Under the pieces are notes generated by a model. The model had not been told where the DNA came from. It saw nothing but the letters and a program-made list of their open reading frames with translations, and did not search any database. Shown here piece after piece: positions 1 to 21,928 of a stretch of DNA of 21,928 bases. Origin of the DNA: a virus. Taxonomy: Duplodnaviria; Heunggongvirae; Uroviricota; Caudoviricetes. The position numbers were made by a program, and so were the translations under genes. Location: the IMG/VR virus record IMGVR_UViG_2651869749_000015; one strand, 5' to 3'. Each line of letters begins with the position of its first letter. Positions within the stretch are counted from its first letter, which is position 1.

Positions 1-90
1 TTGCCTCCCCCCCGTTGATGGGTAAAATAGCCGCAATTTTTCGTTTTCAACAAGCGCGGCGCGATGCCGCTTACTCAAGAAGAAAGAATT

Positions 91-165
91 ATGACGTTGT
101 CTCCTTATTTGCAAGAGGTGGCGAAGCGCCGCACTTTTGCCATTATTTCTCACCCCAATAATTAA
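91..165 (+). pseudogene. prfC: 5' fragment of peptide chain release factor 3 gene, truncated after codon 22 at the prophage junction
   Basis: ATG at 91 translates [22 protein letters not shown], which matches my recollection of the E. coli PrfC N-terminus (normally continuing DAGKTT into the GTPase P-loop). Here the frame reads NN-stop (TAA 163-165) and integrase-associated sequence follows. Confidence 0.55.
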
Positions 166-319
166 GCCCAATTTAAAGCTCTTTTATTCTTTCAAAGTCC
201 TTTCAGTTAATTGAGATTGAGTCATATAACTCATTTAAATACATTTGGTTATGTGGCTTCTTTAATTGAAAATTCTTTCATGTAGCTTTAAATCGATCAG
301 GTTGCTTTCATCAAAAATC

Positions 320-376
320 TGTACATATGCTTGTACATAATGTACAAAGCAGCAGAGGTGTTTTGCGATTTGTACA
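320..376 (+). promoter_or_regulatory. Cluster of four TGTACA hexamers immediately upstream of the integrase start; candidate recombinase/excisionase binding sites overlapping the int promoter
   Basis: TGTACA occurs at 320-325, 332-337, 341-346 and 371-376, each in a TTGTACA(A/T)-like context, within 66 bp of the int ATG (386). Confidence 0.4.
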
Positions 377-385
377 AGGTGAGTA

Positions 386-1609
386 ATGGCGCTGTCTGAT
401 GCGTGGTTGCGTTCAGTTGTTGGAAAGGAACGTGATAAGGTTTTGGTTAAATCCGATCGTGATGGTCTGTCTGTCAGAGTATCACCGAAAGGTCGCGTAG
501 TGTTCCAATATCGTTATCAATGGGCAGGGAAAGGTGAGCGTCTTGATATCGGAACTTACCCGGCAACTGGATTAAAAGAGGCCAGAGAAGAAGTTATCCG
601 TCTCCGTGGTGAACTCGAGTCAAACCGCAATCCACGATTGGTCAAGCAGGCAGAAAAACGCAAAGCTACTGAAGCCATGACTGTAGAGTCTGTGATCCGT
701 GCTTGGTATGAAGCATATTGTGTAAAAAATAAAAAAGGTGCTGAGCAGATACTCCGCTCATTTGAACTGCACCTGTTCTCTAAAATCGGGAGTATCCCTC
801 ACGATGCAGCTACATTGCATGATTGGTTAGAGGTCTTGGAGCCTCTTAGCACTAAGACTCCAGCAATAGCTGACCGATTGCTAATTAACGCAAAGCAGGC
901 CCATGTCTGGGCGTATAAGAGAAAGCTCATTGAAACTCGCCCGCTGTCGGATATCACAGGTAAAGATATGGATATCCGTAAAGGTCAGAAGAAACGGTTT
1001 CTGACACATGATGAAATTAAAATCCTTTATGCTGCGATCGATGGTTCTCGAATGGTTCCTAAATACCGGGCCTTCATTAAACTATTGTTGCATTTTGGCT
1101 GCCGTAGTTCAGAGCTAATTACCGCTAGGGTGGACGATTTTGATTTCATTAATAAGGTATGGACTGTACCGCCAGAACGACATAAGACAGGGGAGATAAC
1201 AGGCGAACCACTAAAGCGGCCCATTATTGGGCCGGTTGAAGAGCTTATAAAATACGTTATCTCTATGAACAACGGTTCCGATATGCTTTTTACTAAGGAA
1301 GGAAGCAGGGAGCCAGTTGGTCGGACATCATTGCAGTCGCTGCCTTACAATTTAATGCAGTTCGCATGGCGACGTTTGGGGTATCAATTCCCTCATTGGT
1401 CTCTTCATGATTTGAGGCGAACAGCACGAACAAACTTTTCTGATCTTACTGCGCCTCATATTGCAGAAATTATGCTTGGTCATAAGTTGCCAGGGGTATG
1501 GCAGGTTTATGACAAGAGCGATTATCTAGAAGAACAGCGTAAAGCCTACCAGGTATGGTGGGAGAGGGTTGAATTGATAGTTGCTTGTATTAGCTCAGAC
1601 CCCAACTGA
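386..1609 (+). CDS. int: Tyrosine site-specific integrase (P4-like family with N-terminal arm-binding domain)
   Basis: 407 aa ORF. Catalytic signature residues are visible: R in FGCRSSEL, H-x-x-R in HDLRRTART, H in LGHKLPG and Y in VYDKSDY. It sits directly beside the prfC junction. SD-like AGGTGA lies 3 nt upstream of the ATG. Confidence 0.92.
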   Translation: MALSDAWLRSVVGKERDKVLVKSDRDGLSVRVSPKGRVVFQYRYQWAGKGERLDIGTYPATGLKEAREEVIRLRGELESNRNPRLVKQAEKRKATEAMTVESVIRAWYEAYCVKNKKGAEQILRSFELHLFSKIGSIPHDAATLHDWLEVLEPLSTKTPAIADRLLINAKQAHVWAYKRKLIETRPLSDITGKDMDIRKGQKKRFLTHDEIKILYAAIDGSRMVPKYRAFIKLLLHFGCRSSELITARVDDFDFINKVWTVPPERHKTGEITGEPLKRPIIGPVEELIKYVISMNNGSDMLFTKEGSREPVGRTSLQSLPYNLMQFAWRRLGYQFPHWSLHDLRRTARTNFSDLTAPHIAEIMLGHKLPGVWQVYDKSDYLEEQRKAYQVWWERVELIVACISSDPN

Positions 1610-1880
1610 CCGTTTGCATAGCTAGAACGAAATAAAATCTGACTGTCCGTTTTGAGCGACAACTAGACCTCAAAATATCTGTTGGATAATGGGGGTAAAA
1701 TACACTTTAAAAAAATATGCTTAATAAGTAACTTATTTTGTTTAAATTTATGAAACACTCTCTAAATTATCTCTTATAATTTAACATTCTTTCTTGATTA
1801 TATGTGTAAAAATATAGTTAAAAATGTTAACTGAGATGCGTGTGTTATTAATGTGTTGATTTCTAATGTTGTTTTTGTTT

Positions 1881-1908
1881 GCGCCTTGAATGCAAGGCGC
1901 TATTTATC
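1881..1908. terminator. GC-rich hairpin between the convergent 3' ends of int and the cargo operon (possible terminator)
   Basis: GCGCCTT-gaatgc-AAGGCGC (7 bp stem, 6 nt loop) at 1881-1900, followed by TATTTAT on the + strand. The T-run is weak on the minus strand, so strand assignment is uncertain. Confidence 0.3.
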
Positions 1909-2401
1909 AAGATAGTCTATTCAGATCAGTATTAGGTGTGCTTCTTTTTGATGCAAAGATGGATTTGAATCTTTTTGAGTAACTATCAAAAAACCATTTT
2001 GTATAATTACCTTCAATTTCCTCTAATATTGAATACTTCATCTCATGAAGTTCATTTTTATAATCACACTTTTTGCTTAACAAGTCTAAAGGTGTTGATC
2101 TGATAGATGACAACTGTTCATCACATAATAATTTCTTACCAATCCTTTGTGATAAATGAGACAGCTGCATTTCAATTAATGAGACACTGGAGGCTAAAAA
2201 ATTATCCAGCTCTAATTCTTTAGTATCTCTAGAAGAGAGCTTATCTAAAACATTATCAAAAAGAGATTCTATTTGCTGACAGATTTTATCCTTTTGCCTT
2301 GAAATATCATTTCGCTTGAATGCTCTATTATTGAAATAAGACGCAACAAGCCAACCAATTATAGCAATCACAATACTTGTATAATTAACCTCTTCCTGCA
2401 T
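1907..2401 (-). CDS. Small single-pass membrane protein of unknown function (third gene of the cargo operon; candidate effector)
   Basis: ORF with ATG at 2401 (GTG at 2404 one codon upstream). Hydrophobic helix YTSIVIAIIGWLVASYF near the N-terminus, followed by a polar, charged region. Its start overlaps the stop of the upstream gene by 17 nt. Low GC. Confidence 0.6.
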   Translation of the reverse strand: MQEEVNYTSIVIAIIGWLVASYFNNRAFKRNDISRQKDKICQQIESLFDNVLDKLSSRDTKELELDNFLASSVSLIEMQLSHLSQRIGKKLLCDEQLSSIRSTPLDLLSKKCDYKNELHEMKYSILEEIEGNYTKWFFDSYSKRFKSIFASKRSTPNTDLNRLS

Positions 2402-2717
2402 CACTCTCTGCCTTATTCAATCGTTCATCAATCAAGGTCTCAATACTCTTAATATCTTTATGAGTATAAGTTAGTTTTTTCTTAAGTTCGCTTAATGTGT
2501 AGCCTTCTACTCGGATCAAGCCACCAAACGCTTCATCAATAAATGAACGCCCATAACGGTTATATCCAGTCAACTCAACATGAACTAAATCATACTCTTT
2601 GAGAAAGCCTGCCAGATATTTGCGAAAGTTTTCCCCACAGCCTGCCCCATCGTCTGGATAGCGCCCGTAAGGCTTACTGTTGAAGTCTTTGATAACATTG
2701 ATGTTTTTAGTCTTCAT
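2385..2717 (-). CDS. Small STAS-like protein (DUF4325-type, anti-sigma-antagonist-like fold) - putative partner of the adjacent kinase
   Basis: 110 aa. The segment DLVHVELTGYNRYGRSFIDEAFGGLIRVEG matches the pattern I recall for DUF4325/STAS-like proteins (V-x-L-D/E-F/L-x-G-V, then SF-x-DE-x-F-G-x-L). Its ATG overlaps the stop of the upstream ATPase gene (2707-2717). Assignment is from memory, not an HMM hit. Confidence 0.6.
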   Translation of the reverse strand: MKTKNINVIKDFNSKPYGRYPDDGAGCGENFRKYLAGFLKEYDLVHVELTGYNRYGRSFIDEAFGGLIRVEGYTLSELKKKLTYTHKDIKSIETLIDERLNKAESDAGRG

Positions 2718-3816
2718 AGCTGACCTTGATGTTCCACTGAATTAAAGTACCTGGTACTTTATGAGTTAACTCATTAATTTTATCACCTTTCTTATTAGAA
2801 AGCTTGAACATACCTAAATTACTGTAAATCCAAAGGTTTCCATGTTCATTATTTAGTACTAGAGCTTTAATACTCTTACTTCCTTGACCATGTTTATCAT
2901 TGGCTGTACCGGTTACGTCTCCAATCATAGAAATTGCTATTTTTACTGCATCAGAAACAATACCAACTTTTACTTTAGAGCGCTCTTTATAACCTAAACC
3001 TATTCTCTCAAGTTCTTCGTTAACCGCAACCTTTAGATCTGGATATTTTGATTTGAGCGTACTCATAAACCATGTCTTTTGCATTACAGTTTCAGGTATA
3101 CCAACACCTTCATCATATATAGCAAGATACAGCTGGTCATGAATTACGTGACATGCAAGCCACCATCGTTTCTCATCATTATTTTTATGCGGATAGGCGT
3201 GTAAACCAACATTATTTATTGCTTCCTGAACAGCATCTGCATATGTATGTTCTGTTTCAGGTTTCATCTTGTTTTTATAAATTTCTTTCTGGATGAAATC
3301 TATAATCTCATCTCTATATTCTCCTCCTACCCCGCTAATAATGGGCAAGTTTTCAACGTTTTCGAAGACAGGTTTTAATTTTTCGCCCCGACATAAGGCG
3401 ACAAGCCCCGAGTCTCTTAAAAGCTGATTGACTTTAAAATCTGTTGAAAATAATAATCTGTACGATAAACCTTTACGAATTGAAGTTTCAACACTGGCAT
3501 AAAGTATTACTAATGCTGCCATTTTTATTGTTTTTGTATTTGTAAAATCTAAATATAATCTCTCATCAGGATTGTATTTTTTATTCCTGACGTGATTTAT
3601 CGAGTGTAGAGAGTGCGCAAAAAAATTAGGCTTATCTGGTGAATATATTGAAAACTCAGATGGAAACCGAATAAAGTTATTATCTTTTTTCTTTTGAGAT
3701 TTTTTTTGTTGACGAAACTGCGAATACTCTTTCCCTTGACGGGAAACACTTCGCTGCCATCTTTTAAAAGCCAGCCTAATTCTTACACTTTTTTCCTTAT
3801 TGGTCTTGTTTTCCAT
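2707..3816 (-). CDS. GHKL-superfamily ATPase / RsbW-SpoIIAB-like serine kinase domain protein with a basic N-terminal tail
   Basis: 369 aa. Bergerat-fold motifs in the C-terminal half: N-box QEAINNVGLHAY (residues ~197-208), G1 box IYDEGVGIP (D235-G239; confirmed as gatgaaggtgttggt on the minus strand at 3100-3114), G2-like RIGLGY, and C-terminal GTLIQWNIKV. Start ATG at 3816 is preceded by SD AGGAGA. First ~45 residues are very K/R/Q-rich. Confidence 0.75.
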   Translation of the reverse strand: MENKTNKEKSVRIRLAFKRWQRSVSRQGKEYSQFRQQKKSQKKKDNNFIRFPSEFSIYSPDKPNFFAHSLHSINHVRNKKYNPDERLYLDFTNTKTIKMAALVILYASVETSIRKGLSYRLLFSTDFKVNQLLRDSGLVALCRGEKLKPVFENVENLPIISGVGGEYRDEIIDFIQKEIYKNKMKPETEHTYADAVQEAINNVGLHAYPHKNNDEKRWWLACHVIHDQLYLAIYDEGVGIPETVMQKTWFMSTLKSKYPDLKVAVNEELERIGLGYKERSKVKVGIVSDAVKIAISMIGDVTGTANDKHGQGSKSIKALVLNNEHGNLWIYSNLGMFKLSNKKGDKINELTHKVPGTLIQWNIKVSYED

Positions 3817-3981
3817 GTGTCTCCTATCAATATGCTGTTCTTTTCATACTACGAATGATAGTACAATTAAACCAAGATTGGTATACAGACTACACGTCGT
3901 CCAGCACAAAAATTTTGTTGGTGGGTGAGATTTAAAAACTTAGTTAAATCATGTAGATACGATTGATTGAGTATAAAAATA

Positions 3982-4023
3982 CCGTTCTTAGCCATGCTCA
4001 AGAACGGCTTGGTTTTGTTGTTG
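3982..4023. terminator. Hairpin with flanking T/A runs; likely bidirectional intrinsic terminator insulating the cargo operon from the early-left operon
   Basis: CCGTTCTT-agccatgctc-AAGAACGG (8 bp stem) at 3982-4007, followed by CTTGGTTTTGTTGTTG on + and preceded by ATAAAAATA, which gives a T-run on the minus strand. Confidence 0.4.
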
Positions 4024-4563
4024 ATAAAAATACTAAAGCTTTAACGAGTCTTAAATCAGTATTGAAATAAAAAACTCAAATTAATTAATAAGAGGTTTGT
4101 TATTGAAAAAACATAACCCAAGAAAATTCATTAATTTTGAGTTTCAATTAACACAAAACACAACTTAATAATGCTCATGAATATATTAAATCATTAATGC
4201 AGATAGTATTATTACCGAATGAGAACACAGCAATTTAGCTTATTCTGCCCTATTTATACCACTGCTCCTGACCTTGTGTGGTGGCAGGAGCATCAGCCCA
4301 GTCACGATTCTTGGGTTGCTGACTTGGGGCACGATCATTACTTGACACATTCTACTTTTCTTCCTTGAGAACCTTAATATTTCCATATGTCGCTACTTTA
4401 CACTCCTGCTTTCAGGCCTACACTTCGCTTACCATTAACATATTGTATTTCTTGGTATCAGCCGATGACTTTACCCTTTTGGGGCTCGGGACATTTTCTC
4501 TTGTATCTTTCAGGAAAATATTAAATAACCATTTATCCATATAGTGATGTCAACTAATAGCTA

Positions 4564-4758
4564 CTACTCAATAATTCCAGCAAATCTGTATATCTTGTGT
4601 GATGCCCATTTATTTGGGCAGGATTTAATATCCGGATCTGGAAACTCAGGCCTGTATTTCTGGCCAGTTCTCCTGTTTACGCTGTTCCAGCGAAGAACGG
4701 TCGATACTGAAACGCCACAGAAGTCGGCGACTTGTTTAGTTGTCATTAAGTTGTTCAT
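4564..4758 (-). CDS. Excisionase-like / AlpA-family small HTH DNA-binding protein
   Basis: 64 aa, MNNLMTTKQVADFCGVSVSTVLRWNSVNRRTGQ... with a helix-turn-helix. It is the last gene of the leftward operon, on the integrase side of the prophage. Confidence 0.55.
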   Translation of the reverse strand: MNNLMTTKQVADFCGVSVSTVLRWNSVNRRTGQKYRPEFPDPDIKSCPNKWASHKIYRFAGIIE

Positions 4759-5930
4759 TACTTCACCTCCTGCGGCGGTTCCGGTAGCGGCATCCAGTGG
4801 GTTACTTTCGATGCCGGTTCTTCCCCATTGTCAGTAACTGCCCACCATTTGTTTCTCGACCAATCGTAATACCCTTCGAAGGTATCGCACTCAGTCCAGC
4901 CGTAAGACTTACCCCAACACCAAACATACTGTTTATCGTTCGGCATTCGCTCACTACAGCTTATCCAACCATCCGGAGTTACCGGAGAGTTGCCATTCAC
5001 AAGGTCAGCTCGAACATATAGCGTGTCATCATGGTGCTGATTGTGGCTGCACCACGTTAATTCGCTTAACTCGCCATCTTCTGGCCATACTCCAGCTGTT
5101 TGCAGCCAGATATGGGCTGGCGCATCTTGGCAAGGTGTATTAACTGGCAACTTGTAAGTTTGGCTTACAGGTTGGCTACCCTGAAGCATGGCCGCGCGGC
5201 AGGCATTCCACCCCTTCACATAACCGAACGCCATCAACTGATCATTCATGGCGGGCAGCATTGTGTGGGTCGTACTGATTTCCTCCGGCACTACTGGCGA
5301 TGGCTGTTTGGCTTCTAAATCAGCAATTCTGTCAACTACGGCATCGACAGCATCTGAAAAACTGAAACAGTTACTCCACTCCGGCCAGTTCCCGGTTGCT
5401 GCAAAGTACATATCTGCTAAAGCAGATTCAGCATGGTCACGCTCGTTAATGAGTTGCTCTTCGCTTTTCTCCAGTTCAGCAATACGCTTCTCTGCGGCTT
5501 CTGCCCTGCATTGTTCCCGTTGGAACATTTTGTGGGTGCGGTCGAGCGCCTCAAGTCTGGCTGCTGATGTTTTCTCTTCTGCTTCAAGCTCAACGCGCAG
5601 CTTCCCAACCGTAAGCGCAATATCCTCGTTCTCCTGGTCGCGGGATTTGATGTATTGCTGGTTTCTTTCCCGTTCATCCAGTAGTGCCAGCGCAACATTT
5701 GGATTAAAAGCAGCAATAAATTCAGCGTTTGCATAAGCCTGAACATCTGTTTCAATCAGGCAGTTAACATGACATTCCGCAATCACGCCACCGGGTTCTC
5801 CTTTCCATTTTTGACAAACAAAAACTCCTGTTAAATTGCCGTGTTGGTTAACAGATGTATGCCCTACGATGTAGCTTCCTTTAGTTGCTTTCTCTGCCTT
5901 TTCACGCAGTGCCTGATAGTCAATTGTCAT
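4758..5930 (-). CDS. Ea22-like early protein with C-terminal DUF551-like domain
   Basis: Coiled-coil-like acidic middle region and a C-terminal W/C-rich segment ending VTHWMPLPEPP. Probable start is the ATG at 5930, which overlaps the upstream stop as ATGA and has AAGG upstream; the long ORF starts at 5939. Confidence 0.55.
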   Translation of the reverse strand: MTIDYQALREKAEKATKGSYIVGHTSVNQHGNLTGVFVCQKWKGEPGGVIAECHVNCLIETDVQAYANAEFIAAFNPNVALALLDERERNQQYIKSRDQENEDIALTVGKLRVELEAEEKTSAARLEALDRTHKMFQREQCRAEAAEKRIAELEKSEEQLINERDHAESALADMYFAATGNWPEWSNCFSFSDAVDAVVDRIADLEAKQPSPVVPEEISTTHTMLPAMNDQLMAFGYVKGWNACRAAMLQGSQPVSQTYKLPVNTPCQDAPAHIWLQTAGVWPEDGELSELTWCSHNQHHDDTLYVRADLVNGNSPVTPDGWISCSERMPNDKQYVWCWGKSYGWTECDTFEGYYDWSRNKWWAVTDNGEEPASKVTHWMPLPEPPQEVK

Positions 5931-6571
5931 TCTCGCCATCCTTCACAGTTGTAATCACTACAGCCTTCAAAATCATATGGGTTGTACTGCCAGGTGATTT
6001 TTCCGCAATGCGGACAATTCCAACGCACCTTCCCGCTTCGCGACTTCTTTCTTCTGTTCTGCTTTTTCAACCAGTCAGGCATGACCAAACCTGCGCCCTG
6101 AACCATTGTTCTGCGGTTAAAGTTATTGATATTGAACGTCCGGCGCTTTGCTGAATCAGCAATGGAAAATGGCAACCAAACTATTCCTGGTTCGTTTTTG
6201 TTGGCGACGCTAAAGATGGTCGCTTTACTGAAGTCATCTGTTGGCAATCCACCGTGTTGAAGCCAGTAAACATCGTTGCCGTTCCAGCTACTTTTTTTGT
6301 AGGCCACATACGCAGTGCAATCTGGCTCAATCAGGTTTTCTGTAGGGATGTACTGGTAATCAACGTGCCACACAGCCATTGCATCCACGCTATCAGCGCA
6401 AACAGGCTGATCGATATCTCGACCACAATTCCAGGCTTTTTGGGCTTCTTCCAGCGTGTAAACATGAGCGCGATCGATATTAGAACTGTAACCATTGCCG
6501 TTATGGCAATGGAATGAAGCGTTATTACCCACAGTTTCACGCAAGCACATCATGTAAAAGCGGTTATTCAC
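5927..6571 (-). CDS. Phage early protein with C-terminal zinc-ribbon (CPHCG...C..C); YfdT-like position
   Basis: ORF 5927-6604. Probable true start is GTG at 6571, preceded by AGGAGG with a 6 nt spacer and overlapping the upstream TGA as GTGA. C-terminal CxxC...CxxC motif. Confidence 0.5.
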   Translation of the reverse strand: MNNRFYMMCLRETVGNNASFHCHNGNGYSSNIDRAHVYTLEEAQKAWNCGRDIDQPVCADSVDAMAVWHVDYQYIPTENLIEPDCTAYVAYKKSSWNGNDVYWLQHGGLPTDDFSKATIFSVANKNEPGIVWLPFSIADSAKRRTFNINNFNRRTMVQGAGLVMPDWLKKQNRRKKSRSGKVRWNCPHCGKITWQYNPYDFEGCSDYNCEGWRE

Positions 6572-6918
6572 TGGTTGCCTCCTTTGCGAATCTGTTCCGC
6601 CCATTCTTCAAGGGATTTCTCCGCATATTCACCGGACAGACCATCAATCGGGTGCGGTTCATTAGCCAACTCATCTTTCGCTGACAGAATCATGCGTGTA
6701 ACGTCGAAAACTTCACGTAAAGACTTATTGATAAATCCGTGATTGAACGCAGCAGCAAGGCGGCTTGCGGTATAGTTAATACCCTCGTTGCGAGCCTCAG
6801 CACGTACTTCATCGAATTTACGCACCAGATACTCAGCATTTGTTTCATTCACTTTCAGATCTCGCGGTACACATTTCCCGCGAAGAAACCCTTCCATTTC
6901 GAAAACATTCATGCGCAT
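6568..6918 (-). CDS. Hypothetical early-left operon protein (YfdS-like position)
   Basis: 116 aa ORF with GGAG 9 nt upstream of the ATG at 6918. Start overlaps the upstream gene stop. Confidence 0.55.
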   Translation of the reverse strand: MRMNVFEMEGFLRGKCVPRDLKVNETNAEYLVRKFDEVRAEARNEGINYTASRLAAAFNHGFINKSLREVFDVTRMILSAKDELANEPHPIDGLSGEYAEKSLEEWAEQIRKGGNQ

Positions 6919-7445
6919 TTGCGTAACTCCGATAACTCGTTAAAACGTTCCATAAACATCCCGTAGGCATGGCCCGGTGCCAGTGGAATCACGTTGAACA
7001 TCTCTGTTGCCGGGATGCCTTCCAGTACAGGCCAGAAAGAGCCATCATCAAGCCCGAGATCGCGGCGTTCGGTTGCCAGCATGATGAGATCGGCATATTT
7101 CACGGGCGTACTCATAACCGGGGGTAACCCGTATTTCTCACGGATTACGGCGTCTATTTTTTCTTCCATCTGTTTATAGTCAGGAAGAAGGCGTTTCAGT
7201 GGAGCGGGGATGTCCTGGCAATACGCTTCTGTTGCATCATGCATTAACGCTTCAAAAGCAAATTCCTGCGGTACCAGCTGGCTGCAAAGAACCGCATGTT
7301 GGGCGACGCTGTAGAAGTGCGAAAGATGACCGGCAAAGCGACAGATATTTGAAAGGGAAACCGCGATATCGTTAATATCGATGTCGTCTTTATTTATCCT
7401 GTCATAATAAAAATGCTTACCGGAAAAAGTTTTAATAAATGACAT
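6909..7445 (-). CDS. yfdR: HD-domain phosphohydrolase (YfdR-like 5'-deoxynucleotidase family)
   Basis: H...HD metal-binding motif (SVAQHAVL ... ALMHDATEAY). The 178 aa product from the ATG at 7445 (MSFIKTFSGKHFYYD..., GGAG 8 nt upstream) matches my recollection of CPS-53 YfdR; the six-frame ORF extends 9 codons further to 7472. Confidence 0.7.
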   Translation of the reverse strand: MSFIKTFSGKHFYYDRINKDDIDINDIAVSLSNICRFAGHLSHFYSVAQHAVLCSQLVPQEFAFEALMHDATEAYCQDIPAPLKRLLPDYKQMEEKIDAVIREKYGLPPVMSTPVKYADLIMLATERRDLGLDDGSFWPVLEGIPATEMFNVIPLAPGHAYGMFMERFNELSELRKCA

Positions 7446-7572
7446 TTTGTTCTCCACGTATATGCGCTGCACCGCGCTGAATTCTGGTAAAAGGAAGCCC
7501 TCACCATCCGGCGATTATTGAGTTAATTACGTTTCCATAAATGCCCCCGCAGGGGCATTTGCAGTAATGAAA

Positions 7573-8397
7573 TCAGGCGGTGAAAGTACCAATAAAGGTT
7601 TCTACTTTGCTGTCTTTGAATTTCTCAACAAGCAGATCACGAAATTCGTTAGCCATTTCTTCCTGCACTGCTTCCAGCTGAATAATGCGCAGAACCAGTA
7701 CAGGACGATCGCCAGTGATAATGCTGAGGCGTAATTTAAATGGACGTTCTTTCAGACCTTCAAACGGAACGCATTTAAATTCAAATGCCACTGGCATAAT
7801 ATCTTTGGTCTTCGCTTCGACAGACTCCATCAGGGAGCGTTTGCCGCTGAAGTCATTATCTTCAAAATCAGCGGTCTGGTTTGCTTCAATCGTGATTTTA
7901 CGGACAGCCGCAGCCGCTTTTGTTGCCTGAATAGCGTCACCATTAGCATCAAAGCCCACAAGGTAGTCGGCCCAGTCTTCAATCCATTCTGCCAGTGACT
8001 TCTGGGAGTTACGCTCGCCATTAACAGACAACAGAGCAGAAAACGGTGCTGTCTTTTTTAGCTTGAGAGTGGCGGTGTTATCTGCGTGACCTGGTTCATC
8101 AATAGTACCCAGGTTAAGCACACTGACGGCACGCATATTATCGGCATCGATAAAGCAGCGGGTGCCTTCATCTGCAAGATCTTTAGAATAACGGGTAAAG
8201 TCATCGATGCTGGCAGTGGAAAGCGCACCACGGAAACGGAAGCGATTTAAATTAAATTTTTCCAGATCATGAATGCGGAAATTCTCAGGCAATGCCACAG
8301 CATCGGCACCAATCTTACTGATAATTTCATTAACACCCTGAGCAGAAATAAGGGCATGGATTTGATTAATTGCGGTTGCGTCTAAGTTCTGAGACAT
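7573..8397 (-). CDS. yfdQ: DUF2303-family phage protein (YfdQ-like)
   Basis: 274 aa [24 protein letters not shown]..., which I recognise as the YfdQ-type protein of KplE1/CPS-53-like prophages (from memory). It sits in the conserved position between the YfdP-like and YfdR-like genes. Confidence 0.7.
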
Positions 8398-8461
8398 AAT
8401 AAGTCCTCACTATATAAAGATATTCAGTGATGAGATAAATAATCAGTTTATTAATAACGTA

Positions 8462-8824
8462 TTAATGACCTGCTGCGCGGAGTTTTCCGTCAGGTTCACC
8501 GGCAAGAGTCAGTAATTGTCCCTGGTCTTCCTGCAGAATAGTCAGGCGACCACCGCGATTGACATACATCGGCGTTTCGGTGGTGTCTTCTTCGGAAATT
8601 TTCCCGCGGTTAGTCGGGCGAACATATGAGAGTTTGTGTTTGATTTTCACACGGTTCTCATCAAATGGTTCGATTTCCAGGTTGAGTGAGACCTTACCTT
8701 TGGTTTTCGTGTTCATCACACCTGAAGCGACTTCACTGAGAACTGCGCCGATTTTGGTTTCAAATACGCCGCCGTCCAGCTCCCCGATAAATGCCTGCAC
8801 ATCAGTACTGCGTTCGCTAGCCAT
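8462..8824 (-). CDS. yfdP: Small early-left operon protein (YfdP-like), first gene of the leftward operon
   Basis: The six-frame ORF runs to 9055, but its first 77 codons are low-complexity. A 120 aa product starts at the ATG at 8824 (MASERSTDVQAFIGELDGG...) with a strong SD GAGGAG 6 nt upstream. Confidence 0.6.
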   Translation of the reverse strand: MASERSTDVQAFIGELDGGVFETKIGAVLSEVASGVMNTKTKGKVSLNLEIEPFDENRVKIKHKLSYVRPTNRGKISEEDTTETPMYVNRGGRLTILQEDQGQLLTLAGEPDGKLRAAGH

Positions 8825-9432
8825 TTTGCTGCTCCTCATCATATCGACCCTGCAAGGTCGGTTGGTTTCTCCACAAAACAGAGAAGAACACCTGCGGTGG
8901 CAGCCGCCCGGGTGGATTGGGTTATGAGCCCGTCGTCCGGTGATGCTCTTCTCTGTTTTGTAAAAAGAGCGGTACCAGCCGGAAGCAAGTGTACAAACTG
9001 GTACCGCCAAAGCAGTGGCTGTTGTGGTGGGCTTGTCACTTAAGCGTATGGTCAACCTGACAACCCGGTGTCCTCAACGGGGAAGGAATAACCCCGCCAT
9101 ACTTACCGCCGCGCCATTTCGCGGATTACCACAACGCTGAGAGCACTTAGCCAGTTACGGCACCACACTTTGTCGCGGTTCCATAAATGCCCTCATCGTT
9201 GCACCCTGGTCTCTTCCCAGGCGTCAAACCGAATCGCCACGCTGGTTAGGCGTCTTATCAGCATCCTCATTGACTTGCACATTCCGGCTACCTGGTTTGT
9301 TTGCCCGAGCAAGGAGTGGATTGTCCCCTTTAACGTCCCCAGACCGCTAACGACGCATGTGCCATACGCCGTGTTACAACCAAATTTTGTTAGTACCTTG
9401 TTTGTAGGTCTGGAAAGAAAGATAAAATGAAG

Positions 9433-9471
9433 TTGCGCATTATGCAAGTGTTTTTATTGCGAGATATGCAA
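9433..9471 (-). promoter_or_regulatory. Putative left operator/promoter (oL-pL): two 15-bp TTGCG-N6-GCAA palindrome-like sites
   Basis: TTGCGCATTATGCAA (9433-9447) and TTGCGAGATATGCAA (9457-9471) share half-sites with TTGCGCGTTAAGCAA (10241-10255) on the other side of cI. Confidence 0.4.
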
Positions 9472-9480
9472 TTTGGTGGG

Positions 9481-9505
9481 TAATGAAAAGCCACCTTCTG
9501 GTGGC
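9481..9505 (-). terminator. Intrinsic terminator downstream of the repressor gene
   Basis: GCCACC-ttct-GGTGGC hairpin (9490-9505), followed on the minus strand by TTTTCATTA, 22 nt after the cI stop. Confidence 0.5.
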
Positions 9506-9527
9506 TAATTGATGTTGAGGTAGGGGG

Positions 9528-10220
9528 TTAATTGTGTCGCTTAAGGGTTTGTGACTGACTGATTAAGACCTTTCCAAAGACCATAAACCGATGTTCGTTT
9601 TCGCTGGTAATTCCCCATTCGCGGTAAATCTGATTATCAGAAATTACCAGCAGTTTATCAGGTATCATTTGCAGTCGTTTGACGTAAATTTTATCATCAA
9701 AACCAAATACATATATACCATCCCCATCAAACTGATTGATACTGATATCAACGAAGATGAGATCTCCTGGCTCAATGGTTGGACACATACTGTCCCCACG
9801 AACGTTGATAACTTTAATGTGATTTGCTGGTCGTCCACCAAACATCGATACAGCATTATCAGTTCTGTATTCAATGGCATGAATCACATCAATGACATCA
9901 CCGCCCTGGATAAGGCCATTTCCCGCACTGGCACTGACATCCAGCATTTCAATACGGAATACATCCTTCACCTGCGCAACATCCTCACTAATACTGTTTT
10001 TACATACAGTATTACTTTTGAGGTCTGAGGTAAAGAGATCAGCAATATCAACACCTAAGCTCCTGGCAATATTACTCAGGGCTTGTTCAGTGAATTGTTT
10101 CTGCTTACCTGTTTCGAGGCGCGAGATATTCGCCGCATCCACTCCTATTGCTTCAGCGAGATCGGCGATTTTCATGTTCTTCGCCTGGCGAAGTTGTCTG
10201 ACTCGATTTCCTATGTTCAT
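9528..10220 (-). CDS. cI: CI-type prophage repressor, LexA-like autocleavable (N-terminal HTH plus C-terminal S24 peptidase domain)
   Basis: 230 aa. HTH in MKIADLAEAIGVDAANISRLETGK; A-G cleavage-site-like SASAGNG; Ser nucleophile in VRGDSMCPT and Lys in IYVKRLQ. Divergent to cro. Confidence 0.9.
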   Translation of the reverse strand: MNIGNRVRQLRQAKNMKIADLAEAIGVDAANISRLETGKQKQFTEQALSNIARSLGVDIADLFTSDLKSNTVCKNSISEDVAQVKDVFRIEMLDVSASAGNGLIQGGDVIDVIHAIEYRTDNAVSMFGGRPANHIKVINVRGDSMCPTIEPGDLIFVDISINQFDGDGIYVFGFDDKIYVKRLQMIPDKLLVISDNQIYREWGITSENEHRFMVFGKVLISQSQTLKRHN

Positions 10221-10317
10221 GCGTTTATTACATTTCTTTATTGCGCGTTAAGCAAATCAACTTGCGCAAAATATTTGCGTGAAATAATATGCTCATCACG
10301 CAATATGTGGAGGTTAT
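10221..10317. promoter_or_regulatory. Immunity-region divergent promoter/operator (oR with pR and pRM-like elements)
   Basis: Operator-like TTGCGCGTTAAGCAA at 10241-10255 and near-palindrome CGCAAAATATTTGCG at 10265-10279. Candidate pR: TTGCGC (10262-10267), 17 nt, TAATAT (10285-10290), then SD GGAGG and the cro start. On the minus strand a TTGCTT-17 nt-TGTAAT arrangement ends 6 nt before the cI ATG, which would give a near-leaderless cI transcript. Confidence 0.45.
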
Positions 10318-10578
10318 ATGCAATCACCATTACGGAATGTGCGTAAGGCGCACGGATTTACTTTGCAGCATGTTGCTGCGGGCGTTCAGGTCAATCCAGC
10401 GACGCTGAGTCGTATTGAAAGACTGGAACAAATTCCATCTATCGAGCTTGCAGAACGTCTGGCCAATTTTTTTAAGGGAGAAATCAGCGAAATGCAGATT
10501 CTCTATCCTGCACGCTTTCAATCTAGTCAAAACCGGAATGAGTTAAAACCACAGGAACAGGAGGTAAGCCGTGGGTAA
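10318..10578 (+). CDS. cro: Cro-like HTH transcriptional regulator
   Basis: 86 aa, XRE-type HTH (FTLQHVAAGVQVNPATLSRIERLEQ). GGAGG SD. Divergent from cI across the operator region. Confidence 0.8.
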   Translation: MQSPLRNVRKAHGFTLQHVAAGVQVNPATLSRIERLEQIPSIELAERLANFFKGEISEMQILYPARFQSSQNRNELKPQEQEVSRG

Positions 10579-11122
10579 GCATCACTGGAAAGTGGAAAAA
10601 CAGCCTGAGTGGTACGTGAAAGCTGTCAGAAAAACTATCGCGGTGTTGCCGGGGGGTTACGCTGAAGCTGCTGAGTGGCTGGATGTAACAGAGAACGCTT
10701 TATTCAACCGCCTTCGTGCCGATGGCGATCAGTTTTTTCCGTTGGGATGGGCAATGGTTTTACAGCGTGCGGCTGGTACTCACCACATTGCGGATGCTGT
10801 CGCACAGTCTGCTGGTGGGGTGTTTGTATCACTTCCAGAAATTGAGGAAGTAGAGAACGCCGATATAAACCAGCGCCTGCTGGAAGTCATCGAACAGATC
10901 GGGAGTTACTCAAAGCAGATTCGTTCGGCAATCGAAGATGGGGTAGTGGAGCCACACGAGCAGACAGCAATTAATGATGAGTTGTATCTGTCAATTTCGA
11001 AGCTCCAGGAGCATGCAGCACTGGTCTACAAAATCTTCTGCGCTCCAGAAAAGAGTAACGCCCGCGAGTGTGCAGCTCCGGGCGTCGTGGCGTTTTGTGT
11101 CTGTGGAGAAACTAACGCATGA
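10571..11122 (+). CDS. CII-like regulatory protein (phage 186 CII / CP76-like family)
   Basis: 183 aa. GTG start with AGGAGG upstream, overlapping the cro stop. The pattern ...ALFNRLRADGDQFFPLGWAMVLQRAAG... resembles the 186-CII/CP76-type regulators as I recall them. Confidence 0.5.
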   Translation: MGKHHWKVEKQPEWYVKAVRKTIAVLPGGYAEAAEWLDVTENALFNRLRADGDQFFPLGWAMVLQRAAGTHHIADAVAQSAGGVFVSLPEIEEVENADINQRLLEVIEQIGSYSKQIRSAIEDGVVEPHEQTAINDELYLSISKLQEHAALVYKIFCAPEKSNARECAAPGVVAFCVCGETNA

Positions 11123-12279
11123 ACAGTTTAACGGCAAATAACCGTTTGTCGCAACAGCTGGTGGTCAGTGTCGCTGCACACCTGTTGTTACGGCATGAAT
11201 GCAGATTACCAAATCACCTGGCTGTAAGTAACCACAGAGAACTTTACCTGACTGTGGGGGGCGAGTTGTGCAGGAACTTAACCGCTGGTTTCGTGACGGA
11301 AGAGGACTTTATGTTCATGTTATTCGTTGGGAGCCAGAAACACAGCGCGTTATCTATCTTCGCAAAGACTACCCGCATGAGTGCTTTAGTCCTTTGTGGA
11401 AATTCAGGCGTGATTTTGTTGAGTGTGAAGGACCACCAGCATATTGATTCTGCAATTCCGGGACGTTACACTGTTCAGGCACCTTATAAAGCGGGTGCCG
11501 GGATTGGCGTCCTGAAATTGTCAACGGCGATGTATGACGCGCCAGCGTCTTTTTTATCGTCCGCATTTGCTCACATCCAGATTATGGTGGGCTGGGCGGG
11601 GGCACCGAAAGGTGCGCCGGTCTCCGTTGACGCCGGTTACGCCAACCCCGTCCAGTTCACCACCAGTGAAATTGGCGTTTCCGGTGGTGGAAGTTTTTCA
11701 CTGTCAACGGAGGCTGCCATCATGGCTACGATCCAAGCCCTCACTCAACCTGAAATCACCATTGACAACGGCCAGGCCGTTACCACTTCTTTGGCTGTTG
11801 CCAACTTCTTCTCCAAGCGTCACGACGATGTGCTGAAAAAGATCCGCACTCTGGATTGTTCCCCTGAGTTTTGTGCCCGCAATTTTGCGGAGACATCGAT
11901 TTCGGTAAATCAACCGAACGGTGGTACACGCAAGCTCCCTTGCTATCAAATCACACGAGACGGTTTTGCGTTTCTTGCTATGGGTTTCACGGGTAAACGT
12001 GCTGCCCGATTCAAAGAGGCATACATCAATGCCTTTAACCAGATGGAAAAACTGCTTTCAAAGCCATCCACGCTGAGCGATGCCGCAGATAACGCCAGCG
12101 TGCTTTACTCCCACCTGTCGGTAATCCACAAGGTCTGGCTGCAGCAGCTTTATCCTATGTTGGCAAAAGCTGAATCTCCGCTGGCTGTTAGCTTATATGA
12201 TTATATTAATGATGCTTCGGCGCTGGCCTGCCTCATAAATTTGTCGCTGAACCCTTCAGAGGTAAGGGGGCGCAAATGA
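11119..12279 (+). CDS. Rha-family phage regulatory protein (Rha domain in the C-terminal half; N-terminal ~200 codons of the long ORF are doubtful)
   Basis: The pRha signature ITIDNGQAVTTSLAVANFFSKRHDDVLKKIRTL...YQITRDGFAFLAMGFTGKRAARFKEAYINAFNQMEKLL starts at an internal ATG at 11722 with GGAGG 9 nt upstream. The upstream part of the 386-codon ORF has an off-frame-like composition (see findings). Confidence 0.6.
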   Translation: MNSLTANNRLSQQLVVSVAAHLLLRHECRLPNHLAVSNHRELYLTVGGELCRNLTAGFVTEEDFMFMLFVGSQKHSALSIFAKTTRMSALVLCGNSGVILLSVKDHQHIDSAIPGRYTVQAPYKAGAGIGVLKLSTAMYDAPASFLSSAFAHIQIMVGWAGAPKGAPVSVDAGYANPVQFTTSEIGVSGGGSFSLSTEAAIMATIQALTQPEITIDNGQAVTTSLAVANFFSKRHDDVLKKIRTLDCSPEFCARNFAETSISVNQPNGGTRKLPCYQITRDGFAFLAMGFTGKRAARFKEAYINAFNQMEKLLSKPSTLSDAADNASVLYSHLSVIHKVWLQQLYPMLAKAESPLAVSLYDYINDASALACLINLSLNPSEVRGRK

Positions 12280-12500
12280 TCCGGAATATTTTCAAACGGT
12301 TTACCAATCAGACTTTCCGTTGTCCTCGTCCGGGTCAGTGGTACACCACACCTGCAGGGCATGTTCTACGTGTTAGCCTGGTTGACCGTGAATGTCAGAA
12401 GGTGATTTGTGAACCGCTGGGCCGTAATTACCGCGTCAGTATGCCGCTTATAGCCTTTCGCTCCGGAAAAAACATGAAGCATCTCGGAGGTGCTGCATGA
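12276..12500 (+). CDS. Hypothetical small phage protein
   Basis: 74 aa ORF, translationally coupled on both sides (ATGA overlaps with the Rha stop and with the next gene's start). Confidence 0.5.
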   Translation: MIRNIFKRFTNQTFRCPRPGQWYTTPAGHVLRVSLVDRECQKVICEPLGRNYRVSMPLIAFRSGKNMKHLGGAA

Positions 12501-13315
12501 GTATGGAGCTGATGGTTAAAGCGATGAAAATTCGAGTGGGTAATCCATTGCGAAAACTGGTTCTGATCAAGCTGGCTGATAATGCCAGCGATCAGGGGGA
12601 GTGCTGGCCCAGCTACCAGCATATTGCTGACCAGTGCGAGATTAGCAAACGTTCTGTGATGAATCATATTGCGGCCCTTTGTGAGTCCGGGCTGGTAAAA
12701 AAAGTCACCCGGAAAGGTGAAAAAGGTAACTCAAGTAATATCTATCTCCTTCATCTGGATGGTGCAGGAGATTCACTAGGGGGTAGTGCAAATAATTCAC
12801 TATCTGGCGCAGCAAATTCACCAGGTAGTGCAGGAGTTGCACCAGGGGGTAGTGCAGGAGATTCACCCAGAACCAGTCACTCTTTTGAACCAGTCAAAGA
12901 ACCAGTCAATGAACCAATAGCTGTTGGTGCATCAGTTGATGAGTCTGTGCGAGTTCGTTCAAACCGACCGGAATACTCTCCGGAGTTTGAGCAGGCATGG
13001 CTGGCATATCCCAAACGTGCTGGTGGCAATTCAAAATCTGCAGCCTTCAAAGCCTGGAAAGCCCGTTTGAATGAGGGGGTAAACCCCGAAACCATGCTGG
13101 AAGGTGTGAAACGCTACGCGGGCTGGGTATCTGCGATGGGTAACAGCGGCACACAATTTGTGAAACAGGCTGTCACGTTCTTTGGTCCGGATCGTCATTT
13201 CGAAGAATCCTGGGAAGTTCCTGCGGTATCTGCAGCCAGACGTGAGGACCCGTACTTCAAAGCCAGTTACGACAACGTGGACTACAGCCAGATCCCGGCA
13301 GGATTCAGGGGGTGA
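12497..13315 (+). CDS. Replication initiation protein (O-like: N-terminal winged-helix domain, Gly/Ser/Ala linker encoded by iterons, C-terminal domain)
   Basis: 272 aa. N-terminal wHTH-like LVLIKLADNASDQGECWPSYQHIADQCEISKRSVMNHIAALCESGLVKK. An internal tandem DNA repeat array encodes a G/S/A-rich linker, as in lambda O. GGAGG SD. Confidence 0.6.
   Translation: MSMELMVKAMKIRVGNPLRKLVLIKLADNASDQGECWPSYQHIADQCEISKRSVMNHIAALCESGLVKKVTRKGEKGNSSNIYLLHLDGAGDSLGGSANNSLSGAANSPGSAGVAPGGSAGDSPRTSHSFEPVKEPVNEPIAVGASVDESVRVRSNRPEYSPEFEQAWLAYPKRAGGNSKSAAFKAWKARLNEGVNPETMLEGVKRYAGWVSAMGNSGTQFVKQAVTFFGPDRHFEESWEVPAVSAARREDPYFKASYDNVDYSQIPAGFRG
12760..12866. repeat. Iteron-like direct repeats inside the replication initiator gene (putative origin of replication)
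   Basis: Five copies of a ~17 bp unit T(A/G)GTGCAGGAGATTCAC and variants, ending at 12776, 12800, 12821, 12842 and 12866 (period 21-24 bp), followed by three GAACCAGTCA repeats at 12869-12910. Confidence 0.5.
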
Positions 13316-13806
13316 TCATGAGTCTTTTGAATGAAGTTCAGAAATTCATTGAAGCCCATCCGGGGTGTACTTCCGGAGACATTGCGGATGCTTTTGCAGG
13401 TTACTCACGGCAGCGCGTTCTGCAGTATGCAAGCAAGTTACGTCAGAGTGGGCGTGTGGCTCACCGTTGTGAAGGAGATACACGCAGACATTTCCCGCGC
13501 CTGACTGAGAGAGCGCAGGAGCTGGAACCACAACCAGTTCGTGAAACCAGACCTGTGCGCAATTTCTATGTCGGCACTAACGACCCGCGGGTGATTTTGT
13601 GCCTGACCCGCCAGGCGGAAGAACTGGAGTCAAGGGGCTTATACCGTCGTGCTGCAACCGTGTGGATGGCGGCATTCCGTGAAAGCCACTCCCAGCCAGA
13701 ACGAAACAATTTTCTGGCACGTCGTGAGCGGTGCTTACGGAAAAGCAGCAAGCGCGCTGCATCGGGTGAAGAGTGGTATCTGTCAGGGAATTACGTGGGG
13801 GCTTAA
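13312..13806 (+). CDS. PerC-family-like transcriptional regulator with N-terminal wHTH-like region
   Basis: 164 aa. AEELESRGLYRRAATVWMAAF resembles the GLWRRAA...W motif I associate with PerC/Pch-type prophage regulators (from memory). Coupled to neighbouring genes. Confidence 0.4.
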   Translation: MIMSLLNEVQKFIEAHPGCTSGDIADAFAGYSRQRVLQYASKLRQSGRVAHRCEGDTRRHFPRLTERAQELEPQPVRETRPVRNFYVGTNDPRVILCLTRQAEELESRGLYRRAATVWMAAFRESHSQPERNNFLARRERCLRKSSKRAASGEEWYLSGNYVGA

Positions 13807-14459
13807 TGAGTAATAAATATTGCCGGGCGCTGGTGGAACTGCGGAACAAACCAGCCCATGAACTGAAGGAAGTGGGCGATCAGTGGCGCACGCCGGATAA
13901 CATTTTCTGGGGAATTAACACCCTGTTTGGCCCGTTTGTCCTGGATCTGTTTACTGACGGTGATAACGCCAAATGTACCGCGTATTACACGGCGGAAGAC
14001 AACGCGCTGGCGCATGACTGGTCAGAACGTCTTGCGGAGCTTAAAGGTGCTGCCTTTGGTAATCCCCCATACAGCCGCGCCAGTCAGCATGAGGGGCAAT
14101 ACATCACCGGCATGCGTTACATCATGAAACATGCCAGTGCCATGCGTGATAAAGGCGGGCGCTATGTTTTCCTGATCAAAGCTGCCACCTGCGAAGTGTG
14201 GTGGCCGGAAGATGCAGATCATATTGCTTTTATTCGCGGGCGTATTGGTTTTGAACTGCCTGCCTGGTTTATCCCGAAAGATGAGAAGCAGGTGCCGACA
14301 GGCGCTTTCTTCGCTGGTGCTATTGCTGTTTTCGACAAGACCTGGAAGGGACCGGCAATCAGCTACATCGGGCGCGATGAACTTGAGGCATGTGGTGAGG
14401 CGTTTCTGGCGCAGGTTCGCCAGCAGGCAGAAAAACTGGTCAGGGAGATGGCGGCATGA
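13806..14459 (+). CDS. Phage-type DNA N6-adenine methyltransferase (Dam-like)
   Basis: NPPY catalytic motif (AFGNPPYS). Probable start is the ATG at 13806, overlapping the upstream stop as TAATG; the six-frame ORF begins at 13773. Confidence 0.75.
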   Translation: MSNKYCRALVELRNKPAHELKEVGDQWRTPDNIFWGINTLFGPFVLDLFTDGDNAKCTAYYTAEDNALAHDWSERLAELKGAAFGNPPYSRASQHEGQYITGMRYIMKHASAMRDKGGRYVFLIKAATCEVWWPEDADHIAFIRGRIGFELPAWFIPKDEKQVPTGAFFAGAIAVFDKTWKGPAISYIGRDELEACGEAFLAQVRQQAEKLVREMAA

Positions 14460-14782
14460 CGACGTTAACTCAATGCCAGCAGCAGGTGCTGGATATGCTG
14501 ATTTCTTATCAGAAAGAACGTGGCTTCCCGCCAACCAATCAGGAGGTGGCAACCATGCTGGGATACCGTTCAGTGAATGCAGCGGTGGAGCATCTTCGCG
14601 CACTGGAGAAAAAAGGCGTCATCACGATAAAGCGTGGCGTGGCCCGGGGGATCACGCTTCATACCGCGGTGAAGGACGACGACAGCGAGGCGGTCGGGAT
14701 TATCCGCTCACTGCTTGCCGGTGAGGAAAACGCAAGGCTGCGTGCAACCCACTGGTTACATGAGAGAGGCCTGAAAGCATGA
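14456..14782 (+). CDS. LexA N-terminal DNA-binding-domain-only protein (no S24 peptidase domain)
   Basis: 108 aa. QQQVLDMLISYQKERGFPPTNQEVATMLGYRSVNAAVEHLRALEKKGVITIKRGVARGITL closely parallels the LexA winged-helix domain (...FRSPNAAEEHLKALARKGVIEI..GASRGIRL). No protease motifs downstream. Confidence 0.7.
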   Translation: MTTLTQCQQQVLDMLISYQKERGFPPTNQEVATMLGYRSVNAAVEHLRALEKKGVITIKRGVARGITLHTAVKDDDSEAVGIIRSLLAGEENARLRATHWLHERGLKA

Positions 14783-15168
14783 AGCTGATCCTGCCTTTTC
14801 CGCCCAGCGTGAACACGTACTGGCGACACCCCAACAAAGGGGCGTTTGCTGGTAAGAGCCTGATAAGCTCGGCGGGGCGAAAATTCCAGAGCGCGGCGTG
14901 CGCAGCAATAGTTGAGCAGTTACGTCGTCTGCCGAAACCAACGTCGGCACCTGCTTCAGTGGAGATCGTGTTGTTTCCTCCGGATAACCGGATCCGCGAT
15001 CTGGACAACTATAACAAGGCGCTGTTTGACGCCCTGACCCATGCGGGTGTGTGGGAAGACGACAGTCAGGTGAAAAGAATGCTGGTGGAGTGGGGACCGG
15101 TTATCCCGAAAGGGAAGGTCGAGATCACTATCAGTAAGTACGAGAAAACGGCGGGTGCAGCCGCCTGA
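14779..15168 (+). CDS. rusA: RusA-family Holliday junction resolvase
   Basis: 129 aa; MKLILPFPPSVNTYWRH...RDLDNYNKALFDALTHAGVWEDDSQV matches RusA signature residues. Confidence 0.85.
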   Translation: MKLILPFPPSVNTYWRHPNKGAFAGKSLISSAGRKFQSAACAAIVEQLRRLPKPTSAPASVEIVLFPPDNRIRDLDNYNKALFDALTHAGVWEDDSQVKRMLVEWGPVIPKGKVEITISKYEKTAGAAA

Positions 15169-15187
15169 TCAAGAGGAGAAACGAAGT

Positions 15188-15997
15188 ATGAATAATCTGA
15201 TGGTCATTGATGGTATTGAAGTTCGTCGTGATGCTTATGGGCGTTACAGCCTGAACGATCTGCATCGCGCAGCAGTAGCATCTGGTGCAAATGCCAGAAC
15301 CAAGGAGCCGGGAAAGTTTCTTTCCAGCCAACAAACTGTTGAGCTTGTTCATGAATTGACCAACACCCAGAATTTGGGTGTTGACCCGGTGAGTGTGATT
15401 CATGGGGGAAATGAACGGGGAACGTATGTCTGCAAGGAACTGGTGTATGCCTATGCAATGTGGATCAGCCCGTCATTCCATCTGAAGGTGATCCGTACTT
15501 TCGATATGGTAACCAGCGCACCGGAAAAATTATCCGGACAGGCTGCTGACAAGATGCAGGCTGGCGTGATCCTGCTGGACTTTATGCGCCGGGAGTTAAA
15601 CCTGTCTAACTCTTCAGTGCTTGGTGCCTGTCAGAAACTCCAGGAGGCTGTTGGCTTACCGAATCTGGCACCGCGCTATGCCATTGATGCTCCTGCTGAT
15701 GCACACGATGGCTCAAGTCGCCCGACACTGTCACTGAGTGCACTGCTGAAACAGTATGGTATACGCCTGACGGCTAATCAGGCATATCACCAGATGGTGA
15801 AACTGGGGATCGTCGAGCAGCGCGAACGATACAGCCGTACCGCGATTAACAACATCAAAAAATTCTGGTCGCTGACAGCGAAAGGCTGCATGTTCGGCAA
15901 GAACATCACCAGTCCCGCAAATCCGCGCGAGACGCAGCCGCATTTCTTCGAATCCCGATTCCCTGAGCTGTTAAAGCTGCTCGATACCGTTCATTGA
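15188..15997 (+). CDS. KilA-N domain protein (antirepressor-like), C-terminal region unknown
   Basis: N-terminal KilA-N-like pattern MVIDGIEVRRDAYGRYSLNDLHRA...GGNERGTYVCKELVYAYAMWISPSFHLKVIRTFD. ATG at 15188 with GAGGAG upstream; the six-frame ORF starts at 15155. Confidence 0.65.
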   Translation: MNNLMVIDGIEVRRDAYGRYSLNDLHRAAVASGANARTKEPGKFLSSQQTVELVHELTNTQNLGVDPVSVIHGGNERGTYVCKELVYAYAMWISPSFHLKVIRTFDMVTSAPEKLSGQAADKMQAGVILLDFMRRELNLSNSSVLGACQKLQEAVGLPNLAPRYAIDAPADAHDGSSRPTLSLSALLKQYGIRLTANQAYHQMVKLGIVEQRERYSRTAINNIKKFWSLTAKGCMFGKNITSPANPRETQPHFFESRFPELLKLLDTVH

Positions 15998-15998
15998 G

Positions 15999-16994
15999 GT
16001 GACCGTGAGAGCACTACTGACCCCTGAAATTGCCCCGCGTATGGGGATCGTATTGTTCAGGCCAGGTTCAGAGCTGATGCCCCTGTTTATGCAGGGGCGT
16101 GTCCTGCTGGAGCCTGAGCCGGAGCGTTATTCATCTTTCGCCAGTGGTGCCGTTCCGGCGGCATCACAACCGCTGGCGGATGATCCTGCCGTTCGGGCCG
16201 TGTTCCGCAATGAGGCAGTGATCCGTCGTGCTGGTGGCGTGGAATGTCTTGAAAGCTGGTTACTTCGTGAAAAAGGCTGCCAGTGGCCTCATTCCGACTG
16301 GCACAGCGAGAACATGACCACAATGCGACACGCTCCGGGTGCAATCCGTCTGTGCTGGCACTGCGATAACCAGCTGCGCGATCAGTTCACGGAACGGCTG
16401 GAATCAATGGCAACGGATAACTGTGCCCGCTGGGTGTTGTCTGTTGTGCGTCGGGATCTCGGTTTTGATGACAGTCACGTTGTGACAATGCCGGAACTGT
16501 GCTGGTGGCTGATTCGTAATGATCTGGCGGATGCCTTACCGGAAAGTGCAGCCCGTAAGGCACTGAGATTACCGAAGCCTGTTGTGCCGTCTGTTACCCG
16601 GGAAAGTGACCTTGTGCCTTCGGTTCCTGCCACCAGCATCATCCAGGATAAGGCGAAAAAGGTGCTGGCGCTGAAAGTGGATCCGGAGTCGCCGGAGTCT
16701 TTTATGTTACGCCCAAAACGTCGCCGCTGGGTTAATGAAAAGTACACGCGCTGGGTTAAGACACAGCCGTGTGCATGTTGTGGAAAGCCCGCTGATGATC
16801 CCCACCACCTGATAGGTCACGGTCAGGGTGGAATGGGAACAAAAGCGCATGACCTTTTTGTGTTGCCTTTGTGCAGAAAGCATCACGACGAGCTGCATGC
16901 GGATACCGTGGCATTTGAAGAGAAGTATGGCTCCCAGCTGGAGCTGATATTTCGTTTTATCGATCGTGCGCTGGCAATTGGCGTGCTGGCCTGA
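15999..16994 (+). CDS. DUF968-like phage protein with C-terminal HNH/zinc-finger-like motif
   Basis: 331 aa. C-terminal [46 protein letters not shown] start overlapping the upstream stop. Confidence 0.55.
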
Positions 16995-17011
16995 TTTTGT
17001 GGAGAAAGTTG

Positions 17012-17377
17012 ATGCGTGATATTCAAATGGTTCTTGAACGTTGGGGGGCATGGGTGGCAAATAATCACGAGGATGTCACCTGGTCGTCTATTGCTGCAGG
17101 ATTTAAAGGACTAATCCCTTCAAAAGTAAAATCCCGCCCGCAATGTTGTGACGATGACGCGATGATCATTTGTGGATGCATGGCTCGCCTGAAAAAGAAC
17201 AACAGCGATTTGCACGATTTATTAGTGGATTATTATGTAGGTGGTATGACTTTTATGGCGCTTGCCCGTAAACATGGGCGTTCTGATTGCTGGGTTGGGC
17301 GTTTATTGCAAAAGGCTGAAGGTGTAGTTGATGGCATGTTAATGATGTTAGAAATTGAGCTAGAGATGGATCGTTAG
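17012..17377 (+). CDS. Q: Late-gene antitermination protein Q (phage-82/DLP12 QuuD-like family)
   Basis: [36 protein letters not shown]...[16 protein letters not shown] matches the Q-antiterminator family as I recall it. ATG at 17012 with GGAG 8 nt upstream; the six-frame ORF starts at a TTG at 16997. Confidence 0.8.
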
Positions 17378-17419
17378 AAGACCTCTTATTGAGGGGGTAA
17401 TTGAATCAGTTTAATGTGT

Positions 17420-17455
17420 GGGGAGTCGATTTATTCTCCCCATTTTATTTAATTT
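17420..17455 (+). terminator. Intrinsic terminator at the end of the early-right operon, downstream of Q
   Basis: GGGGAG-tcgatttatt-CTCCCC hairpin (17420-17441) followed by ATTTTATTTAATTT. Confidence 0.5.
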
Positions 17456-17457
17456 AT

Positions 17458-17904
17458 TTAAGGTTTTAATTCATCAAGACGTTGTTGGATAGTGTTTTTG
17501 CTTGCGTTGTCTGTTATAGACATTTGTTGTACTTGCCCCATTGCCATTTGAGTTTCCATCCACATATCGGCCCACACTTTTGTATCGTTATTAACTTGAG
17601 CGATAGTAAATCTGACTTTTGATACCGGGGTTGTTGAATAGGCATTGCCGATTAACATTTGTCCAAAAACAGCAGAGCCGCCTTCCAGTTCTTTACCACA
17701 TATAACACTGCTGTTATCCGCGTTGTAAATTATCAACCCTCTACTATTGCAGTAATTCACAAGGGCATCTTTGACTTTATCTTTTGTCGTATTTTGATAA
17801 ACCCCCTCAGGTTTTCCTGATTGAGTTTTCTTTATCAATGGTACGGAAGAAGTACAACCTGAAATGATAGTTGCGCTAAGTAATAGTACAGTCATTTTAT
17901 TCAT
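17458..17904 (-). CDS. Lipoprotein of unknown function (AT-rich moron, opposite strand to flanking operons)
   Basis: 148 aa. Signal peptide with lipobox (MNKMTVLLLSATIISGC). About 35% GC by eye versus ~50% backbone. Sits between Q and the putative late promoter. Confidence 0.7.
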   Translation of the reverse strand: MNKMTVLLLSATIISGCTSSVPLIKKTQSGKPEGVYQNTTKDKVKDALVNYCNSRGLIIYNADNSSVICGKELEGGSAVFGQMLIGNAYSTTPVSKVRFTIAQVNNDTKVWADMWMETQMAMGQVQQMSITDNASKNTIQQRLDELKP

Positions 17905-17969
17905 GTTTCTTATCCATTGTTAAGGGCATACCCACACAATTATTTTTATTGGAGATGAATAATCAACCG

Positions 17970-17997
17970 TTTACAATCGTAAAAAATCAAATATGCT
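17970..17997 (+). promoter_or_regulatory. Candidate late promoter pR'
   Basis: TTTACA (17970-17975), 16 nt, TATGCT (17992-17997), downstream of Q and upstream of the late/lysis genes. Confidence 0.3.
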
Positions 17998-18030
17998 GTT
18001 AAGAGTGGTTACTTCGCCACACAACTTAAA

Positions 18031-18052
18031 CCCGCCGCTGAGCGGTTTTTTT
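18031..18052 (+). terminator. Candidate promoter-proximal terminator (tR'-like), implying a short 6S-like leader transcript
   Basis: CCGCT-G-AGCGG inverted repeat (18035-18045) followed by seven T (18046-18052), about 45 nt downstream of the candidate pR' start. Confidence 0.3.
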
Positions 18053-18150
18053 GTACCTGTAAACCTGGTGCAGTACAGTAAACACGCTGGTGGTCGTGAA
18101 TACTGACTTTTTATCTTGCTGGCTTTTTAGACAAGAGTTATTGGTATGTC

Positions 18151-18378
18151 ATGTTAACCAGAAGGGAAAAAGACATGCTAAAACAGCAAGATATGACAGA
18201 AACCGCCGCCGCAGTCCTTCATTTCTTACCTGCTGACAAGTGGGTAACGCCACGCATGATGACGAGAACTACCGGAGTAAGCGAAGCCCGGTGCCAGTTA
18301 ATACTGACTCAGTTAGTTCTGGCGGGTCTGGCGAAGGATAACGGCGGGTACGGGAATAAATTCAGACGCTGCCAGTAA
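18151..18378 (+). CDS. Hypothetical small protein, first ORF after the late promoter
   Basis: 75 aa ORF; an alternative ATG at 18175 has AGGGA upstream. Possible HTH-like segment VTPRMMTRTTGVSEARCQLILTQLVLAGLA. Confidence 0.4.
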   Translation: MLTRREKDMLKQQDMTETAAAVLHFLPADKWVTPRMMTRTTGVSEARCQLILTQLVLAGLAKDNGGYGNKFRRCQ

Positions 18379-18528
18379 TGGCGGTTTCCTGCTGTGAAAA
18401 TGGGCGGCTGGTGGGTGTTGGTAGCACCTGCCAGCCATTCGCTCATGCTTACTGGTCACAAGCGAACCACGGCCCACTGCTTTAGCGCAAAAGCAGAGTG
18501 AGCCTACCAGAGTTACGCTTACTGATCC

Positions 18529-19581
18529 ATGAAAAATACTGTGAAAATAAACAGTGTTGATTTAATCAACGCTGATTGCCTGCATTTTATTCAGTCCCTG
18601 CCTGATGATTCCATTGACCTGATTGTTACCGATCCGCCGTACTTCAAGGTGAAACCCAACGGCTGGGACAATCAGTGGAAAGGGGACGAAGATTACCTTA
18701 AGTGGCTGGACCACTGTCTGGCCCAGTTCTGGCGGGTGTTAAAACCTGCCGGAAGCCTTTACCTGTTCTGTGGGCATCGCCTGGCATCTGATATTGAGAT
18801 CATGATGCGTGAACGTTTCAACGTGCTTAACCATATCATCTGGGCGAAGCCGTCCGGACGTTGGAATGGGTGTAATAAAGAAAGTCTGCGTGCATATTTT
18901 CCAGCCACAGAGCGCGTTCTGTTTGCTGAACATTACCAGGGGCCATATCGCGGCAAAAGTGACGGCTATGCGGCAAAAGAAAGGGAACTCAAACAGCACA
19001 TAATGGCACCGCTGATTTCGTATTTCAGGGATGCTCGTGCCGAACTGGGTATAACGGCAAAACAAATTGCCGAAGCCACAGGTAAGAAAAATATGGTTTC
19101 CCACTGGTTTGGTGCCAGTCAGTGGCAGTTGCCGAATGAGGCTGACTATCGGAAGTTACAGGCACTGTTTTCCCGTATAGCGGCAGAGAAGTTTCAGGAA
19201 CAACAACTGGAACAACCACACCACCAGCTGGTGGCATCTTATGATTCACTGAATCGCAAATATTCTGAATTGCTGGATGAGTTTAAATCTCTCCGGCGCT
19301 ATTTCTCCGTATCAGTCTCCGTGCCTTATACCGATGTCTGGATGCATAAACCCGTTCAGTTCTACCCGGGTAAACATCCGTGTGAGAAACCTGCGGATAT
19401 GCTCCGGCAAATAATCAATGCCAGTAGTCGACCTGGTGATCTGGTTGCTGATTTTTTTATGGGATCCGGTTCCACAATAAAAGCAGCAATGGCGCTGGGG
19501 CGTCGGGCCTTAGGTGTTGAGCTTGAGTCAGAGCGGTTTAACCAGACAGTGAAAGAGATAAACGAGCTGGTGGGGAAATAA
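18529..19581 (+). CDS. DNA methyltransferase, beta-class N6-adenine/N4-cytosine type (orphan, no restriction enzyme partner seen)
   Basis: 350 aa. Motif IV DPPY (LIVTDPPYF) near the N-terminus and motif I FxGSGS (DFFMGSGSTIKAA) near the C-terminus. Confidence 0.8.
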   Translation: MKNTVKINSVDLINADCLHFIQSLPDDSIDLIVTDPPYFKVKPNGWDNQWKGDEDYLKWLDHCLAQFWRVLKPAGSLYLFCGHRLASDIEIMMRERFNVLNHIIWAKPSGRWNGCNKESLRAYFPATERVLFAEHYQGPYRGKSDGYAAKERELKQHIMAPLISYFRDARAELGITAKQIAEATGKKNMVSHWFGASQWQLPNEADYRKLQALFSRIAAEKFQEQQLEQPHHQLVASYDSLNRKYSELLDEFKSLRRYFSVSVSVPYTDVWMHKPVQFYPGKHPCEKPADMLRQIINASSRPGDLVADFFMGSGSTIKAAMALGRRALGVELESERFNQTVKEINELVGK

Positions 19582-19587
19582 TCTGGT

Positions 19588-19612
19588 GGCCACGTAGGTG
19601 GCCTTTTTATTT
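19588..19612 (+). terminator. Hairpin plus T-run downstream of the methyltransferase gene
   Basis: GGCCAC-gtag-GTGGCC (19588-19603) followed by TTTTTATTT. Confidence 0.45.
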
Positions 19613-19647
19613 CCATTACACAGCACCCGCATCTGCGAGGTGGGGTT

Positions 19648-19863
19648 ATGAAATCCATGGATAAGTTAACAACGGGTGTCGCCTATGGCACCTCAGCAGG
19701 TAGTGCCGGGTACTGGTTTTTACAGTTGCTCGATAAAGTCACGCCCTCACAGTGGGCGGCAATAGGTGTGCTGGGTAGTCTGGTATTTGGCTTGCTGACG
19801 TATCTGACAAACCTTTATTTCAAGATTAAAGAAGATAAGCGTAAGGCTGCGAGAGGTGAATAA
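19648..19863 (+). CDS. S: Class II holin (pinholin, phage-21 S21-like) with dual-start motif
   Basis: 71 aa, [58 protein letters not shown]. Two transmembrane domains, M1-K-S-M4 dual start, basic C-terminus. Confidence 0.85.
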
Positions 19864-20360
19864 TGTCGCCATCATTACGCAAGGCTGTTGCTGCTGCTAT
19901 TGGTGGTGGGGCTGTTGCCATAGCGTCTGTGCTCATCACTGGTCCGAGTGGTGACGATGGCCTGGAAGGTGTCAGCTACATACCATACAAAGATATCGTT
20001 GGCGTATGGACTGTATGCCACGGACACACCGGAAAAGACATCATGCTAGGTAAAACGTATACCGAAGCAGAATGCAAAGCCCTCCTGAATAAAGACCTTG
20101 CCACGGTCGCCAGACAAATTAACCCGTACATCAAAGTCGATATACCGGAAACAACGCGCGGCGCTCTTTACTCGTTCGTCTACAACGTGGGTGCTGGCAA
20201 TTTCAGAACATCGACGCTTCTTCGCAAAATAAACCAGGGCGATATCAAAGGCGCATGTGACCAGCTACGTCGCTGGACATACGCTGGCGGTAAGCAATGG
20301 AAAGGCCTGATGACTCGTCGTGAGATTGAGCGTGAAGTCTGTTTGTGGGGGCAACAATGA
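19863..20360 (+). CDS. R: SAR endolysin (phage-21 R21-like lysozyme with N-terminal signal-anchor-release domain)
   Basis: N-terminal G/A-rich SAR helix [20 protein letters not shown]. Catalytic E-D-T triad region [24 protein letters not shown]. Start overlaps the holin stop (TAATG). Confidence 0.9.
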
Positions 20361-20824
20361 GCAGAGTAACCGCGATTATCTCCGCTCTGGTTATCTGCAT
20401 CATCGTCTGCCTGTCGTGGGCGGTCAATCATTACCGTGATAACGCCATCGCCTACAAAGAACAGCGTGATAAAAAAGTCAGTGAGCTGAAGCAGGCGACC
20501 GCCACCATCGCTGACATGCAGCAGCGTCAGCGTGATGTTGCTGCGATCGATGCAAAATACACGAAGGAGTTAGCCGATGCGAAAACTGAAAATGAAACTC
20601 TGCGCGCTGATGTTGCCGCTGGTCGTAAGCGCCTGCGGGTCAATGCCAGTTGCTCCGCAGCCGTGCGTGAAGCCACCGGACCCACCAGCATGGATAATGC
20701 AACCAGCCCCCGACTGGCAGACACCGCTGAACGGGATTATTTCACCCTCAGAGAACGGTTGATGACGATGCAGAAGCAACTGGAAGGGGCGCAGGAATAT
20801 ATCCGCACCCAGCGCATTAAGTAG
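20357..20824 (+). CDS. Rz: Rz i-spanin
   Basis: [39 protein letters not shown]... with an N-terminal transmembrane helix and coiled-coil, lambda-Rz-like. ATG at 20357 overlaps the endolysin TGA; the six-frame ORF starts at a GTG at 20345. Confidence 0.85.
20577..20762 (+). CDS. Rz1: Rz1 o-spanin lipoprotein, embedded in the +1 frame of Rz
   Basis: 61 aa, [23 protein letters not shown]... with a lipobox and proline-rich [30 protein letters not shown], lambda-Rz1-like. AGGAG SD. Confidence 0.8.
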
Positions 20825-20845
20825 CTGGAGAAAAAACACGAATCT

Positions 20846-21208
20846 GTGGTTTTTACTGAGCGCGGTGTACACGGTGGAACATATGGCGGGAAGTTTGTTG
20901 CTTATGATTATGCAGCATGGCTAAACCCCGGATTTAAATATGCAGCCTATAAAGTCCTGGATGACTACTTCACCGGAGAACTTCAGCATCGCAACAGCTT
21001 AAGTGCGCAGCTCAATATGAAGTGTCATGAGTTTGATCAGAAAAAAGATATGGTGAGCTTCTGTGGACAAGGGCTGGCGGCATGGCGCTATACGAAGCCA
21101 GTGTTGGTCGCTGAGATTAACTCCCTGGCTAACCAGCTGCAGATAACGATCCCCGGGCTGTCCGGTATTTGCCGGTATGAAATTACCGGAAGGCGCGGTC
21201 GTTACTGA
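20846..21208 (+). CDS. Hypothetical protein resembling the C-terminal half of a KilA-N domain (possibly a truncated remnant)
   Basis: GTG-start ORF. HGGTYGGKFVAYDYAAWLNPGFKYAAYKVLDDYF parallels GGNERGTYVCKELVYAYAMWISPSFHLKVIRTFD in the KilA-N protein at 15188-15997. It lies in-frame immediately after the Rz TAG stop, with no ATG and no obvious SD. Confidence 0.35.
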   Translation: MVFTERGVHGGTYGGKFVAYDYAAWLNPGFKYAAYKVLDDYFTGELQHRNSLSAQLNMKCHEFDQKKDMVSFCGQGLAAWRYTKPVLVAEINSLANQLQITIPGLSGICRYEITGRRGRY

Positions 21209-21439
21209 GTAAGAGCAGGCATTACAGCAGCCCTTCACTGAGGGGCTGCGATAATGTGAGGAATAAAAAACCGGCAGGGGAAATCCATTGAAGATTTGCC
21301 GGTGGCAAAAGATGGCCATGCTTTTAACCTTAGTAGCAGAGCTACGGAGTTCAACAACGACCGTCGCCGTTATCTTGCTGAAAGGCGTTTCAATGATTTT
21401 CATCAATTTATTCATCAGCAATGGTGATAATCACTCTCA

Positions 21440-21660
21440 TTTTGGCGGGTCCTTCCGGTGGGGTGGCCTGCCACGGGGCGGGAGCGTCGCGGAAAAAGGC
21501 TAGTTTTTGAAATTTCATTCGTCATCACCACTGCTGTAATTGATTGATATTACAGTAGTTTTATTTTTACGGTGTCGATTTTGATTGTTTTTTGTTCATC
21601 ACTAACACCGTTTGCCTAAAGTTGTTCGCAAGATGCATGTTTAAAACATTCTGGAGCGGG
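21440..21660. other. Putative cos site (cosN-like GC-rich core plus cosB-like region) upstream of the terminase small-subunit gene
   Basis: ACGGGGCGGGAGCGTCGCGG (21472-21491) resembles lambda ACGGGGCGGCGACCTCGCGGG. Downstream TTCGTCAT and GTTTTATTTTTA resemble lambda cosB segments (CTTCGTCATAA, GTTTTTATTTAAA). Spacing from the core to the terminase ATG (~185 bp) is like lambda cosN to Nu1 (~190 bp). Compared from memory only. Confidence 0.45.
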
Positions 21661-21661
21661 T

Positions 21662-21928
21662 ATGGATCGAGAGTTAAAAAATCTGACGCTGAATATCAGT
21701 CAACTGGCGGCACTGTCAGGTGTACATCGCCAGACTGCTGCGGCAAGGCTGCAAAATCTACCCGTTGCAGGGGGGCATGAAAGCAACCTCAAGCTTTATC
21801 GGGTGGTTGATATTGTGTCGGCATTTCTGGCATTACCACCGCCGGTTGCAGAAGGCGAAATGGACGCGCATGAGCGCAAAGCCTGGTATCAGTCTGAACG
21901 TGAGCGTCTTAAGTTCGAACAGGAAACG
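21662..21928 (+). CDS. Terminase small subunit (Nu1-like), 5' partial - runs off the window end
   Basis: ATG at 21662 with GGAGCGGG upstream. MDRELKNLTLNISQLAALSGVHRQTAAARLQNLPVAGGHESNLKLYRVVDIVSAF... has the same architecture as lambda Nu1 (HTH, then GGGKGNEVLYDSAAVIKWY). No stop codon before the window ends. Confidence 0.6.
   Translation, partial: MDRELKNLTLNISQLAALSGVHRQTAAARLQNLPVAGGHESNLKLYRVVDIVSAFLALPPPVAEGEMDAHERKAWYQSERERLKFEQET

Follow-up and report, generated by a model that had tools for sequence, protein, structure and literature searches.

The left attachment junction of a lambda-like prophage inside the 5' coding region of prfC, and a phage-borne gene start that very probably rebuilds the gene

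The insertion of mobile elements into the 5' coding region of prfC is an arrangement that is already known: it has been published for SXT, for phage cdtI and for Stx phages. The integrases of the cdt1 phage and of SXT belong to one cluster of enzymes that insert at prfC (Smyshlyaev et al. 2021, PMC8138268), and the members of the SXT/R391 group share nearly identical Int proteins (99%; PMC2791158). A 17-bp SXT site and a hybrid PrfC are described in PMC7251087, and according to PMC5812530, PMC8409611 and PMC7251087, a substitute gene start and a new promoter provided by SXT go back to Hochhut and Waldor (1999). On the phage side, studies of STEC treat prfC as a routine site for Stx phages (PMC10132054). 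Ogura et al. (2007, PMC2323221) reported that an Stx1 phage in prfC alters a short N-terminal region of release factor 3 (RF3) and that its insertion removes the native prfC promoter and ribosome-binding site; these authors state explicitly that the transcription and translation of prfC in such a lysogen are not known, and that prfC is dispensable in E. coli. Bobay et al. (2013, PMC3603311) list prfC among the genes 'disrupted' by prophage integration. Here, we analysed a stretch of 21,928 nucleotides of viral DNA (the window) that begins at such a site. Two further systems are related in design: Phage 21 and e14 insert inside the coding sequence of icd and supply a replacement gene end (PMC3603311), as the window system does, but in icd it is the 3' end that is replaced and not the 5' end, and neither a promoter nor a start codon is therefore needed from these elements. 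For the dusA-specific islands and prophages (PMC8409611), which differ from the window element in their target and integrase family, a lacZ fusion verified expression of the target gene, at a reduced level.

Positions 1-385 of the window are the attL junction, i. e. the left end of a lambda-like prophage in the 5' coding region of prfC. A reading of the sequence alone had proposed that the first 156 nucleotides correspond to the prfC upstream region and codons 1-22, after which the frame turns to Asn-Asn-stop and integrase-associated sequence begins. The comparison that it called for, with the uninterrupted prfC locus, bears this out: The window is 100% identical over positions 1-155 to the yjjG-prfC spacer and the 5' end of prfC in uninterrupted genomes (K-12 derivatives, BL21, O157), and the match ends at 155. 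In a K-12 derivative, base 1 is the first base 3' of the yjjG stop codon and prfC starts at 91. The first phage base, at 156, is a C in place of the G of the host, a synonymous change (CCC versus CCG, Pro22); the proposed limit of 156 thus holds for the protein, whereas the nucleotide identity ends one base earlier. What is left of prfC at this end is a stub of host codons 1-22 (91-156) that is closed by a phage-encoded Asn-Asn-stop (157-165), followed by a 230-bp arm and the integrase gene on the same strand. Transcription of the integrase gene leads away from the junction, with the same orientation as that from the host prfC promoter. In related lysogens, PGAP labels the stub 'hypothetical protein', a C-terminally incomplete pseudogene, and the genomes that bear the junction are annotated there with 'hypothetical protein' next to 'tyrosine-type recombinase/integrase'. 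The features of this end of the window are:

Positions 1 to 90, plus strand: host spacer between yjjG and prfC, including the native ribosome-binding region of prfC (100% identity to uninterrupted E. coli genomes).
Positions 91 to 165, plus strand: orphaned prfC 5' stub, an open reading frame of 24 codons (from translation).
Positions 136 to 155, plus strand: attachment core TTTGCCATTATTTCTCACCC (from a three-way comparison and alignment).
Positions 142 to 155, plus strand: minimal 14-bp core ATTATTTCTCACCC, shared by all members.
Positions 156 to 385, plus strand: phage arm of attL (P' arm), 230 bp of phage sequence between core and int.
Positions 386 to 1609, plus strand: tyrosine integrase of 407 amino acids, SXT/P4-like group with a DUF4102 arm-binding domain (Pfam, PHROG 1).
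Positions 1907 to 3816, minus strand: block of three cargo genes between int and xis, outside the recombination module.
Positions 4564 to 4758, minus strand: excisionase (recombination directionality factor) of 64 amino acids (PHROG 1553, E = 4.5e-34, full length).

The core TTTGCCATTATTTCTCACCC, whose codons specify Phe-Ala-Ile-Ile-Ser-His-Pro, the strand right before the GTP-binding P-loop, is identical in attB, attL, attR and the attP of phage Ayreon. The attB site runs from ...GAGGTGGCGAAGCGCCGCACT through TTTGCCATTATTTCTCACCC into GGACGCCGGTAAG, the attL site of the window shares the left side of attB (GAGGTGGCGAAGCGCCGCACT) and continues through TTTGCCATTATTTCTCACCC into CAATAATTAAGCCC, and attR leads from ATGACAAGCCTTTTGGCCGCAGAGGTAGCGAAAAGAAGAACC through TTTGCCATTATTTCTCACCC into GGACGCCGGTAAG. 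The attP of phage cdtI has one mismatch to the 20-bp block, at core position 6, and this reduces the block shared by every member to ATTATTTCTCACCC (142-155); the records of Stx phages annotate these 14 bp as 'duplication due to insertion'. The sequence-only reading had placed the core around 130-160 inside the prfC frame rather than at a tRNA gene or at the 3' end of a gene, and the block shared by the four sites, at 136-155 within the frame, agrees with it on both points. Integration linked to a tRNA gene or to a gene 3' end is ruled out by the position of the core inside the 5' reading frame of prfC.

The far end of this prophage lies beyond the window, and the reconstitution of the gene was seen in its relatives, strains 120899 and ETEC1718. 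Strain 120899 is 99.8% identical to the window over positions 1-400 and carries a lambda-like prophage of about 43.5 kb, one end of which bears the integrase; for the window as a whole, the closest relative is the ETEC1718 prophage (97.6% identity over the 84% that align), which has the same cargo genes. It had been anticipated that the second end would show a direct repeat of the core and an intact prfC frame, rebuilt with a 5' segment supplied by the phage, and the attR sides of both strains have exactly this structure: the same core joined to a complete prfC of 1,587 nucleotides, as compared to 1,590 in the native gene. The core is thus directly repeated at both ends in 120899 and ETEC1718, and the 684 attR matches described below imply the same. 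The product of the rebuilt gene, WP_000202564.1, is annotated as release factor 3 and has 528 rather than 529 amino acids, so that in these relatives the substitute 5' end restores a full-length prfC open reading frame (attR in L001 4056-5642 and L209 3775-5361, with an identical protein in independent lysogens). The chimeric PrfC has no internal stop and differs from K-12 RF3 only at N-terminal residues and by A451S: it is one residue shorter, and seven of the first eight residues are changed. The part that comes from the phage comprises the ATG, 14 codons (MTSLLAAEVAKRRT), a ribosome-binding-like region that resembles that of the host, and upstream sequence. In the seven codons before the core, which encode EVAKRRT, host and phage differ by seven nucleotides in five codons, and all of these differences are synonymous, which points to selection on the encoded peptide.

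The same arrangement is found in free phages. An attP model of 513 bases, assembled from the left side of attR, the core and the right side of attL, is contiguous in phage Ayreon (96.9% identity over all 513 bases; the record gives E. coli K-12 as the host) as well as in phages 2H10 (97.2%) and cdtI (95.4%), and the integrase-side arm is matched at 92% by 30 further records of Stx1a- and Stx2c-converting phages. In the attP of the free phages, the substitute start lies beside the core and the integrase arm, as a mini-ORF 230 bp upstream of int. The lambda-like phages of prfC, i. e. cdtI (AB285204), the Stx1a and Stx2c phages of O103 and CC119 STEC, Ayreon and 2H10, agree with the window in integrase type, core and arms, with attP matches of 92-97%. 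They differ from it in their cargo: The visible part of the window has neither stx nor cdt genes, and the block at 1907-3816 is unlike the cargo of the other prfC phages.

When positions 1-400 of the window were compared to 5,426 complete E. coli genomes, matches were obtained in 5,425. The junction itself is present, over at least 80% of the query, in 701 of the 5,426 genomes (about 13%), and a matching attR was found in 684, with an annotated prfC throughout among the matches listed. The attB site is uninterrupted in 4,717 of the 5,425 genomes and interrupted in 708; with 701 of these 708 accounted for, nearly every filled prfC site holds a prophage with this integrase type. Beyond E. coli, 21 species of Gamma- and Betaproteobacteria, with one genome searched per species, have relatives of the integrase (45-97% identity) 196-234 bp downstream of a prfC stub, and these stubs all end at exactly the same point. 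As judged from these loci, integrases of this type have long been associated with this codon position, and the association is widespread. A scan of viral contigs for relatives of the integrase returned only near-identical fragments of E. coli prophages, cut at int, and added no diversity of substitute starts.

Our analysis makes it very probable that the window shows the attL of a lambda-like phage that has integrated site-specifically in prfC and that carries a gene start with which it rebuilds prfC elsewhere. According to this model, the DUF4102 tyrosine recombinase would recombine the attP core and its identical 20-bp counterpart in prfC. The crossover would strand codons 1-22, together with the native promoter, in a dead stub of 24 codons at the integrase end, and at the other end the phage-borne start, i. 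e. the ribosome-binding region and the 14 codons MTSLLAAEVAKRRT, would be joined to the remainder of prfC. A full-length release factor 3 would therefore remain available to the host. At its far end, this prophage should then have a second TTTGCCATTATTTCTCACCC, GGACGCCGGTAAG..., and an open prfC that starts with ATGACAAGCCTTTTGGCC; the chimeric gene would be transcribed from phage DNA and be functional, and excision would be brought about by the integrase together with the excisionase encoded at 4564-4758.

Among the alternatives, the one that survives best is that the prophage is a defective fossil which is unable to excise, the site being a scar. Cryptic prophages are common in E. coli. Moreover, the window covers 21.9 kb without the far end, and related prophages have pseudogenised tail-fibre and other genes. 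We nevertheless regard this as unlikely, since the genes for both recombination proteins are intact. The integrase has the domains Arm-DNA-bind_3 (PF13356), Phage_int_M (PF22022) and Phage_integrase (PF00589), and in an alignment of 17 sequences the catalytic residues R240, K267, R344, H366 and Y375 are invariant and H341 is nearly so. The identity of the excisionase was settled by its match to PHROG 1553; in addition, the predicted protein has a weak match to HTH_17 and only a weak match to the SPN3UB excisionase, and it does not align with the SXT-type Xis. The genes for the repressor, Cro, Q and lysis proteins are likewise intact, and equivalent attP sites are present in free phage genomes at 95-97% identity. 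The remainder of the window contains:

Positions 4758 to 21928, no strand assigned: remaining part of the lambda-like prophage in the window (profile matches, PHROG).
Positions 9528 to 10220, minus strand: CI-type repressor with S24 peptidase.
Positions 10318 to 10578: Cro-like HTH protein.
Positions 10571 to 11122: CII-like protein (CP76).
Positions 16997 to 17377: Q antiterminator.
Positions 19648 to 19863: holin.
Positions 19863 to 20360: endolysin.
Positions 20345 to 20824: Rz spanin.

With predicted immunity, antitermination and lysis features all present, the element is by its gene content a lambda-like (lambdoid) temperate phage. The gene order is collinear with that of complete prophages of about 44 kb at prfC; these relatives possess a structural module for head and tail, and the window stops before it. 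Two DNA methyltransferases are predicted, a Dam-type N6-adenine enzyme at 13773-14459 (plus strand) and a member of the N6_N4_Mtase family at 18529-19581 (plus strand), the latter directly upstream of the lysis cassette. The three cargo proteins between int and xis are a protein of 165 amino acids without a match, a STAS-like DUF4325 protein of 110 amino acids and a protein of 369 amino acids that belongs to PHROG 3364, which has no assigned function; none of the three genes matched the PADLOC models for anti-phage defence. The block is present in ETEC1718, and other genes are found at its place in strain 120899. The slot between int and xis (1610-4563) looks like a variable position for cargo or defence genes. 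The match of one relative takes in a gene annotated as an anti-phage dCTP deaminase.

The arm between the core and the integrase gene contains four TGTACA motifs within 57 bp (320-325, 332-337, 341-346 and 371-376), out of only seven in the entire 21.9-kb window, and five more are found in the arm on the attR side (L001 5660-5840, minus strand). Relative to the start codon of int, the layout consists of a pair 12 bp apart (at about -66 and -54) and one motif near -15. This layout recurs upstream of int in relatives from Pantoea, Serratia, Marinobacterium, Variovorax, Microbulbifer and Acinetobacter (ten loci and others), and nearly all TGTACA motifs within 7 kb at these loci fall at that spot. 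The layout is kept across distant genera and across target classes, and the repeats are probably arm-type sites of the integrase; possibly, they also serve as operators of int. In a separate group of 13 loci from Morganella, Xenorhabdus and Photorhabdus, the integrases are 46-51% identical to that of the window and lie closest to the enterobacterial prfC-type clade in a tree that has no bootstrap support. These loci have no GTPase stub upstream, seven that were scanned have no tRNA gene, and common TAATCAT/AGTCAT repeats occur in differing flanking contexts.

The second alternative holds that integration inactivates prfC and that the downstream open reading frame is a silent remnant that has stayed open because RF3 is dispensable. 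An intact reading frame in a dispensable gene is indeed by itself no proof of function. The count of prfC as 'disrupted' (PMC3603311) is in line with this idea, as is the loss of the native promoter and ribosome-binding site, with expression stated as not known (PMC2323221), and the substitute start has no strong predicted promoter upstream of it: Neither a tool scan nor a relaxed scan revealed a convincing sigma-70 promoter in the conserved stretch of about 190 bp upstream of the substitute ATG, and consensus scans gave only weak candidates near the ATG that overlap the TGTACA repeats. The DNA beyond these 190 bp differs from phage to phage and carries cdtABC, a DinI-like gene or other genes. 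However, the phage provides an in-frame ATG, a ribosome-binding-like region and 14 codons with exclusively synonymous differences in EVAKRRT; WP_000202564.1 is intact in independent lysogens, with prfC annotated among the matches listed for the 684 attR genomes; and SXT-type elements as well as phages that target lepA are built in the same way. We thus consider the inactivation of prfC very unlikely, and at the level of the predicted open reading frame, the intact chimeric gene contradicts the 'disrupted' status assigned in PMC3603311.

If prfC is rebuilt as we propose, the geometry of the two ends implies that integration would swap promoters, the host prfC promoter being placed in front of int and the sequences formerly upstream of int in front of prfC. 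A candidate for the native promoter, TTGCCT-16-TAAAAT, was predicted by a consensus scan at positions 1-28. A consensus scan predicted no terminator between the stub and int, so that, in the lysogen, transcription from the native prfC promoter may extend into int. On the attR side, just past the conserved arm, L001 has at 5894-6006 (minus strand) a good promoter-like sequence, TTGAGC-18-TATAAT, followed by an ORF of 19 codons and a GC-rich hairpin with a T-run, oriented toward the chimeric prfC. This may be a small gene, or a leader or attenuator-like unit that could feed prfC transcription.

A conjugative element of the SXT/R391 type, or some other genomic island, might be suggested by the identical target codons and the homologous integrase, yet this reading can practically be dismissed in view of the lambda-like immunity, antitermination and lysis genes, the head and tail module of the relatives, the different arrangement of int and xis and an integrase identity of only 39%. 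An assembly chimera, in which host and phage reads were joined via a shared short repeat, has nothing in its favour except the abrupt change at base 156, has virtually no probability left and is refuted by the same junction in 701 independently assembled complete genomes with matching attR ends.

The comparison to SXT/R391 is instructive all the same. The published SXT primers (PMC8386438) were absent from the first 85 loci, and SXT-type loci were retrieved by a metagenome scan with the arm primer LE4/ICE-int-F from the same source; when all primers were mapped, this primer was found to lie between xis and attL, within the arm, although its label places it in int. One locus, L089, has matches to four of the published SXT/R391 primers; it contains an attL in prfC, an Xis-like gene and an integrase of 413 amino acids, to which the window integrase is 39% identical over 404 amino acids (E = 1e-90, full length). 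The core of this attL, ATCATTTCGCACCCTGA, overlaps the phage core across 14 bp at window positions 142-155, and the arm of L089 contains TGTACAAA-type repeats; GTGTACAAA repeats in the same arm (8190-8450) are similar to the TGTACA motifs. A metagenome contig of 1.4 kb (L100) represents an SXT/R391-type attP with its own substitute prfC start at 640-720 (minus strand). Thus, the two kinds of element have the gene and the codons in common, as well as homologous integrases, overlapping cores and a substitute prfC start of their own. On the other hand, SXT/R391 is a conjugative element and the window element is a phage, the SXT-type int runs toward attL with xis in between whereas that of the window runs away with xis 3 kb downstream, the substitute N-termini differ, and the core of SXT is given as 17 bp in PMC7251087, as compared to 20 bp in the window phage. 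With an integrase of 39% identity and its own phage immunity, antitermination and lysis genes, the window element does not belong to SXT/R391; by its attachment site and its predicted integrase, it fits among the elements that target prfC by means of DUF4102 tyrosine integrases of the SXT cluster.

The prfC gene is not the only GTPase gene in which stubs were found next to such integrases. At nine loci, integrases that are 44-47% identical to that of the window lie beside a stub of lepA (encoding EF4), MKNIRNFSIIAHID, in place of the prfC stub; the stub is located about 210-226 bp upstream of int, and the flank aligns to E. coli rseC-lepA. The hosts are Klebsiella, Enterobacter, Kluyvera, Phytobacter, Edwardsiella, Acinetobacter and a Piscirickettsiaceae genome. 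The lepA-type integrase shares 95% identity with its Gifsy-1 counterpart and 99.7% with that of phage SPN3UB, the attP of which has a lepA substitute start, MKNIRNFSIIAHIDN-stop, 210 bp upstream of int (L208 1256-1303), and lepA is a known prophage site in Salmonella (PMC3603311). The layout of Gifsy-1 and SPN3UB corresponds to that of the window (substitute start, core, arm of about 210 bp, int), and in lepA, which encodes a paralogous translational GTPase, the crossover falls in the corresponding codons (FSIIAHID), directly ahead of the P-loop; by eye, the DNA cores of prfC and lepA align at 15 of 23 positions. There are also differences: With the lepA substitute start, the native residues are retained without any change, unlike in the prfC phages, and the excisionase of the Gifsy-1/SPN3UB type lies directly after int and not 3 kb downstream as in the window. 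A limited literature search found no statement on the paralogue relationship of the prfC and lepA targets.

In a neighbour-joining tree, the lepA-type integrase falls inside the group that is spanned by two prfC-type ones in 99 of 100 bootstraps. The same tree gave no settled deep branching, including that of IntSXT and of the icd-type integrase, and we therefore claim no order of target switches. Two single loci deserve mention. In Arsukibacterium indicum (L050), a relative of the integrase (42% identity) lies about 198 bp downstream of a stub, MSPALSHLNIAIIAGEDNCV-stop (...LNIAIIA). We take the motif NIAIIA to resemble the start of BipA/TypA, which would make typA a candidate target from this single case of seven residues. 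At L052, an integrase relative (40% identity) has an apparent icd 3' end (...RCSEFGDAIIIHMDD-stop) about 199 bp upstream, which suggests that the family also includes enzymes that target 3' ends. It is a tentative and rather doubtful idea that one DUF4102 clade has moved repeatedly among the equivalent codons before the P-loop of prfC, lepA and possibly typA, carrying the matching gene starts along, so that the host gene survives each time. If this were true, the promoter swap could couple the dosage of RF3 or EF4 to lysogeny.

The prfC gene is a catalogued site for Stx- and Cdt-converting phages and for the SXT/R391 resistance elements, and our findings bear on how such sites are to be read. 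For annotation, the stub of 24 codons and the RF3 variant of 528 amino acids should be seen as products of lysogeny rather than as a pseudogene and an allelic variant, and prophage surveys should not score prfC as 'disrupted'. The scale is considerable: About one eighth of the complete E. coli genomes are predicted to have an RF3 whose N-terminus and expression signals are derived from a phage. The parallel at lepA provides a testable case of integrases that may have changed their targets while the host gene survives.

Follow-up and report, generated by a model that had tools for sequence, protein, structure and literature searches.

TGTACA repeats ahead of the integrase gene of a prfC-inserted lambdoid prophage as predicted arm-type integrase sites

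The short interval in front of an integrase gene (int) in a phage-derived DNA contains the hexamer TGTACA four times, which raises the question of which protein reads these repeats and whether they serve recombination, control of int, or both. The DNA analysed here is a stretch of 21,928 nucleotides, referred to as the window. A preliminary description of it had reported four copies in the 66 bp before the int ATG, with no similar cluster noticed elsewhere, and had suggested that they could be arm-type binding sites of the integrase or the excisionase. A hexamer search of the 21.9-kb window places the four copies at 320, 332, 341 and 371 on the plus strand, that is, at -66, -54, -45 and -15 relative to the A of the int ATG (386), and the three remaining copies (8990, 20866 and 21721) are each isolated, so both observations hold. 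The total of seven copies compares with 4.75 expected from shuffled sequences; the hexamer is therefore not enriched window-wide, and the clustering is the outlier. None of 2000 dinucleotide-preserving shuffles reached at least three TGTACA inside 57 bp, and none of 300 shuffles gave any hexamer four times inside 57 bp (0/2000 and 0/300), which rules out chance or base composition as the source of the cluster. The overall count that had been proposed as a check thus speaks against general enrichment and in favour of local clustering.

The location of the cluster is defined by the host gene that the element has entered. Positions 1-155 comprise the promoter region and the first 22 codons of Escherichia coli prfC, and they match prfC in 5425 of 5426 complete E. 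coli genomes. When window positions 1-1700 were compared, 699 of the 5,426 genomes were found to run from prfC into the integrase as the window does. Identity between prfC and the phage attP stops within 142-155, the 14-bp core ATTATTTCTCACCC. The annotation of the Stx2c phage LC727889 gives these 14 bp as its insertion duplication, and they recur at the attR of E. coli NZ_CP180604, a 99%-identical lysogen. Past the core follow int, three cargo open reading frames (ORFs) on the minus strand, the excisionase gene xis and the early-left operon; cI, cro, a CII-like gene and an O-like replication gene are also present in the window. The window thus represents the attL side of a lambdoid prophage that has entered prfC near its 5' end; relatives of this prophage include phage cdtI, Ayreon, 2H10 and many Stx1a and Stx2c phages. 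As int reads away from the core, the TGTACA cluster falls in the int-proximal (P') arm of attL, and the 230 nt between the core and the int ATG are this P' arm. The main features of the context are as follows:

91..165, plus strand: start of the host prfC, cut by the insertion (24 codons in translation, the stop being supplied by phage DNA)
142..155, plus strand: att core ATTATTTCTCACCC, 14 bp, crossover region of attL, from the end of prfC/attP identity and its recurrence at attR
386..1609, plus strand: int, tyrosine integrase of the IntSXT subgroup (SXT/cdtI cluster), from Pfam domains and 95-97% identity to relatives
4564..4758, minus strand: xis, recombination directionality factor (PHROG 1553 excisionase, E = 4e-35; weak HTH_17 signal)

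The integrase (Int) is of the P4/SXT type and is 95-97% identical to the integrases of cdtI, Ayreon and Stx phages. Pfam searches identified PF13356 Arm-DNA-bind_3 (DUF4102; E = 2e-16), PF22022 Phage_int_M and PF00589 Phage_integrase; Int has, in other words, an N-terminal arm-binding domain besides its core-binding and catalytic domains. Because Int bears Arm-DNA-bind_3, arm sites have to exist somewhere. The cdtI integrase has been classed with that of SXT in one cluster of the IntSXT subgroup, all of whose members insert at prfC (PMC8138268).

The sequences flanking the hexamers reveal that the sites are oriented. Those at 320 and 332 are direct copies (TGTACATA), and those at 341 and 371 are inverted. 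When the region is aligned with relatives, the conserved architecture takes in only three of the four sites, namely 320, 332 (with a TAA flank) and 371. These hexamers, with the TAA, are the invariant columns among Enterobacterales relatives, and in close relatives they form invariant islands amid diverged spacers. Site 341 is confined to the E. coli/Trabulsiella lineage. The sites and the adjoining ribosome-binding site are listed here:

320..325, plus strand: predicted arm-type site P'-1, TGTACA, direct, in the extended form tcTGTACAtat; hexamer invariant in relatives
332..337, plus strand: predicted arm-type site P'-2, TGTACA with TAA flank, direct, exactly 12 bp past site 1
341..346, minus strand: extra lineage-specific site, an inverted copy of site 2 (TTGTACAT / ATGTACAA)
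371..376, minus strand: predicted arm-type site P'-3, inverted (CTTGTACA / TGTACAAG), 39 bp past site 2 and abutting the int Shine-Dalgarno sequence
376..383, plus strand: int ribosome-binding site AAGGTGAG, from the sequence; kept as AGGTG in relatives

Whether this arrangement is a general property of the integrase family was examined in phages, in 80 bacterial genomes with integrases 43-97% identical, and in one SXT/R391 element that was considered separately. Across the 80 loci, the 250 nt preceding int contain 8.06 TGTACA per kb, versus 0.143 per kb in the remaining 440 kb. The exact pair TGTACA-N6-TGTACA was found 46 times within 130 nt upstream of int and not once in the other 450 kb. 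A motif-agnostic search, which accepted any 7-mer repeated at 11-14 bp with a reverse-complement copy downstream, was run on 86 loci with integrases 39-97% identical, among them the E. coli prfC phages, Gifsy-1 and Acinetobacter phages. The 12-bp pair with a downstream inverted copy was present in 76 of the 86 loci, against 3/86 in a coding control and 3/86 in a shuffled control; by this measure the sites track integrase lineage rather than host, an association that is confounded by phylogeny. Although spacings of 11-14 bp were allowed, the pair spacing was 12 every time, so that the distance from site 1 to site 2 is invariant in all 76 loci having the layout. In 62 of 74 loci the third copy follows the second at 37-41 bp, and it mostly precedes the int ATG by 15-31 nt, just before the ribosome-binding site. 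The consensus of sites 1 and 2 is TGTGTACATA, an oriented sequence of about 10 bp; the third site corresponds to this sequence in reverse complement, TATGTACACA.

Where a lineage has a variant motif, all copies differ jointly, and the third copy changes as the reverse complement of the pair, as can be seen in the following loci:

Gifsy-1 group: direct pair GTGTCCA and GCGTCCA; inverted, two copies of TGGACAC
Locus L047: direct pair of two GGGTACA; inverted TGTACCC
Loci L029 and L057: direct pair of two GAGTACA; inverted TGTACTC
Loci L023/L026: direct pair of two AAGTACA; inverted GTACTT
Locus L084: direct pair of two GTACCAA; inverted TTGGTAC
Locus L039: direct pair of two GGTGTAA; inverted TTACACC

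From such joint changes in non-palindromic variants it follows that the site lacks symmetry and that the third copy is in inverted orientation. The Gifsy-1 group also has an extra inverted copy analogous to site 341, located 16 bp past its site 2. Elements with TGTACA and elements with TGTCCA share enterobacterial hosts, and TGTACA is kept in Acinetobacter, Moraxellaceae, Marinomonas and Burkholderiaceae. A motif that differs within the same hosts yet is the same across unrelated hosts points to a reader encoded by the element and not by the host.

The arm domain of Int varies along with the motif. Solved relatives of Int are isolated arm domains only (3JTZ/3RMP and 3JU0), and the AF2 model of this domain, with a mean pLDDT of 71, has a beta-sheet followed by a helix. 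The domain is about 53% identical across the integrase family. Residues 29, 37, 41, 52 and 54 fall in its predicted beta-strands, and to judge from strand alternation they would be on the polar face. In all or nearly all of 56 TGTACA loci these residues are S/G, K/R, Q, R and D, respectively; in the TGTCCA clade they are W, A, F, K and T, and they are altered also in several independent variant lineages. This correlation, which is confounded by shared ancestry, supports Int as the likely reader.

If the repeats are arm-type sites, the opposite arm of the attachment site is the place to look for their counterparts, and the comparison with the attR side that had been suggested earlier turned out positive. 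Four more TGTACA lie on the far side of the core in cdtI and Ayreon, whose genomes are circular, and at the attR of NZ_CP180604, and in all three this P arm contains the same TGTACATATGnTTGTACATAAT module as the P' arm. The P-arm module TGTACATATGATTGTACATAAT is the counterpart of TGTACATATGCTTGTACATAAT at 320-341 of the window. Within a 7.5-kb stretch of cdtI, TGTACA occurs solely at the eight att positions, and in 44 kb around the attR of NZ_CP180604 the only TGTACA-N6-TGTACA pair is the one at attR. About 68 nt separate the P-arm pair from the core that follows it, and the P' pair comes 164 nt after the core, the P' sites as a whole being 164-221 nt from the core. The same holds beyond the prfC phages: the Acinetobacter phage ABMM1 has TGTACA-N6-TGTACA on its other arm, Gifsy-1 has the variant TGTCCA-N6-TGTCCA there, and the SXT/R391 element R997 has three TTTGTACAC pairs with 12-13 bp spacing around its core. 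This R997 attP core, GGGTGGGAAATAAT (locus L089, 4162-4670, joined to L091), matches the reverse complement of the window core at 13 of 14 positions. In all four lineages (prfC phages, ABMM1, Gifsy-1 and R997) the pairs flanking the core are 216-246 bp apart, the distance to the core being 64-74 nt for one pair and 144-164 nt for the opposite one. The repeats are thus unlike the core, present on both arms of attP and outside the crossover region, as arm-type sites are. The P arm also supplies a replacement prfC start (locus L088, 19300-19389, minus strand), by which prfC is restored at attR in the way described for SXT; the ATG of this replacement sits 16 nt past the P-arm TGTACATAAT.

Judging from these sequence comparisons, we consider it highly likely that the TGTACA cluster is a set of P'-arm arm-type sites whose reader is the phage's own Int, through its N-terminal arm-binding domain. 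The domain architecture and the geometry of the two arms suggest that Int molecules sitting on the core, which they contact with their catalytic and core-binding domains, could at the same time reach the two arms, and that such bridging would build integrative and excisive intasomes, as lambda Int does. Since int starts 10 nt past site 371, its promoter and leader would sit among the sites, and occupancy by Int should also lower int expression, by analogy with KplE1 IntS and P4 Int.

The most serious competitor for the sites is the excisionase, which would bend the P' arm for excision and repress int by binding TGTACA. This assignment has some appeal: excisionases bind direct repeats in att arms, the KplE1 excisionase TorI binds attL and represses intS (PMC2951348), and a xis-like helix-turn-helix (HTH) gene travels with int in most related loci, so that it could co-vary with the motif. 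Owing to this companionship, co-variation alone cannot exclude the excisionase, and divergence and layout were used instead. The Xis of the window is 27% identical to that of Gifsy-1, and in BLASTP neither has detectable similarity to R997 Xis; the excisionases have therefore diverged far beyond the motif and the 12-bp spacing, which are nearly invariant. The Xis of Gifsy-1 is reported to bind cooperatively to three imperfect repeats in direct orientation that are spaced by one helical turn, and according to a 2008 paper these Xis sites, and not the Int arm sites, were the ones characterised in Gifsy-1 (PMC2603039). Like Gifsy-1 Xis, other characterised excisionases bind at least three head-to-tail repeats one turn apart. 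For TGTACA the arrangement is a direct pair at 12 bp together with inverted copies, and it is found on both arms; this departs from an array of at least three head-to-tail repeats at 10-11 bp, usually on one arm. Such an array fits another class of repeats (class B) that lies between the core and site 1:

189..205, plus strand: distal pair of class B repeats, candidate Xis sites, CTTTCA at 189 and 200, with 11-bp phasing
275..310, plus strand: proximal group of class B repeats, candidate Xis sites, CTTTCA at 275, CTTTAA at 286 and CTTTCA at 305

The Gifsy-1 Xis site is reportedly a 31-bp run of three repeats 10 bp apart. The CTTTCA at 305 lies 14 nt before site 1, in a position that matches a conserved 'AGtCa' element of the family consensus. 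At the same relative position, relatives have lineage-specific repeats with 10-11 bp phasing, such as CGGACA, AAGACA, CCGACA and TTCAA, and Gifsy-1 has second-class repeats that are CCTnCGCAAA-like; the CTTTCA class is absent from the P arm of cdtI. These lineage-specific repeats suit a diverged excisionase better, and by sequence the CTTTCA repeats are probably the likelier excisionase sites. Were Xis to own TGTACA, moreover, the arm-binding domain of Int would be left with no visible target. For these reasons it is unlikely that the TGTACA sites belong to Xis, and Int is much the better candidate reader. The earlier suggestion of integrase or excisionase arm sites is accordingly supported in essence and narrowed: the integrase half is favoured by the arm domain, by the presence of sites on both arms and by the co-variation, with three of the four sites being ancestral, and the excisionase half is far less probable.

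Readings that place the sites outside recombination are weaker still. It is very unlikely that they are elements of the int promoter or leader, such as operators of a CII-like activator or of a repressor, or an RNA hairpin formed by the inverted copies. TGTACA-N6-TGTACA does bear a superficial resemblance to the TTGC-N6-TTGC of lambda CII, the third copy holds a fixed position right before the int ribosome-binding site, and inverted copies able to pair in RNA would co-vary in a seemingly compensatory way. Yet the same pair occurs on the other att arm far from int, in SXT/R391 attP with int reading toward the site, and in elements devoid of a lambdoid CII, namely ICEs and phages of Acinetobacter and Moraxella. 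A hairpin would leave the direct pair unexplained, and RNA structure in the int leader was rejected, as the predicted fold of 316-400 is unexceptional (-20.9 kcal/mol, z = -0.64). The cI/cro operator region around 10220-10318 contains zero TGTACA, so cI/Cro operators were rejected as well. A host transcription factor or another nucleoid protein is an extremely improbable reader. The closest match is the TyrR box, a two-fold symmetric sequence with the consensus TGTAAA-N6-TTTACA that is bound by a host dimer. Sites 320 and 332 match this TyrR-type box at 10 of 12 positions, with hexamers 6 bp apart and G and C at symmetrical positions. What decides against it is symmetry and host range: the non-palindromic lineages show direct repeats (GGGTACA...GGGTACA, GTGTCCA...GCGTCCA), unlike a symmetric dimer box, and the motif differs among elements of the same Enterobacteriaceae (TGTACA versus TGTCCA) while being the same in Acinetobacter, Moraxellaceae and Burkholderiaceae. 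For IHF, no exact WATCAANNNNTTR is present in 1-400. A LexA box was discarded by inspection, because CTGT-N8-ACAG does not fit 320-337; in relatives, such boxes are found only by a DinI-like gene beyond the P arm.

If the sites are arm-type sites read by Int, as we prefer, their overlap with the start of int has possible regulatory consequences. With int adjacent to att, pointing away from the core and encoded on the other strand than xis, transcription of int has either to start from a promoter in the P' arm of attL or to read across this arm. This is the layout of KplE1-type prophages, and in this respect the earlier proposal of a KplE1-like int control region in attL stands, in view of the position and orientation of int relative to the core and xis; an overlap of the sites with the int promoter is presumed, no convincing promoter having been found in 156-385. 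A scan of this interval for consensus sigma-70 promoters was empty. A relaxed scan returned only weak candidates at 7/12 that overlap sites 1-2 (TTGCTT-18-TATGCT and CAAAAA-18-CATAAT), the CATAAT at 336-341 being the best -10-like hexamer of the region. Neither the best candidate farther upstream, TTGAGT-17-TACATT (217), nor the TATGCT at 326 is conserved in cdtI. No terminator was predicted between the truncated prfC, or the host prfC promoter, and int, and read-through from host prfC into int is thus possible. With site 371 directly beside the ribosome-binding site, Int bound there would be expected to interfere with initiation or to form a roadblock. By analogy with the systems named above, autoregulation of int through Int occupancy is plausible, and we regard the matter as evenly balanced.

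It is important to note that the SXT/R391 elements carry the same sites in attP, yet their int points toward it. Promoter overlap is therefore not universal to the motif, and recombination appears to be the primary function, with regulation secondary and lineage-dependent. A bolder proposal starts from the observation that the TGTACATATGnTTGTACATAAT module stands upstream of an ATG on both arms, that of int on P' and that of the phage-supplied prfC 5' end on P. The arm sites could then double as operators through which Int occupancy would set both its own level and the expression of the rebuilt prfC (release factor 3) in lysogens. We hold this to be rather unlikely. If true, a host factor for translation termination would be tied to the recombination state of the prophage, and the fixed geometry (the 12-bp pair and the inverted copy at the ribosome-binding site) would serve as a dedicated device for regulation and not be a by-product of gene order.

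Several characterised systems help to place these sites. The classical case is lambda Int with its arm-type sites P1, P2 and P'1-P'3. It has in common with the present integrase two DNA specificities by virtue of an N-terminal arm-binding domain, short repeats unlike the core on both arms, adjacent P' copies about one turn apart, and excisionase repeats, candidate ones in the present case, between the arm sites and the core. The two differ in the arm domain, which here is Arm-DNA-bind_3/DUF4102, and in the motif, here TGTGTACATA, as well as in the fixed 12-bp spacing and the inverted third copy 38-40 bp away. In addition, int reads off the core here, which places the sites in its control region, and the attachment site is inside a protein-coding gene whose 5' end is replaced by the phage.

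A second case is KplE1 (CPS-53), in which the intS promoter is embedded in attL; PintS overlaps the arm sites of IntS as well as the TorI sites, and each of the two proteins represses this promoter (Panis et al. 2010, PMC2951348). KplE1 likewise has a P4/SXT-type integrase of the same domain family, int beside att and on the strand opposite to the excisionase gene, and an interval from core to int ATG that holds both arm-type (P') sites and excisionase sites, the sites being predicted ones in our case. However, the integrase is only about 31% identical (it is one of the argW-type integrases), the KplE1 P' sites share TAAA and not GTACA, and the target is the tRNA gene argW instead of prfC. Promoter and repression have been demonstrated in KplE1, whereas their counterparts here are presumed by analogy. 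As for the satellite phage P4, its integrase has the same arm-domain family but belongs to another integrase cluster, with other arm repeats and a tRNA target. In work attributed to Piazzolla and colleagues in 2006, P4 Int is said to exert negative autoregulation of Pint through its N-terminus, and Int and Vis reportedly both repress Pint.

Among relatives that have been studied by experiment, Gifsy-1 (Flanigan and Gardner 2007, 2008), with an Int 46% identical, stands closest. Its 14-bp core lies within the 5' portion of a host gene, and it has a convergent xis, the 12-bp pair on both arms and inverted copies before the int ATG; its motif is TGTCCA, with matching changes in the strands of the arm domain. 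The SXT/R391 integrative elements (ICEs) share the target at the 5' end of prfC, the integrase cluster (PMC8138268), the core at 13 of 14 positions and TTTGTACAC pairs of 12-13 bp, which lie about 74 and 144 nt from the core compared with 68 and 164 here. Their Int is 39% identical, and int reads toward attP with xis in between, so that the sites are outside the int control region. Furthermore, their excisionase is without detectable pairwise similarity, and they are conjugative elements, not phages.

Arm-type sites that overlap an int control region are an already known kind of arrangement, and the accepted picture of such integrases is unchanged. What is new is the detail, that is, a family-wide motif, the fixed 12-bp pair, the inverted third copy and natural specificity variants. 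In the searchable literature we found no description of arm-type sites for any member of this integrase cluster, nor of TGTACA arm sites. The module is of wider relevance, as the integrase is common at prfC in E. coli, and in the phage database it is found in Stx1a, Stx2c and cytolethal-distending-toxin phages, among others. It is a widespread integration module for toxin phages, and the cluster also holds Gifsy-1 and the SXT/R391 resistance elements. TGTGTACATA and its fixed geometry provide a means to delimit attP, attL and attR across the cluster, and the individual sites offer precise targets for mutagenesis and footprinting. The motifs TGTACA, TGTCCA, GGTACA and others, paired with residues 29, 37, 41, 52 and 54, constitute a natural specificity-swap series for arm domains of the DUF4102 type.

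Some further observations concern the surroundings. The three cargo ORFs between int and xis (1907-3816, minus strand) encode proteins of 165 aa, of 110 aa with a DUF4325/STAS-like domain, and of 369 aa belonging to PHROG 3364. A PADLOC scan of these genes gave zero hits, and a terminator-like hairpin is located at 1881-1900. In cdtI and Ayreon the same place is held by a different ORF of 2.1 kb, which indicates that the int-xis interval is a variable slot for accessory cargo. Outside the window, relatives have a DinI-like gene before the P arm together with two CTGT-N8-ACAG sequences resembling LexA boxes, a few tens of bp from the outermost TGTACA (L088, 19560-19620, minus strand; L001, about 2740-2800). 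Between the CII-like and the replication genes, the window encodes a Rha/anti-repressor-like regulator of 386 aa (PHROG 821; 11119-12279). The only other hexamer cluster of comparable density in the window consists of four GAACCA(GTCA) repeats inside 57 bp at 12868-12925, within the gene for the O-like replication initiator (12497-13315); these repeats are probably origin iterons.

Follow-up and report, generated by a model that had tools for sequence, protein, structure and literature searches.

A compact three-gene cassette on the minus strand of a 21,928-nucleotide stretch of viral DNA (Caudoviricetes; IMG/VR record IMGVR_UViG_2651869749_000015), hereafter called the window, is, judging from its sequence, a relative of VapKSC in which a predicted membrane protein replaces the nuclease. 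VapKSC (Chambers et al., EMBO J 2026) consists of the VapK kinase, the VapS STAS antitoxin, and the VapC PIN toxin; the STAS-GHKL kinase phosphorylates VapS at S48, whereupon the PIN toxin is freed, and the operon confers protection from phage Bas42 (PMC13373217). Thus, VapKSC offers experimental precedent for the idea of a phosphorylation-gated effector, which an earlier note on the window had raised. The cassette is already catalogued in P4 satellites (system #69), and we infer a putative defence function for it by analogy to VapKSC. With modest confidence, we favour the view that temperate phages and P4-like satellites carry the cassette as an accessory (moron) module, and that its function is that of a VapKSC-type anti-phage system, toxin-antitoxin-like and gated by phosphorylation.

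The cassette is 1,910 bp in length and comprises gene A (2707-3816, 369 aa), gene B (2385-2717, 110 aa), and gene C (1907-2404, 164-165 aa), all on the minus strand. The earlier note had described three overlapping minus-strand reading frames here, and an ORF check confirmed them, with overlaps of 11 nt between A and B and of 17-20 nt between B and C. The two lengths given for gene C reflect its start, as the ORF opens with GTG (165 aa) and RefSeq uses the next codon, ATG at 2401, which is the probable start (164 aa). The contrast in base composition described earlier was also recovered, since the G+C content across 1650-4200 is 0.28-0.40 as opposed to 0.42-0.52 in the adjoining phage genes. 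As the note had placed it, this AT-rich insert sits between a prophage integrase and an excisionase-like gene. The former is a tyrosine integrase on the plus strand, convergent with the cassette (386-1609; Pfam Phage_integrase and Arm-DNA-bind_3); the latter is an HTH_17/MerR-like ORF on the minus strand (4564-4758, 64 aa) with a Pfam HTH_17 match (E 1.4e-4) that falls under the Pfam cutoff. The copy in the window is part of a lambdoid prophage, in which it marks the junction of int and xis, and not of a P4 element. Two hairpins had been proposed to insulate the cassette; both were found, but only one is oriented to shield it. The terminator scan placed a terminator-like hairpin with a T-run on the minus strand upstream of gene A (3981-4008), where it could stop leftward read-through from the xis side. 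The G+C-rich palindromic hairpin at 1881-1900, between the integrase stop codon and the end of gene C, has a T-run on the plus strand only, and is thus more likely to be the integrase terminator or a shared stem than a terminator of the cassette. The scan returned 2 sites against 1.3 +/- 1.1 expected, a count that is not significant. In a promoter scan of 3817-3980, from the upstream terminator to gene A, no site reached at least 9/12 consensus and only weak candidates could be picked out by eye.

Gene A encodes a protein with a basic N-terminal helix (residues 6-26), a STAS domain (residues ~47-163), and a GHKL serine-kinase-like domain (residues ~168-364) that carries a helical insert (residues ~240-300). 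The N-terminal STAS domain is absent from the description in the earlier note. Membership of the GHKL/Bergerat ATPases rests on fold and motifs. The Bergerat alpha/beta sandwich is present, and the best structural matches are anti-sigma factor kinases (SpoIIAB/RsbW), the closest class among GHKL proteins. The motifs are an N-box (E198/N202/H206, with E-x3-N-x3-H spacing), a G1 box (D235-x-G237-x-G239), a G2-like element (H309-GQGSKS), and a terminal strand (G356-T357). All homologues (66/66) retain residues E198, N202, H206, D235, G237, and G239, which indicates that the ATP site is under selection, and G310/G312 and G356/T357 are also invariant (64-66 homologues). The Bergerat motifs proposed earlier were accordingly upheld, with one correction: the N-box asparagine is the invariant N202 and not N201, which is found in only 35/66 homologues. 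The profile matches that had been expected were obtained in part. The DUF4325 match lies above its cutoff in gene B, whereas HATPase_c (16 bits, gathering cutoff 27.4) and HATPase_c_2 (14.6 bits, gathering cutoff 26.4) both stay below theirs in gene A, although fold and motifs agree with the assignment. Similarly, NCBIfam equivalog scores were not reached for RsbW (27.1 bits, cutoff 145) or SpoIIAB (23.2 bits, cutoff 135). Sequence searches with the gene A and gene B profiles against PDB chains gave no relevant match, so that fold comparison was needed, and no HTH family in Pfam matched either protein. When aligned with VapK by hhalign, the gene A profile matched over 232 columns that cover both domains (probability 85%, E 6e-6), and the two kinases are homologous.

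Gene B belongs to Pfam DUF4325 (PF14213, STAS-like; E 1e-6, 28.8 bits against a gathering cutoff of 23), in agreement with the STAS or anti-sigma-antagonist-like character that the note had assigned to the second reading frame, and precomputed PF14213 matches are also on record for its homologues in P. aeruginosa and Providencia. VapS is a member of the same family (E 2.7e-17); the profile alignment of gene B with VapS is weak by itself (probability 1.7%) and sets S58 one residue after S48 of VapS. The family shows an invariant PYGR segment (residues 16-19) and an invariant block, G-Y-N-R-Y-G-R-S58-F-x-D-E-x-F-G-G-L-I-R. The sole invariant Ser/Thr is S58, present in 66/66 sequences across all loci, which makes it the candidate phospho-acceptor of the protein.

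In the family alignments, gene C shows an N-terminal hydrophobic helix (residues ~6-27) with an invariant W18, followed by a basic stretch (R31, E33, K38), as would be expected from the membrane protein that had been predicted for the third reading frame. The Kyte-Doolittle maximum of 1.64 at residues 6-24 equals the threshold for a transmembrane call. Acidic residues precede the helix and basic residues follow it, suggesting that the helical domain is cytoplasmic and within reach of gene B. The AlphaFold model is all-helical and of moderate confidence (pLDDT 73), and a fold search with it returned generic helical bundles only (E of at least 0.16), among which no toxin or pore fold was recognised. 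Gene C has no Pfam or PADLOC family, and no PIN match was found in Pfam, NCBIfam, or PHROGs. A single-sequence search for homologues gave 4 matches, so a profile search was needed. A holin identity was rejected, as the match to phrog_4237 (E 7.5e-4) extends over 35 residues only and is driven by the hydrophobic helix; with respect to the lysis-cassette position of holins, the cassette adjoins lysis genes only in Providencia prophages. Matches to DUF7249 and LeoBC (PADLOC, E 0.014) were likewise rejected as driven by the hydrophobic helix or by coiled coils. We propose that gene C is a putative membrane effector with a cytoplasmic helical bundle.

The order A-B-C is held in every informative locus, namely 18 genomes, 45 viral contigs, and Marinobacter phage AS1. 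Gene A is followed by B and C homologues in 18/18 genome loci, and gene B comes after gene A in 45/45 informative viral loci, in which the third gene encodes 146-232 aa with a hydrophobic helix in most cases, even at 23-30% gene A identity. Overlapping or abutting reading frames are conserved across loci as well. That the same three families occur in the same order in each informative related locus indicates a recurrence beyond chance. Swapping of effectors within the family was considered and rejected, because the third proteins, those of the most distant loci included, follow a common plan of hydrophobic helix, basic stretch, and aromatic W motif. The cassette is horizontally mobile and patchy in distribution. 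Among 5,426 complete E. coli genomes, 6 + 4 carry it, and copies more than 90% identical are spread across six genera. Gene A forms 240 protein clusters across Gammaproteobacteria, and E. coli, Klebsiella, and P. aeruginosa contigs with the cassette family number in the hundreds; hotspots of P4 satellites and of prophages are among its locations. Integrases (13) and cI/S24 repressors (6) occur among 128 flanking ORFs, and other slots lie between lysis and terminase genes. An HTH gene divergent from cro directly precedes the triad in phage AS1, and cI precedes it in phage KIRK. Megablast against sequenced phages gave no match, and phage AS1 was the only match in a translated search.

One clade of the family sits in the int-psu hotspot of P4-like satellites, with loci in E. 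coli PSS-16, Yersinia, Edwardsiella, and Hafnia. In Rousset et al. 2022 (PMC9122126), this interval is the one defined as an anti-phage reservoir, and Table S1B of that study includes system #69, labelled HATPase_c and DUF4325, as an uncharacterised system of 9 loci with the entry "1 TM in protein 3". The system is catalogued there without functional comment, and DUF4325 and STAS have 0 occurrences in the main text (PMC9122126). The proteins of system #69 match exactly those of E. coli PSS-16, which share 48% (A), 61% (B), and 49% (C) identity with the proteins of the window, and system #69 is thus of the same family as the cassette, although the two copies differ in residence (a P4-like int-psu hotspot and a lambdoid int-xis junction, respectively). 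The module had been put forward as undescribed; the P4-satellite version was in fact already listed, but it is uncharacterised in that list and escapes PADLOC, as an HMM scan with PADLOC-DB v2 gave no match for gene A or B and nothing significant for gene C. The PADLOC models tested thus overlook a common cassette family, which current defence annotation does not see.

In the mechanism that we propose, gene A would be a cytoplasmic sensor kinase that joins STAS to a GHKL domain of the SpoIIAB/RsbW class, and gene B a small DUF4325 STAS-like adaptor or antitoxin. In the uninfected lysogen, gene B would bind gene C and keep it inactive. An infection-associated signal would switch on gene A, which may then phosphorylate gene B at S58, and phospho-B would release gene C. 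Once freed, gene C, a potentially toxic or effector-like protein, might oligomerise or otherwise perturb the inner membrane, and the outcome would be arrest of the cell or a block to the superinfecting phage (abortive infection). More tentatively, and at somewhat less than even confidence, the triad may be viewed as a widespread abortive-infection or exclusion system in which a phage-sensing GHKL kinase phosphorylates a STAS-like adaptor and so unleashes a membrane disruptor. It would then be a phospho-switched functional analogue of lambda RexAB, which is a prophage-encoded cytoplasmic sensor with a membrane protein. For such an analogue, the trigger would differ from the ssDNA of CapK and VapK, because gene A does not conserve the ssDNA-contact residue and has a basic N-terminal helix and a lid insert of its own.

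Several other functions can be considered for a cassette of this kind. It is possible, albeit rather unlikely, that a constitutive gene C in the inner membrane blocks DNA entry or some other envelope step in a non-abortive superinfection exclusion, and that A and B only tune it. A small, membrane-anchored, prophage-encoded protein that has neither an enzymatic nor a known pore fold would suit this role, as would the positions of the triad after an HTH gene divergent from cro in AS1 and after cI in KIRK. However, a strictly conserved kinase and an invariant acceptor serine favour a triggered switch over a passive block, and VapKSC, the nearest relative that has been characterised, is a toxin system set off by a trigger. 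The residence of the cassette in the P4 int-psu hotspot and in other variable phage accessory slots, which are enriched for antiviral cargo, argues against a module for addiction to, or stabilisation of, the mobile element, or one that responds to DNA damage or stress in general, with no specific anti-phage role. We regard such a module as quite unlikely, even though the layout is toxin-antitoxin-like with tight translational coupling and the authors of VapKSC raise the possibility that such modules answer global stress, for example DNA damage (PMC13373217). Additional support could come from VPUS, a three-gene, STAS-containing E. coli candidate (hypothetical, STAS-like, and hypothetical proteins) that was cloned and found to be non-defensive in the DefensePredictor screen, but its kinship to the cassette is unproven. 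The VPUS accessions, WP_000060412.1, WP_001244589.1, and WP_000154254.1, are absent from the Rousset tables and differ from those of both E. coli VapKSC and the A-B-C cassette, and its length of 1,871 bp is nearer to that of VapKSC (1,860 bp) than to that of the cassette. A text match to "STAS" in the Shield paper was merely the word "stasis".

The anti-sigma factor kinases that are the best structural matches of gene A, and the regulation of transcription by CapK/CapS, the relatives of VapK/VapS, would be consistent with a regulatory moron in which A and B form a partner-switching pair acting on a host or phage sigma or transcription factor encoded elsewhere, with gene C as anchor or signal input. 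We consider this improbable. Gene B, at 110 aa, has no wHTH of the CapS type, gene A has no HTH of the CapK type, and the third gene is strictly co-inherited; moreover, since the cassette travels among unrelated phages and genera, it cannot rely on a partner confined to one lineage. The earlier note had named homologues mainly in chromosomal contexts with sigma factors as evidence against its reading, and the flanks instead hold integrases, cI-type repressors, terminase, and lysis genes. The list of the 25 commonest Pfam families in the 128 flanking ORFs includes no sigma factor family, and the rpoS gene of P. aeruginosa, ~3.6 kb upstream of the cassette and beyond mutS, is part of the conserved core genome and not a linked partner. 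Least probable of all, in our estimation, is that gene C senses envelope perturbation and relays it via B to the kinase, with other host or phage proteins as the real targets. Sequence cannot show the order of information flow, and the extra basic N-terminal helix and helical insert of gene A have no assigned role, which leaves some room for this scheme. Nevertheless, in every relative that has been characterised (SpoIIAB/AA, RsbW/V, CapK/S, and VapK/S) the substrate of the kinase is the STAS protein, the kinase itself is the sensor in CapK and VapK, and the cassette comes with no additional linked target gene.

If the phosphorylation-gated anti-phage reading is confirmed, the kinase-STAS switch of CapKS and VapKSC would be a modular trigger of general use, to which phages and satellites join different effectors, the effector of this cassette being a membrane protein rather than a nuclease. 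The model is directly testable, as the cassette is a compact 1.9 kb and offers clear mutational handles (N202 and D235 in A, S58 in B, and deletion of gene C).

The SpoIIAB-SpoIIAA and RsbW-RsbV partner-switching modules differ from the cassette in that it has no sigma factor partner, has a STAS domain fused into gene A, and is carried on a mobile element rather than in a sporulation or stress operon. The likeness to RexAB is one of analogy only: the two would share the pairing of a sensor with a membrane protein, and the triad lies beside a repressor gene in AS1 and KIRK, the slot that rexAB takes in lambda. The two share no detected sequence similarity (no PADLOC match), and the triad has three components and a proposed phospho-switch as opposed to two components. 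CapK and CapS, which repress a downstream immune operon (PMC13373217), form, as proposed for genes A and B, a pair in which an anti-sigma-class GHKL serine kinase phosphorylates a STAS partner encoded directly downstream. However, an HTH lies at the N-terminus of CapK and a wHTH at the C-terminus of CapS, whereas genes A and B have no DNA-binding domains, and the cassette lies upstream of phage or core genes and not of CBASS, Bub, or Thoeris operons.

The closest known system to the A-B-C cassette is VapKSC. One difference lies in the third gene, as gene C is modelled as a membrane-anchored helical protein and the annotation of E. coli VapKSC includes a PIN gene. Gene A also forms a separate family (~23% identity over the aligned region), in which a basic helix is added at the N-terminus and ~60 residues form a helical insert, and the PYGR segment near the N-terminus of gene B is specific to the family. 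The aromatic residue that senses ssDNA (VapK F54, CapK W68) is not conserved in gene A, where the aligned position 96 is variable (Y9, S8, D8, T7, K7, and others), and VapK was not found in viral contigs. On the other hand, both systems share the gene order of kinase, small STAS protein, and third gene, and both have a kinase composed of STAS and GHKL domains with no HTH. In each, a DUF4325 protein is encoded directly after the kinase and carries a conserved serine at the start of its second helix (VapS S48 and gene B S58, equivalent within one position), and in E. coli both systems are located at prophage ends.

Genes A, B and C form a three-gene cassette in a lambdoid (CPS-53/e14-like) prophage, whose left arm makes up the 21.9 kb window; in near-identical E. 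coli genomes this prophage adjoins yjjG. The three minus-strand ORFs described in the earlier note lie at exactly the positions it gave: A at 2707-3816 (369 aa), B at 2385-2717 (110 aa), and C at 1907-2404 (165 aa from a GTG, or 164 aa from the RefSeq ATG at 2401). A and B overlap by 11 nt and B and C by 17-20 nt, and an AGGAG stands 5 nt upstream of the ATG of A. GC content is 0.28-0.40 over about 1650-4200, compared with 0.42-0.52 in neighbouring phage genes. A tyrosine integrase gene (386-1609) borders one side of the cassette, while a 64-aa HTH_17-type excisionase-like ORF lies on the other, beyond a non-coding, AT-rich interval of about 750 bp (3817-4563, GC 0.27-0.43, without a convincing ORF). 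A terminator scan recovered both hairpins named previously. The hairpin at 4008-3981 has its T-run on the cassette strand and, from its sequence, would halt transcription entering from the xis side; that at 1881-1900 has a T-run on the + strand only and thus resembles a terminator for int. Between the upstream hairpin and A, the scan found no promoter with 9 or more of 12 consensus matches. Besides this terminator-like hairpin, the 3817-4563 interval holds an AT-rich palindrome (4062-4107); a matching stretch in E. coli PS2Canimalfeces3 has no annotated gene, and past it the backbone is different, with DUF551 pseudogenes. Elsewhere in the window, an isrK Hfq-binding RNA (11479-11555, +, 62 bits) and a C4 antisense RNA (11580-11667, +, 81 bits), both above the Rfam gathering score, overlap an Icd-like coding stretch (11455-11760) with 38% identity to a P4-satellite Icd-like protein. 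This region is a predicted P1/P7-type c4-icd-ant immunity module within the lambdoid prophage.

The three products have identifiable domains: A is GHKL kinase-like, B is STAS-like, and C is a predicted membrane-anchored protein. Sequence searches with A returned HATPase_c_2 (E 0.012), RsbW (2e-6), and SpoIIAB (5e-5), all far under curated cutoffs, together with a strong match (E 9e-56) to phrog_3364, an uncharacterised family of phage proteins. An AlphaFold model built from a 120-sequence alignment (mean pLDDT 88.8, pTM 0.83) lays A out as a basic N-terminal helix, a STAS domain, and a GHKL kinase domain interrupted by a helical insert. Selection has acted on the ATP site of A and on S58 of B. 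In A, E198, N202, H206, D235, G237, and G239 are present in 66/66 homologues, and G310, G312, and G356-T357 in 64/64 complete sequences. The N-box asparagine had earlier been placed at N201, which is kept in only 35 of the 66; N202 is the invariant one, and the E-x3-N-x3-H spacing identifies it as catalytic. The STAS-like character proposed for B is borne out by a Pfam match to DUF4325, 'STAS-like domain of unknown function', above the cutoff (28.8 versus 23 bits). The B family has a PYGR motif at the N-terminus and a near-invariant block, G-Y-N-R-Y-G-R-S58-F-x-D-E-x-F-G-G-L-I-R, in which S58 is the sole invariant Ser/Thr of the protein (66/66 sequences). B also aligns to positions 340-438 of the 441-position PHROGs profile phrog_5816, so in this family of larger phage proteins the DUF4325 domain forms a C-terminal fusion; since A does not match this profile, the fusion partner there is something else.

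C falls in no Pfam, NCBIfam, or PADLOC family. Its N-terminal hydrophobic helix (residues 6-24, Kyte-Doolittle maximum 1.64), in which W18 is invariant, leads into a basic segment (R31, E33, K38). The AlphaFold model (pLDDT 73) is all-helical, with a long helix (7-56) and then a three-helix bundle, and a fold search with it gave no significant match. Acidic residues precede the hydrophobic helix and basic ones follow, and by the positive-inside rule the bundle would be cytoplasmic. Homologues outside enterobacteria have an additional C-terminal hydrophobic helix, and Pasteurellaceae versions an additional N-terminal one.

Linkage of the three genes is obligatory. Homologues of A fall into 240 protein clusters across the Gammaproteobacteria, and one-genome-per-species contigs yielded 18 full loci (Yersinia, Edwardsiella, Hafnia, Pseudomonas, Shewanella, Haemophilus, Avibacterium, Methylophaga, Marinobacterium, and others). 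B and C homologues lie directly downstream of A in all 18, C being frameshifted in one. A relative of A occurs on 47 IMG/VR viral contigs, with B next in 45/45 that extend far enough. The third gene in these loci encodes 146-232 aa, with a hydrophobic helix in most even where A is at 23-30% identity, and its products have in common a basic stretch and an aromatic (Y/F)W motif that lies about 40 residues beyond it. These shared features suggest that the third-gene proteins form a single diverged superfamily and are not effectors exchanged between loci. In Avibacterium gallinarum (locus L017, 9339-9883), an apparent frameshift splits the C homologue into two ORFs with A and B intact, possibly because the proposed effector is decaying. 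In P. aeruginosa GCA_036315505.1 (locus L026, 11098-11985), B and C are absent from the called genes at what is otherwise the same locus as in seven sister assemblies, through either mutation or the gene calling itself.

The triad resides on mobile elements and in a known defence hotspot. The version in the window occurs in 6/5,426 complete E. coli genomes, and a diverged form turned up in four others by sensitive DNA search. Copies with more than 90% identity occur in E. coli, E. albertii, Klebsiella, Enterobacter, Yersinia, and Pantoea, which shows recent horizontal spread. In the isolated temperate Marinobacter phage AS1, the triad (AS1_41/40/39) directly follows an HTH gene divergent from cro, and in Francisella phage KIRK a 293-aa/DUF4325/TM set directly follows cI. 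The triad adjoins an integrase at the mutS-cinA/recA locus of P. aeruginosa, with or without prophage tail genes, and lies between lysis genes and terminase in Providencia. Pfam families among 128 flanking ORFs from 46 non-redundant loci included Phage_integrase (13), Peptidase_S24 (6), HTH_3 (3), CI (2), CII (2), Terminase_6C (3), Terminase_6N (2), Portal (3), and Lysozyme (2). In E. coli PSS-16 the diverged copy is carried at ssrA by a P4-like satellite, with the gene order int - A - B - C - psu - delta ... icd - alpha; the loci of Yersinia, Edwardsiella, and Hafnia are elements of the same kind. The psu-int interval of such satellites has been defined as a reservoir of anti-phage systems (Rousset et al. 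2022, PMC9122126).

We consider it somewhat probable that the cassette is a phospho-switch in which A would phosphorylate B at S58, unphosphorylated B would hold C in check, and freed C would damage or block the inner membrane, causing abortive infection or exclusion. It is unlikely that C instead provides non-abortive superinfection exclusion merely tuned by A and B, and slightly less likely still that the operon is a pure addiction or stress toxin-antitoxin module. A transcriptional partner-switching moron is improbable: sigma factors are not linked (the 25 most frequent Pfam families listed for the flanking ORFs include none), DNA-binding domains are missing from A and B, and the cassette travels among unrelated hosts. 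Least probable is that C acts as sensor and not as effector.

The only earlier record of the triad found in full-text literature searches is system #69 in Table S1B of Rousset et al. 2022 (PMC9122126), 'HATPase_c | DUF4325', with 9 loci and the remark '1 TM in protein 3' without functional comment; the main text does not mention it. Supplementary file 6 of that study, a per-contig cassette table, has further two- and three-gene DUF4325 cassettes beside DinI genes (for example WP_016242317 + WP_016242316, and WP_042005405 + WP_119743262 + WP_086258518), which may be of the triad family, VapKSC, or a third kind. The E. coli DefensePredictor candidate VPUS ('hypothetical, STAS-like, hypothetical'), tested and scored non-defensive, may likewise be of the triad family or VapKSC. 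As no description goes beyond the table entry and PADLOC has no model, the triad is to be regarded as a variant on the known VapKSC-type switch.

In CapK/CapS, an ssDNA-activated HTH-STAS-GHKL kinase phosphorylates a STAS-wHTH repressor (Chambers et al., EMBO J 2026, PMC13373217). In the three-gene VapKSC operon, VapK (STAS-GHKL) phosphorylates VapS (STAS plus a short tail) at S48 and so sets free the PIN toxin VapC; the operon protected against phage Bas42 by about 2 logs, an effect abolished by VapC D28A, VapS S48A, or VapK F54A, and the authors explicitly predicted a modular kinase-STAS pair (PMC13373217). VapKSC is found in 2/5,426 complete E. coli genomes, with mntR on one side and prophage tail-fibre genes on the other (locus L084 of E. 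coli JNE25-001, 5067-6926); it is annotated ATP-binding/STAS-like/PIN and, as is the triad, located at a prophage end. Two of the three triad components are homologous to this validated phospho-switched toxin system. We extracted the sequences of VapS and VapK from the AlphaFold 3 files of that study. VapS, like B, is a DUF4325 protein (E 2.7e-17), and VapK can be aligned with the A profile across both domains, over 232 columns (hhalign probability 85%, E 6e-6). The B profile matches VapS weakly (probability 1.7%) yet colinearly, S58 falling one residue after S48, and both serines stand at the expected start of the second helix of the STAS fold. VapK F54, which contacts ssDNA, pairs with a variable column at position 96 of A; since A does not conserve this sensing residue and brings a basic N-terminal helix and a lid insert of its own, the trigger may be other than ssDNA. 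The third component also differs, being a membrane protein in the triad and a PIN toxin in VapKSC. The triad is best called a putative kinase-STAS switch of the VapKSC type, whose K and S components are remote homologues and whose third component is a dedicated membrane protein.

Follow-up and report, generated by a model that had tools for sequence, protein, structure and literature searches.

A prophage-borne kinase–STAS–membrane protein cassette with a candidate membrane-acting effector

The small membrane protein encoded at the integrase-proximal end of a lambdoid prophage is a candidate toxin of a three-gene cassette. We hypothesize that it is the membrane-acting effector of a phospho-switch toxin–antitoxin or abortive-infection system carried as prophage cargo, a reading to which we assign a probability of roughly 55%. 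The cassette was analysed in a 21,928-nucleotide stretch of viral DNA (IMG/VR record IMGVR_UViG_2651869749_000015), hereafter called the window, and its genes encode a VapK-like kinase, a VapS-like DUF4325/STAS-like protein, and the membrane protein (Table 1). A first-pass annotation of the window had proposed the membrane protein as the candidate effector of the module. This hypothesis gains strong circumstantial support from the homology of the first two genes to vapK and vapS and from the membrane protein always being found in the third slot. The effector role is suggested by this gene order, since the third gene of the homologous VapKSC system encodes the toxin. By analogy, the cassette would be a so far undescribed, membrane-acting cousin of VapKSC with a presumed killing activity. 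The concept of a kinase–STAS switch that releases a toxin has already been published; a membrane-protein output would be new.

Table 1 Features of the cassette and its surroundings in the window
Feature	Position	Strand	Basis
Prophage tyrosine integrase gene, convergent with the cassette	386..1609	+	ORF, RefSeq annotation
GC-rich hairpin, 7 nt past the stop codon of the membrane-protein gene	1881..1900	.	Consensus scan, sequence
Gene of the 164-aa membrane-anchored four-helix-bundle protein (predicted)	1907..2401, stop codon included	-	ORF, translation, family, AF2
Basic juxtamembrane motif N-N-R-x-F-K-R-x-(D/E)-I-S-R-x-K-D-K, codons 25–39	2285..2329	-	Alignment A2
Core transmembrane helix (predicted), codons 8–24, nearly invariant G16-W17	2330..2380	-	Hydropathy, conservation
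Gene of the 110-aa DUF4325/STAS-like protein, VapS-like, candidate antitoxin	2385..2717	-	PF14213 E=1e-6
Gene of the 369-aa kinase, VapK-like, candidate sensor	2707..3816	-	Bergerat motifs, AF2 + Foldseek, hhalign
Terminator-like hairpin upstream of the kinase gene	3981..4008	-	Consensus scan
AlpA/Xis-like ORF	4564–4758	-	

The listing of open reading frames of the window contains a minus-strand frame of 165 aa at 1907..2404 that starts with GTG. The start used in RefSeq WP_042098584.1 and in all homologues is the ATG at 2401, one codon after the GTG, which yields 164 aa. The coordinates 1907-2401 given in the first-pass annotation are correct; its length of 165 aa must have counted in the stop codon or the preceding GTG. 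The gene is 495 nt long and its DNA has a GC content of 30–31%. The DUF4325 frame ends at 2385, so that the two genes share positions 2385–2401, the 17-nt overlap that had been noticed before. A spurious open reading frame was considered and rejected, since the position and sequence of the gene are conserved in about 70 loci and the protein is modelled with a pLDDT of 93, which argues against an origin by chance.

The membrane protein has one hydrophobic stretch in the window, YTSIVIAIIGWLVASYF, which spans residues 7–23. Its mean Kyte-Doolittle hydropathy is 2.16 over 15 residues and a borderline 1.64 over 19 residues, and the corresponding segment of the orthologues scores 2.1–2.3. Residues G16 and W17 are kept in at least 90% of the 66 aligned family sequences (alignment A2). 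The consensus of the juxtamembrane region in the same alignment reads N-x-R-x-x-x-R-x-E-I-S-R-x-K-D, with R30 and D38 nearly invariant, and E130 is conserved near the end of the protein. An AF2 model computed on A2 (pLDDT 93.1, pTM 0.80) contains helices at residues 7–56, 62–87, 94–107 and 114–153. The protein is therefore predicted to consist of an N-terminal transmembrane helix that runs on into a four-helix bundle. Hydropathy and the AF2 model thus agree on the N-terminal membrane helix expected earlier, and the charged remainder, previously described as probably helical, is modelled as helices through residue 153.

Averaged over the family, the net charge is -0.25 ahead of the membrane helix and +3.0 just behind it. 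By the established positive-inside rule, this charge bias places the bundle in the cytoplasm. The basic juxtamembrane motif appears to mark the cytoplasmic face of the membrane. The membrane anchor varies among the 86 full-length representatives of the family: an additional hydrophobic helix lies C-terminally in 59 and N-terminally in 13, and the core helix stands alone in 11, as in the window protein. The description of the protein as single-pass fits the window protein, but most of its family (72 of 86) has a second membrane helix. The cytoplasmic bundle is predicted to be common to all three layouts.

A word-indexed search retrieved three close relatives only, from Dickeya, Yersinia and E. 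coli. An exhaustive search with a profile raised the number to 93 cluster representatives at E<=1e-3, 37 of them at E<=1e-10. Comparison of the window protein and the 66 family members with Pfam and NCBIfam gave noise only, and the best that PADLOC-DB v2.0.0 offered for the membrane protein was LeoBC at E=0.014. No match to the membrane protein was found in the PDB with its sequence profile, in BFVD, or by tblastn in sequenced phage genomes and plasmids. A PIN domain is absent from the window protein and from the 66 family members. The fold assignment goes no further than a four-helix bundle.

The kinase is built of a basic N-terminal helix, a STAS-like domain and a GHKL ATPase/kinase domain, which the AF2 model (pLDDT 80) places at residues 2–26, ~45–142 (a β-α fold) and ~160–364, respectively. 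The Bergerat motifs E198, N202, D235-x-G-x-G239 and G310-Q-G312, which include the catalytic Asn and the G-boxes, are invariant in the kinase family, which is the larger one, with at least 240 matches in a profile search. Foldseek aligned the GHKL domain with SpoIIAB at target-normalised TM-scores of 0.62–0.69, and also with CheA-P4 and GyrB; NCBIfam models of RsbW and SpoIIAB gave sub-threshold matches (E=2e-6 to 5e-5). The kinase gene overlaps the DUF4325 gene by 11 nt. In the STAS-like protein, Ser58 is invariant in 33 sequences and lies within the motif G-x-S-F-x-D-E-A-F-G-G. Neither the kinase nor the STAS-like protein matched PADLOC-DB v2.0.0. In strain ETEC1730 (locus L001, 7108-8160), the annotated kinase gene has only 1053 nt, 57 nt fewer, and the kinase profile matches weakly once more just upstream, at 7998–8216, which suggests a frameshift or an alternative start.

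The vapKSC operon encodes the STAS and GHKL kinase VapK, the small STAS protein VapS, which ends in a C-terminal helix, and the PIN toxin VapC (Chambers et al., EMBO J 2026; PMC13373217). VapS binds and inhibits VapC, with Ser48 of VapS, the residue of the phospho-switch, in the interface; the substitution S48E abolishes both the binding and the neutralisation of VapC; single-stranded DNA is the proposed activator of VapK and CapK, bound between their STAS and GHKL domains with the aromatic residue F54 of VapK or W68 of CapK; and protection against phage Bas42 by the operon amounts to about 2 logs (PMC13373217). An earlier survey of PIN domains had described one VapC clade whose genes are linked to those of DUF4325 proteins (PMC5499597). 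Chambers et al. do not mention a membrane variant of VapKSC (PMC13373217), and we found no description of a membrane-protein variant in the literature on DUF4325 and STAS proteins in phage defence.

The first two proteins of the cassette align with their VapKSC counterparts at the level of profiles. The kinase profile (A3) matches an alignment of 30 VapK-like sequences (A7) over 265 columns that cover both the STAS and GHKL domains (hhalign probability 97.8%, E=1e-12). Against a single protein of this VapK-like family, from a VapKSC-like operon on a Deinococcus plasmid that encodes a kinase, a STAS-like protein and a PIN protein, the STAS part alone was aligned (hhalign E=0.034). The STAS-like protein matches the VapS-like protein of the same operon with an hhalign E-value of 1.5e-4. 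Downstream of a second member of the VapK-like family lie genes for DUF4325 and PIN-like proteins, and the neighbourhood is one of defence genes. The top match of the STAS-like profile in the PDB is Escherichia VapS (9z7o), a weak one (E=0.32) over 78 residues, in which Ser58 aligns to chain residue 66, that is, to Ser48 of VapS after an 18-residue tag. Searches with the single STAS-like sequence in the PDB and with the VapS fragment in viral contigs gave no match. The profile matches together with the alignment of Ser58 and Ser48 indicate that the first two genes of the cassette are homologues of vapK and vapS. The putative kinase/antagonist pair of the first-pass annotation is better termed kinase and candidate antitoxin.

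A genome scan with the kinase profile yielded 32 loci from Enterobacterales, Pseudomonadales, Alteromonadales, Vibrionales, Pasteurellales and a few other groups. At all of these loci with downstream DNA present, the kinase gene is followed by a DUF4325 gene and a gene of the membrane-protein family; three divergent third genes were assigned by eye via the G-W/N-x-R motif. Overlapping or abutting genes were measured at 35 loci, the window among them, with a single exception in Avibacterium gallinarum. There, the third gene is split by a frameshift (L027, 7339-7883) and the kinase and STAS-like genes look intact; a toxic third gene could be decaying there, or the split could stem from a sequencing error. 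The same three-gene architecture is present at 33 of 47 contig loci from IMG/VR. Checked from the side of the protein, close homologues and three distant representatives of the membrane protein are all encoded behind DUF4325, and behind the kinase where the contig allows. The proposed genetic coupling of the membrane protein to the kinase and STAS-like pair is borne out by the 11- and 17-nt overlaps and by a gene order conserved in about 70 loci.

A further 12 of the 47 IMG/VR loci are distant and retain the DUF4325 gene and a third protein of 140–215 aa that has a hydrophobic helix at its N-terminal end and is otherwise helical. The kinases of loci L079-L091 have 23–30% identity, and their third proteins carry a helical region with the motif E-x-YW; L080, L085 and L087 have an extra N-terminal domain of ~70 aa. 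Comparison of the membrane-protein family with the third proteins of the distant relatives (A8) gave an hhalign E-value of 0.086, at which homology is not demonstrable; these third proteins resemble the family in architecture only.

The membrane protein, with a median pairwise identity of 27% across 31 matched loci, is the fastest-evolving of the three; the medians of the kinase and the STAS-like protein are 37% and 54%, respectively. The divergence of the kinase correlates with that of the membrane protein (r=0.56), as expected if the three cassette genes travel together.

In the mechanism that we propose, the STAS-like protein at rest would keep the membrane protein inactive by binding to its cytoplasmic four-helix bundle. 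A signal of infection or stress would switch on the STAS and GHKL kinase, which would phosphorylate Ser58 of the STAS-like protein and make it let go of the bundle. The freed membrane protein would then oligomerise, probably via its bundle and transmembrane helices, and permeabilise or depolarise the inner membrane, so that growth and phage production stop. The switch would be one-way and abortive, since the cassette encodes no phosphatase. We infer the binding, phosphorylation, toxicity, defence and trigger steps by analogy.

The membrane protein may instead provide the input of the cassette or its anchor. It would then sense a membrane event, or tether the STAS-like protein or the kinase, and the output would lie elsewhere; we regard this as unlikely. 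The events sensed would be DNA injection, holin action or depolarisation. A damaging or regulatory output would come from the kinase or from a target encoded elsewhere, much like in membrane-linked partner-switching cascades; this arrangement is just as doubtful. The nearest structural neighbours of the membrane protein are indeed the four-helix-bundle sensor domains of histidine kinases and chemoreceptors, the protein has no recognisable toxic domain, and its fast evolution is as expected of a protein facing phage diversity. However, sensor domains of this kind sit in the periplasm, whereas the charge bias points to a cytoplasmic bundle. VapKSC senses through its kinase and has its toxin encoded by the third gene, and no further output gene is conserved near the cassette among 136 flanking ORFs. 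GHKL kinases of the SpoIIAB type are highly substrate-specific, which makes the kinase an unlikely toxin. A narrower form, in which the protein, embedded in the membrane, detects envelope stress or the entry of phages and controls the STAS/kinase switch from there, with the output in the kinase or an unlinked target, is less probable still. If true, it would represent a new kind of membrane-surveillance partner-switching immunity, and a sensor role in general would reveal a novel membrane-based means of detecting infection in bacteria.

The prophage that carries the candidate effector cassette is inserted in the 5' end of prfC, and the cassette lies in an AT-rich block (1600–4400, 30–37% GC) flanked by DNA of 44–50% GC. 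It is present in 6 of 5426 complete E. coli genomes. The hairpin that follows the membrane-protein gene is likely the end of the operon; its T-tail is on the plus strand only, and the minus-strand transcript would therefore end without a canonical tail. The terminator-like hairpin upstream of the kinase gene would shield the cassette from early-left transcription of the prophage, in which case the promoter of the cassette would sit in 3817–3980. A consensus scan upstream of the kinase gene detected no promoter-like site that exceeds chance expectation. Between the kinase start and the AlpA/Xis-like ORF lie about 750 nt of AT-rich DNA (3817-4563), in which no ORF is convincing.

Several features of the window lie outside the cassette. 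At positions 91-165, prfC is kept for its first 22 codons, after which the sequence diverges and runs into a stop codon; RefSeq lists the remnant as a partial pseudogene. A 393-aa ORF on the minus strand (4758-5939) is intact in the window; in near-identical RefSeq prophages, the annotation of this region shows DUF551 pseudogene fragments only. Rfam models of isrK (11479–11555, plus strand, 62 bits) and C4 antisense RNA (11580–11667, plus strand, 81 bits) score above their gathering thresholds. The two form an antisense immunity element of the P1/P7 type inside a 386-aa ORF (11119–12279).

Relatives of the cassette occupy diverse sites. In Dickeya, it lies in the tra region of an ICE, in P. 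aeruginosa at the mutS flank, and in one prophage relative beside the repressor. In Yersinia, Serratia and their relatives, it is carried by P4-like satellites adjoining int, and the int-adjacent site of P4 is a documented defence hotspot (PMC9122126). One locus (L095, 1938-8570) has the cassette between the Q antiterminator and HNH/terminase genes, the position of a late-operon moron, which suggests that some copies are expressed in lytic growth. The commonest families among the 136 flanking ORFs are phage integrases (10), S24 peptidases (5) and SmpB (4). Other flanking ORFs match PtuA, PDC-S20/S28, QatA/PifA-like ATPases, KAP NTPases and methyltransferases.

The int-proximal or moron positions in prophages and satellites would also suit non-suicidal superinfection exclusion, in which the membrane protein would block phage DNA entry or an envelope step at the inner membrane and the kinase and STAS-like protein would only tune it. 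The protein is small and of the inner membrane, like known exclusion proteins such as HK97 gp15, T4 Imm and P22 SieA. Known exclusion proteins work alone, however, whereas the membrane protein is invariably linked to a kinase and a phospho-acceptor STAS protein at its roughly 70 loci. Nearly all of the mass of the membrane protein is cytoplasmic according to the predicted topology, and the homologous VapKSC works via the release of a toxin. Superinfection exclusion is thus a very unlikely function.

It is most improbable that the membrane protein is a holin- or antiholin-like lysis regulator or an induction timer of the prophage rather than a defence protein: three of the 66 family members match the PHROG 'holin' family phrog_4237 and one relative sits between the Q antiterminator and terminase genes, but the match in the window protein is weak (E=7.5e-4), near noise and confined to the hydrophobic helix and basic stretch (residues 5–39), the lysis genes of the window (EssD holin and RrrD lysozyme) are ~17 kb away, and the cassette also occurs in ICEs, satellites and chromosomal sites that lack lysis genes. 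The membrane protein thus has neither a significant match to a holin family nor a position in a lysis cassette.

If the membrane protein is the phospho-switched effector, as we prefer, the VapK/VapS switch would be a general, exchangeable trigger that can be wired to a nuclease or to a membrane-damaging protein. The membrane protein would then represent a new family of membrane effectors, with at least 93 clusters in Gammaproteobacteria and beyond, and would be gated by phosphorylation of a sequestering antitoxin and not by a nucleotide signal. The cassette spans 1.9 kb and is carried by prophages, P4-like satellites and ICEs; current defence catalogues do not list it. Compact, mobile and uncatalogued, it is a ready candidate for cloning and testing against a panel of phages.

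Among known systems, VapKSC is similar to the cassette in the tightly coupled order of kinase, small STAS protein and output, without a phosphatase. Both have a DUF4325-type STAS protein with a C-terminal helix and an invariant serine at the position of S48, and both have been found in mobile or defence surroundings. In place of a PIN protein, however, the cassette encodes as its third product a predicted membrane-anchored four-helix bundle without a catalytic domain, and it is for this reason not VapKSC as defined, though it probably operates in a similar way. Its kinase differs from VapK-like kinases by two extra elements, a basic N-terminal helix of ~54 residues (1-54) and an insertion in the GHKL domain (~245–282). 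The helix could serve in nucleic-acid or membrane binding.

The cassette also resembles the CapK–CapS pair, which combines a GHKL kinase that has an internal STAS domain with a STAS partner that has a conserved serine. CapK is an HTH-STAS-GHKL kinase that phosphorylates the conserved serine of CapS, a STAS-wHTH transcriptional repressor, and the pair regulates CBASS, Bub and further immune operons (PMC13373217). In contrast to CapS with its wHTH and CapK with its N-terminal HTH, the STAS-like protein of the cassette has no DNA-binding domain. The cassette pair is followed by the membrane protein only, and not by an immune operon.

SpoIIAB–SpoIIAA and RsbW–RsbV have in common with the cassette the GHKL serine-kinase fold and a STAS substrate with a serine at the N-terminus of a helix. 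The cassette kinase nevertheless scores only 27.1 bits with the RsbW model, against a cut-off of 145, and 23.2 bits with that of SpoIIAB, against a cut-off of 135, and is predicted to share only the fold with these anti-sigma kinases. Sigma factor and PP2C phosphatase genes are neither adjacent to the cassette in the window nor among the top 25 Pfam families of the 136 flanking ORFs. The cassette further differs from these partner-switching systems in that its output would be a membrane protein and the module is cargo of mobile elements.

The small membrane effectors of abortive infection, which include the TM effectors of CBASS and Pycsar, Cam1 and Csx23 of type III CRISPR systems, and RexB, are thought to kill through membrane damage. 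Terminal membrane proteins of defence operons that act as suicide effectors have a precedent in P4 hotspots, where HAD+TM and RT-nitrilase+TM systems were described (PMC9122126). The membrane protein of the cassette is similar to such effectors in having one or two membrane helices and a small, putatively regulatory cytoplasmic domain, and in being encoded last in its operon. It matches none of them in sequence or fold, and it differs in its control, which would be exerted by protein sequestration and phosphorylation and not by a nucleotide ligand.

Follow-up and report, generated by a model that had tools for sequence, protein, structure and literature searches.

A conserved basic leader on a VapK-like STAS-GHKL kinase in a three-gene prophage cassette

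STAS-GHKL kinases were linked to phage defence and the sensing of DNA damage only in 2026, with the description of CapK/CapS and VapKSC (Chambers et al., EMBO J 2026, PMC13373217). CapK is an HTH-STAS-GHKL kinase that phosphorylates the STAS repressor CapS and is switched on by single-stranded DNA of ~20 nt, held in a basic groove lined by W68, K237 and K239; removal of its N-terminal HTH gives no phenotype (PMC13373217). VapK, a STAS-GHKL kinase which like CapK is directly activated by ssDNA, phosphorylates the STAS antitoxin VapS at Ser48, thereby freeing the PIN toxin VapC, and the C-terminal helix of VapS is functionally critical (PMC13373217). The VapKSC system as a whole affords protection against phage Bas42 (PMC13373217).

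The locus considered here lies in a 21,928-nucleotide stretch of DNA, analysed as a whole and referred to below as the window, whose carrier is an Escherichia coli lambdoid prophage inserted beside yjjG. Within it stands a cassette of three genes, A, B and C (Table 1), the first of which encodes a STAS-GHKL protein preceded by a strongly basic leader. Judged by its homologies, this leader-STAS-GHKL cassette is a variant of the recently described VapK/CapK kind, and the gene A family forms a much larger sister family to VapK/CapK, set apart by three differences, in that it has a membrane protein in place of the nuclease, a polybasic leader in place of the HTH of CapK and is without the published ssDNA-contact residues. 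No description of the cassette was found in the literature searched on DUF4325 and on STAS proteins in connection with defence or transmembrane proteins.

Table 1. Positions in the window of the cassette genes, their parts and the flanking hairpins
Feature	Position	Strand	Basis or remark
Gene A: leader-STAS-GHKL protein, VapK-like kinase, 369 aa	2707..3816	minus	
Basic N-terminal leader of gene A, aa 1-47	3676..3816	minus	net +12, pI ~11.4
Shine-Dalgarno AGGAGA of gene A	3820..3825	minus	sequence
Predicted alpha-helix of leader, aa 3-26	3739..3810	minus	AF2, pLDDT 91-97
Lys/Arg-rich linker, aa 27-46 (K27, K29, Y31, K/R35, KKSQKKK)	3679..3738	minus	
A8 homopolymer inside the linker	3700..3707		
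STAS domain of gene A, aa 47-145	3382..3678	minus	
GHKL (Bergerat-fold) kinase/ATPase domain, aa 186-364	2725..3261	minus	
Gene B: DUF4325 STAS-like protein, 110 aa, putative VapS-like kinase substrate	2385..2717	minus	PF14213, E 1e-6
Gene C: 165-aa protein, putative effector	1907..2404	minus	N-terminal TM helix
Terminator-like hairpin 5' of gene A, shielding the cassette from leftward transcription of the prophage	3981..4008	minus	
GC-rich bidirectional terminator-like hairpin just past the gene C stop	1881..1900	plus	

The cassette and its relation to described kinases

Genes B and C are on the same strand as A and each overlaps its neighbour, A and B by 11 nt. On one side of the cassette is a P4-type integrase (386..1609), on the other an excisionase (4564..4758; phrog_1553, E 4e-35), and the three genes form a low-GC island of 29-37% GC (~34%) in a window of 46.6% GC; Rfam and promoter scans of 1600-4800 gave nothing above chance beyond the two hairpins. 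Of 5,426 complete E. coli genomes, only 6 carry the cassette. The same three genes adjoin integrases in Pseudomonas aeruginosa (at mutS) and in Vibrio. A Providencia prophage has them between its lysis and terminase genes, a Pseudoalteromonas defence island has them alongside AbiEii and PLD-helicase genes, and in Marinobacter phage AS1 they adjoin a Cro/CI-family regulator gene. They also occur around distant metagenomic members of the family, and those kinases that were read, from AS1 and from the distant members, carry the basic leader. Searched by megablast, 50,697 phage records gave no match to the cassette, and tblastn against phage records found one distant phage copy. The picture is one of a prophage system of three genes that was acquired horizontally and travels on temperate phages.

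For comparison with the described kinases, the sequences of VapK, VapS and CapK were taken from the supplementary files of PMC13373217. The gene A family HMM matches VapK with 46.5 bits, from STAS strand beta3 to the C-terminus, and CapK weakly, with 17 bits, while hhalign places the family at E 1.3e-5 to VapK and 1.4e-5 to CapK. VapS matches PF14213 (E 2.7e-17), the family to which gene B also belongs, and hhalign of the gene B alignment against VapS gives E 1.1e-3. These homologies, together with the PF14213 partner, indicate that gene A is a VapK/CapK-like kinase and that A and B are a kinase-substrate pair of the VapK/CapK type.

The likeness to VapK extends to the arrangement of the system. 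In both cases, the operon has three genes and opens with that of the kinase, in which a STAS domain precedes a SpoIIAB-like GHKL part; the gene that follows encodes a ~110-aa STAS protein of the DUF4325 family that has a C-terminal helix and a conserved Ser, and the genes are found on mobile elements and in defence islands. At ~23% identity the differences are nonetheless considerable. VapK is of 302 aa, lacks a basic leader and has only ~10 residues ahead of STAS strand 1, whereas gene A has a leader of ~46 residues; the GHKL domain of gene A, unlike that of VapK, contains a helical insertion of ~55 aa (aa 245-300); and F54 of VapK, which stacks on ssDNA, aligns to T96 of gene A, a non-aromatic and variable position. 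Moreover, where the third gene of VapKSC encodes the PIN nuclease VapC, that of the cassette encodes a membrane protein.

CapK is closer in size and layout (368 vs 369 aa), with the same STAS-GHKL order and an N-terminal add-on of similar length. Asn218 of CapK corresponds to the N-box Asn202 of gene A, a 'K..YPE' motif in the GHKL insertion is common to both, and both have a STAS partner, which in the case of the ssDNA-activated CapK is phosphorylated on Ser. The add-on of CapK is, however, a neutral HTH (net 0, 57 aa), in contrast to the basic helix and linker of gene A, and the ssDNA-contact residues K237 and K239 align to H223 and I225 and are thus not conserved; Y58 of gene A may correspond to W68 of CapK, by register from strand beta1 and outside the aligned region. 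CapS is a repressor with a wHTH, whereas a Pfam search of gene B shows neither a wHTH nor any other DNA-binding domain, and no regulated operon follows it; indeed, the cassette ends at a terminator-like hairpin with no CapKS-type immune operon downstream.

The third point of comparison is the SpoIIAB/RsbW group, with which gene A shares the GHKL kinase fold and local sequence matches, and with which the cassette shares a STAS protein, here a putative substrate, bearing a Ser at the start of helix alpha-2, together with the presumed logic of releasing a partner under the control of phosphorylation. SpoIIAB and RsbW are single-domain proteins of ~140-160 aa that sequester a sigma factor, whereas gene A is fused to a STAS domain of its own and to the basic leader, neither the cassette nor its surroundings contain a sigma factor gene, and a membrane protein appears to be the output. 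The NCBIfam models for RsbW (27 vs 145 bits) and SpoIIAB (23 vs 135 bits) are both sub-threshold on gene A. The sequence-only reading had called the protein a sensor kinase and had not recognised the cassette of kinase, STAS and membrane-protein genes; the protein is a GHKL kinase by its domain, of the anti-sigma-factor type (SpoIIAB/VapK-like) and not of the two-component type.

In gene B, Ser58 (codon 2544..2546) is invariant in eight aligned orthologues, which have the common motif YG[RS]SF[IL][DE]E.FGGL, and it stands one residue off the position that aligns to Ser48 of VapS. The C-terminus of gene B is a conserved acidic helix (SI..LIDERI.AA). When the STAS domain inside gene A was compared with gene B by hhalign, no similarity emerged, such that the two STAS modules are not recent duplicates. 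The product of gene C has a helical cytoplasmic part following its transmembrane helix and a weak holin-like match (E 7.5e-4), and all loci examined have as third gene one for a membrane protein that bears a transmembrane helix at its N-terminus and often at its C-terminus as well. No PIN domain was matched in gene C or in its counterparts at any of the orthologous loci examined. A PADLOC-DB 2.0 scan of the three genes found nothing for A or B and, for C, only LeoBC at E 0.014.

Translation and conservation of the leader

The product of gene A begins MENKTNKEKSVRIRLAFKRWQRSVSRQGKEYSQFRQQKKSQKKKDNN (translation of 2707..3816, minus strand), which matches exactly the K/R/Q-rich N-terminus that had been quoted for this GHKL ATPase from the sequence alone. 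The extent then given, aa 1-45 (3682..3816), holds as far as it goes, but the basic segment really reaches aa 47 (3676..3816). Its 47 residues comprise 10 K, 6 R, 6 Q and 4 D/E, a net charge of +12, whereas the remaining 322 aa have 43 K+R against 39 D+E and are, at +4, near neutral; outside the first 60 residues, the most basic 47-aa window reaches only +5. Drawing 47 codons from the remainder of the gene gives a net charge of at least +12 at P ~8e-4.

AGGAGA (3825..3820) lies four bases 5' of the ATG at 3816, an in-frame TAG stands 10 codons 5' of that ATG with no ATG, GTG or TTG in between, and the internal Met99 and Met184 have no SD-like sequence upstream; the SD of the ATG and its absence at the two internal Met codons are as had been described. 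The proposal that the leader is translated is supported by this signal, by the position of the ATG as the first start after a stop and by amino-acid conservation across the family.

In this last regard, 240 homologues were obtained when 5.8 billion proteins were searched. They come from Enterobacterales, Vibrio, Pseudomonas, Aeromonas, Shewanella and other groups, and almost all are of 360-390 aa with 94-100% query coverage. Statistics for the close homologues were drawn from 121 sequences, namely the query and the 120 homologues listed of the 240, and from a curated alignment of 110. Over the 121 sequences, the segment aligned to the leader has a median net charge of +10, and R26 is present in 99% of them as well as in 110 of 110 in the curated alignment. 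Among the close homologues, conservation is also marked at R19 (83%), W20 (71%), N22 (61%), L24 (61%), K27 (65%), Y31 (92%) and K/R35 (85%). An exhaustive HMM search over 1.84 billion cluster representatives extended the family to 2,519 representative clusters at E <= 1e-3, and to 1,609 at <= 1e-10. The leaders of the distant relatives are more basic still, for example MKKLPKDYRLRQARIIAKRFRRTHKKFTKRHRQ..., being nearly all Arg/Lys with few hydrophobic residues. Taking close and distant members together, a leader of 30 aa or more whose net charge is +6 or higher is present in 93% of 239 full-length sequences; R19, R/K26, K27 and K/R35 are kept in the distant half of these 239, whereas W20 and Y31 are conserved in the close clade only.

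When seemingly tail-less homologues were checked in the DNA, two of three proved to have the leader in frame ahead of a start that had been mis-called, while the distant member L022 has none in any of the three forward frames upstream of its called start. For annotation, this means that the start chosen by gene callers and PGAP at times lies downstream of the leader, or that an indel in the A8 homopolymer loses it, and in strain ETEC1730 the tract is found as an A7 variant, which may be an assembly error or phase variation.

It had also been suggested that the tail may simply reflect AT-rich DNA. The GC content of the leader, 34.8%, equals that of the remainder of the gene, 34.1%, such that local AT-richness does not mark it out. 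Random stop-free ORFs of the leader's own base composition have a mean charge of +6.8 and reach at least +12 at P ~0.12; in other words, composition alone could yield a mildly basic peptide, but not a conserved pattern. Leaders from Pseudomonas, Vibrio and metagenomes carry net charges of +10 to +19 with Arg in place of Lys, and since the GC-rich Pseudomonas leaders thus stay basic, with fixed positions conserved, AT-richness is ruled out as the cause. The position-specific conservation implies translation, and the leader, being real, translated and conserved in ~93% of the family, is accordingly a functional module of the three-gene system. The alignments and models together show it to be conserved and in part structured, and by it a large sister family of VapK, as yet uncharacterised, is defined.

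Predicted structure of the gene A product

A full-length AlphaFold2 model built with the 110-sequence alignment has a mean pLDDT of 88 and a pTM of 0.82. It contains a helix at aa 6-26 (pLDDT 91-96), a linker in coil at aa 27-46 (pLDDT 58-72, falling below 50 only at aa 39-41), and thereafter a beta-alpha-beta domain followed by a C-terminal alpha/beta sandwich. In a separate model of aa 1-178, the helix is retained over aa 3-26 with a pLDDT of 92-97, and its confidence is therefore independent of the GHKL domain. The leader helix is thus confidently predicted, and in the models the leader is not a floppy appendage. A degenerate HTH was considered for the leader and rejected, as one helix plus coil is predicted.

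On a helical wheel, I11, A15, R19, N22, R26 and K29 form a polar/basic stripe and, opposite to it, positions 13 and 17 (F17), W20, V/L24 and Y31 form a partly hydrophobic one. From the pLDDT and the residue patterns, the hydrophobic face (F17, W20, V24) presumably packs on the STAS domain, and the R19/N22/R26 stripe may be read as an exposed functional face.

The ~150 residues behind the tail, previously described as of unknown fold, are a STAS domain in which Y58 and F91 are invariant, and D90 and T94 almost so, and a profile search of aa 1-178 against PDB sequences gave no match at E <= 10. The GHKL domain displays the N-box (E198/N202), the G1 box (D235-x-G237-x-G239) and the G2 box (G310-Q-G312), with E198, N202, D235, G237, G239, G310 and G312 invariant in the 110 sequences. 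Foldseek matches it to SpoIIAB (1l0o/1til/1th8) with a probability of 1.0 and target-normalised TM scores of 0.63-0.67, and to CheA P4 with a probability of ~1.0. In Pfam and NCBIfam all GHKL matches to gene A are sub-threshold (HATPase_c 16 vs 27.4 bits and HATPase_c_2 14.6 vs 26.4 bits, below gathering), since the sequence is too divergent for the curated models, and the leader has no match at all.

Possible functions of the leader

The best explanation of the leader, held tentatively and at somewhat under even odds, is that it is a sensor or ligand-capture element for a polyanion, for which single-stranded nucleic acid is the most likely candidate. The sensor role is favoured because the DNA-contact residues of CapK and VapK are not conserved in the gene A family. 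An external polyanion is argued for on three grounds: the relatives are switched on by ssDNA; the family, without the groove residues, nevertheless bears, on the STAS-GHKL chassis common to both, a basic helix and arm that are conserved; and none of the proteins of the system has a matching acidic surface. As to the last of these, gene A outside its leader is close to neutral in most orthologues, as are B and C, and since B and C are not consistently acidic, the leader is without an obvious protein counter-charge. Binding or sensing of nucleic acid by the leader is made more plausible by the activation of CapK and VapK with ssDNA.

A mechanism may then be drawn by analogy with VapKSC, an analogy which would also supply the ligand of the leader, the kinase activity of gene A, the phospho-site and the effector role of gene C. 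Upon infection or DNA damage, a polyanionic signal, likeliest single-stranded nucleic acid, would be captured by the leader, possibly with the assistance of the invariant STAS aromatic Y58, and the GHKL kinase of gene A would thereby be activated. The active kinase would phosphorylate Ser58 of the DUF4325 partner, which in turn would release the membrane protein encoded by gene C and lead to cell arrest or death, the outcome being abortive infection or superinfection exclusion. It is doubtful that all parts of this scheme hold together, that is, that the family is a separate VapK/CapK branch of at least ~1,600 clusters at 50% identity which has lost the groove ssDNA site, senses a polyanion through the leader and switches a membrane effector by phosphorylation of the DUF4325 protein.

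Two comparisons speak against such a sensor, or at any rate do not speak for it. The AF3 model published for VapK bound to dT7 puts ~30 A between the DNA and the beginning of STAS strand 1, such that the anchor point of the leader is not at the known groove; given an arm of 46 aa, this modelled distance is neutral, neither supporting nor excluding a role. The lack of phenotype on deletion of the CapK HTH means that N-terminal add-ons in the superfamily can be dispensable. The restriction of conserved W20 and Y31 to the close clade, the leaderless member L022 and the want of any PADLOC model for the cassette likewise count against the sensor reading.

Basic N-terminal arms and arginine-rich motifs are known from lambda N and from viral capsid proteins. 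The leader resembles them in being short and N-terminal (20-45 aa), in its ~30% Lys/Arg, in helical propensity and in interspersed aromatics, a resemblance which carries no claim of membership; it differs in being placed on a kinase and in having a part for which docking on a folded domain is predicted.

The first of the alternatives is that the leader is an intramolecular or intra-complex regulatory element, either an autoinhibitory latch or dimerisation helix or a clamp on the acidic helix of gene B. The helix would then dock on the STAS domain and the GHKL insertion, with its basic residues forming conserved salt bridges. Its very high pLDDT both with and without the GHKL domain would be in keeping with this, as would the conserved small or hydrophobic residues A15, G/A16, W20 and L24, typical of a packing interface, and the conserved acidic C-terminal helix of gene B, whose equivalent in VapS is functionally critical. 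Moreover, mean-field DCA on 239 sequences, which gave some true-looking STAS pairs but at a Meff of 204 is too noisy to be decisive, couples the leader mostly to the GHKL insertion (aa 260-282) and to the 210-214 loop, and also to STAS alpha-1 and the beta3-alpha2 loop (pairs 22-76, 29-97, 32-93). These noisy couplings fit an intramolecular regulatory contact at least as well as the binding of a ligand. The DCA signal is, however, weak, and as both regions are rich in indels, the covariance is inflated. Furthermore, a net charge of +10 to +19 is far beyond the needs of a packing interface, the near-neutral body of gene A, and B and C, offer little to pair with it in most orthologues, and the distant leaders are almost pure Arg/Lys with few hydrophobics. 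A regulatory contact of this type is on balance unlikely.

A membrane tether, in which a polybasic and partly amphipathic helix would bind anionic phospholipids and so hold the kinase and its STAS partner at the inner membrane, comes into question because the third protein is membrane-bound, as it always is at the loci examined. The hydrophobic moment of the query helix is moderate (0.46-0.65), the aromatics W20 and Y31 stand next to basic residues and no acidic protein partner is evident, all of which would suit such a role. Yet the family profile has a low hydrophobic moment (0.25-0.30), the distant leaders are too poor in hydrophobic residues, the conserved positions are specific (R26 invariant, N22, a small residue at 16) and not those of a generic amphipathic helix, and AF2 places the helix within the folded unit. 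Tethering is accordingly judged distinctly improbable. That the leader is functionless, whether as a by-product of AT- or A-rich DNA or as an untranslated 5' region read as coding, can scarcely be entertained: the 34% GC of the cassette, the mildly basic random ORFs (mean +6.8) and the gene callers that at times start downstream would speak for it, but the position-specific conservation in > 200 sequences of 25-60% identity, GC-rich genomes included, the SD and first ATG following a stop, the leaders in frame upstream of mis-called starts and the confidently predicted helix all stand against it.

Should the leader indeed be the sensor of the system, the family would illustrate the re-tuning of a single kinase chassis to different triggers, and deletion of the tail, or the R19A/R26A substitutions, would provide a handle on signal perception in a compact three-gene system. 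If it is moreover true that the leader receives the signal for a kinase which gates a membrane effector, then the cassette would represent a new kinase-gated abortive-infection or superinfection-exclusion system of temperate phages.

Setting of the cassette

The cassette lies within a low-GC island (window 1610-4560; 29-37% GC, against 46.6% for the window as a whole), which is flanked by the integrase and excisionase genes and is a typical moron/defence slot. Among 5,426 complete E. coli genomes, 6 carry the island; pigs are the source of five of these six, and four of the pig isolates are ETEC strains. On the 5' side of gene A, the kinase gene, there are ~750 nt of very AT-rich DNA (window 3817-4563; 29-39% GC), in which there is neither an ORF of at least 60 aa nor a match to Rfam. 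This DNA is co-inherited with the cassette, occurring only in the same six E. coli genomes, and it could contain a promoter or regulatory region, or else a decayed gene. Adjoining the island, an intact 393-aa ORF in which Ead/Ea22 is fused to DUF551 occupies window 4758-5939, whereas the closest RefSeq relatives have only DUF551 pseudogene fragments at this position.

Coordinates of the island flanks and of the homopolymer in gene A
Feature	Window position	Remark
P4-type integrase	386..1609	one flank of low-GC island
Excisionase	4564..4758	other flank of low-GC island
A8 run	3700-3707	codons 37-39 of gene A

Gene overlaps and phage relatives

Genes A and B overlap by 11 nt (window 2707-2717), and genes B and C by 20 nt (window 2385-2404), or by 17 nt with the RefSeq start of C (ATG 2401); such overlaps suggest that the three genes would be translationally coupled. 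The same trio of kinase, DUF4325 protein and TM protein (AS1_41, AS1_40 and AS1_39) is found in Marinobacter phage AS1 (locus L017, MK088078, 2345-4271), a sequenced temperate phage, where it adjoins the Cro/CI-family regulator gene and the kinase has the basic leader MKKSSLPPGLKKKIDDKRHWRSIRHSKAHHEERLIRRKKKRER. In the phage family phrog_5816, only the last 100 of 441 positions match gene B (window 2385-2717); there are therefore larger phage proteins with a C-terminal DUF4325 module, which are possibly fused forms.

The basic leader and its annotation

In strain ETEC1730 (locus L002) the A8 run is replaced by A7, which shifts the frame of gene A, such that PGAP calls a 350-aa 'ATP-binding protein' devoid of the leader helix. 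The missing A reflects an assembly error in the homopolymer, or else it is a naturally occurring on/off (tail-less) variant. One distant family member (L022 1386-2363) appears to have no leader, since stop codons precede its called start in all three forward frames; no match to the DUF4325 Pfam is recorded for the downstream partner of this kinase. The public gene calls of two further homologues, P0091 and P0128, begin 3' of an in-frame basic leader (L018 1381-1500 and L020 1186-1305, respectively). The N-terminus of the gene A family is systematically at risk of truncation by automatic annotation.

Follow-up and report, generated by a model that had tools for sequence, protein, structure and literature searches.

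The closest described relatives of the genes considered here belong to the cryptic prophage CPS-53 (KpLE1) of Escherichia coli K-12, in which yfdPQ are treated as one operon (PMC9181523). Purified K-12 YfdR binds specifically to domain I of DnaA in a Phe46-dependent manner, at a site that DiaA and DnaB also occupy (Noguchi and Katayama 2016, PMC4776307). In multicopy, yfdQ and yfdR together with either yfdS or yfdT inhibit initiation at oriC both in vivo and in vitro, replication from oriC in vitro is inhibited by extracts that contain an excess of YfdQRST, and suppression of hda-185 required both yfdQ and yfdR, plus yfdS or yfdT (PMC4776307). These reports agree with the preliminary description of the present locus, which had named both the binding of DnaA by YfdR and the interference of overexpressed yfdQRST with replication initiation. 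It should be emphasized, however, that the block was observed only with multicopy or overproduced genes, that its authors could not exclude an overexpression artefact, and that deletion of yfdQRST had no replication phenotype (PMC4776307). YfdQ, YfdS and YfdT displayed no stable binding to DnaA or YfdR (PMC4776307), which leaves the contribution of YfdQ without a mechanism. [quoted passage not shown]

In the 21,928-nt stretch of DNA analysed here (the window) the interval 6909–8397 on the minus strand is filled exactly by two genes, yfdR (6909–7445), encoding a 178-residue HD-domain phosphohydrolase annotated in RefSeq as a 5'-deoxynucleotidase, and yfdQ (7573–8397), encoding a 274-residue DUF2303 protein; the gene pair initially placed at these coordinates is therefore real. 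The upstream partner of yfdQ, yfdP (8462–8824, minus strand), encodes 120 residues. Downstream of yfdR lie a chimeric yfdS-like ORF (6568–6918, minus strand; 116 residues) and genes for a 214-residue zinc-ribbon protein, an Ea22/DUF551 protein and xis. As yfdP-yfdQ-yfdR occupy the leftward strand between a CI-type repressor gene (9528–10220, minus strand) and the xis/int end, the early-left location previously assigned to them is correct. The ATG start of yfdR (7445) has GGAG 8 nt upstream; a GTG at 7472, which extends the gene in the ORF list, was rejected in favour of this ATG on the basis of the Shine-Dalgarno sequence, RefSeq and the length of the K-12 protein. The view that stop-start overlaps of the ATGA/GTGA type chain the whole operon did not survive inspection of the junctions: 64 nt (8461–8398) separate the yfdP stop from the yfdQ start, and 127 nt (7572–7446), with a conserved hairpin inside, separate the yfdQ stop from the yfdR start. 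Only four junctions overlap, all downstream of yfdR, namely the 10 nt shared by the yfdR stop and the yfdS-like ORF (6918–6909, ATGCGCATGA), GTGA at 6571–6568, ATGA at 5930–5927 and TAATG at 4760–4756.

The element that carries these genes encodes CI and Cro together with replication, Q and lysis functions, and is apparently an intact lambdoid prophage. The cI gene is followed by a terminator-like hairpin (9506–9489), just downstream of which the palindromes TTGCGCATTATGCAA and TTGCGAGATATGCAA, both operator-like, are spaced by 24 nt (9433–9471); the motif recurs at 10241–10255, between cI and cro. A promoter scan did not resolve PL, finding only the operator-like palindromes, and we infer that 9433–9471 is a putative OL/PL region from which leftward transcription would enter yfdP-yfdQ-yfdR.

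Alignment to the K-12 proteins, which the preliminary description had envisaged as a check, revealed identity at 174 of 178 positions for YfdR (98%, gap-free over the full length), 272 of 274 for YfdQ (99%) and 119 of 120 for YfdP (99%). Judged by these alignments, yfdQ and yfdR are to be regarded as orthologues of the CPS-53 genes, and thus as genes already known. Near-identical DNA in RefSeq carries the gene name yfdR and the product name 5'-deoxynucleotidase, in keeping with the activity first ascribed to the K-12 enzyme. The match of YfdR to phrog_318, ‘deoxyribonucleoside 5' monophosphate phosphatase' (E=2.7e-110), is decisive for its predicted assignment as an HD phosphatase. An HD-domain profile match was also obtained in Pfam with PF12917 (YfbR-like; E=1.7e-5), but at 25.0 bits it lies below the curated cut-off of 25.9, as does HD_3 at 17.3 bits against 22.5; these sub-threshold scores reflect a gap in Pfam coverage and are no argument against the fold. 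The nearest solved relative is Atu1052 (PDB 2gz4, E=3e-14), and alignments to this structure and to YfbR identify the HD residues as H49, H69-D70 and D119, and also E73 and D78, such that the H...HD motif noticed at the outset is genuine. The residues of the H...HD...D series are presumably metal ligands, as in YfbR, and with all of them intact YfdR is predicted to be a metal-dependent HD phosphohydrolase. It is not an orthologue of YfbR, as the two proteins are only 21% identical and YfdR scores 20.4 bits against the NCBIfam YfbR equivalog NF003009, whose cut-off is 122.

The description of the neighbouring gene as DUF2303-type was likewise accurate: YfdQ matches PF10065 end to end (profile positions 2–269 of 269) with 309.7 bits against a gathering score of 26.6 (E=2e-92), and belongs to phrog_210. 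A search of PDB sequences found a single solved relative, 9o7m (‘YfdQ Protein'; profile E=3.5e-57), the sequence of which is 95–99% identical to proteins of Xanthomonas/Xylella phages of the Tabio/Usme/MET23-P3 group. As this entry was deposited with 36 chains, it suggests, by analogy, that YfdQ may form a large homo-oligomer. We found no paper on 9O7M, the function of DUF2303 or PF10065, and no informative fold relative of YfdQ, nor any among known inhibitors. YfdP corresponds to phrog_204, with PF27127 in precomputed annotation; it has no solved relative in the PDB and is not part of 9o7m.

The distribution of these genes reveals which of them belong together. Linkage was counted by tblastn against annotated phages and in a species-level genome scan; a scan of viral contigs with the YfdQ alignment returned only loci that were 99–100% identical and was useless for this purpose. 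The yfdP gene lies directly upstream of yfdQ at all 79 genome loci and all nine distant phage loci. Downstream of yfdQ, yfdR is present at 56 of 77 genome loci and at one of the nine distant phage loci, and it is missing at all eight genome loci in which YfdQ is at most 46% identical. Thus the proposed YfdQ/YfdR pair stands to the extent that both genes are present and adjacent, but the fixed partner of yfdQ is yfdP; the conserved unit is YfdP-YfdQ, and YfdR is an Enterobacterales add-on. YfdQ occurs in 184 phage records, foremost in Escherichia and Stx-converting phages and then in Vibrio and Xanthomonas phages. The YfdR family spans 324 phage records, including phages of Bacillus, Caulobacter, Rhizobium and Stenotrophomonas. 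In other phages the genes beside YfdP-YfdQ encode SSB, a DnaQ-like exonuclease or DUF1351 proteins.

The spacer between yfdQ and yfdR points to the same division. A terminator-like stem-loop (7539–7560, minus strand), 12 nt past the yfdQ stop, reads AAATGCCCC-TGCG-GGGGCATTT followed by ATGG, and is present in both the MFE and centroid structures. The stem-loop was seen at 22 loci from about 20 genera; in an alignment of 21 sequences 96.2% of cells are paired, compared with at most 55% in slid controls, and five of nine pairs have changed on both sides, a level of covariation reached by none of 500 shuffles. The stem-loop has a short T tract, and it fails the strict T-run rule of a terminator scan. 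This putative terminator-like hairpin closes the yfdP-yfdQ unit and separates it from that of yfdR. From the yfdP linkage, the patchy occurrence of yfdR, the covarying hairpin and the K-12 yfdPQ operon (PMC9181523), the locus is best read as two juxtaposed units, one comprising yfdP-yfdQ and the other yfdR with the overlapped genes downstream of it. It is YfdP-YfdQ, and not yfdQ-yfdR, that is evolutionarily fixed, with yfdR a separable enzyme.

The same DNA is present in 3,232 of 5,426 complete E. coli genomes (~60%), and many lambdoid phages, inducible Stx phages among them, carry it as well. It could be argued that the cluster mediates anti-defence or superinfection exclusion, given that such accessory genes are frequent in the early-left operons of temperate phages and that no function is assigned to YfdP or YfdQ. 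We consider this very unlikely, as the genes, far from sporadic, are very common and highly conserved, PADLOC models match none of YfdP, YfdQ, YfdR or their neighbours, fold relatives among known inhibitors were not found, and positive evidence is nil.

The genes had also been described as standing in the early-left operon instead of the lambda-type exo/bet/gam set. Indeed, among the ORFs of 4564–9055 no exo/bet/gam/RecT/Erf-type match (annealing protein, exonuclease or RecBCD inhibitor) was obtained with Pfam or PHROG, and RusA and a DUF968/HNH protein are encoded only in the right operon. In the 21.9 kb of prophage that are visible, Chi sites (GCTGGTGG) number 15 against 0.64 expected, a count reached in none of 100 shuffles, and the prophage fits the lambdoid phages that Zheng et al. 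2025 describe as the class with ‘no Rec module, high Chi' (PMC12315714). The Rec set is therefore missing, but it has not been replaced: ArgO145 carries YfdP-YfdQ together with a complete gam/recT/exo/ssb set, which indicates that yfdPQR is no substitute for exo/bet/gam, and Zheng et al. 2025 rejected the cluster as a Rec replacement for the same reason (PMC12315714). Against this background it is highly improbable that yfdP-yfdQ(-yfdR) stands in for lambda Red as a recombination or replication-restart module that has so far escaped recognition, even though the genes hold the early-left position of Rec modules in a phage without Rec genes, YfdP-YfdQ adjoins SSB, exonuclease or DUF1351 genes elsewhere, the 36-chain homologue recalls ring- or filament-forming annealing proteins, and a yfdQ deletion is reported to be weakly MMS-sensitive (PMC4776307). 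Enrichment in Chi already accounts for the recombination needs of the phage.

With respect to the published inhibition of replication, the window supplies yfdQ and yfdR but neither a complete yfdS nor a yfdT, one of which the inhibition needs. Only residues 1–41 of the yfdS-like ORF match K-12 YfdS in BLASTP and tblastn, its PHROG matches being to phrog_583 (residues 1–42) and phrog_614 (residues 36–116); the ORF is thus a chimera, the remainder of which belongs to other phage families. YfdT gave no tblastn match in the window. With YfdT absent and YfdS reduced to its first 41 residues, the published phenotype is not transferable to this locus without a test, and the same applies to other loci that lack yfdS and yfdT.

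The suggestion that the genes form a host-takeover or nucleotide-pool module is a reasonable hypothesis. The explanation that we favour, and regard as probable, is that these are the CPS-53 yfdQ/yfdR orthologues, arranged as two units, with YfdR acting on host DNA precursors and/or replication initiation. In this model the operon would be transcribed from PL after induction, and YfdR would act on the DNA-precursor and replication-initiation machinery of the host, occupying DnaA domain I such that fewer new initiations occur at oriC, and/or hydrolysing dNMPs. YfdQ and a downstream protein may assist YfdR, and phage recombination would be provided by host RecBCD via the many Chi sites and not by this cluster.

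An alternative that we consider possible but doubtful is that YfdR is purely a nucleotide-pool enzyme, a phosphatase of dNMPs or non-canonical nucleotides that reshapes the precursors in lytic growth, with DnaA binding incidental to overproduction and YfdQ merely adjacent and functionally unrelated. The HD catalytic residues are intact, annotation and clustering place the family among the dNMP phosphatases (phrog_318), and YfdR is widespread alone, without YfdQ, in lytic and jumbo phages that infect Bacillus, Caulobacter, Rhizobium, Stenotrophomonas and Pseudomonas and is not beside YfdQ in eight of the nine distant phages. It counts against the favoured explanation that YfdR relatives occur in phages whose hosts have a very different DnaA domain I, which argues that the ancestral role was enzymatic and not DnaA binding. 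The silent yfdQRST deletion is consistent with the present alternative. It does not readily accommodate the specific, Phe46-dependent binding of DnaA, the inhibition of oriC replication by YfdQRST-oversupplied extracts, the requirement for yfdQ besides yfdR in hda-185 suppression or the low reported affinity for nucleotides (PMC4776307). A bolder proposal, to which we assign a low probability, is that the yfdP-yfdQ cassette (phrog_204 and phrog_210), with its own covarying hairpin and a large YfdQ assembly that has no fold relative, is a machine for DNA replication or host takeover, for which YfdR was recruited in Enterobacterales as a DnaA-directed effector.

The value of the locus as a discovery is small, as its genes are named and annotated, are shared by about 60% of complete E. 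coli genomes, and were covered in 2016 and 2025 by literature on lambdoid phages. The exact module has several inducible carriers, among them Stx2k, Stx2c, SfIV, cdtI and Ayreon, and thus the role of these genes in a phage is directly testable.

YfbR, the chromosomal 5'-deoxynucleotidase of E. coli (PDB 2paq), shares with YfdR the HD fold class, the HD..E....D core and a K-x-A-D motif, but differs in its low sequence identity and in its reportedly much higher nucleotide affinity. DiaA and DnaB compete with YfdR at the Phe46 site of DnaA, and lambda P provides a phage precedent for inhibition of host initiation through DnaA, although it binds domain III (PMC4776307). None of DiaA, DnaB, lambda P or Bacillus subtilis SirA is related to YfdR in sequence, and compared with other proteins that act on DnaA the effect of YfdR is moderate and needs helper genes (PMC4776307). 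At the level of the locus, CPS-53 is 97.3% identical in DNA over 2,033 nt (window positions 8843–6812), with yfdP-yfdQ-yfdR in the same order, the same spacers and proteins that are 98–99% identical. In CPS-53 the immunity region has been lost and yfdS-yfdT-torI follow, whereas in the window the homology ends 107 nt into yfdS, there is no yfdT, and the prophage, with CI/Cro, is seemingly complete. The same three-gene cluster occupies the same position in LLS (gp37–39), ST64B (sb35–37) and phiNP, phages that Zheng et al. 2025 call the ‘LLS functional type' and that like the window lack a Rec module and contain many Chi sites. The proteins of the window are only ~57–68% identical to those of LLS, ST64B and phiNP, and are closer to those of the Stx2c, Stx2a, cdtI, SfIV and Ayreon-type phages, with which they share 97–100% identity.

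The interval 6909-8397 contains two minus-strand genes, which the preliminary description correctly identified as a YfdQ/YfdR-like pair; these genes are already known and very common. The right-hand gene, yfdQ (7573-8397), encodes a 274-aa protein that aligns with Pfam DUF2303 along its entire length (309.7 bits) and is identical to YfdQ of the Escherichia coli K-12 prophage CPS-53 at 272 of 274 positions. The left-hand gene, yfdR, starts at an ATG at 7445, with GGAG 8 nt 5' of it, and its product is identical to K-12 YfdR at 174 of 178 residues. A GTG at 7472, the start in a mechanical ORF list, was rejected in favour of this ATG on the basis of the GGAG and the 178-aa product annotated in RefSeq. 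YfdR gave significant matches, slightly under the curated thresholds, to Pfam PF12917 (25.0 bits against a cut-off of 25.9) and HD_3 (17.3 against 22.5), matched the PHROG family 'deoxyribonucleoside 5' monophosphate phosphatase' (E=2.7e-110), and aligned over residues 19-175 with the solved HD protein Atu1052 (PDB 2gz4; E=3e-14), with VAQH, HDAxE...D and K-x-AD kept between the two. Thus, the H...HD motif proposed earlier is real, the catalytic residues are intact, and the lack of HD hits named as a refuting outcome did not occur. Orthology to YfbR, the chromosomal 5'-deoxynucleotidase, is ruled out by the NCBIfam equivalog score (20.4 against 122 bits) and 21% identity. With a 2.2-kb query spanning the genes, near-identical DNA, annotated as yfdP, yfdQ and yfdR (5'-deoxynucleotidase), was found in 3232 of the 5426 complete E. 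coli genomes. Phage records with closely related DNA number 559, for the most part from Stx-converting and other lambdoid phages; one of them is the inducible phiSTEC1575-Stx2k, whose immunity region is the same as here.

The window is a lambdoid prophage in which an integrase gene (386-1609) is followed by a low-GC cargo (1907-3816, minus strand), a xis-like HTH gene (4564-4758), genes for an Ea22/DUF551 protein (4758-5939) and a 214-aa protein (5927-6571), a yfdS-like ORF (6568-6918), yfdR, yfdQ and yfdP (6909-8824), the S24/HTH repressor gene cI (9528-10220) and a Cro-like gene (10318-10578); the right arm carries CII-like, Rha/Ash, replication, Dam, RusA, KilA-N, DUF968, Q antiterminator, methylase, lysozyme and Rz genes. 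Two exact operator-like palindromes at 9433-9471, below a terminator-like hairpin trailing cI, have a matching copy between cI and cro (10241-10255), and support CI-controlled leftward transcription that would run into yfdP-Q-R. The suggestion that the whole operon is chained by ATGA/GTGA overlaps fails for these three genes, which are separated by 64 nt (yfdP-yfdQ) and 127 nt (yfdQ-yfdR); overlaps are restricted to junctions further downstream (ATGCGCATGA between yfdR and the yfdS-like ORF, then GTGA, ATGA and TAATG). Between yfdP and the putative OL/PL, some 600 nt (8825-9430, minus strand) have no assigned gene, other annotators calling only small hypothetical ORFs. Just 5' of yfdP lies an inverted repeat (8873-8897/8937-8961; 25-nt arms, 84% complementary) followed by TTTTGT; the left operon could have a nut or terminator region here.

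What is conserved as a unit is yfdP-yfdQ. In nine distant phages with YfdQ 26-59% identical (from Citrobacter, Escherichia (ArgO145), Thalassomonas, Vibrio (three), Halomonas, Xanthomonas and Acinetobacter), a YfdP homologue lies just 5' of yfdQ in all nine, a 66-aa ORF intervening in one. A YfdR homologue follows yfdQ in phiNP alone, the others having SSB, DUF1351 proteins or unknowns at this position. Similarly, among 80 species-representative genome loci YfdP precedes yfdQ in all 79 with enough sequence, always with a 21-167-nt spacer, and YfdR lies within 3 kb downstream in 56 of 77; none of the eight loci whose YfdQ is no more than 46% identical (Marinobacter, Photobacterium, Hahella, Kistimonas, Pontibacterium) has it. 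In ArgO145 YfdP-YfdQ adjoin gam, recT, exo and ssb. A yfdR/Q/P cluster is listed for this phage (PMC12315714); here YfdP and YfdQ alone were detectable, and the 147-aa gene 3' of yfdQ (5899-6342 of the ArgO145 locus) had no phmmer, tblastn or Pfam match to YfdR or HD families. Partial YfdQ-YfdR or YfdP-YfdQ fusions (P0122, P0137, P0011, P0073, P0280), such as a 250-aa protein with PF10065 yet 99% identical to YfdR, are each single or rare sequences and most likely arose as decaying prophages acquired deletions or frameshifts. Structure searches with YfdQ and YfdP gave no functional lead for either; the sole solved YfdQ relative, PDB 9o7m (36 chains), comes from a group of Xanthomonas/Xylella phages that lack yfdR, and the literature search found no paper on it.

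The yfdP-yfdQ unit is closed by a stem-loop (AAATGCCCC/TGCG/GGGGCATTT; 7560-7539, minus strand) 12 nt past the yfdQ stop, a position that agrees with the 'yfdPQ' operon of the K-12 literature. Its structure is kept in about 20 genera while the sequence drifts: 96.2% of alignment cells pair, five of nine pairs show changes on both sides, none of 500 shuffles reaches this pairing and slid controls attain at most 55%. The T tract is short and the hairpin fails a strict terminator scan; it is therefore called only terminator-like, a partial terminator or stabiliser. In the remaining spacer (7446-7538, minus strand) Enterobacteriaceae hold one or two further small hairpins across genera, for example CGCC-loop-GGYG, and GCGC-GGTGCAG-CGCG just 5' of the yfdR Shine-Dalgarno.

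[quoted passage not shown] The inhibitory set is incomplete here, since K-12 homology is confined to 8843 -> 6812, YfdS is conserved over 41 residues only and YfdT is absent from the window. In the live phage the genes would be expressed early from PL, and YfdR would interfere with host initiation, trim dNMP pools, or both. The main rival explanation, that YfdR is a nucleotide enzyme only and DnaA binding incidental, is favoured by the wide, YfdQ-independent distribution of the family: 324 phage records, many from phages, lytic or jumbo, that infect Bacillus, Caulobacter, Rhizobium, Stenotrophomonas and Pseudomonas, against 184 for YfdQ. Two findings, however, argue against this explanation: the binding is specific and depends on Phe46, and yfdQ is genetically required.

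As described earlier, a lambda-type exo/bet/gam set is missing: no left-operon ORF matched an annealing protein, exonuclease or Gam/Abc2-type inhibitor (Pfam and PHROG). Chi sites (GCTGGTGG) number 15 against 0.64 expected from shuffles, all in the rightward arm (10811-20689; 11 on the plus strand), with none left of 10811 in the window. With 15 Chi sites and no Rec genes, the prophage belongs to the 'no Rec module, high Chi' class (PMC12315714). A cryptic recombination role of the yfdP/Q/R cluster is unlikely, a hidden recombination system having been judged improbable by Zheng et al. 2025 (PMC12315714).

Between int and xis, the low-GC (32-37%) three-gene cassette at 1907-3816 encodes a 369-aa protein ('ATP-binding' in one RefSeq record), a 110-aa STAS-like DUF4325 protein and a 165-aa protein. 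Of the 5426 E. coli genomes only 6 have the cassette, and none of the PADLOC models matched it; in a close relative of the prophage, a dGTPase-family gene occupies this slot. The cassette may be uncharacterised defence cargo. In the right operon, Rfam matches to isrK (11479-11555, 62 bits) and C4 antisense RNA (11580-11667, 81 bits), both on the plus strand, lie inside the 5' part of a Rha/Ash-family ORF (11119-12279), a C4-controlled antirepressor organization of the P1/P7 type, here in a lambdoid right operon.

Follow-up and report, generated by a model that had tools for sequence, protein, structure and literature searches.

A candidate polycistronic non-coding RNA leader between pL and yfdP in an N-less lambdoid prophage

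Background

In phage lambda, N and nutL are found downstream of pL/oL, and the N leader contains an RNase III site. What occupies this position in a lambdoid prophage that has no N, and how are the early-left genes reached from pL? The question is raised by the stretch of virus DNA analysed here (Caudoviricetes; IMG/VR record IMGVR_UViG_2651869749_000015; 21,928 nucleotides, referred to as the window), in which the early-left genes yfdP-yfdQ-yfdR follow about 600 bp in which no gene had been recognized. The initial annotation placed an untranslated leader at 8825-9432, between the repressor operators and yfdP, and this placement is correct. Its description of the leader as long, structured and lacking N was also borne out, and the leader is conserved: the minus-strand RNA folds to -230 kcal/mol (z = -3.9 relative to shuffles) and covariation is found in individual modules. 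Structure prediction and covariation analysis across related prophages, which had been proposed as a check, were carried out and revealed compensatory changes in each of three elements described below, an RNA designated X, a small RNA and a three-way junction.

Boundaries of the leader

The leader is bounded by the following features.

9433-9447 and 9457-9471: oL, two repressor operators (TTGCGCATTATGCAA and TTGCGAGATATGCAA) with the exact pattern TTGCGN6GCAA
9419-9447, minus strand: putative pL, with -35 TTGCAT (9447-9442), a 17-nt spacer and -10 TATCTT (9424-9419)
9489-9506, minus strand: terminator of the cI-like gene, hairpin AGCCACCAGAAGGTGGCT followed by TTTC, from a terminator scan; just upstream of pL
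8822-8860, minus strand: translation start region of yfdP, with Shine-Dalgarno sequence GAGGAG (8837-8832) and ATG (8824-8822), from sequence

The exact operator pattern occurs three times in the whole window, the third site (10241-10255) being oR. These sites flank the gene for a cI-like repressor (9528-10220, minus strand), and a cro-like gene adjoins. The promoter pL, as read from the DNA sequence, overlaps the operator and would start transcription near 9412. With eight of 12 consensus positions matched, it was absent from the list produced by a consensus promoter scan. At the other end of the leader, the start codon of yfdP (8824, minus strand) is that of the RefSeq annotation of an identical prophage, and the start region includes a small hairpin, CGACC-UUGCA-GGGUCG (8860-8845, minus strand).

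Coding potential and the absence of N

The earlier view that 8825-9432 holds no convincing ORF was upheld, as was the absence of N. At this position, the annotations of the identical E. coli E2855 prophage, mEp460 and Stx2a_WGPS2 contain no N gene; yfdP is the first gene downstream of pL, and ORFs in the leader gave no N-like match. Nevertheless, ORFs of 41 to 86 codons are present, and hypothetical proteins annotated in some records are matched by two PHROG families, as would be expected if a small protein, N-like or other, had been overlooked by gene calling. This explanation is barely credible, since the ORFs sit on both strands and the PHROG matches cover the same bases in opposite orientations (phrog_33599 for a minus-strand ORF and phrog_3651 for a plus-strand ORF). 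The 84-codon minus-strand ORF begins inside the operator, PGAP calls no gene in this region and an arginine-rich N-like motif is found in no leader ORF. In addition, the RNA elements vary in length among homologs (94 to 122 nt for the junction, 164 to 187 nt for X), the differences not being divisible by three, and substitutions in helices are compensatory.

The boxA-like motif CGCTCTT had been reported as missing; in fact it is present on the transcribed (minus) strand at 8965-8971. However, this is not a conserved boxA because it overlaps the 3' stem and U-run of a terminator (described below) and varies among genera, where CGCCCUU, CGCAAUU or CGCACUU replaces it. The four copies of CGCTCTT in the window are the number given by chance. 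In a lambda-type N/nut system, a boxB hairpin comes after a conserved boxA (CGCUCUUA); no such arrangement was found in the leader. The lambda N leader resembles the one described here in its position past pL/oL and in having a long hairpin before the first gene, but the window has neither an N gene nor boxB, and its CGCUCUU is an unconserved terminator tail.

A DicF-related small RNA and its terminator

Two features that end at the same position were recognized in the centre of the leader.

About 8962-9136, minus strand: DicF-related small RNA of the sRNA-17 type, predicted from the RACE ends of a homolog, alignment and folding
9008-8962, minus strand: intrinsic terminator, a hairpin (9008-8969) with a 13-bp stem and a dG of -21.2 kcal/mol, followed by UCUUUUU

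The terminator in the leader, the homology to Qin dicF and P1 ban, and the small RNA of the sRNA-17 type had been overlooked in the initial annotation.

sRNA-17 was identified in an mEp460-like prophage of E. coli K1 RS218 as an RNA of 193 nt, mapped by RACE and detected on Northern blots (Sun et al. 2020, PMC7719688). Its RACE primers and supplementary alignment map to 9136-8964 of the window, on the minus strand. Both of its boundaries are present: CGUUGUGG marks the 5' end, and the GGCGGUACCAG...CUGGUACCGCUCUUUU terminator the 3' end. The two RNAs share strand, locus (between cI and yfdP) and the 5' boundary CGUUGUGG, and their 3'-terminal 66 nt (CACCACAACAGCCACUGCUUUGGCGG...CUCUUUU) are identical, as in mEp460-type loci. 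They differ in the central domain, which in the window is a Qin/P1-type domain (the B domain), whereas RS218 and mEp460 carry another module; the RNA of the window would therefore be a variant of sRNA-17, with a length of about 175 nt rather than 193 nt.

The B domain is closed by a stem (9135-9128/9028-9021), and single-stranded AGCCACUGCUU (9020-9010) lies between it and the terminator hairpin. The consensus fold of the small RNA has 42 pairs, 11 of which show compensatory changes. The terminator consists of a G+C-rich hairpin with a U-run directly 3' of it, as is characteristic of intrinsic terminators; it escaped the terminator scan because its loop exceeds 8 nt. By folding energy, it is stronger than that of DicF (-21.2 versus -15.9 kcal/mol).

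The window aligns with the ydfC-dicF-dicB region of Qin in the orientation of the dicB operon, and over 107 nt (9029-9135) it shares 97% identity with the spacer that precedes dicF in K-12 Qin. Both are early operons of defective lambdoid or P22-like prophages under repressor control, and in both the small RNA lies inside a long UTR and ends at a Rho-independent terminator that must be read through to the next gene. In both, the terminator hairpin opens with UUUGGCGGUAyCAGUUU, and a long-range stem, the location of an RNase III cut in Qin, comes after the terminator. A 72-nt form of DicF is produced by RNase III from read-through dicBF mRNA (PMC5069750). In contrast, the 5' seed of DicF (UUUCUGGUGACG) is absent from the window in the alignment, and the 3' half of the hairpin differs. 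Furthermore, ydfABC precedes the UTR in Qin, where X and the three-way junction are both missing. What relates the small RNA to DicF is its locus and scaffold rather than the seed, and the published sRNA-17 and DicF fall into one family of exchangeable small-RNA scaffolds.

The Rfam model for DicF (RF00039), which scores 76.7 bits on Qin, reached its gathering score in none of 20 related loci and gave no match in 8300-9700 at E values up to 10. No Rfam family was found over this leader and that of mEp460, either at gathering score or at E values up to 10, and weak matches to hairpin ribozyme, miRNA and scaRNA models were attributed to chance. DicF-like targeting of ftsZ was not supported: in a crude test, the duplex with the ftsZ start region reached -26 kcal/mol versus a shuffled mean of -33 kcal/mol. 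Within the window, possible targets of the single-stranded stretch of the small RNA amounted to scattered 9-mers at most. The Pas/STnc100 small RNAs (Storz lab preprint) come from the late region, a different locus; the STnc100 model gave a weak match to Qin downstream of dicF (34 bits, below the gathering score of 47) and none in the window.

In the wild-type RS218 lysogen, sRNA-17 is detectable and yfdP is almost without reads (PMC7719688). Expression of yfdP was 95-fold elevated in an sRNA-17 deletion mutant, which still contained the CmR cassette as well as the terminator hairpin (PMC7719688). Given the cassette and the retained hairpin, this increase was dropped as evidence for the terminator.

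The X RNA

Upstream of the small RNA, the leader contains a larger structured element.

9189-9373, minus strand: core of X, a multi-helix RNA supported by covariation
9132-9201, minus strand: long-range stem H5, in which CAACGAUGAGGGCA (9201-9188) pairs with UGCUCUCAGCGUUG (9145-9132) and encloses a variable hairpin

From 5' to 3', X comprises H1 (9371-9351), H2 with a variable tip, single-stranded GAAUGUGCAAG, H3, single-stranded GAUUCGGUGUGAC and H4 (CCUGG-GAAGAGA-CCAGG). A covariance model of X (R2) scored 161.6 bits on the minus strand and gave no match on the plus strand; this is the only copy that it detected in the 21.9-kb window, with none on the pR side. Across 13 diverse aligned sequences, pairing is maintained at 97.5% for 31 pairs, with compensatory changes at 10 of them, while slid controls gave at most 2. 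The covariation score of 0.282 (0.122 in shuffles) was reached by none of 500 shuffles. Stem H5, which is part of the minimum-free-energy fold, overlaps the 5' end of the small RNA with its 3' strand, and homologs repeat its flanks with variable inserts.

Homologs of X were found in 79 phage records, P1 and P7 among them. X also occurs in phiV10-like phages, where a tRNA-Arg(UCU) starts directly 3' of CGUU. In several N-less lambdoid prophages, X lies within 5 to 10 nt of a pL-like promoter. The fragment described by Sun et al. as the promoter of sRNA-17 corresponds to 9138-9383 of the window, which is X.

A three-way junction with a copy of an initiator-tRNA anticodon arm

Between the terminator and yfdP, a further RNA element was found.

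8867-8961, minus strand: three-way-junction RNA of 95 nt, from covariance model R1 and covariation
8919-8932, minus strand: copy of the tRNA-fMet anticodon arm (CGGGCUCAUAACCC), identical at 14 of 14 nt to the anticodon stem-loop of E. coli initiator tRNA-fMet

The reference for tRNA-fMet was the metZ sequence from the genome of a K-12 derivative. The junction is made up of P1, a duplex of about 20 bp; P2, tipped by GGG-CUCAUAA-CCC; and P3, a hairpin of variable length. Model R1 scored 106.1 bits in the sense orientation and 40.1 bits in antisense; this copy is the only one that it detected in the 21.9-kb window, the pR side included. An alignment of 20 sequences, which represent 10 or more enterobacterial genera, has 30 pairs with 97.2% pairing; compensatory changes occur at 12 of them, compared with 5.4 +/- 1.4 in shuffles (none of 500 reaching 12). 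A search of 100 sources returned 87 full-length matches in the sense orientation, each scoring at least 77 bits.

The junction lies directly 3' of the U-run in all 20 aligned sequences. As it precedes YfdP-family genes in most loci and RdgC-like genes in about 14, it goes with operon position and not with one gene. P1 has 18 to 20 continuous pairs (98.9% paired in the 20 sequences), matching the two or so turns of near-perfect helix expected of an RNase III site, and this duplex is a plausible RNase III substrate. X and the junction are two concrete RNA motifs new to Rfam; the latter reproduces the initiator-tRNA anticodon arm exactly. A duplex between the CAU loop and the start region of yfdP was considered and set aside; at -9.7 kcal/mol it is weak, and conservation of AUGAG at start codons does not extend across genera.

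Organization of the leader

The stretch is probably a polycistronic non-coding RNA leader of the repressor-controlled early-left operon, similar to the dicBF UTR of Qin and the ban leader of P1, with a terminator that gates yfdPQR. Transcription of the minus strand would begin at pL, and the RNA made first would be X, whose structure is supported by covariation. The small RNA of about 175 nt would come next, its 5' end probably being formed by processing at the base of the long-range stem and its 3' end being set by the strong intrinsic terminator; the ends are those mapped by RACE in the close homolog from another phage. Only polymerases that read through would reach yfdP-yfdQ-yfdR, and early-left expression would thus be gated by the terminator. 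The read-through RNA would bear the junction right after the U-run, with P1 as a possible target of RNase III. Cleavage there would part the small RNA from the mRNA, as is the case downstream of DicF in Qin. The apical hairpin of the junction might, speculatively, be read by the 30S P site, MetRS or an anticodon nuclease.

Some considerations count against the leader model. Sun et al. claim for sRNA-17 an ArcA-regulated promoter of its own, inside the region that corresponds to X (PMC7719688), which would make the small RNA a separate unit. Moreover, RNase III sites need no invariant loops, so processing alone leaves the conservation of the junction unexplained.

Similar parts are found in the ban leader of P1 and P7. 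There, the C1-controlled promoter Pban is followed by an annotated 'dicF-like region', which is homologous to the B domain and has a terminator at its end, and the same leader contains tRNA genes and a homolog of X (77% identity) directly upstream of ban. However, the order is different: the P1 leader has the B domain at the front and X at the end, and the protein genes tciABC lie between them. P1 lacks the three-way junction, and X is followed by a sequence resembling the DicF seed (UUUUCUGGUGAUGAC).

The leader of the E. coli metY-rimP-nusA-infB operon contains a stable RNA, a terminator and hairpins cleaved by RNase III, followed by the first ORF. The order of parts is that proposed for the window, and initiator-tRNA sequence is involved in both. 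However, metY is a complete tRNA-fMet gene, whereas the window copies a 14-nt anticodon arm in an unrelated junction.

Although temperate coliphages rank among the most thoroughly studied genetic systems, the region past pL in a widespread lambdoid group, to which the inducible Stx2a and Stx2c toxin phages belong, as well as part of the P1 ban leader, is composed of covarying RNA modules without an Rfam family. The early-left genes, which include a homolog of the DnaA-binding YfdR, lie behind a strong terminator without a known antiterminator.

Alternative readings

Strong mosaicism is a feature of this region: 8825-9029, 9029-9135 and 9129-9372 occur independently of each other in thousands of E. 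coli genomes and in unrelated phages. This is what would be seen if the stretch were inert filler, that is, conserved 'linker' DNA serving as recombination joints between phage modules. Exchangeable RNA modules would give equal mosaicism, though, and the compensatory changes, the strand-specific model scores and the mapped RNA point to selection at the RNA level, making inert filler very improbable.

Two further readings assign a specific activity to part of the leader. The put RNA of HK022 acts in cis on the zinc-binding domain of the RNA polymerase beta' subunit and suppresses pausing and termination. It is a structured RNA just downstream of pL in a lambdoid phage without an N-type antiterminator (PMC9378689). 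Of the earlier interpretation along these lines, the structured, N-less leader without a conserved nut site stands, but a likeness to HK022 put found no support: models R1 and R2 gave no match at putL or putR. BLAST of putL and putR against the window returned only 8- to 11-mers expected by chance, in a comparison that is weak because putL and putR themselves share just an 8-mer. A likeness of X to putL (ACGGCG...CAUGCGUCG..AGCG) was rejected as being at chance level (a shared 9-mer). Put elements are about 70 nt long, have two stems and are present in both early operons, while X is at least 185 nt long, has four to five helices and is present once.

X might still be a functional analogue of put that replaces N: acting in cis, it would render RNA polymerase resistant to termination or to Rho and allow transcripts from pL to get past the terminator of the small RNA and later ones. 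An untranslated leader of 590 nt would otherwise be exposed to Rho. The position of X between pL and the terminator at 9008-8962 would suit this role, as would a second terminator-like site further down the early-left operon (4008-3981). In the other prophages where X lies 5 to 10 nt past a promoter, this is a strong sigma-70 promoter adjoining a cI-like gene, and the operon continues to xis/int without an N-like ORF; functional Stx2a and Stx2c phages have the same N-less layout. There is also a likeness between the lower stem of H1 (CGGCG/CGUCG, with a G-U pair) and the base of putL stem I. We nevertheless regard an antiterminating X as unlikely, given that neither model recognizes put and that the pR operon has no copy of X. 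Its location elsewhere also argues against such a role: in P1, X ends the ban leader, downstream of the dicF-like terminator; phiV10-like phages carry it in a small cassette beside a tRNA; and Qin has the dicF terminator but no X.

That the tip of the junction copies the tRNA-fMet anticodon arm suggests, speculatively, a reader that recognizes this arm. The junction could then be a translational operator or decoy, which might dock in the 30S P site over the downstream start codon, bind MetRS, or act as substrate or decoy for a tRNA-fMet-specific nuclease (for example, an enteric VapC). The identity over 14 of 14 nt includes the three G-C pairs typical of initiator tRNA. Across 53 distinct variants of the junction, CUCAU is kept in 52 and GGG/CCC in 45, while the stems covary, and some 45 nt separate the junction from the start codon of the first gene downstream, whether YfdP-like or RdgC-like. 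However, loop positions 37 and 38 vary (AA, UC or UA), seven of the 53 variants have two G-C pairs only and the Scandinavium and Providencia versions of the junction lack the motif. ARAGORN found no tRNA or tmRNA in the window and no tRNA-like gene at the junction, and the Rfam tRNA model found no tRNA. To our knowledge, there is no bacterial precedent for an mRNA that mimics tRNA-fMet, and mimicry is a doubtful explanation of the junction.

The most far-reaching reading joins the two. X would be a new class of promoter-proximal RNA conferring on RNA polymerase resistance to termination or Rho, taking the place of N in a large group of N-less lambdoid phages and in the P1 ban operon, and the junction would be the first bacterial mRNA mimic of an initiator anticodon arm. 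This joint reading is an outside chance; the N-less lambdoid group that it concerns includes the Stx2a and Stx2c phages.

Setting and coding capacity of the leader

The window is a lambdoid prophage, and the 608 bases of 8825-9432, the minus-strand leader between oL/pL and yfdP, match a prophage of E. coli E2855 at 100% identity. On balance, this leader appears to be a dicF-type noncoding RNA cassette, made up of a known small RNA (a variant of sRNA-17) and two structured RNA motifs, which are absent from Rfam and for which no description was found in the searchable literature. Homology, covariation, strand specificity and terminator features are observed in the leader itself, while RNA ends in a close homolog (PMC7719688) and RNase III processing at Qin dicF come from the literature. 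The feature is real, and of more interest than the mere lack of an N gene.

Features flanking the leader
8824-6909, minus strand: yfdP, yfdQ and yfdR
9433-9447, 9457-9471 and 10241-10255: operators with the exact pattern TTGCGN6GCAA
Overlapping the operators, leftward: plausible pL (TTGCAT, 17 nt, TATCTT)
9506-9489: terminator of the cI-like gene
9528-10220, minus strand: cI-like S24 repressor gene
10318-11122, plus strand: Cro-like and YmfL/CII-like genes

The oL proposed in the initial annotation is real, since the exact operator pattern occurs only at these three sites in the window, and transcription from pL would start near 9412.

The initial annotation described a long structured leader with no convincing ORF, no N-like gene and no boxA. 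The minus-strand RNA is indeed unusually stable (z = -3.9), and none of the ORFs in this stretch (41 to 86 codons, scattered over both strands) is credible. Annotations of identical or near-identical phages, mEp460 and one Stx2a phage among them, list no N gene. Indels among leader homologs have lengths that are not multiples of three. PHROGs searches matched ORFs that share one stretch of bases but run in opposite directions, a pattern typical of gene callers crossing a conserved noncoding element. One detail of that description is wrong, as the CGCTCTT motif reported as missing is present on the transcribed strand (8965-8971). It shares bases with a terminator's 3' stem and U-run, and other genera do not conserve it; therefore it is not a boxA.

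The leader is a mosaic of three sub-segments that occur independently in BLAST searches.

Sub-segments of the leader
8825-9029: moves together with yfdP
9029-9135: present in 4786 of 5426 complete E. coli genomes
9129-9372: also in unrelated phages

In K-12, 9029-9135 maps to the ydfC-dicF interval of the Qin prophage, in the orientation of the dicB operon, and in an alignment the homology of the window covers the entire pre-dicF spacer and the start of DicF (UUUGGCGGUAyCAGUUU). The DicF 5' seed is missing from the window, and its terminator hairpin differs from that of DicF in the 3' half. The Rfam DicF model scores 76.7 bits on Qin and has no match on the window, and no support was found for pairing of the small RNA with ftsZ. 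A short motif, CYTGTCGTTAAATT, lies upstream of the B domain in Qin (L001, about 3145-3160) and upstream of the promoter-proximal RNA described below in phiV10-like loci (L278), perhaps as a further small exchangeable module or as a promoter element.

The sRNA-17-type small RNA

A 193-nt sRNA-17 was mapped by RACE and Northern blot in an mEp460-like prophage of E. coli K1 RS218 (Sun et al. 2020, PMC7719688). From the primers and supplementary alignment of that study, its 5' end, CGUUGUGG, corresponds to about 9136, and its 3' end lies at the hairpin GGCGGUACCAG...CUGGUACCGCUCUUUU, ending near 8964 on the minus strand. Compared with mEp460-type loci, the final 66 nt are identical in the window but the central domain differs, being the B domain of the Qin/P1 type; the phage P1 ban leader starts with an annotated 'dicF-like region', a B-domain homolog ending at a terminator. 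The closing stem of this domain, GUUGUGGU/ACCACAAC in the window, covaries with GUUGUGGC/GCUGCAAC in Qin, and in the consensus fold of seven diverse sequences 11 of the 42 pairs show compensatory changes. With its 13-bp stem (dG -21.2 kcal/mol), the terminator is stronger than that of DicF (-15.9); partial read-through would gate downstream expression. A 95-fold rise of yfdP in an sRNA-17 deletion mutant (PMC7719688) was discarded as evidence, as the CmR cassette was still in place and the homology arm kept the hairpin.

The 'sRNA-17 promoter' fragment used in ArcA gel-shift assays (20 to 80 uM protein; PMC7719688) corresponds to 9138-9383, which is transcribed RNA of the promoter-proximal segment X. 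The published 5' end may therefore result from processing and not from transcription initiation, and we infer that the small RNA is processed at its 5' end. GUUG (9132-9135, minus strand) belongs both to the 3' strand of H5, a long-range stem of X (9145-9132), and to the 5' strand of the stem that closes the B domain (9135-9128), so that only one of the two helices can form over these four bases at a time. This overlap, a possible folding switch or processing site, is exactly where the 5' end of sRNA-17 was mapped.

A three-way junction upstream of yfdP

The comparison drew on YfdP homologs of 31 genomes and 80 viral contigs. The architecture beside yfdP is constant in Escherichia, Salmonella phage F1055, Mangrovibacter, Enterobacter, Atlantibacter, Leclercia, Superficieibacter, Phytobacter, Kosakonia, Scandinavium and Pseudocitrobacter: a DicF-like terminator hairpin is followed directly by a long stem with two arms inside it; next come UGGAGAAACUAACC, a small hairpin, a Shine-Dalgarno sequence and the start codon. 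Enterobacterial yfdP prophage sequence (61 to 100% protein identity) was also found in assemblies labelled Fredinandcohnia humi (a 240-bp contig), Martelella alba and Chryseobacterium sp. (L016, L019/L020, L024), probably as contaminating contigs.

The junction consensus (20 sequences) has 30 pairs and is 97.2% paired, with 12 compensatory pairs compared with 5.4 ± 1.4 in shuffles (0/500) and at most 5 in slid controls. Its covariance model scores 106 bits on 8961-8867 (minus strand) and 40 bits on the antisense, with no second copy in the window and no match in HK022; there were 87 full-length sense matches of at least 77 bits among 100 sources searched. The gene that follows is mostly YfdP-like, but RdgC-like in about 14 loci, so the junction is tied to operon position and not to one gene. 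Two PHROGs, phrog_33599 (minus-strand ORF) and phrog_3651 (plus-strand ORF), both match ORFs over the terminator and junction (8839-9043) and were probably built from spurious gene calls on conserved RNA.

Helix P1 of the junction is almost perfectly paired over about 20 bp, the kind of substrate cut by RNase III. In Qin, the 72-nt DicF is made by RNase III from read-through transcripts, and the junction is likewise a candidate for RNase III cleavage. The tip of helix P2, CGGGCUCAUAACCC (8932-8919), has 14-nt identity with the anticodon stem-loop of E. coli initiator tRNA-fMet (sequence from metZ). Of 53 distinct junction variants, 52 retain CUCAU and 45 retain the three G-C pairs; no description of this look-alike was found in the literature searched.

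The promoter-proximal RNA and possible read-through

Segment X is a second conserved structured RNA. Viral contigs were scanned for its first hairpin, and among the matches listed the invariant blocks ACGGCGUAUGGCACAUGCGUCG, AGCGGUC...GGUAGCCGGAAUGUGCAAGCC, CACCAUCGUGGCGAUUCGGUGUGAC and CCUCGGAAGAGACGAGG are separated by variable hairpins. The fold of 13 diverse sequences has 31 pairs (97.5% paired), ten with compensatory changes, and a covariation score of 0.282 compared with 0.122 in shuffles (0/500). The X model scores 161.6 bits on 9373-9189 (minus strand), with no plus-strand match or second copy in the window and none in HK022 or Qin.

X occurs directly downstream of a strong promoter beside a cI-like gene, heading operons that end in xis/int; in the portal-terminase interval of phiV10/TL-2011b-like podoviruses, on the opposite strand and followed by tRNA-Arg(UCU); and in the interval between trnI (tRNA-Ile2) and ban in P1 and P7. 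X, B-type small RNAs and tRNAs therefore form one kit of exchangeable RNA modules that recurs in several repressor-controlled phage operons. In P1, UUUUCUGGUGAUGAC immediately follows the X homolog, ahead of ban (L331 2690-2704, record about 71211-71225); it closely resembles the DicF 5' seed UUUCUGGUGACG and is outside the record's 'dicF-like' annotation. In two Phytobacter ursingii prophages (L021 2722-2800, L026 1186-1264), the homologous early-left leader contains a tRNA-Ile gene with the unusual anticodon AAU, shortly before the DicF-like hairpin and three-way junction.

An RNA-based antitermination mechanism like the HK022 put elements had been suggested as one possibility, but neither covariance model matches putL or putR, taken from the HK022 genome (putL numbering after PMC9378689), and BLAST gave chance-level similarity only. 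By these tests, which are weak because putL and putR are themselves barely alike in sequence, the leader would fall outside the put family. HK022 also has a put site in each early operon, whereas the window has one copy of each element. X may mediate read-through, although with low probability: it does lie between pL and a strong terminator in a phage with no N, and the leftward operon has a further terminator-like hairpin, GCCGTTCTTGAGCATGGCTAAGAACGGT then ATTTTTAT (3981-4008, minus strand), where the 3'-5' exonuclease gene ends, a second obstacle that pL transcripts would face, but the contexts in P1, phiV10 and Qin argue against such a role.

Further RNA elements downstream of the CII-like gene

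Rfam identified isrK (62 bits, 11479-11555) and C4 antisense RNA (81 bits, 11580-11667) back to back on the plus strand. Both are within a mechanical 386-codon ORF (11119-12279), which is probably over-called at its 5' end. The pair, also present in mEp460, looks like an RNA-controlled antirepressor module of the P1 immI/Gifsy-1 type.

Follow-up and report, generated by a model that had tools for sequence, protein, structure and literature searches.

Where would this prophage begin to replicate, and which proteins would it need to do so? The window (the whole stretch of DNA analysed, 21,928 nucleotides) contains a predicted replication gene with two sets of short direct repeats in its middle. 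A first-pass annotation had taken these repeats for a putative origin embedded in an O-like initiator gene, organised as in phage lambda and followed by no helicase-loader gene. We examined the repeats, the gene that carries them and their counterparts in related phages, and compared the locus with known replication origins.

Repeats inside a replication initiator gene

The protein encoded by the repeat-bearing gene has an HTH_36 domain (PF13730) at aa 17-67, which scores above the cut-off (E 1.8e-11), and it matches PHROG phrog_270, 'replication initiation protein', from aa 3 to aa 271 (E 1.7e-88). It is 98-99% identical to annotated replication proteins of SfV, mEp460, cdtI and Stx2c phages. 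A weak DnaD_N match (E 3.6e-5) lies under the curated cut-off, and a PDB search by sequence with the whole protein returned nothing meaningful. The sole terminator-like match in a scan of 12200-13500 is on the minus strand and at chance level, and no sigma-70-like promoter was found in the same interval. A translationally coupled upstream ORF of 74 aa (12276-12500) was considered as a conserved small partner protein and rejected, as it has no homology to the small upstream ORFs of relatives.

The gene order fits the 'Eru6' type of Stx-phage replication region (Fagerlund et al., 2022; PMC8951638), in which genes for a Rha/Ash protein and then an HTH protein come after cI, cro and cII. In the window, a Rha/Ash ORF (11119-12279) precedes the HTH initiator (12497-13315), whose gene shares 98.8% nucleotide identity with that of the Eru6 representative Stx2a_WGPS2 (AP012537); no stx genes were found between Q and the lysis genes of the window. 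Eru typing is based on gene content only and assigns no origin, and the Eru replication proteins are described as unstudied (PMC8951638). According to papers on these regions of Stx phages, nothing is known of how such phages replicate, and iterons are never mentioned in them. A literature search for the motif string, for iterons and for experiments on members of the HTH_36-initiator family found nothing relevant.

Between 12762 and 12866 lie five dyad-symmetric iterons of 15 bp that follow the pattern G[CT]GCA-N5-T[GT]CAC (Table 1), with start-to-start spacings of 24, 21, 21 and 24 bp, and after them come three exact copies of GAACCAGTCA. The presence of repeats inside the initiator gene and their spacing of 21-24 bp were therefore correctly recognised in the first-pass annotation; the unit length of about 17 bp can be refined to a conserved core of 15 bp with dyad-symmetric ends (GTGCA and TTCAC or TGCAC). 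Tandem Repeats Finder, one of the checks proposed at that stage, reported the iteron array and the GAACCAGTCA array each independently. A pattern scan showed the degenerate iteron pattern to be unique to the array on the + strand of the 21.9-kb window. When up to three mismatches to the consensus GTGCAGGAGATTCAC were allowed, six matches were obtained against 0.52 ± 0.70 expected, and none of 100 shuffles reached six. The array copy at 12786 has four mismatches to GTGCAGGAGATTCAC and is thus outside these six, two of which fall beyond the array, at 11268 and 13469. The latter, an iteron-like site at 13469-13483 some 600 bp downstream, is present in 90 of 115 relatives.

All iterons and GAACCAGTCA copies lie within the initiator ORF, where they code for aa 89-140. 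The translation of this part is rich in Gly, Ser, Ala, Asn and Pro, with a compositionally simple stretch at aa 89-125, and it bears out the Gly/Ser/Ala-rich linker proposed earlier.

Table 1. Features of the candidate origin and of the initiator gene that contains it (positions in the window).
Feature	Position	Strand	Sequence or remark
Replication initiator gene, 272 aa	12497-13315	+	Winged-helix domain, repeat-encoded linker, helical C-terminal domain, disordered tail
N-terminal winged-helix domain (HTH_36 / DnaD_N-like), coding	12497-12757	+	Predicted iteron binder
Recognition helix of the winged-helix domain	~aa 50-58 (SKRSVMNHI)	+	Covaries with iteron half-site across relatives
Iteron 1	12762-12776	+	GTGCAGGAGATTCAC
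Iteron 2	12786-12800	+	GTGCAAATAATTCAC
Iteron 3	12807-12821	+	GCGCAGCAAATTCAC; minority variant, GTGCAG in most relatives
Iteron 4	12828-12842	+	GTGCAGGAGTTGCAC; highest symmetry, fits the pattern on both strands
Iteron 5	12852-12866	+	GTGCAGGAGATTCAC; abuts the conserved box
Conserved box	12869-12916	+	AGAACCAGTCACTCTTTTGAACCAGTCAAAGAACC(AGTCAATGAACCA); GAACC(AGTCA) units at 12870, 12887, 12899, 12911
Folded helical C-terminal domain, 'solo' type, aa ~160-240	12974-13216	+	AlphaFold2 model
C-terminal nonapeptide SQIPAGFRG	13286-13312	+	Copies host DnaT C-terminal motif SQIPPGFRG

A conserved box adjoins the array

The HTH_36-initiator origin family was defined here by an iteron array that ends 2-8 nt before AGAACCAGTCACTCTTTNGAACCAGTCA, itself read in frame as RTSHSFEPV, and the window fits this layout, with an exact box at 12869 and a preceding iteron that ends at 12866. 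Exact GAACCAGTCA occurs in the window at 12870, 12887 and 12899 only, with an extra GAACCA at 12911. The first copy is translated in a frame (aGA ACC AGT CAc) that differs from that of the second and third (GAA CCA GTC Aaa).

The conserved stretch of the box is about 35 bp long. In pairwise comparisons, codons for the same amino acid are identical in 338 of 355 cases (95%) in the box, against 837 of 2011 (42%) in the N-terminal domain. More than 120 viral contigs and 45 species genomes contain an exact 28-mer of the box, and the hosts of prophages with an exact box extend from Haemophilus to Pseudomonas. The 28-mer is kept in genes whose N-terminal domain has a GC3 anywhere between 0.26 and 0.89, which points to ongoing purifying selection on the box at the DNA level. 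Distant relatives in which the box has drifted (LESphi3, Psychrobacter Y8A and Arsenophonus) retain the phased GAACC units, and P22, which has an unrelated N-terminal domain, carries GAATCAGTCAAAC after its last iteron. In an AT profile of 12000-13600 the box forms a local AT maximum of 59-62% beside the GC-rich last iteron. Neither a DnaA box (with up to one mismatch) nor an IHF consensus was found within the candidate origin segment, the nearest DnaA-like sites being at 12716 and 13159. Single-strand DNA folding of 12755-12925 gave z = 0.48, and hence no special hairpin.

Arrays and recognition helices among relatives

Twelve divergent relatives were chosen by N-terminal protein similarity only (50-70% identity), with hosts in Vibrio, Salmonella, Klebsiella, Pectobacterium, Stenotrophomonas and Psychrobacter. 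Eleven of the twelve carry their own, different dyad-symmetric array at the same place; the twelfth is Salmonella phage SI8, in which one recognisable iteron is left. Across 31 array types, all but that of SI8 have two to seven dyad-symmetric repeats, usually three or more and mostly four or five, at the same junction. Repeats are thus strongly conserved in homologous initiator genes, a point on which the first-pass annotation had staked its reading. The spacings in these array types are 21 bp (35 instances), 24 bp (32), 23 bp (9) and 22 bp (8), with a few wider gaps, and in every type the last iteron adjoins the box. Because spacings of 22 and 23 bp shift the frame between neighbours, and because the first GAACCAGTCA copy of the window is out of frame with the others, selection acts on the DNA and not on a peptide repeat. 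The linker peptides encoded by the arrays are wholly different among relatives (Pro-rich, Gly-rich or Ser/Asp-rich), yet the arrays agree in copy number, spacing and position.

The iteron half-site covaries with the recognition-helix motif, distant hosts included. The helix motif STVK[VS]H pairs with GGGGC[AG]G in both Pseudomonas and E. coli, MNH pairs with GTGCA..TTCAC, and MRH with GTGAC..GTCAC; some arrays have an inverted central spacer between unchanged half-sites. This covariation lends indirect support to iteron binding by the N-terminal domain, though it is confounded, as helix and iteron are physically linked. A whole-protein scan of viral contigs returned near-identical copies only and was uninformative for covariation. 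The initiators are also mosaic: phages phiXuzhou21 and SI8 have the N-terminal domain in common and differ in the C-terminal domain, and S137 and SI8 have the C-terminal domain in common and differ in the N-terminal domain and the iterons. Among plasmid records, those that encode this N-terminal domain are mostly phage-sized circles, alongside some larger records, and are no proof of replicon function.

C-terminal domains, partner genes and a DnaT-like tail

The front half of the initiator is fused to at least eight unrelated families of C-terminal domain, and the C-terminal type tracks the next gene, which encodes Phage_lambda_P, an IstB/DnaC-like protein, a DnaB-like protein or a Toprim-DnaB (primase-helicase). 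The C-terminal domain in the window belongs to family 0, which comprises 135 loci and has a PerC-like next gene; this is the 'solo' type, which occurs with no helicase or loader partner encoded by the phage. Its AlphaFold2 model (mean pLDDT 72.6) has helices at aa 162-170, 180-193, 197-214 and 225-228, and a PDB fold search gave no significant match. After the initiator come genes for PerC-like, Dam, LexA-like and RusA proteins. Thirty larger ORFs were scanned across the window from int to the lysis genes, and none matched the P, DnaC or DnaB families, in accordance with the earlier remark that no helicase-loader gene follows. The absence is telling, since in relatives whose C-terminal domain is of another type a partner gene lies directly downstream.

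The initiator and DnaT, a primosomal protein of the host E. coli, both end in SQIP[P/A]GFRG, and nothing else in them aligns. The motif IPxGFRG (x variable) is retained in nearly all of the DnaT ortholog clusters listed, and the same 23-aa tail is found on the SfII initiator, which has a lambda-O-like C-terminal domain in a phage that also lacks a P gene. Homology to DnaT was rejected, as BLASTP aligns the last nine residues only and there is no DnaT_DNA_bind (PF17948) match; some relatives are annotated as 'primosomal protein I', which is likewise not supported as homology. Judged by sequence, the likeness to DnaT is a short shared motif and not protein homology. This motif lends support to the suggestion that the C-terminal part of the initiator engages host factors, and host recruitment through the tail may be entertained as a tentative proposal.

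Comparison with known origins

In lambda, the N-terminal half of the O protein is origin-specific and its C-terminal half partner-specific, and the conserved segment after the iterons is the known unwinding region. The origins of lambda (in gene O) and P22 (in gene 18) and the locus described here all have iterons within the initiator gene, at the junction between the regions encoding the N- and C-terminal domains. In all three the iterons are dyad-symmetric and about two helical turns apart, and a conserved, relatively AT-rich segment with direct repeats lies C-terminal of them (ACAAAAGACA..ACAAAAGA in lambda and P22). In the window, the five direct repeats with internal dyads separate HTH_36 (aa 17-67) from the C-terminal domain (aa ~160-240), and the conserved, relatively AT-rich segment (12869-12916) is directly distal to the iterons.

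The systems also differ. The window has five iterons with a 15-bp core whereas lambda has four of 18 bp, the box is unrelated in sequence to its lambda counterpart and far less AT-rich, and neither a P gene as in lambda nor a DnaB-like gene 12 as in P22 lies downstream. The AT content of the box, about 60% and thus far below that of the AT-rich segment of lambda, is a counterpoint to reading the locus as an origin, as is the lack of a DnaA box or IHF site in or beside the box. The likeness to lambda drawn in the first-pass annotation holds for architecture, since lambda O and P22 gp18 also have variable iterons ahead of a conserved box of direct repeats. It fails for the ancestry of the DNA-binding domain: Phage_rep_O (PF04492) is matched by lambda O at E 6e-36 and by P22 gp18 at 7e-38, whereas the window protein matches HTH_36 and not this family. 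If it is the origin, as is very probable, the element is of an ordinary kind, namely a lambda-like layout around an unrelated DNA-binding domain.

Similar arrangements are known elsewhere. In SPP1 (G38P/oriL) and in the lactococcal phages Tuc2009 and TP901-1 (rep), the origin-binding protein is winged-helix and DnaD_N-like, and its gene contains the origin repeats. The plasmid proteins RK2 TrfA, F RepE and pPS10 RepA are winged-helix initiators that bind direct-repeat iterons beside an unwinding element of short phased repeats (13-mers), and iteron plasmids recruit host DnaB-DnaC without a plasmid-encoded loader. Plasmid origins are intergenic and usually have DnaA boxes, whereas the candidate origin in the window is coding and has no DnaA box inside; the likeness drawn here is one of layout.

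Probable origin function and its alternatives

On the evidence of sequence and its comparison, an origin with initiator-bound iterons is strongly favoured, and segment 12762-12916 is probably the theta-replication origin of the prophage, placed where its own initiator gene codes for the linker. Dimers of the N-terminal winged-helix domain would bind the five dyad-symmetric iterons, and the spacing of two helical turns would set these dimers on one face of the DNA in a nucleoprotein complex resembling the lambda 'O-some'. This complex would stress the adjacent box, which is moderately AT-rich and contains phased GAACC(AGTCA) units, and the duplex would open and the replicative helicase enter there. 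For the box as a putative DNA-unwinding or helicase-entry element, we regard the chances as evenly balanced. The C-terminal domain and the disordered tail ending in IPAGFRG would recruit host proteins to load host DnaB, either DnaB-DnaC directly or the PriA/PriB/DnaT restart machinery. This last step, the least certain, is proposed because this type of initiator has no P, DnaC-like or DnaB-like partner encoded by the phage.

The repeats could instead be a slippage by-product of a flexible, low-complexity Gly/Ser/Ala linker, in DNA that has no function of its own. They do encode the compositionally simple aa 89-125, and close relatives have four, seven or eight copies, the differences being steps of 21 or 66 bp that keep the frame. 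A peptide repeat would not, however, require each unit to be dyad-symmetric, and neighbours 22 or 23 bp apart in several relatives are read in different frames as different peptides. Copy number, spacing and position have moreover outlasted a complete change of the peptides, and the half-sites covary with the recognition helix; slippage is already largely refuted, and we consider it highly improbable. It is also unlikely that the repeats bind the initiator for autoregulation or copy control (as a roadblock, as an operator or by handcuffing) and that another part of the phage holds the true origin. Plasmid iterons often serve autoregulation and copy control as well, and the additional iteron-like site downstream, kept in most relatives, would suit such a role. 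The layout nevertheless matches the mapped origin of lambda and that of P22, which is annotated by similarity to lambda; the invariant box, which is not constrained by the peptide, is always attached to the array; and array and front half stay together in at least eight combinations of C-terminal domain and partner, as expected for an origin-initiator pair. The searches of the window that bear on other origins were pattern scans for the iteron and GAACCAGTCA motifs and the AT scan of 12000-13600.

For the box alone, invariance might reflect a recombination junction at which the front and C-terminal halves of the initiator are swapped, and not unwinding or helicase entry. The box lies exactly at the mosaic boundary in both pairs of phages (phiXuzhou21/SI8 and S137/SI8), eight families of C-terminal domain join at it, and its AT content is modest. 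Against a junction, exact conservation of the box over the observed range of GC3 needs continuing purifying selection on the DNA, and the phased GAACC units have been kept despite drift of the box in distant relatives. The GAATCAGTCAAAC of P22 follows an unrelated N-terminal domain, and the equivalent conserved segment of lambda is established as its unwinding region. We give the junction a small though appreciable probability; it and a role as an origin element are not mutually exclusive.

The reading of the locus as an origin can be extended to two linked proposals, which we put forward tentatively and with less belief than doubt. The box may be an undescribed, family-wide origin element, either an opening or helicase-entry site or the target of a conserved host factor, that is common to many prophage origins of Gammaproteobacteria and is echoed in P22. 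Solo initiators may do without a phage loader because they plug into host DnaB-DnaC or PriA/PriB/DnaT loading via a portable DnaT-like IPxGFRG tail.

Implications

The locus offers a concrete candidate origin for a replication module that prophages of E. coli, Shigella and Salmonella very commonly have, and whose carriers include Stx2a/Stx2c-converting 'Eru6'-type phages, cdtI and SfV. Toxin gene dosage after induction depends partly on replication efficiency. The family also provides a natural specificity table, in which more than 30 iteron types can be set against recognition-helix variants and at least eight C-terminal domains against partner types. The box and the DnaT-like tail amount to two sharp hypotheses about the loading of host DnaB by a phage without a loader. 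How DnaB/DnaC is recruited during replication restart is still called unknown (PMC13377028), and if the proposal for the tail is true, the tail would point to the function of the conserved C-terminal motif of DnaT.

Iterons within the initiator gene

Comparative evidence strongly supports the reading of segment 12762-12916 as the putative replication origin of the prophage, located within its own initiator gene. Five dyad-symmetric units, in which the ends GTGCA and TGCAC or TTCAC flank a variable 5-bp spacer, are spaced 24, 21, 21 and 24 bp apart, in agreement with the direct repeats of the first-pass annotation. In a plus-strand scan, the pattern G[T/C]GCA-N5-T[T/G]CAC was absent from the rest of the window. 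With up to three mismatches allowed, the consensus had six matches versus 0.5 expected, and none of 100 shuffles reached six. The third unit begins with GCG rather than GTG, a variant found in only 7 of 118 relatives, while 108 carry GTGCAGCAAATTCAC. About 600 bp downstream, within the PerC-like gene, an iteron-like GTGAAGGAGATACAC with two mismatches to the consensus is unchanged in 90 of 115 relatives, which could reflect chance coding conservation or a candidate distal binding site.

The three further repeats that had been noted after the iterons are exact copies of GAACCAGTCA, absent from the rest of the window and accompanied by an additional GAACCA. The first copy is read as R-T-S-H and the other two, in a different frame, as E-P-V-K; the repeat is therefore one of DNA and not of peptide. 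Both arrays were detected by Tandem Repeats Finder.

Coordinates of features in the window and in other phages
Feature	Position (nt)	Strand	Detail
Integrase	386-1609
Three ORFs	1907-3816	minus	165, 110 and 369 aa
cI-like repressor	9528-10220	minus
cro	10318-10578
CII/CP76	10571-11122
Rha/Ash protein	11119-12279
ORF	12276-12500		74 aa
Replication initiator	12497-13315	plus	272 aa
Iterons	12762-12866		15 bp; starts 12762, 12786, 12807, 12828, 12852
Third iteron	12807-12821
Conserved box	12869-12916
GAACCAGTCA copies	12870, 12887, 12899
GAACCA	12911
Tail SQIPAGFRG	13286-13312		aa 264-272
PerC-family (Pch-like) activator	13312-13806		164 aa; overlaps initiator stop codon
Iteron-like site	13469-13483
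Dam	13773-14459
LexA DNA-binding domain protein	14456-14782		108 aa
Q	16997-17377
N6_N4 DNA methylase	18529-19581		350 aa
cdtI (L082)	2501-3385		eight iterons
SI8 (L090)	2501-3133		single iteron
mEp554 (L092)	2501-3487		degenerate box
P22 (L214)	2341-2485
lambda (L215)	1035-1170

Repeats proved to be a general feature of homologous initiator genes. A tblastn search with only the first 89 residues of the initiator retrieved relatives of 50-70% identity in phages of Vibrio, Salmonella, Klebsiella, Pectobacterium, Stenotrophomonas, Psychrobacter and E. coli. Twelve were fetched, and 11 of them had their own distinct dyad-symmetric direct repeats straight after the winged-helix domain, such as GTGAC-N5-GTCAC, GTGTCAGAGAGACAC, TGTGCC-N7-GCACA and GGGGCAGGAGCTGCCCC. 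At the lower extreme, the P22-like Salmonella phage SI8 retains a single recognisable iteron, GGGGCAGGAGCTGAC, before the box, versus three in its close relative phiXuzhou21. After adding loci located via the conserved box, 31 array types were available, with one to seven copies each (mode 4-5), spacings of 21 bp (35 times), 24 bp (32), 23 bp (9) and 22 bp (8) besides a few wider gaps, and always 2-8 nt between the last iteron and the box.

With spacings of 22 or 23 bp, successive copies are read in different frames, and the peptides encoded by the iterons are unrelated between phages, being Pro-rich, Gly-rich or Ser/Asp-rich. The central spacer is inverted in some arrays with the half-sites kept. 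Near-identical genes also differ by whole units, with eight copies in cdtI, where three units were duplicated in frame (66 bp), seven in relative L106 and four in relatives L030 and L100. We argue from these four patterns that selection acts on the iterons at the DNA level.

The half-sites also covary with the recognition helix of the initiator. Helices with RSV[M/I]xH accompany GTG[C/A]A..T[T/G]CAC, those with ..MRH accompany GTGAC..GTCAC, CSKSAV[R/K]xH accompanies T[A/G]TGCC..GGCAC, DRSTVR[K/R]H accompanies GTAGGC.., and STVK[V/S]H accompanies GGGGC[A/G]G.. in Pseudomonas and in E. coli and Salmonella prophages alike. Such covariation matches the prediction of a reading head paired with its operator, with physical linkage as a confounder.

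The conserved box

Directly 3′ of the last iteron, nearly all relatives carry CCAGAACCAGTCACTCTTTTGAACCAGTCAA(A/T)GAACC, which encodes RTSHSFEPV(K/N)EP. Among nine relatives chosen by N-terminal protein similarity and having the canonical box peptide, the same amino acid was encoded by the same codon in 338 of 355 comparisons (95%) across 12 box codons, versus 837 of 2011 (42%) in the N-terminal domain. These are pairwise counts of non-independent pairs; the per-column pattern is unambiguous, with one codon throughout for each of R, T, S, H, S, E, P and V. The exact 28-mer of the box occurs in at least 120 viral contigs and in 45 species-representative genomes, of genera including Pseudomonas, Xenorhabdus, Photorhabdus, Photobacterium, Shewanella, Haemophilus, Providencia, Proteus, Erwinia, Pantoea and Microbulbifer, and remains constant while GC3 of the adjoining N-terminal domain spans 0.26-0.89. 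Together, codon identity and this spread indicate that the box is under DNA-level constraint.

More distant relatives have recognisable versions made of phased GAACC units: GAACCTATCAAT three times in Psychrobacter Y8A, GAACC four times, 11-13 bp apart, in Pseudomonas LESphi3, GAATCAGTCA..GAACCAGTCA..GAACC in Arsenophonus, and a version with one base different in Pasteurella. The box of mEp554 is degenerate (AATCAGTCA..AACCAGTAA). In P22, whose N-terminal domain is unrelated, the last iteron is nonetheless followed at once by GAATCAGTCAAAC, which resembles the family unit GAACCAGTCAAAG. P22 and lambda also have in common a conserved box of direct repeats (ACAAAAGACA..ACAAAAGA) beyond the iterons.

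By analogy with the AT-rich segment of lambda and the 13-mers of oriC and plasmid origins, the box may be a putative unwinding or helicase-entry element, a role to which we give an even chance. Across 35 diverse contexts it is on average a local AT maximum (59-62% AT) beside a GC-rich last iteron (37-44% AT), and its top strand in the window has 21 A versus 10 T. This AT content is modest, which weakens the unwinding reading. A real alternative, or an additional property, is that the box is a recombination joint by role or by history: it coincides exactly with the mosaic junction of the gene's front and back halves, and phiXuzhou21/SI8 and S137/SI8 are clear recombinants.

The initiator, its partners and its tail

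Residues 17-67 of the initiator form a Pfam HTH_36 winged-helix domain (E 1.8e-11), its DnaD_N match is weak, and PHROG families of 'replication initiation protein' cover it end to end (phrog_270, E 1.7e-88). It belongs to a large HTH_36/DnaD_N-like class of phage initiators, variously labelled 'replication protein O', 'primosomal protein I' or 'helix-turn-helix protein'. We rejected the second label as indicating homology to DnaT, as nothing beyond the protein end aligns. The gene is 98-99% identical to those of annotated replication proteins of Stx2c- and Stx2a-converting phages, mEp460, SfV (orf39), cdtI and others, and the region corresponds to the 'Eru6' type found in some Stx2a phages, whose replication is stated to be wholly unstudied and for which iterons are never mentioned (PMC8951638). 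The proposed likeness to the lambda origin holds for architecture, with iterons inside the initiator gene, and for presumed mechanism, but not for protein family (the initiator has no Phage_rep_O match in a Pfam search) or for the O-P module, which has no counterpart among the larger ORFs scanned.

An ORF and profile survey identified the window as early-region DNA of a lambdoid prophage. After the initiator come PerC-like, Dam, LexA-like, RusA, KilA-N, DUF968, Q, a second methylase and lysis genes. PerC/Pch homologues regulate LEE virulence genes in EPEC and EHEC. The LexA-like protein, adjoining Dam and RusA, is a DNA-binding domain alone, without the S24 peptidase domain, and also occurs in cdtI, under the annotation of an autopeptidase. 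In place of stx genes, the interval from Q to the lysis genes holds the N6_N4 methylase, the second of two in the window, and small ORFs. Three ORFs lying between the integrase and the early-left genes resemble an accessory or moron cassette with a possible role in defence; the 110-aa product has a STAS-like DUF4325 domain and the 369-aa product had no Pfam match.

In lambda, the front half of the initiator is origin-specific and the back half partner-specific. The HTH_36 family matches this rule: its N-terminal domain, iterons and box are joined to at least eight unrelated C-terminal domain families, which track the identity of the next gene. Family 1 is followed by Phage_lambda_P, family 2 by Phage_lambda_P or a Toprim-DnaB primase-helicase, families 3 and 6 by a DnaB-like helicase, family 4 by DUF968, and family 5 by an IstB/DnaC-like ATPase or a ~229-aa ORF that is lambda P-like by eye. 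Family 0, the window's type, is followed by the PerC-like gene in 108 of 135 loci. As previously noted, no helicase-loader gene follows the initiator, and a scan of the 30 larger ORFs from int to the lysis genes gave no match to helicase or loader families. Judged from gene order, partner tracking shows this absence to be a trait of the C-terminal type and not an annotation gap. The C-terminal domain of mEp554 resembles that of BUCT709, whose partner is a DnaB-like helicase; mEp554 has no adjacent helicase gene, and a Bro-N/ANT gene comes next instead.

The initiator ends in ...DYSQIPAGFRG, compared with ...DSQIPPGFRG in E. coli DnaT (SQIPPGFRG against SQIPAGFRG), and the remainder of the two proteins is unalignable. 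Of the full-length tails in the 120 listed DnaT ortholog clusters (71-100% identity), almost all retain IPxGFRG close to or at the C-terminal end, where x alone varies except in one that reads IPPGLRG; x is also variable in phage tails (A, T, E or D). The 23-residue tail REDPYFKASYDNVDYSQIPAGFRG recurs in phage SfII on a different initiator, one that combines an HTH_36 N-terminal domain and other iterons with a C-terminal domain resembling that of lambda O (E 7e-26) and that is followed by a PerC-like gene rather than P. In other branches of the window-type C-terminal domain the terminus is an acidic-aromatic tip, for example ..DYGQSDCNW or ..NLNF. The literature on DnaT that we examined assigns the tail no function. 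Because the tail is shared with DnaT and recurs on the SfII initiator, we propose, with low to moderate confidence, that it serves as a portable short linear motif and would link 'solo' initiators, those without a phage-encoded helicase or loader partner, to the host loading machinery.

Spread and significance

About ten phage-sized circular 'plasmids' of Arsenophonus nasoniae (H107-H116, 28-104 kb) carry the same N-terminal domain family, as do E. coli and Salmonella plasmid records (H93 and H94, 39-45 kb), one of the records being entered in PLSDB as 'rep_cluster_2302'. They may be phage-plasmids, or phages in circularised form, that use this origin type.

A literature search yielded no account of the iterons or the box, though one may exist in reviews. 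Iterons in such a gene are what a specialist would expect. Less expected, and directly testable, are the codon invariance of the box across host GC, the correspondence between C-terminal domains and partners, and the DnaT-motif tail.

Follow-up and report, generated by a model that had tools for sequence, protein, structure and literature searches.

What does a gene for a PerC-like protein do in the early-right operon of a lambdoid prophage? The original prediction, made from the motif GLYRRAATVW near the C-terminus of the product, was that this gene encodes a PerC-like regulator that could feed into host virulence control when the prophage is induced. We examined whether the protein belongs to the PerC family, how it is built and placed, and whether a role in host virulence or in the development of the phage itself accounts better for these properties. 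The stretch of DNA analysed (IMG/VR record IMGVR_UViG_2651869749_000015; 21,928 nucleotides, hereafter the window) consists of prophage only and begins at the attachment site beside yjjG.

The yfdN-type gene and its PerC-family match

The open reading frame on the + strand runs from GTG 13312 to the stop codon TAA 13804–13806 and comprises 164 codons. RefSeq usually starts genes of this type at the equivalent of GTG 13312, giving products of 164 amino acids. We consider ATG 13318 more likely than GTG 13312 to be the conserved start (13318..13806, 162 amino acids), because it lies 8 nt after a Shine-Dalgarno-like run (AGGGGG) and because all homologues, even those at 26–48% identity, start with MS(L/M/T) at the equivalent ATG. 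The GTG is overlapped by the stop codon of the upstream gene (TGA 13313–13315), and at the other end the Dam methylase gene that follows begins with an ATG (13806) overlapping the TAA. Counted from ATG 13318, GLYRRAATVW occupies residues 107–116 of the 162-residue protein (nucleotides 13636–13665). The reading frame is a real, selected gene, with dN/dS values of 0.16–0.36 that reflect purifying selection.

This gene is already known and annotated as yfdN. Its product shares 158 of 164 residues (96%), without gaps, with YfdN of E. coli K-12 (b2357, prophage CPS-53); with the protein annotated as 'PerC family transcriptional regulator' in phage phiSTEC1575-Stx2k the identity is 100%. In agreement with the predicted PerC-like identity, the gene bears the label 'yfdN: PerC family transcriptional regulator' in GenBank and in the RefSeq hits listed; the K-12 record still reads 'uncharacterized protein YfdN'. 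Equivalents of the K-12 protein are orf40 of phage SfV, Sb43 of ST64B and PHROG 1324, and the gene is also found in phages SfII and mEp460. The K-12 locus carries the same RefSeq name, with a yfdO-like initiator remnant upstream and a yfdM methyltransferase remnant downstream, and nothing essential distinguishes it from that of the window, except that the K-12 prophage is decayed whereas the early operon of the window is apparently complete.

The original prediction was to stand or fall with a profile search for PerC similarity. The protein matched Pfam PerC (PF06069) with 36.2 bits (E = 7.5e-9), above the gathering cut-off of 22.6 bits for the whole-protein HMM score, and the match takes in GLYRRAATVW, which upholds the proposed resemblance of this motif to the PerC/Pch family. 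The aligned region, amino acids 98–149, corresponds to profile positions 5–56 of 90, that is, to the first half only; judged by whole-domain coverage the protein falls short of PF06069, positions 57–90 having no counterpart. BLASTP against PerC of EPEC gave 37% identity over 46 amino acids (E = 1e-6), and 11 columns are invariant across the YfdN-type protein, EPEC PerC and PchA, PchD and PchE of strain Sakai (A100, L103, E104, G107, R110, R111, A112, W116, R129, R136 and C139). PHROG 1324, labelled 'transcriptional activator', matched residues 1–161 at E = 3e-77. As judged from these sequence comparisons, the assignment of the YfdN-type protein to the PerC family is supported.

Predicted architecture

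The model obtained with AF2 consists of two folded parts joined by a linker. Residues 1–60 (13318..13497, + strand) form three helices and a beta-hairpin wing, with pLDDT values of ~86–92. A Foldseek search with the full model aligned this part to the winged-helix DNA-binding domains of ArsR/SmtB, MarR and BlaI proteins (rmsd 1.7–2.8 over ~60 columns); these were generic winged-helix matches only, none reached E <= 0.001, and they single out no particular structural homologue. Sequence searches gave weak hints in the same direction (FaeA, E = 0.11; a MarR-type PHROG, 2e-4). We regard the N-terminal domain as a winged helix of the DNA-binding kind, an assignment that rests on a predicted fold. 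Residues 61–89 (13498..13584, + strand) are the most variable and gap-richest part of the family alignment, with pLDDT below 50 at residues 64–80, and are probably disordered.

The PerC/ANR-type core, residues 90–143 (13585..13746, + strand), holds GLYRRAATVW and the invariant Cys139, and is modelled as three helices (90–105, 109–122 and 126–143) with pLDDT values of 92–96. By Foldseek this core is TPR/MIT-like, through weak matches with no significant PDB entry among them and none at E <= 0.001. The C-terminal tail (13747..13803, + strand; consensus W.LAG.YVG) takes the place of the second half of PerC/Pch proteins and has no equivalent in them; AF2 confidence is low here, and G157 and G161 are near-invariant across 30 aligned YfdN-type proteins, among which the two-domain family is kept down to 25% identity. 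No relative of known structure turned up when the PDB was searched by sequence and by profile, and no defence-system model of PADLOC fitted it.

Three groups of proteins invite comparison with this architecture. [quoted passage not shown] They share with the YfdN-type protein the core A..LE..G.YRRA...W....ER....RR..C and residence on horizontally acquired elements, but they are single-domain proteins of 89–104 amino acids, whereas the YfdN-type protein has 162, with an extra N-terminal winged helix and a linker. PchD, PchE and the PerC-like proteins of the phage-inducible elements (PICI) EcCIEDL933, EcCICFT073 and EcCIMP1_025 also belong to the PerC family and show little or no activation of the LEE, or repression (PMC6265319, PMC11773190); unlike the YfdN-type protein, they consist of a single domain of ~90 amino acids that covers the full PerC profile. 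ANR proteins (Aar and its relatives) have three helices and a conserved Cys within 39–80 amino acids (PMC4038620). Their three predicted helices with a highly conserved Cys near the end recall the YfdN-type core with C139, but ANR proteins have no DNA-binding domain and are usually tied to AraC-family regulons, and the NCBIfam ANR model (NF033650) scored the 162-residue protein at 23.7 bits, below its cut-off of 32, over model positions 5–51 of 54.

The initiator–YfdN–methyltransferase neighbourhood

The placement in an early-right operon, also part of the original prediction, is borne out by gene order and by the overlaps with both neighbours. A cI-like repressor gene on the - strand is followed by cro-like and CII-like genes, Rha/Ash, an ORF of 74 amino acids, a replication initiator and the YfdN-type gene, and then by Dam, a LexA-DBD protein, RusA, KilA-N, DUF968 and Q. 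The initiator-like gene (12497..13315, + strand) encodes a protein of 272 amino acids with Pfam HTH_36/DnaD_N domains that ends in ...DYSQIPAGFRG, and its relatives are annotated as replication protein O or primosomal protein I. The downstream gene (13806..14459, + strand) encodes a Dam-type N6-adenine DNA methyltransferase (Pfam Dam PF05869, E = 1.1e-44). Simple consensus scans found no + strand promoter-like site at ~9,700–17,200 and no + strand terminator-like site at ~11,800–16,400, a span that contains the YfdN-type gene. We base operon membership on the start/stop overlaps together with this lack of + strand promoter- and terminator-like sites in and around the gene.

The upstream part of this arrangement recurs wherever YfdN-like genes were examined. 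An initiator-like gene adjoined the YfdN-like gene in every context, and the overlap or few-base gap between the two holds even at 26–35% protein identity and across at least four N-terminal types of initiator. The order initiator–YfdN–methyltransferase is common to the window, ST64B, F1055, Kosakonia and IMG/VR loci, and appears in K-12 as yfdO-yfdN-yfdM; a scan of genome contigs for YfdN-type loci returned 8. In ~140 of 163 related loci, which are far from independent, a DNA methyltransferase gene starts at or near the stop codon of the YfdN-like gene; in 17 no methyltransferase follows. The ~140 methyltransferases fall into four sequence clusters that, from motifs and record annotations, appear to belong to unrelated families, the Dam protein of the window being the one confirmed by Pfam.

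The whole prophages most closely related (ETEC1718 and similar strains) lack the Dam gene and have only a truncated yfdN-like pseudogene; a resident prophage can thus do without the yfdN-like gene. These prophages with a truncated gene may themselves be defective.

We also considered the initiator tail ...IPxGFRG as a docking motif specific to YfdN and rejected it: initiator ECs_1073 of Sakai prophage Sp4 bears it, ending in ...IPPGFRG, yet the next gene is ECs_1074 and not a YfdN-like gene. In the Sakai record ECs_1074, which occupies the same slot as the YfdN-like gene, is a 'phage DNA replication protein'; presumably it is DnaC-like. Synonymous differences and variable spacing favour a tail conserved as a peptide motif over one shaped partly by a ribosome-binding constraint.

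Phage development versus host virulence

The reading that we prefer, and think somewhat more probable than otherwise, is that of a YfdN-type PerC-family protein from the early-right operon of a lambdoid prophage that, tethered to DNA, would modulate nucleoprotein or regulator complexes in the service of phage development. Since the gene lies within the early-right (pR-to-Q) operon and overlaps both neighbours, it would be expressed early after induction and be silent in the repressed lysogen, a timing suggested by gene position. Of the two folded parts on their flexible linker, the winged helix would place the protein on DNA, and the three-helix PerC core, by analogy with Pch, may loosen silencing complexes of H-NS, StpA and Hha. 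Pch activates LEE1 only by relief of H-NS/StpA/Hha silencing and lowers H-NS binding, direct binding of Pch to H-NS being undetected according to unpublished observations of the same authors (PMC4764244). Alternatively, the core could bind a host regulator in the manner of ANR proteins. Any effect on host virulence loci would then be a strain-dependent side effect, with activation of ler/LEE not the default expectation. In favour of a role centred on the phage is the synteny of initiator, YfdN-type gene and methyltransferase across phages of E. coli, Shigella, Salmonella, Citrobacter and Kosakonia. Points against the preferred reading are the lack of the second half of the PerC profile, the dependence of the winged-helix assignment on a predicted fold, and the truncation of the gene in the closest whole prophages.

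The strict position between initiator and methyltransferase genes suits a part in replication or DNA modification no less well. The protein might thus not regulate transcription at all and instead be an accessory of the replication/DNA-modification module, acting either as partner of the initiator, in the slot taken elsewhere among lambdoid phages by a DnaC-like or lambda-P-like helicase loader, or in the control or targeting of the methyltransferase; we consider this possible but unlikely. It would account for the position directly after the initiator-like gene in all contexts studied and for the methyltransferases, in four sequence clusters, that start at or near the YfdN stop codon in most loci. 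A Pfam scan of ORFs in both arms found no helicase or helicase-loader domain (several left-arm ORFs had no Pfam match of any kind), and in Sp4 the initiator with the ...IPPGFRG ending is followed in the same slot by a gene recorded as a replication protein. The weak resemblance of the PerC-core model to peptide-binding TPR/MIT modules would also suit such a partner. Against this, neither sequence searches (Pfam, PHROGs, NCBIfam and the PDB) nor Foldseek linked the protein to any helicase loader or replication protein; position alone, right after the initiator with a start/stop overlap, is shared with lambda P and DnaC-like loaders, and in mosaic lambdoid phages gene order can mean a fixed slot rather than a physical interaction. 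Moreover, the IPxGFRG tail is not specific to phages that carry YfdN, the 17 loci without a following methyltransferase belong to a set of 163 that are far from independent, and closely related, possibly defective prophages exist in which the gene is truncated.

A bolder form of this idea, which strikes us as rather improbable, makes the YfdN-type protein a fixed part of an initiator–YfdN–DNA methyltransferase unit conserved among many enterobacterial lambdoid phages, and an adaptor in the helicase-loader slot, not a virulence regulator: the TPR/MIT-like core would dock a partner while the winged helix holds DNA. Candidate partners would be the ...IPxGFRG tail of the initiator, a host replication or nucleoid protein, or the methyltransferase. 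If true, phages would long have used the PerC/ANR fold as a module for replication or chromatin handling, and PerC/Pch would be a reduced form of it, recruited to virulence control only afterwards.

Doubtful in our judgement is a direct functional equivalence to PerC/PchABC, by which prophage induction would switch on ler/LEE1 or further virulence loci that H-NS silences in the host. Consistent with it, the PerC core motif is fully conserved, and LEE1 is activated by PerC as well as by group 1 Pch proteins, which can stand in for one another across EPEC and EHEC (PMC5293775, PMC5931665). Uhlich et al. gave the possibility enough weight to remove yfdN from their K-12 ler-lacZ reporter strain (PMC5931665), and near-identical genes occur in Stx2c, Stx2a and Stx2k phages of STEC. 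However, the match to the PerC profile ends at position 56 of 90, so that the C-terminal half of PerC and of PchA, PchD and PchE is absent, and a winged helix has been added. PchD and PchE themselves have little effect on the LEE (PMC6265319, PMC5931665). Among the PICI PerC-like proteins, those of EDL933 and CFT073 fail to activate LEE1, and repression of LEE1 is seen with EcCIMP1_025 (PMC11773190). With PchD, PchE and the PICI proteins failing to activate the LEE, activation is not the default expectation for YfdN; PerC-family membership does not predict LEE activation.

Genomic context argues against equivalence as well. Whereas pchA is an opposite-strand moron of Sp4, flanked by the Q region and the lysis genes, the YfdN-type gene overlaps its neighbours within the early-right operon; perC, the third gene of perABC, also has a context unlike it. 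The gene pchE of Sp7 also lies after replication genes (primase, SSB). The distribution of yfdN also counts against equivalence: 2668 of the 5426 complete E. coli genomes carry it, K-12 among them, and phages of Salmonella, Citrobacter and Kosakonia have genes of this type too. Neither K-12 nor most of the other hosts are known to carry a LEE.

That the motif match arose by chance in a non-functional ORF is already refuted by the HMM E-value, the conserved two-domain family with dN/dS well below 1, the start/stop overlaps on both sides and the thousands of identical or near-identical database copies.

Since yfdN is common (about half of E. coli, including the harmless K-12) and already annotated, we regard the gene as an ordinary prophage gene whose presence reveals nothing about how pathogenic its host may be. 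The annotation label 'PerC family' is no guide to function, since the characterised members that bear it activate the LEE, leave it unchanged or repress it. The YfdN-type branch is very common, and near-identical copies occur in Stx2-converting phages; any part of this branch in virulence control is hypothetical.

Our literature search on yfdN brought up no experimental study of YfdN or of another protein of this type, the gene appearing only as a screen hit or in incidental mentions. These comprise a screen for glycogen excess upon overexpression, regulation by nitric oxide in CFT073, a region recovered in a filamentation screen and a cluster of a predicted interactome.

The YfdN-like gene and its protein

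The gene occupies an open reading frame of 164 codons on the + strand, from GTG 13312 to TAA 13804–13806. Its true start is probably ATG 13318, giving a protein of 162 aa, since a suitably spaced AGGGGG run lies ahead of this codon and a common MS(L/M/T) start opens every homologue at the equivalent ATG, even at 26% identity. The motif GLYRRAATVW (residues 107–116, nt 13636–13665) underlay the original prediction of a PerC-like regulator, for which a profile search had been set beforehand as the refuting test. In agreement with that prediction, Pfam PerC (PF06069) matched residues 98–149 with 36.2 bits (E = 7.5e-9; gathering cut-off, 22.6 bits), the alignment covering only profile positions 5–56 of 90 rather than the full domain. 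PHROG 1324 ("transcriptional activator") matched the full length (3e-77), and EPEC PerC (pMAR2) shared 37% identity with the window protein across 46 residues (E = 1e-6). Eleven columns are invariant among the window protein, PerC and Sakai PchA, PchD and PchE (A100, L103, E104, G107, R110, R111, A112, W116, R129, R136, and C139). As the profile and the founding-member alignment show a true resemblance, a chance match of the motif is excluded. The ANR (Aar) model likewise aligned with the PerC core, scoring 23.7 bits, under its cut-off of 32. The description of ANR proteins gives them three helices and a strongly conserved Cys (PMC4038620), to which C139 of the window protein corresponds.

The gene has been described and annotated before. 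A "PerC family transcriptional regulator" of phiSTEC1575-Stx2k is 100% identical to the window protein, and K-12 YfdN (b2357, cryptic prophage CPS-53) is 96% identical without gaps and encoded between yfdO, an initiator remnant, and yfdM, a methyltransferase remnant. Of 5426 complete E. coli genomes, 2668 contain the DNA of the gene; among the matches listed, the RefSeq name is "yfdN: PerC family transcriptional regulator", and thousands of copies are so named in a collection of 5.8 billion proteins. Characterised phages with a gene of this type include SfV (orf40), SfII, SfIV, mEp460, Ayreon, ST64B (Sb43), and many Stx2c/Stx2a phages, and it is also carried by Salmonella, Citrobacter, and Kosakonia phages. 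Comparison with the K-12, Shigella, and Citrobacter homologues gave dN/dS values of 0.16, 0.28, and 0.36, respectively, indicating purifying selection. Hence, this is a real gene under selection, a YfdN orthologue with a PerC-family core, and we regard its identity as close to certain. The K-12 annotation of YfdN is still "uncharacterised", and a literature search for functional studies of YfdN returned incidental screen hits only. The gene has been termed "the K12 unique PerC homologue", and Uhlich et al. took the precaution of deleting it in the strain that carried their ler-lacZ reporter (PMC5931665).

When 1.84 billion cluster representatives were searched exhaustively with HMMER, just 101 clusters reached E ≤ 0.001. 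Many are full-length proteins of 140–165 aa with 25–50% identity, and 30 of these relatives could be aligned end to end. This alignment contains a conserved N-terminal block (M1, P15), the PerC core, in which L103, R111, A112, and C139 are invariant, and a family-specific tail, W.LAG.YVG. An AlphaFold2 model built on it (mean pLDDT 81) predicts a winged helix of three helices and a beta hairpin at residues 1–60 (pLDDT ~90), a disordered linker at 61–89, a three-helix core at 90–143 (pLDDT 92–96), and a C-terminal tail of low confidence. In Foldseek searches, the predicted N-terminal domain resembled ArsR/SmtB, MarR, and BlaI winged-helix DNA-binding domains (rmsd ~2 over ~60 columns) and the core gave weak matches to TPR/MIT modules, none of them at E ≤ 0.001. 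No solved structure of a relative was found by sequence or profile search.

Early-operon position and conserved neighbours

The window has a typical lambdoid layout, in which the integrase (386–1609) and leftward early genes are followed by a cI-like repressor with an S24 peptidase domain (9528–10220, −), a cro-like gene (10318–10578), a CII-like gene, a Rha/Ash ORF, a 74-aa ORF, and the replication-initiator-like gene (12497–13315). Directly after the latter comes the yfdN-like gene and directly after this the Dam methyltransferase (13806–14459), followed by the gene for a protein consisting only of a LexA DNA-binding domain (LexA-DBD), the RusA, KilA-N, and DUF968 genes, Q (16997–17377), a second methyltransferase, and the lysis genes. 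The TGA of the initiator overlaps GTG 13312, and the yfdN-like TAA overlaps the ATG of Dam. A consensus scan of the + strand found no promoter-like site from ~9.7 kb to ~17.2 kb and no terminator-like site from ~11.8 kb to ~16.4 kb; together with the gene order, this bears out the proposed placement in the early-right operon.

The YfdN-like gene likewise lies directly after an initiator-like gene, the stop codon of one and the start codon of the other overlapping or lying a few bases apart, in a Citrobacter prophage (48% identity), in Kosakonia prophages (26–28% identity), in ST64B and F1055, and in another two subfamilies from IMG/VR that are also divergent. These initiators are mosaic, with at least four N-terminal and at least three middle-domain types, and all end in ...IPxGFRG (13240–13315 in the window; L008, L010–L012, L096–L179, and L013:9894–10985 among the related loci). 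A peptide motif, and not just a ribosome-binding site, is suggested by synonymous differences and by variation in the spacing, and this class of initiators may use the tail as a conserved docking motif at the C-terminus. A YfdN-specific tail was rejected, as Sakai Sp4 ECs_1073 ends in ...IPPGFRG and is followed in the YfdN slot by ECs_1074. The Sakai record annotates ECs_1074 only as "phage DNA replication protein"; it is presumably DnaC-like. Among the ORFs scanned in both arms, there was no Pfam match to a helicase or loader domain, several left-arm ORFs having no Pfam match of any kind. The main rival explanation, in which the YfdN-like protein would be an accessory of the replication/methylation module in a helicase-loader slot, is consistent with these neighbours, and we consider it unlikely.

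On the downstream side, a DNA methyltransferase begins on or close to the stop codon of YfdN in ~140 of 163 loci (L005–L179), and 17 further loci run straight from YfdN to the LexA-DBD protein; the loci are far from independent, and these counts are descriptive rather than statistical tests. The methyltransferases form four sequence clusters, namely Dam PF05869-like (~105 loci), MT-A70-like (25), D12-class (10), and a C5+D12 fusion (2), with family labels taken from sequence motifs and record annotations and confirmed by Pfam for the window's own Dam only. The slot appears to be conserved while the enzyme varies. The gene has a fixed position between initiator and methyltransferase. With an orphan-looking, type II-like gene between Q and the lysis genes (18529–19581, +; PADLOC MTase_II, E = 3e-152), the prophage has two DNA methyltransferases. 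The LexA-DBD protein (14456–14782, +; 108 aa, Pfam E = 2.9e-19), conserved a short way downstream in relatives from Citrobacter and Kosakonia as well, lacks an S24 peptidase domain; its possible roles are competition for LexA boxes and modulation of the SOS response.

In the whole prophages most similar to the window (ETEC1718 and similar strains; 84% coverage, 97.6% identity), truncation has reduced the yfdN-like gene to a pseudogene (L002:13625–13939 in ETEC1718, the nearest relative overall) and Dam is missing, which indicates that the yfdN-like gene is dispensable for a resident prophage. The window is one of the versions with both genes intact. In rare database ORFs, most of YfdN is fused with part of a neighbour: the HTH_36/DnaD_N initiator (234 aa; P0020/P0021), Dam (238–240 aa; P0025/P0027/P0031/P0039), or RusA (204–206 aa; P0034/P0035/P0045). 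These are probably deletion or frameshift products of decaying prophages, not designed fusions.

Comparison with PerC and Pch and possible function

LEE1 is activated by PerC and group 1 Pch proteins, whereas LEE responds little to PchD and PchE, and PchE represses curli and adhesion (PMC5931665, PMC6265319, PMC7369912). Among PICI PerC-like proteins, those of EDL933 and CFT073 leave LEE1 unaffected, and EcCIMP1_025 silences it (PMC11773190). Where the mechanism has been established, Pch works only through relief of H-NS/StpA/Hha silencing, lowering H-NS occupancy at LEE1 (PMC4764244). Since members differ in their effect on LEE, the family label is not evidence of virulence activation. Unlike PerC, PchA, PchD, and PchE, the window protein has an extra predicted winged helix in front, and their common C-terminal half is replaced by the short YfdN tail. 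The genetic contexts also differ: perC is the third gene of perABC, pchA a separate opposite-strand gene between the Q region and lysis genes of Sp4, pchD lies in SpLE1, and pchE in the PICI-like Sp7 after primase and SSB, whereas the YfdN-type gene is embedded in an early operon and overlaps both neighbours.

Most hosts of the yfdN-type gene (E. coli including K-12, Salmonella, Citrobacter, and Kosakonia) are not known to carry a LEE. Because about half of E. coli, K-12 among them, and other genera carry the gene, its selected function must lie outside LEE, and a PchABC-like activation of LEE or virulence, the consequence suggested in the original prediction, is very improbable. That function is most plausibly the phage's own development, of which the YfdN-type protein would be a modulator. 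It would be expressed only after induction, its predicted winged helix would bind DNA, and, by analogy to Pch and ANR proteins, its PerC core might act on complexes of regulators or of nucleoprotein. We hold this mechanism tentatively; identity and mechanism taken as a single statement are slightly favoured.

Predicted RNAs and an integrase-proximal cassette

Rfam placed two + strand RNAs inside ORF 11119–12279: the Hfq-binding sRNA isrK at 11479–11555 scored 62.2 bits against a cut-off of 50, and a C4 antisense RNA at 11580–11667 scored 81.4 bits against a cut-off of 45. The same pair is present in ST64B sb41. Relatives of this 386-aa ORF are annotated as one "Rha family regulatory protein" or "peptidase", and its Pfam Phage_ASH match (aa 117–212, nt 11467–11754) overlaps both RNAs. 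The region looks like a P1/P7-type c4-antirepressor or Gifsy-1 isrK-type immunity module, and the N-terminal third of the annotated Rha-family protein may represent RNA genes rather than coding sequence, or both.

Adjoining the integrase, a cassette at 1907–3816 (−) comprises three ORFs, of 165, 110, and 369 aa, the 110-aa one encoding a STAS-like DUF4325 domain. The 165-aa and 369-aa ORFs gave no Pfam match and none of the three a PADLOC match; judged by its location and orientation, the cassette may be a moron or a candidate for a role in defence.

Follow-up and report, generated by a model that had tools for sequence, protein, structure and literature searches.

An AT-rich lipoprotein moron in the Q-to-late-promoter interval of a lambdoid E. 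coli prophage, with a possible role in superinfection exclusion

Introduction

What is a lipoprotein gene doing between the antiterminator gene Q and the late promoter of a lambdoid prophage, on the strand opposite to both? The question is raised by the window analyzed here, a stretch of 21,928 nucleotides that represents a lambdoid prophage of E. coli; over the 901 bases surrounding the gene, it shares 99.7% identity with several E. coli chromosomes and 98.7% with phages PhiR40_1 and PhiR55_1. Phage cargo genes of the kind known as morons have hallmarks that were defined for gene 15 of phage HK97: extra DNA, deviant GC content, signals of their own, and placement inside a late operon (PMC3594210). 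Morons that remodel the cell envelope decide which phages superinfect a lysogen, and they can alter host fitness. The family to which the present lipoprotein belongs occurs widely in prophages, both in Enterobacterales and outside that order, and has neither a curated model nor a functional name in the sources examined.

Results

A genuine lipoprotein gene in an AT-rich cassette

The region from Q to the late leader contains the following features:

17012..17377, plus strand: antiterminator gene Q (PF06530, 2e-51; phrog_79; labelled Q in PhiR40_1)
17378..17967, strand not applicable: inserted cassette (moron) of roughly 590 bp, DNA that is not common to phages with a related Q and the same pR'
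17418..17457, plus strand: terminator-like hairpin with a T-rich tail (pattern scan and folding)
17458..17904, minus strand: lipoprotein gene, 148 aa, ATG start (six-frame ORF list)
17904-17857, minus strand: signal peptide of the lipoprotein, aa 1-16
17856-17854, minus strand: predicted lipidated Cys17 of the lipoprotein
17939..17966, minus strand: candidate sigma-70 promoter of the lipoprotein gene, TTGATT-16-AATAAT (consensus scan only)
17970..17997, plus strand: candidate late promoter pR', TTTACA-16-TATGCT (scan; conserved with mEp332)
18004..18052, plus strand: late leader (~45 nt) ending in a tR'-like terminator (scan and fold)

The ORF at 17458..17904 is a genuine gene and not a chance reading frame, because phrog_3152 matches the lipoprotein over its full length (3e-104), its family comprises 823 cluster representatives at E<=1e-3 in an exhaustive profile search, and AlphaFold2 returns a confident model (mean pLDDT 85). 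The label of phrog_3152 is "unknown function". The mature protein has 132 aa and a computed pI of 8.5. With a GC content of 37.8% (GC3 33%), the ORF stands apart from its flanks of 4 kb on either side (~51%) and from the late genes (50%); the insert as a whole, taken as 17378-17990, has 36.2% GC against 51% in the flanks. A preliminary description of this DNA had reported an AT-rich, minus-strand lipoprotein ORF with lipobox ISGC between Q and the late promoter, and these data confirm it.

Searches for a known family were negative. Pfam and NCBIfam, run on the lipoprotein and 75 relatives, gave no model beyond matches to the signal peptide and lipobox; we judged three matches to TrbK, and a UniRef 'VirB7' label, to be lipobox artefacts. 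At E<=0.01, Pfam assigned the lipoprotein to 0 families, Lambda_Bor (PF06291) and TraT included. PADLOC-DB 2.0 returned only PbeC, at a noise-level E = 0.014 (11.9 bits), querying PDB sequences with the family profile yielded nothing above noise, and comparison with BFVD structures produced nothing convincing. The lipoprotein is not related in sequence, or closely in fold, to Cor, Llp, Bor or known defence proteins. Relatives are named "hypothetical protein" or carry the automatic labels 'Lipoprotein' and 'putative lipoprotein virB7' without functional evidence, and a literature search yielded general reviews of morons and superinfection exclusion but no paper on the gene or its family.

The cassette occupies a variable slot between Q and pR'

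Comparison with related phages places the limits of the cassette at the Q stop codon and the -35 hexamer of pR'. The Q genes of mEp332 and other lambdoid phages are 83-86% identical to that of the window at the nucleotide level (83% for mEp332). Homology to mEp332 stops at ~17371, at the end of Q, and restarts at the sequence GTTTAC, ~17968. Q itself could be drawn slightly longer, as its longest ORF begins at a TTG at 16997; the start annotated in PhiR40_1 is the ATG at 17012. Like Q, a DUF968 gene lies upstream of the lipoprotein gene on the plus strand. Between these limits, 17378-17967 is best explained as a moron that was acquired horizontally and entered between Q and the pR' -35: it is extra DNA relative to the collinear phages mEp332 and mEp460_4F5, and its base composition deviates.

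The same slot holds other genes in other phages. In mEp332 it contains the porin gene nmpC, on the minus strand, and in mEp460_4F5 an unrelated 308-aa ORF without a Pfam family (1493-2419, minus strand of the extracted locus, L003). In Stx2c phages, the slot after Q carries an unrelated 141-aa lipoprotein ORF on the plus strand. In one Stx2c-converting phage, LC727876.1 (L004), this ORF (2498-2923, lipobox LVGC) lies between a Q of the PF03589 type and a homologue of tR'; its product belongs to no Pfam family and has no similarity to the window lipoprotein (BLASTP E = 13). The post-Q slot thus seems to collect genes for envelope proteins, namely a porin and two unrelated lipoproteins. The earlier suggestion that the gene is mobile cargo is borne out both by nmpC and other ORFs at the same place in relatives and by the occurrence of the lipoprotein family at no fewer than five other junctions in other prophages.

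The preliminary description had also equated this position with the one where stx sits in Stx phages. Its placement of the gene between Q and the late promoter stands, but the equation with stx does not: the gene order in L004 is Q, the 141-aa lipoprotein ORF, the tR' homologue, a 75-aa ORF, a methylase and stx2cAB, so that stx2cAB lie on the late strand, downstream of pR'/tR' and of the methylase. The stx genes are presumably under Q control. The equivalent junction in the window, between the methylase and the holin (19582-19647), measures 66 bp and is empty. We rejected a role for the lipoprotein gene as Q-dependent late cargo of the stx type, as it lies upstream of pR' and on the opposite strand.

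The true analogue of the lipoprotein slot is the nmpC slot of DLP12 and mEp332. Like the lipoprotein gene, nmpC is a minus-strand envelope gene between a Q of the PF06530 type and a conserved pR', leader and tR'. The cargo differs, since nmpC encodes a 365-aa porin (PF00267) and the window gene a 148-aa lipoprotein of an unrelated, uncurated family. The lc porin gene of phage PA-2 belongs with nmpC among the closest known systems.

Transcription signals around the lipoprotein gene

At the border of Q and the lipoprotein gene, the plus-strand terminator that had been proposed earlier is present. Its hairpin arms, GUGGGGAG and CUCCCCAU, form an 8-bp stem (17418-17425/17436-17443) around a 10-nt loop, and the T-rich tail extends to 17457. 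Folding of the 56 nt from 17405 to 17460 gave -14.3 kcal/mol on the plus strand (z = -3.8) and -11.2 kcal/mol on the minus strand. The minus-strand sequence that follows the 17418-17443 hairpin is ACACAUUAAAC, which has no U-tract, and neither a pattern scan nor folding of the 3' hairpin found a canonical co-oriented terminator after the lipoprotein gene in the window. In the E. coli cassette, the hairpin may act as a weak bidirectional stop, or transcripts may continue antisense into Q.

On the other side of the gene, a candidate late promoter pR' had likewise been postulated, and the TTTACA-16-TATGCT motif at 17970-17997, in a block conserved with mEp332, fits that description. The leader that follows ends in a tR'-like terminator with a hairpin at 18034-18046 and then seven T, to 18052. 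The block of promoter, leader and terminator aligns with mEp332, a DLP12-like phage with a related Q, from ~17968 on; from the transcribed leader on, it also aligns with mEp460_4F5 and the Stx2c phages, and in phages Ayreon and SfV annotated 'terminator' features underlie the match to the leader and tR'. Conservation of this block is what would be expected of pR' and tR'. Rfam and tRNA scans of the region from Q to the late genes gave no match, the leader and tR' included. A 37-aa ORF on the plus strand (17993-18106, 'hypothetical protein' in PhiR40_1) overlaps the pR' -10, the leader and tR', and is probably no gene.

The candidate promoter of the lipoprotein gene has 9/12 consensus matches, lies inside cassette-specific DNA and implies a 5' UTR of ~28 nt. 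It is divergent from pR', back to back, with the two -35 hexamers (17961-17966 and 17970-17975) 3 bp apart; the two promoters might compete for, or share, upstream contacts. Because the lipoprotein gene is upstream of pR' and points away from it, it cannot be Q-dependent.

Late-operon cargo and lysis genes

Downstream of tR', the late strand carries a second set of cargo and a complete lysis cassette:

18151..19581, plus strand: first late-operon cargo after tR', a 75-aa ORF (phrog_331) followed by a DNA methyltransferase
18529-19581, plus strand: N6/N4 DNA methyltransferase
19648..20824, plus strand: complete lysis cassette
19648-19863, plus strand: P21-type holin of the lysis cassette
19863-20360, plus strand: lysozyme of the lysis cassette
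20345-20824, plus strand: Rz of the lysis cassette
20577-20762, plus strand: Rz1, a Pro-rich lipoprotein embedded in Rz

The pair of 75-aa ORF and methylase also precedes stx2cAB in L004, and the 75-aa ORF is annotated 'TrmB family regulator' in phiP27. Two IMG/VR loci (L052 and L059) have the arrangement of Q and lipoprotein gene without the 75-aa ORF and methylase, and the first late gene recognised beyond the lipoprotein gene is the holin; the two cargo cassettes thus assort independently. In a third IMG/VR locus (L061), the distance from Q to the lipoprotein gene exceeds that at every other locus by ~1.8 kb, suggesting that additional DNA has been inserted there.

A predicted outer-membrane lipoprotein with a compact periplasmic domain

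The N-terminus of the lipoprotein, MNKMTVLLLSATIISGC, contains all three parts of a signal peptide. The stretch MNKMTVLLLSATIISG before the cleavage site, with the Cys that follows it, has a single Lys in its n-region, a hydrophobic core of 11 residues and the lipobox I-S-G-C with Cys17; the layout, MNK-MTVLLLSATI-ISGC, agrees with the lipobox pattern [LVI][ASTVI][GAS]C. Cys17 is invariant in 21/21 close homologues and in 75/75 distant relatives, which are aligned family members at 28-48% identity. Across these 75, the lipobox is L[SAT][GAS]C, and an n-region Lys or Arg occurs in 72. The protein is thus a predicted substrate of Sec/Lgt/LspA processing. At the +2 position the lipoprotein has Thr, and the 75 relatives have A, V, S, T, M or G but never Asp. 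Since the residue after the lipidated Cys is not Asp, the protein should be carried by the Lol pathway to the outer membrane and reside in its inner leaflet, the location that we infer from the +2 rule of the Enterobacteriaceae.

In the AlphaFold2 model, helices 41-54, 75-85 and 133-145 pack against a sheet formed by strands 33-36, 58-62, 66-72, 94-104, 107-120 and 125-129. Cys52 and Cys69 are nearly invariant among the 75 relatives and probably form a periplasmic disulfide that stabilizes the domain. Only ~15 residues, with the conserved motif K-x-T-x-S-G-K-P-E-G, separate the lipid anchor from the first strand. The mature protein would therefore be a compact alpha+beta domain of ~115 residues on a tether so short that the domain should sit close beneath the outer membrane. 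Foldseek neighbours include KA1 domains, Flpp3/DUF3568 (a Francisella lipoprotein), the N-terminal domain of BamC, and DUF4468/TBP-like domains. At 6-12% identity and a best E-value of 5e-3, these are generic alpha+beta resemblances at the level of fold, and on the predicted model they imply no shared function.

Distribution of the family and positions of relatives

The E. coli allele is present in 185/5426 complete genomes (3.4%). It is full length in all 185 and at least 99% identical in 176, and the whole segment from Q through the lipoprotein gene to pR' is likewise found in 185 E. coli genomes, with the gene in the Q-to-pR' slot in every one. Near-identical alleles in IMG/VR occupy the same slot in 51/51 loci, antiparallel to Q. 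Carriers are human, animal and food isolates, including O157:H7 and ETEC, and the inducible phages PhiR40_1 and PhiR55_1 bear the gene. Relatives with 40-72% identity come from Salmonella-labelled, Jejubacter, Citrobacter, Morganella, Proteus, Photorhabdus, Xenorhabdus, Haemophilus, Halomonas and other genomes, and Sphingosinicella is also among the genomes with relatives. Nearly all of the examined contexts are prophage or other mobile-element DNA.

The divergent relatives, represented by 25 IMG/VR loci, sit mostly in the tail module:

K-I junction (between K and I): 9 of 25 loci
H-M junction (between H and M): 7 of 25 loci
Between H and J, in another tail type: 3 of 25 loci
M-L junction (between M and L): 2 of 25 loci
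Immediately upstream of H: 1 of 25 loci
H upstream, contig end before the next gene: 1 of 25 loci
Nin-like region: 1 of 25 loci
Unclassified position: 1 of 25 loci

All 23 tail-module copies are co-oriented with the tail genes, and the nin-like copy is co-oriented with its neighbours. In addition, a protein search found one Enterobacterales homologue in a P1-like element. A canonical GC-rich hairpin with a T-run lies at most 70 nt downstream of 26/31 tail- or nin-slot copies, compared to 9.9% of random 160-nt windows drawn from these loci, although several of the 31 loci are near-duplicates and the effective sample is ~15. The window allele, which has no canonical co-oriented terminator, differs in this from those 26 relatives in tail or nin-like slots. 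The family gene is lower in GC than its flanks at 13/16 loci. Taken together, these traits agree with the moron hallmarks described for HK97 gene 15 (PMC3594210).

Some longer relatives (P0100, P0105, P0116, P0142, P0187, P0106 and P0213) bear C-terminal PDZ, TPR (YfiO/BamD-like) or SHOCT domains, a pattern that fits a periplasmic protein-interaction module as judged from these domain matches. One of them (L030) adjoins an integrase gene. In Candidatus Symbiopectobacterium (L021), an N-terminally truncated copy without a signal peptide lies ~750 bp downstream of a 417-aa ORF that, from its sequence alone, we take to be isocitrate dehydrogenase (icd); this copy is probably a decaying prophage remnant.

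Discussion

A working model for the cassette

How might such a cassette work? The lipoprotein gene would presumably be transcribed in the repressed prophage from its own sigma-70 promoter (17966-17939); we infer this promoter use, and expression in the lysogen, from the consensus match and by analogy with other morons. The plus-strand terminator (17418-17457) would stop rightward transcription from the Q side and so shield the lipoprotein gene from convergent antisense reading. Once exported, the lipoprotein may act on a component of the outer membrane or periplasm and block the entry of superinfecting phages. Exclusion is favoured because the gene is phage cargo that seems to keep its own signals, because its product is a predicted outer-membrane lipoprotein, and because most of the divergent relatives cluster among the genes for the tail tip and host recognition. 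Envelope-level exclusion by morons also has precedents in HK97 gp15, encoded in the tail operon, and in Cor, which acts on FhuA (PMC3594210, PMC11436027). By the logic of Cor, Llp and gp15, we tentatively assign the lipoprotein a function in envelope-level exclusion, a reading that we regard as possible but not yet probable. The complete account, from a moron cassette with its own promoter to an outer-membrane lipoprotein and superinfection exclusion, we would put somewhat short of an even chance.

Within this account, the evidence speaks against a block of the receptor that the carrier phage itself uses. Beyond ~residue 1032, the C-terminal part of J in PhiR40_1 does not align with that in L005 or L006, although the lipoproteins are 70-72% identical in this small sample of two carriers. 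Together with the homologue in a P1-like element, the unrelated J C-termini make own-receptor blocking, the strict Cor/Llp mechanism, unlikely. A bolder proposal, which we consider doubtful, is that phrog_3152 and its more than 800 relatives represent an unrecognised class of phage-borne outer-membrane lipoproteins that is tied functionally to the siphovirus tail-tip module. Members of such a class might act just beneath the outer membrane and block tail-tip or tape-measure penetration at a step shared by many phages and independent of the primary receptor, and the E. coli gene, having moved to the Q-to-pR' slot, would have been uncoupled from late transcription. Alternatively, the association with the tail module could simply reflect operon junctions that tolerate insertions.

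Other explanations of the gene

The lipoprotein might instead serve the host. As a fitness or virulence factor of the Bor/Iss/TraT type, it would contribute to serum resistance, adhesion or envelope robustness and not affect phage entry. Lambda Bor is likewise a prophage-encoded outer-membrane lipoprotein (PMC3594210), and the gene is intact in 185/185 genomes of E. coli whose sources are human, animal and food, O157:H7 and ETEC among them. Yet the protein matches no Pfam model, those for Bor and TraT included, and relatives occur in bacteria of insect- or nematode-associated, marine and environmental origin (Photorhabdus, Xenorhabdus, Halomonas, Sphingosinicella), for which serum resistance has no relevance. 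As such a role would also leave the strong link to the tail-tip module unexplained, we think it unlikely. In a different proposal, the lipoprotein is a periplasmic immunity or inhibitor protein that would neutralize an enzyme attacking the envelope. Its target might be a colicin, a T6SS effector, a peptidoglycan hydrolase or lysozyme, or tail-tip protein K (NlpC/P60-JAB) from progeny or incoming phage. Many relatives adjoin the K gene, which encodes NlpC_P60 and Prok-JAB domains, and a small, disulfide-containing protein with a predicted outer-membrane tether would suit the task. However, relatives are also found away from K, at H-M, M-L, nin-like and P1-like positions, the fold matches are generic alpha+beta domains, and the protein resembles neither MliC, PliC and Ivy nor known immunity families (0 Pfam hits), so that we hold this role to be quite improbable.

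The proximity of the lysis cassette raises one further candidate, a core lysis or virion-assembly protein such as an o-spanin, which would not be cargo at all. We rejected the o-spanin identity because the lysis cassette is complete and has its own Pro-rich Rz1 inside Rz, 2.4 kb downstream of the lipoprotein gene and on the other strand. The lipoprotein gene, moreover, lies upstream of pR' in an orientation opposite to that of the late operon, is absent from close relatives with the same Q and pR', and has 0 homologues seen in lysis cassettes; an exported, lipidated protein cannot be a virion component. A core function of this kind thus deserves almost no credence, in line with the earlier view that the gene is not a conserved lysis gene. 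Envelope-level exclusion remains our preferred, if tentative, reading of the function.

Comparison with known phage lipoproteins and morons

The cor and llp genes are located among tail and host-recognition genes, and so are the tail-slot relatives of the lipoprotein gene. Their products, Cor (of phi80, N15, HK022 and T1) and Llp (of T5), are phage-encoded outer-membrane lipoproteins that inactivate FhuA, as is documented for Cor (PMC11436027, PMC3594210), and the window lipoprotein is a predicted phage-encoded outer-membrane protein. It differs from them in several respects: the mature protein is about twice the size of Cor and Llp and has no detectable sequence relation to either, it does not co-vary with the receptor-binding end of J, and the E. 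coli allele lies outside the tail module. The tail-slot relatives share the architecture of HK97 gene 15, a moron in the tail operon that has its own promoter and terminator, is expressed from the prophage and excludes superinfecting phages at the envelope (PMC3594210). At the level of the protein the two part ways, since gp15, a member of the YebO family, is small and located in the inner membrane, and the window lipoprotein is predicted to reside in the outer membrane. In lambda, bor is on the strand opposite to the neighbouring late genes, in another slot, downstream of Rz. Its product is an outer-membrane lipoprotein expressed from the prophage (PMC3594210), as is predicted for the window lipoprotein, but the families differ (no match to PF06291). 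Thus, the lipoprotein encoded between Q and pR' is a further, uncharacterised example of a well-known kind of phage cargo and not a new principle.
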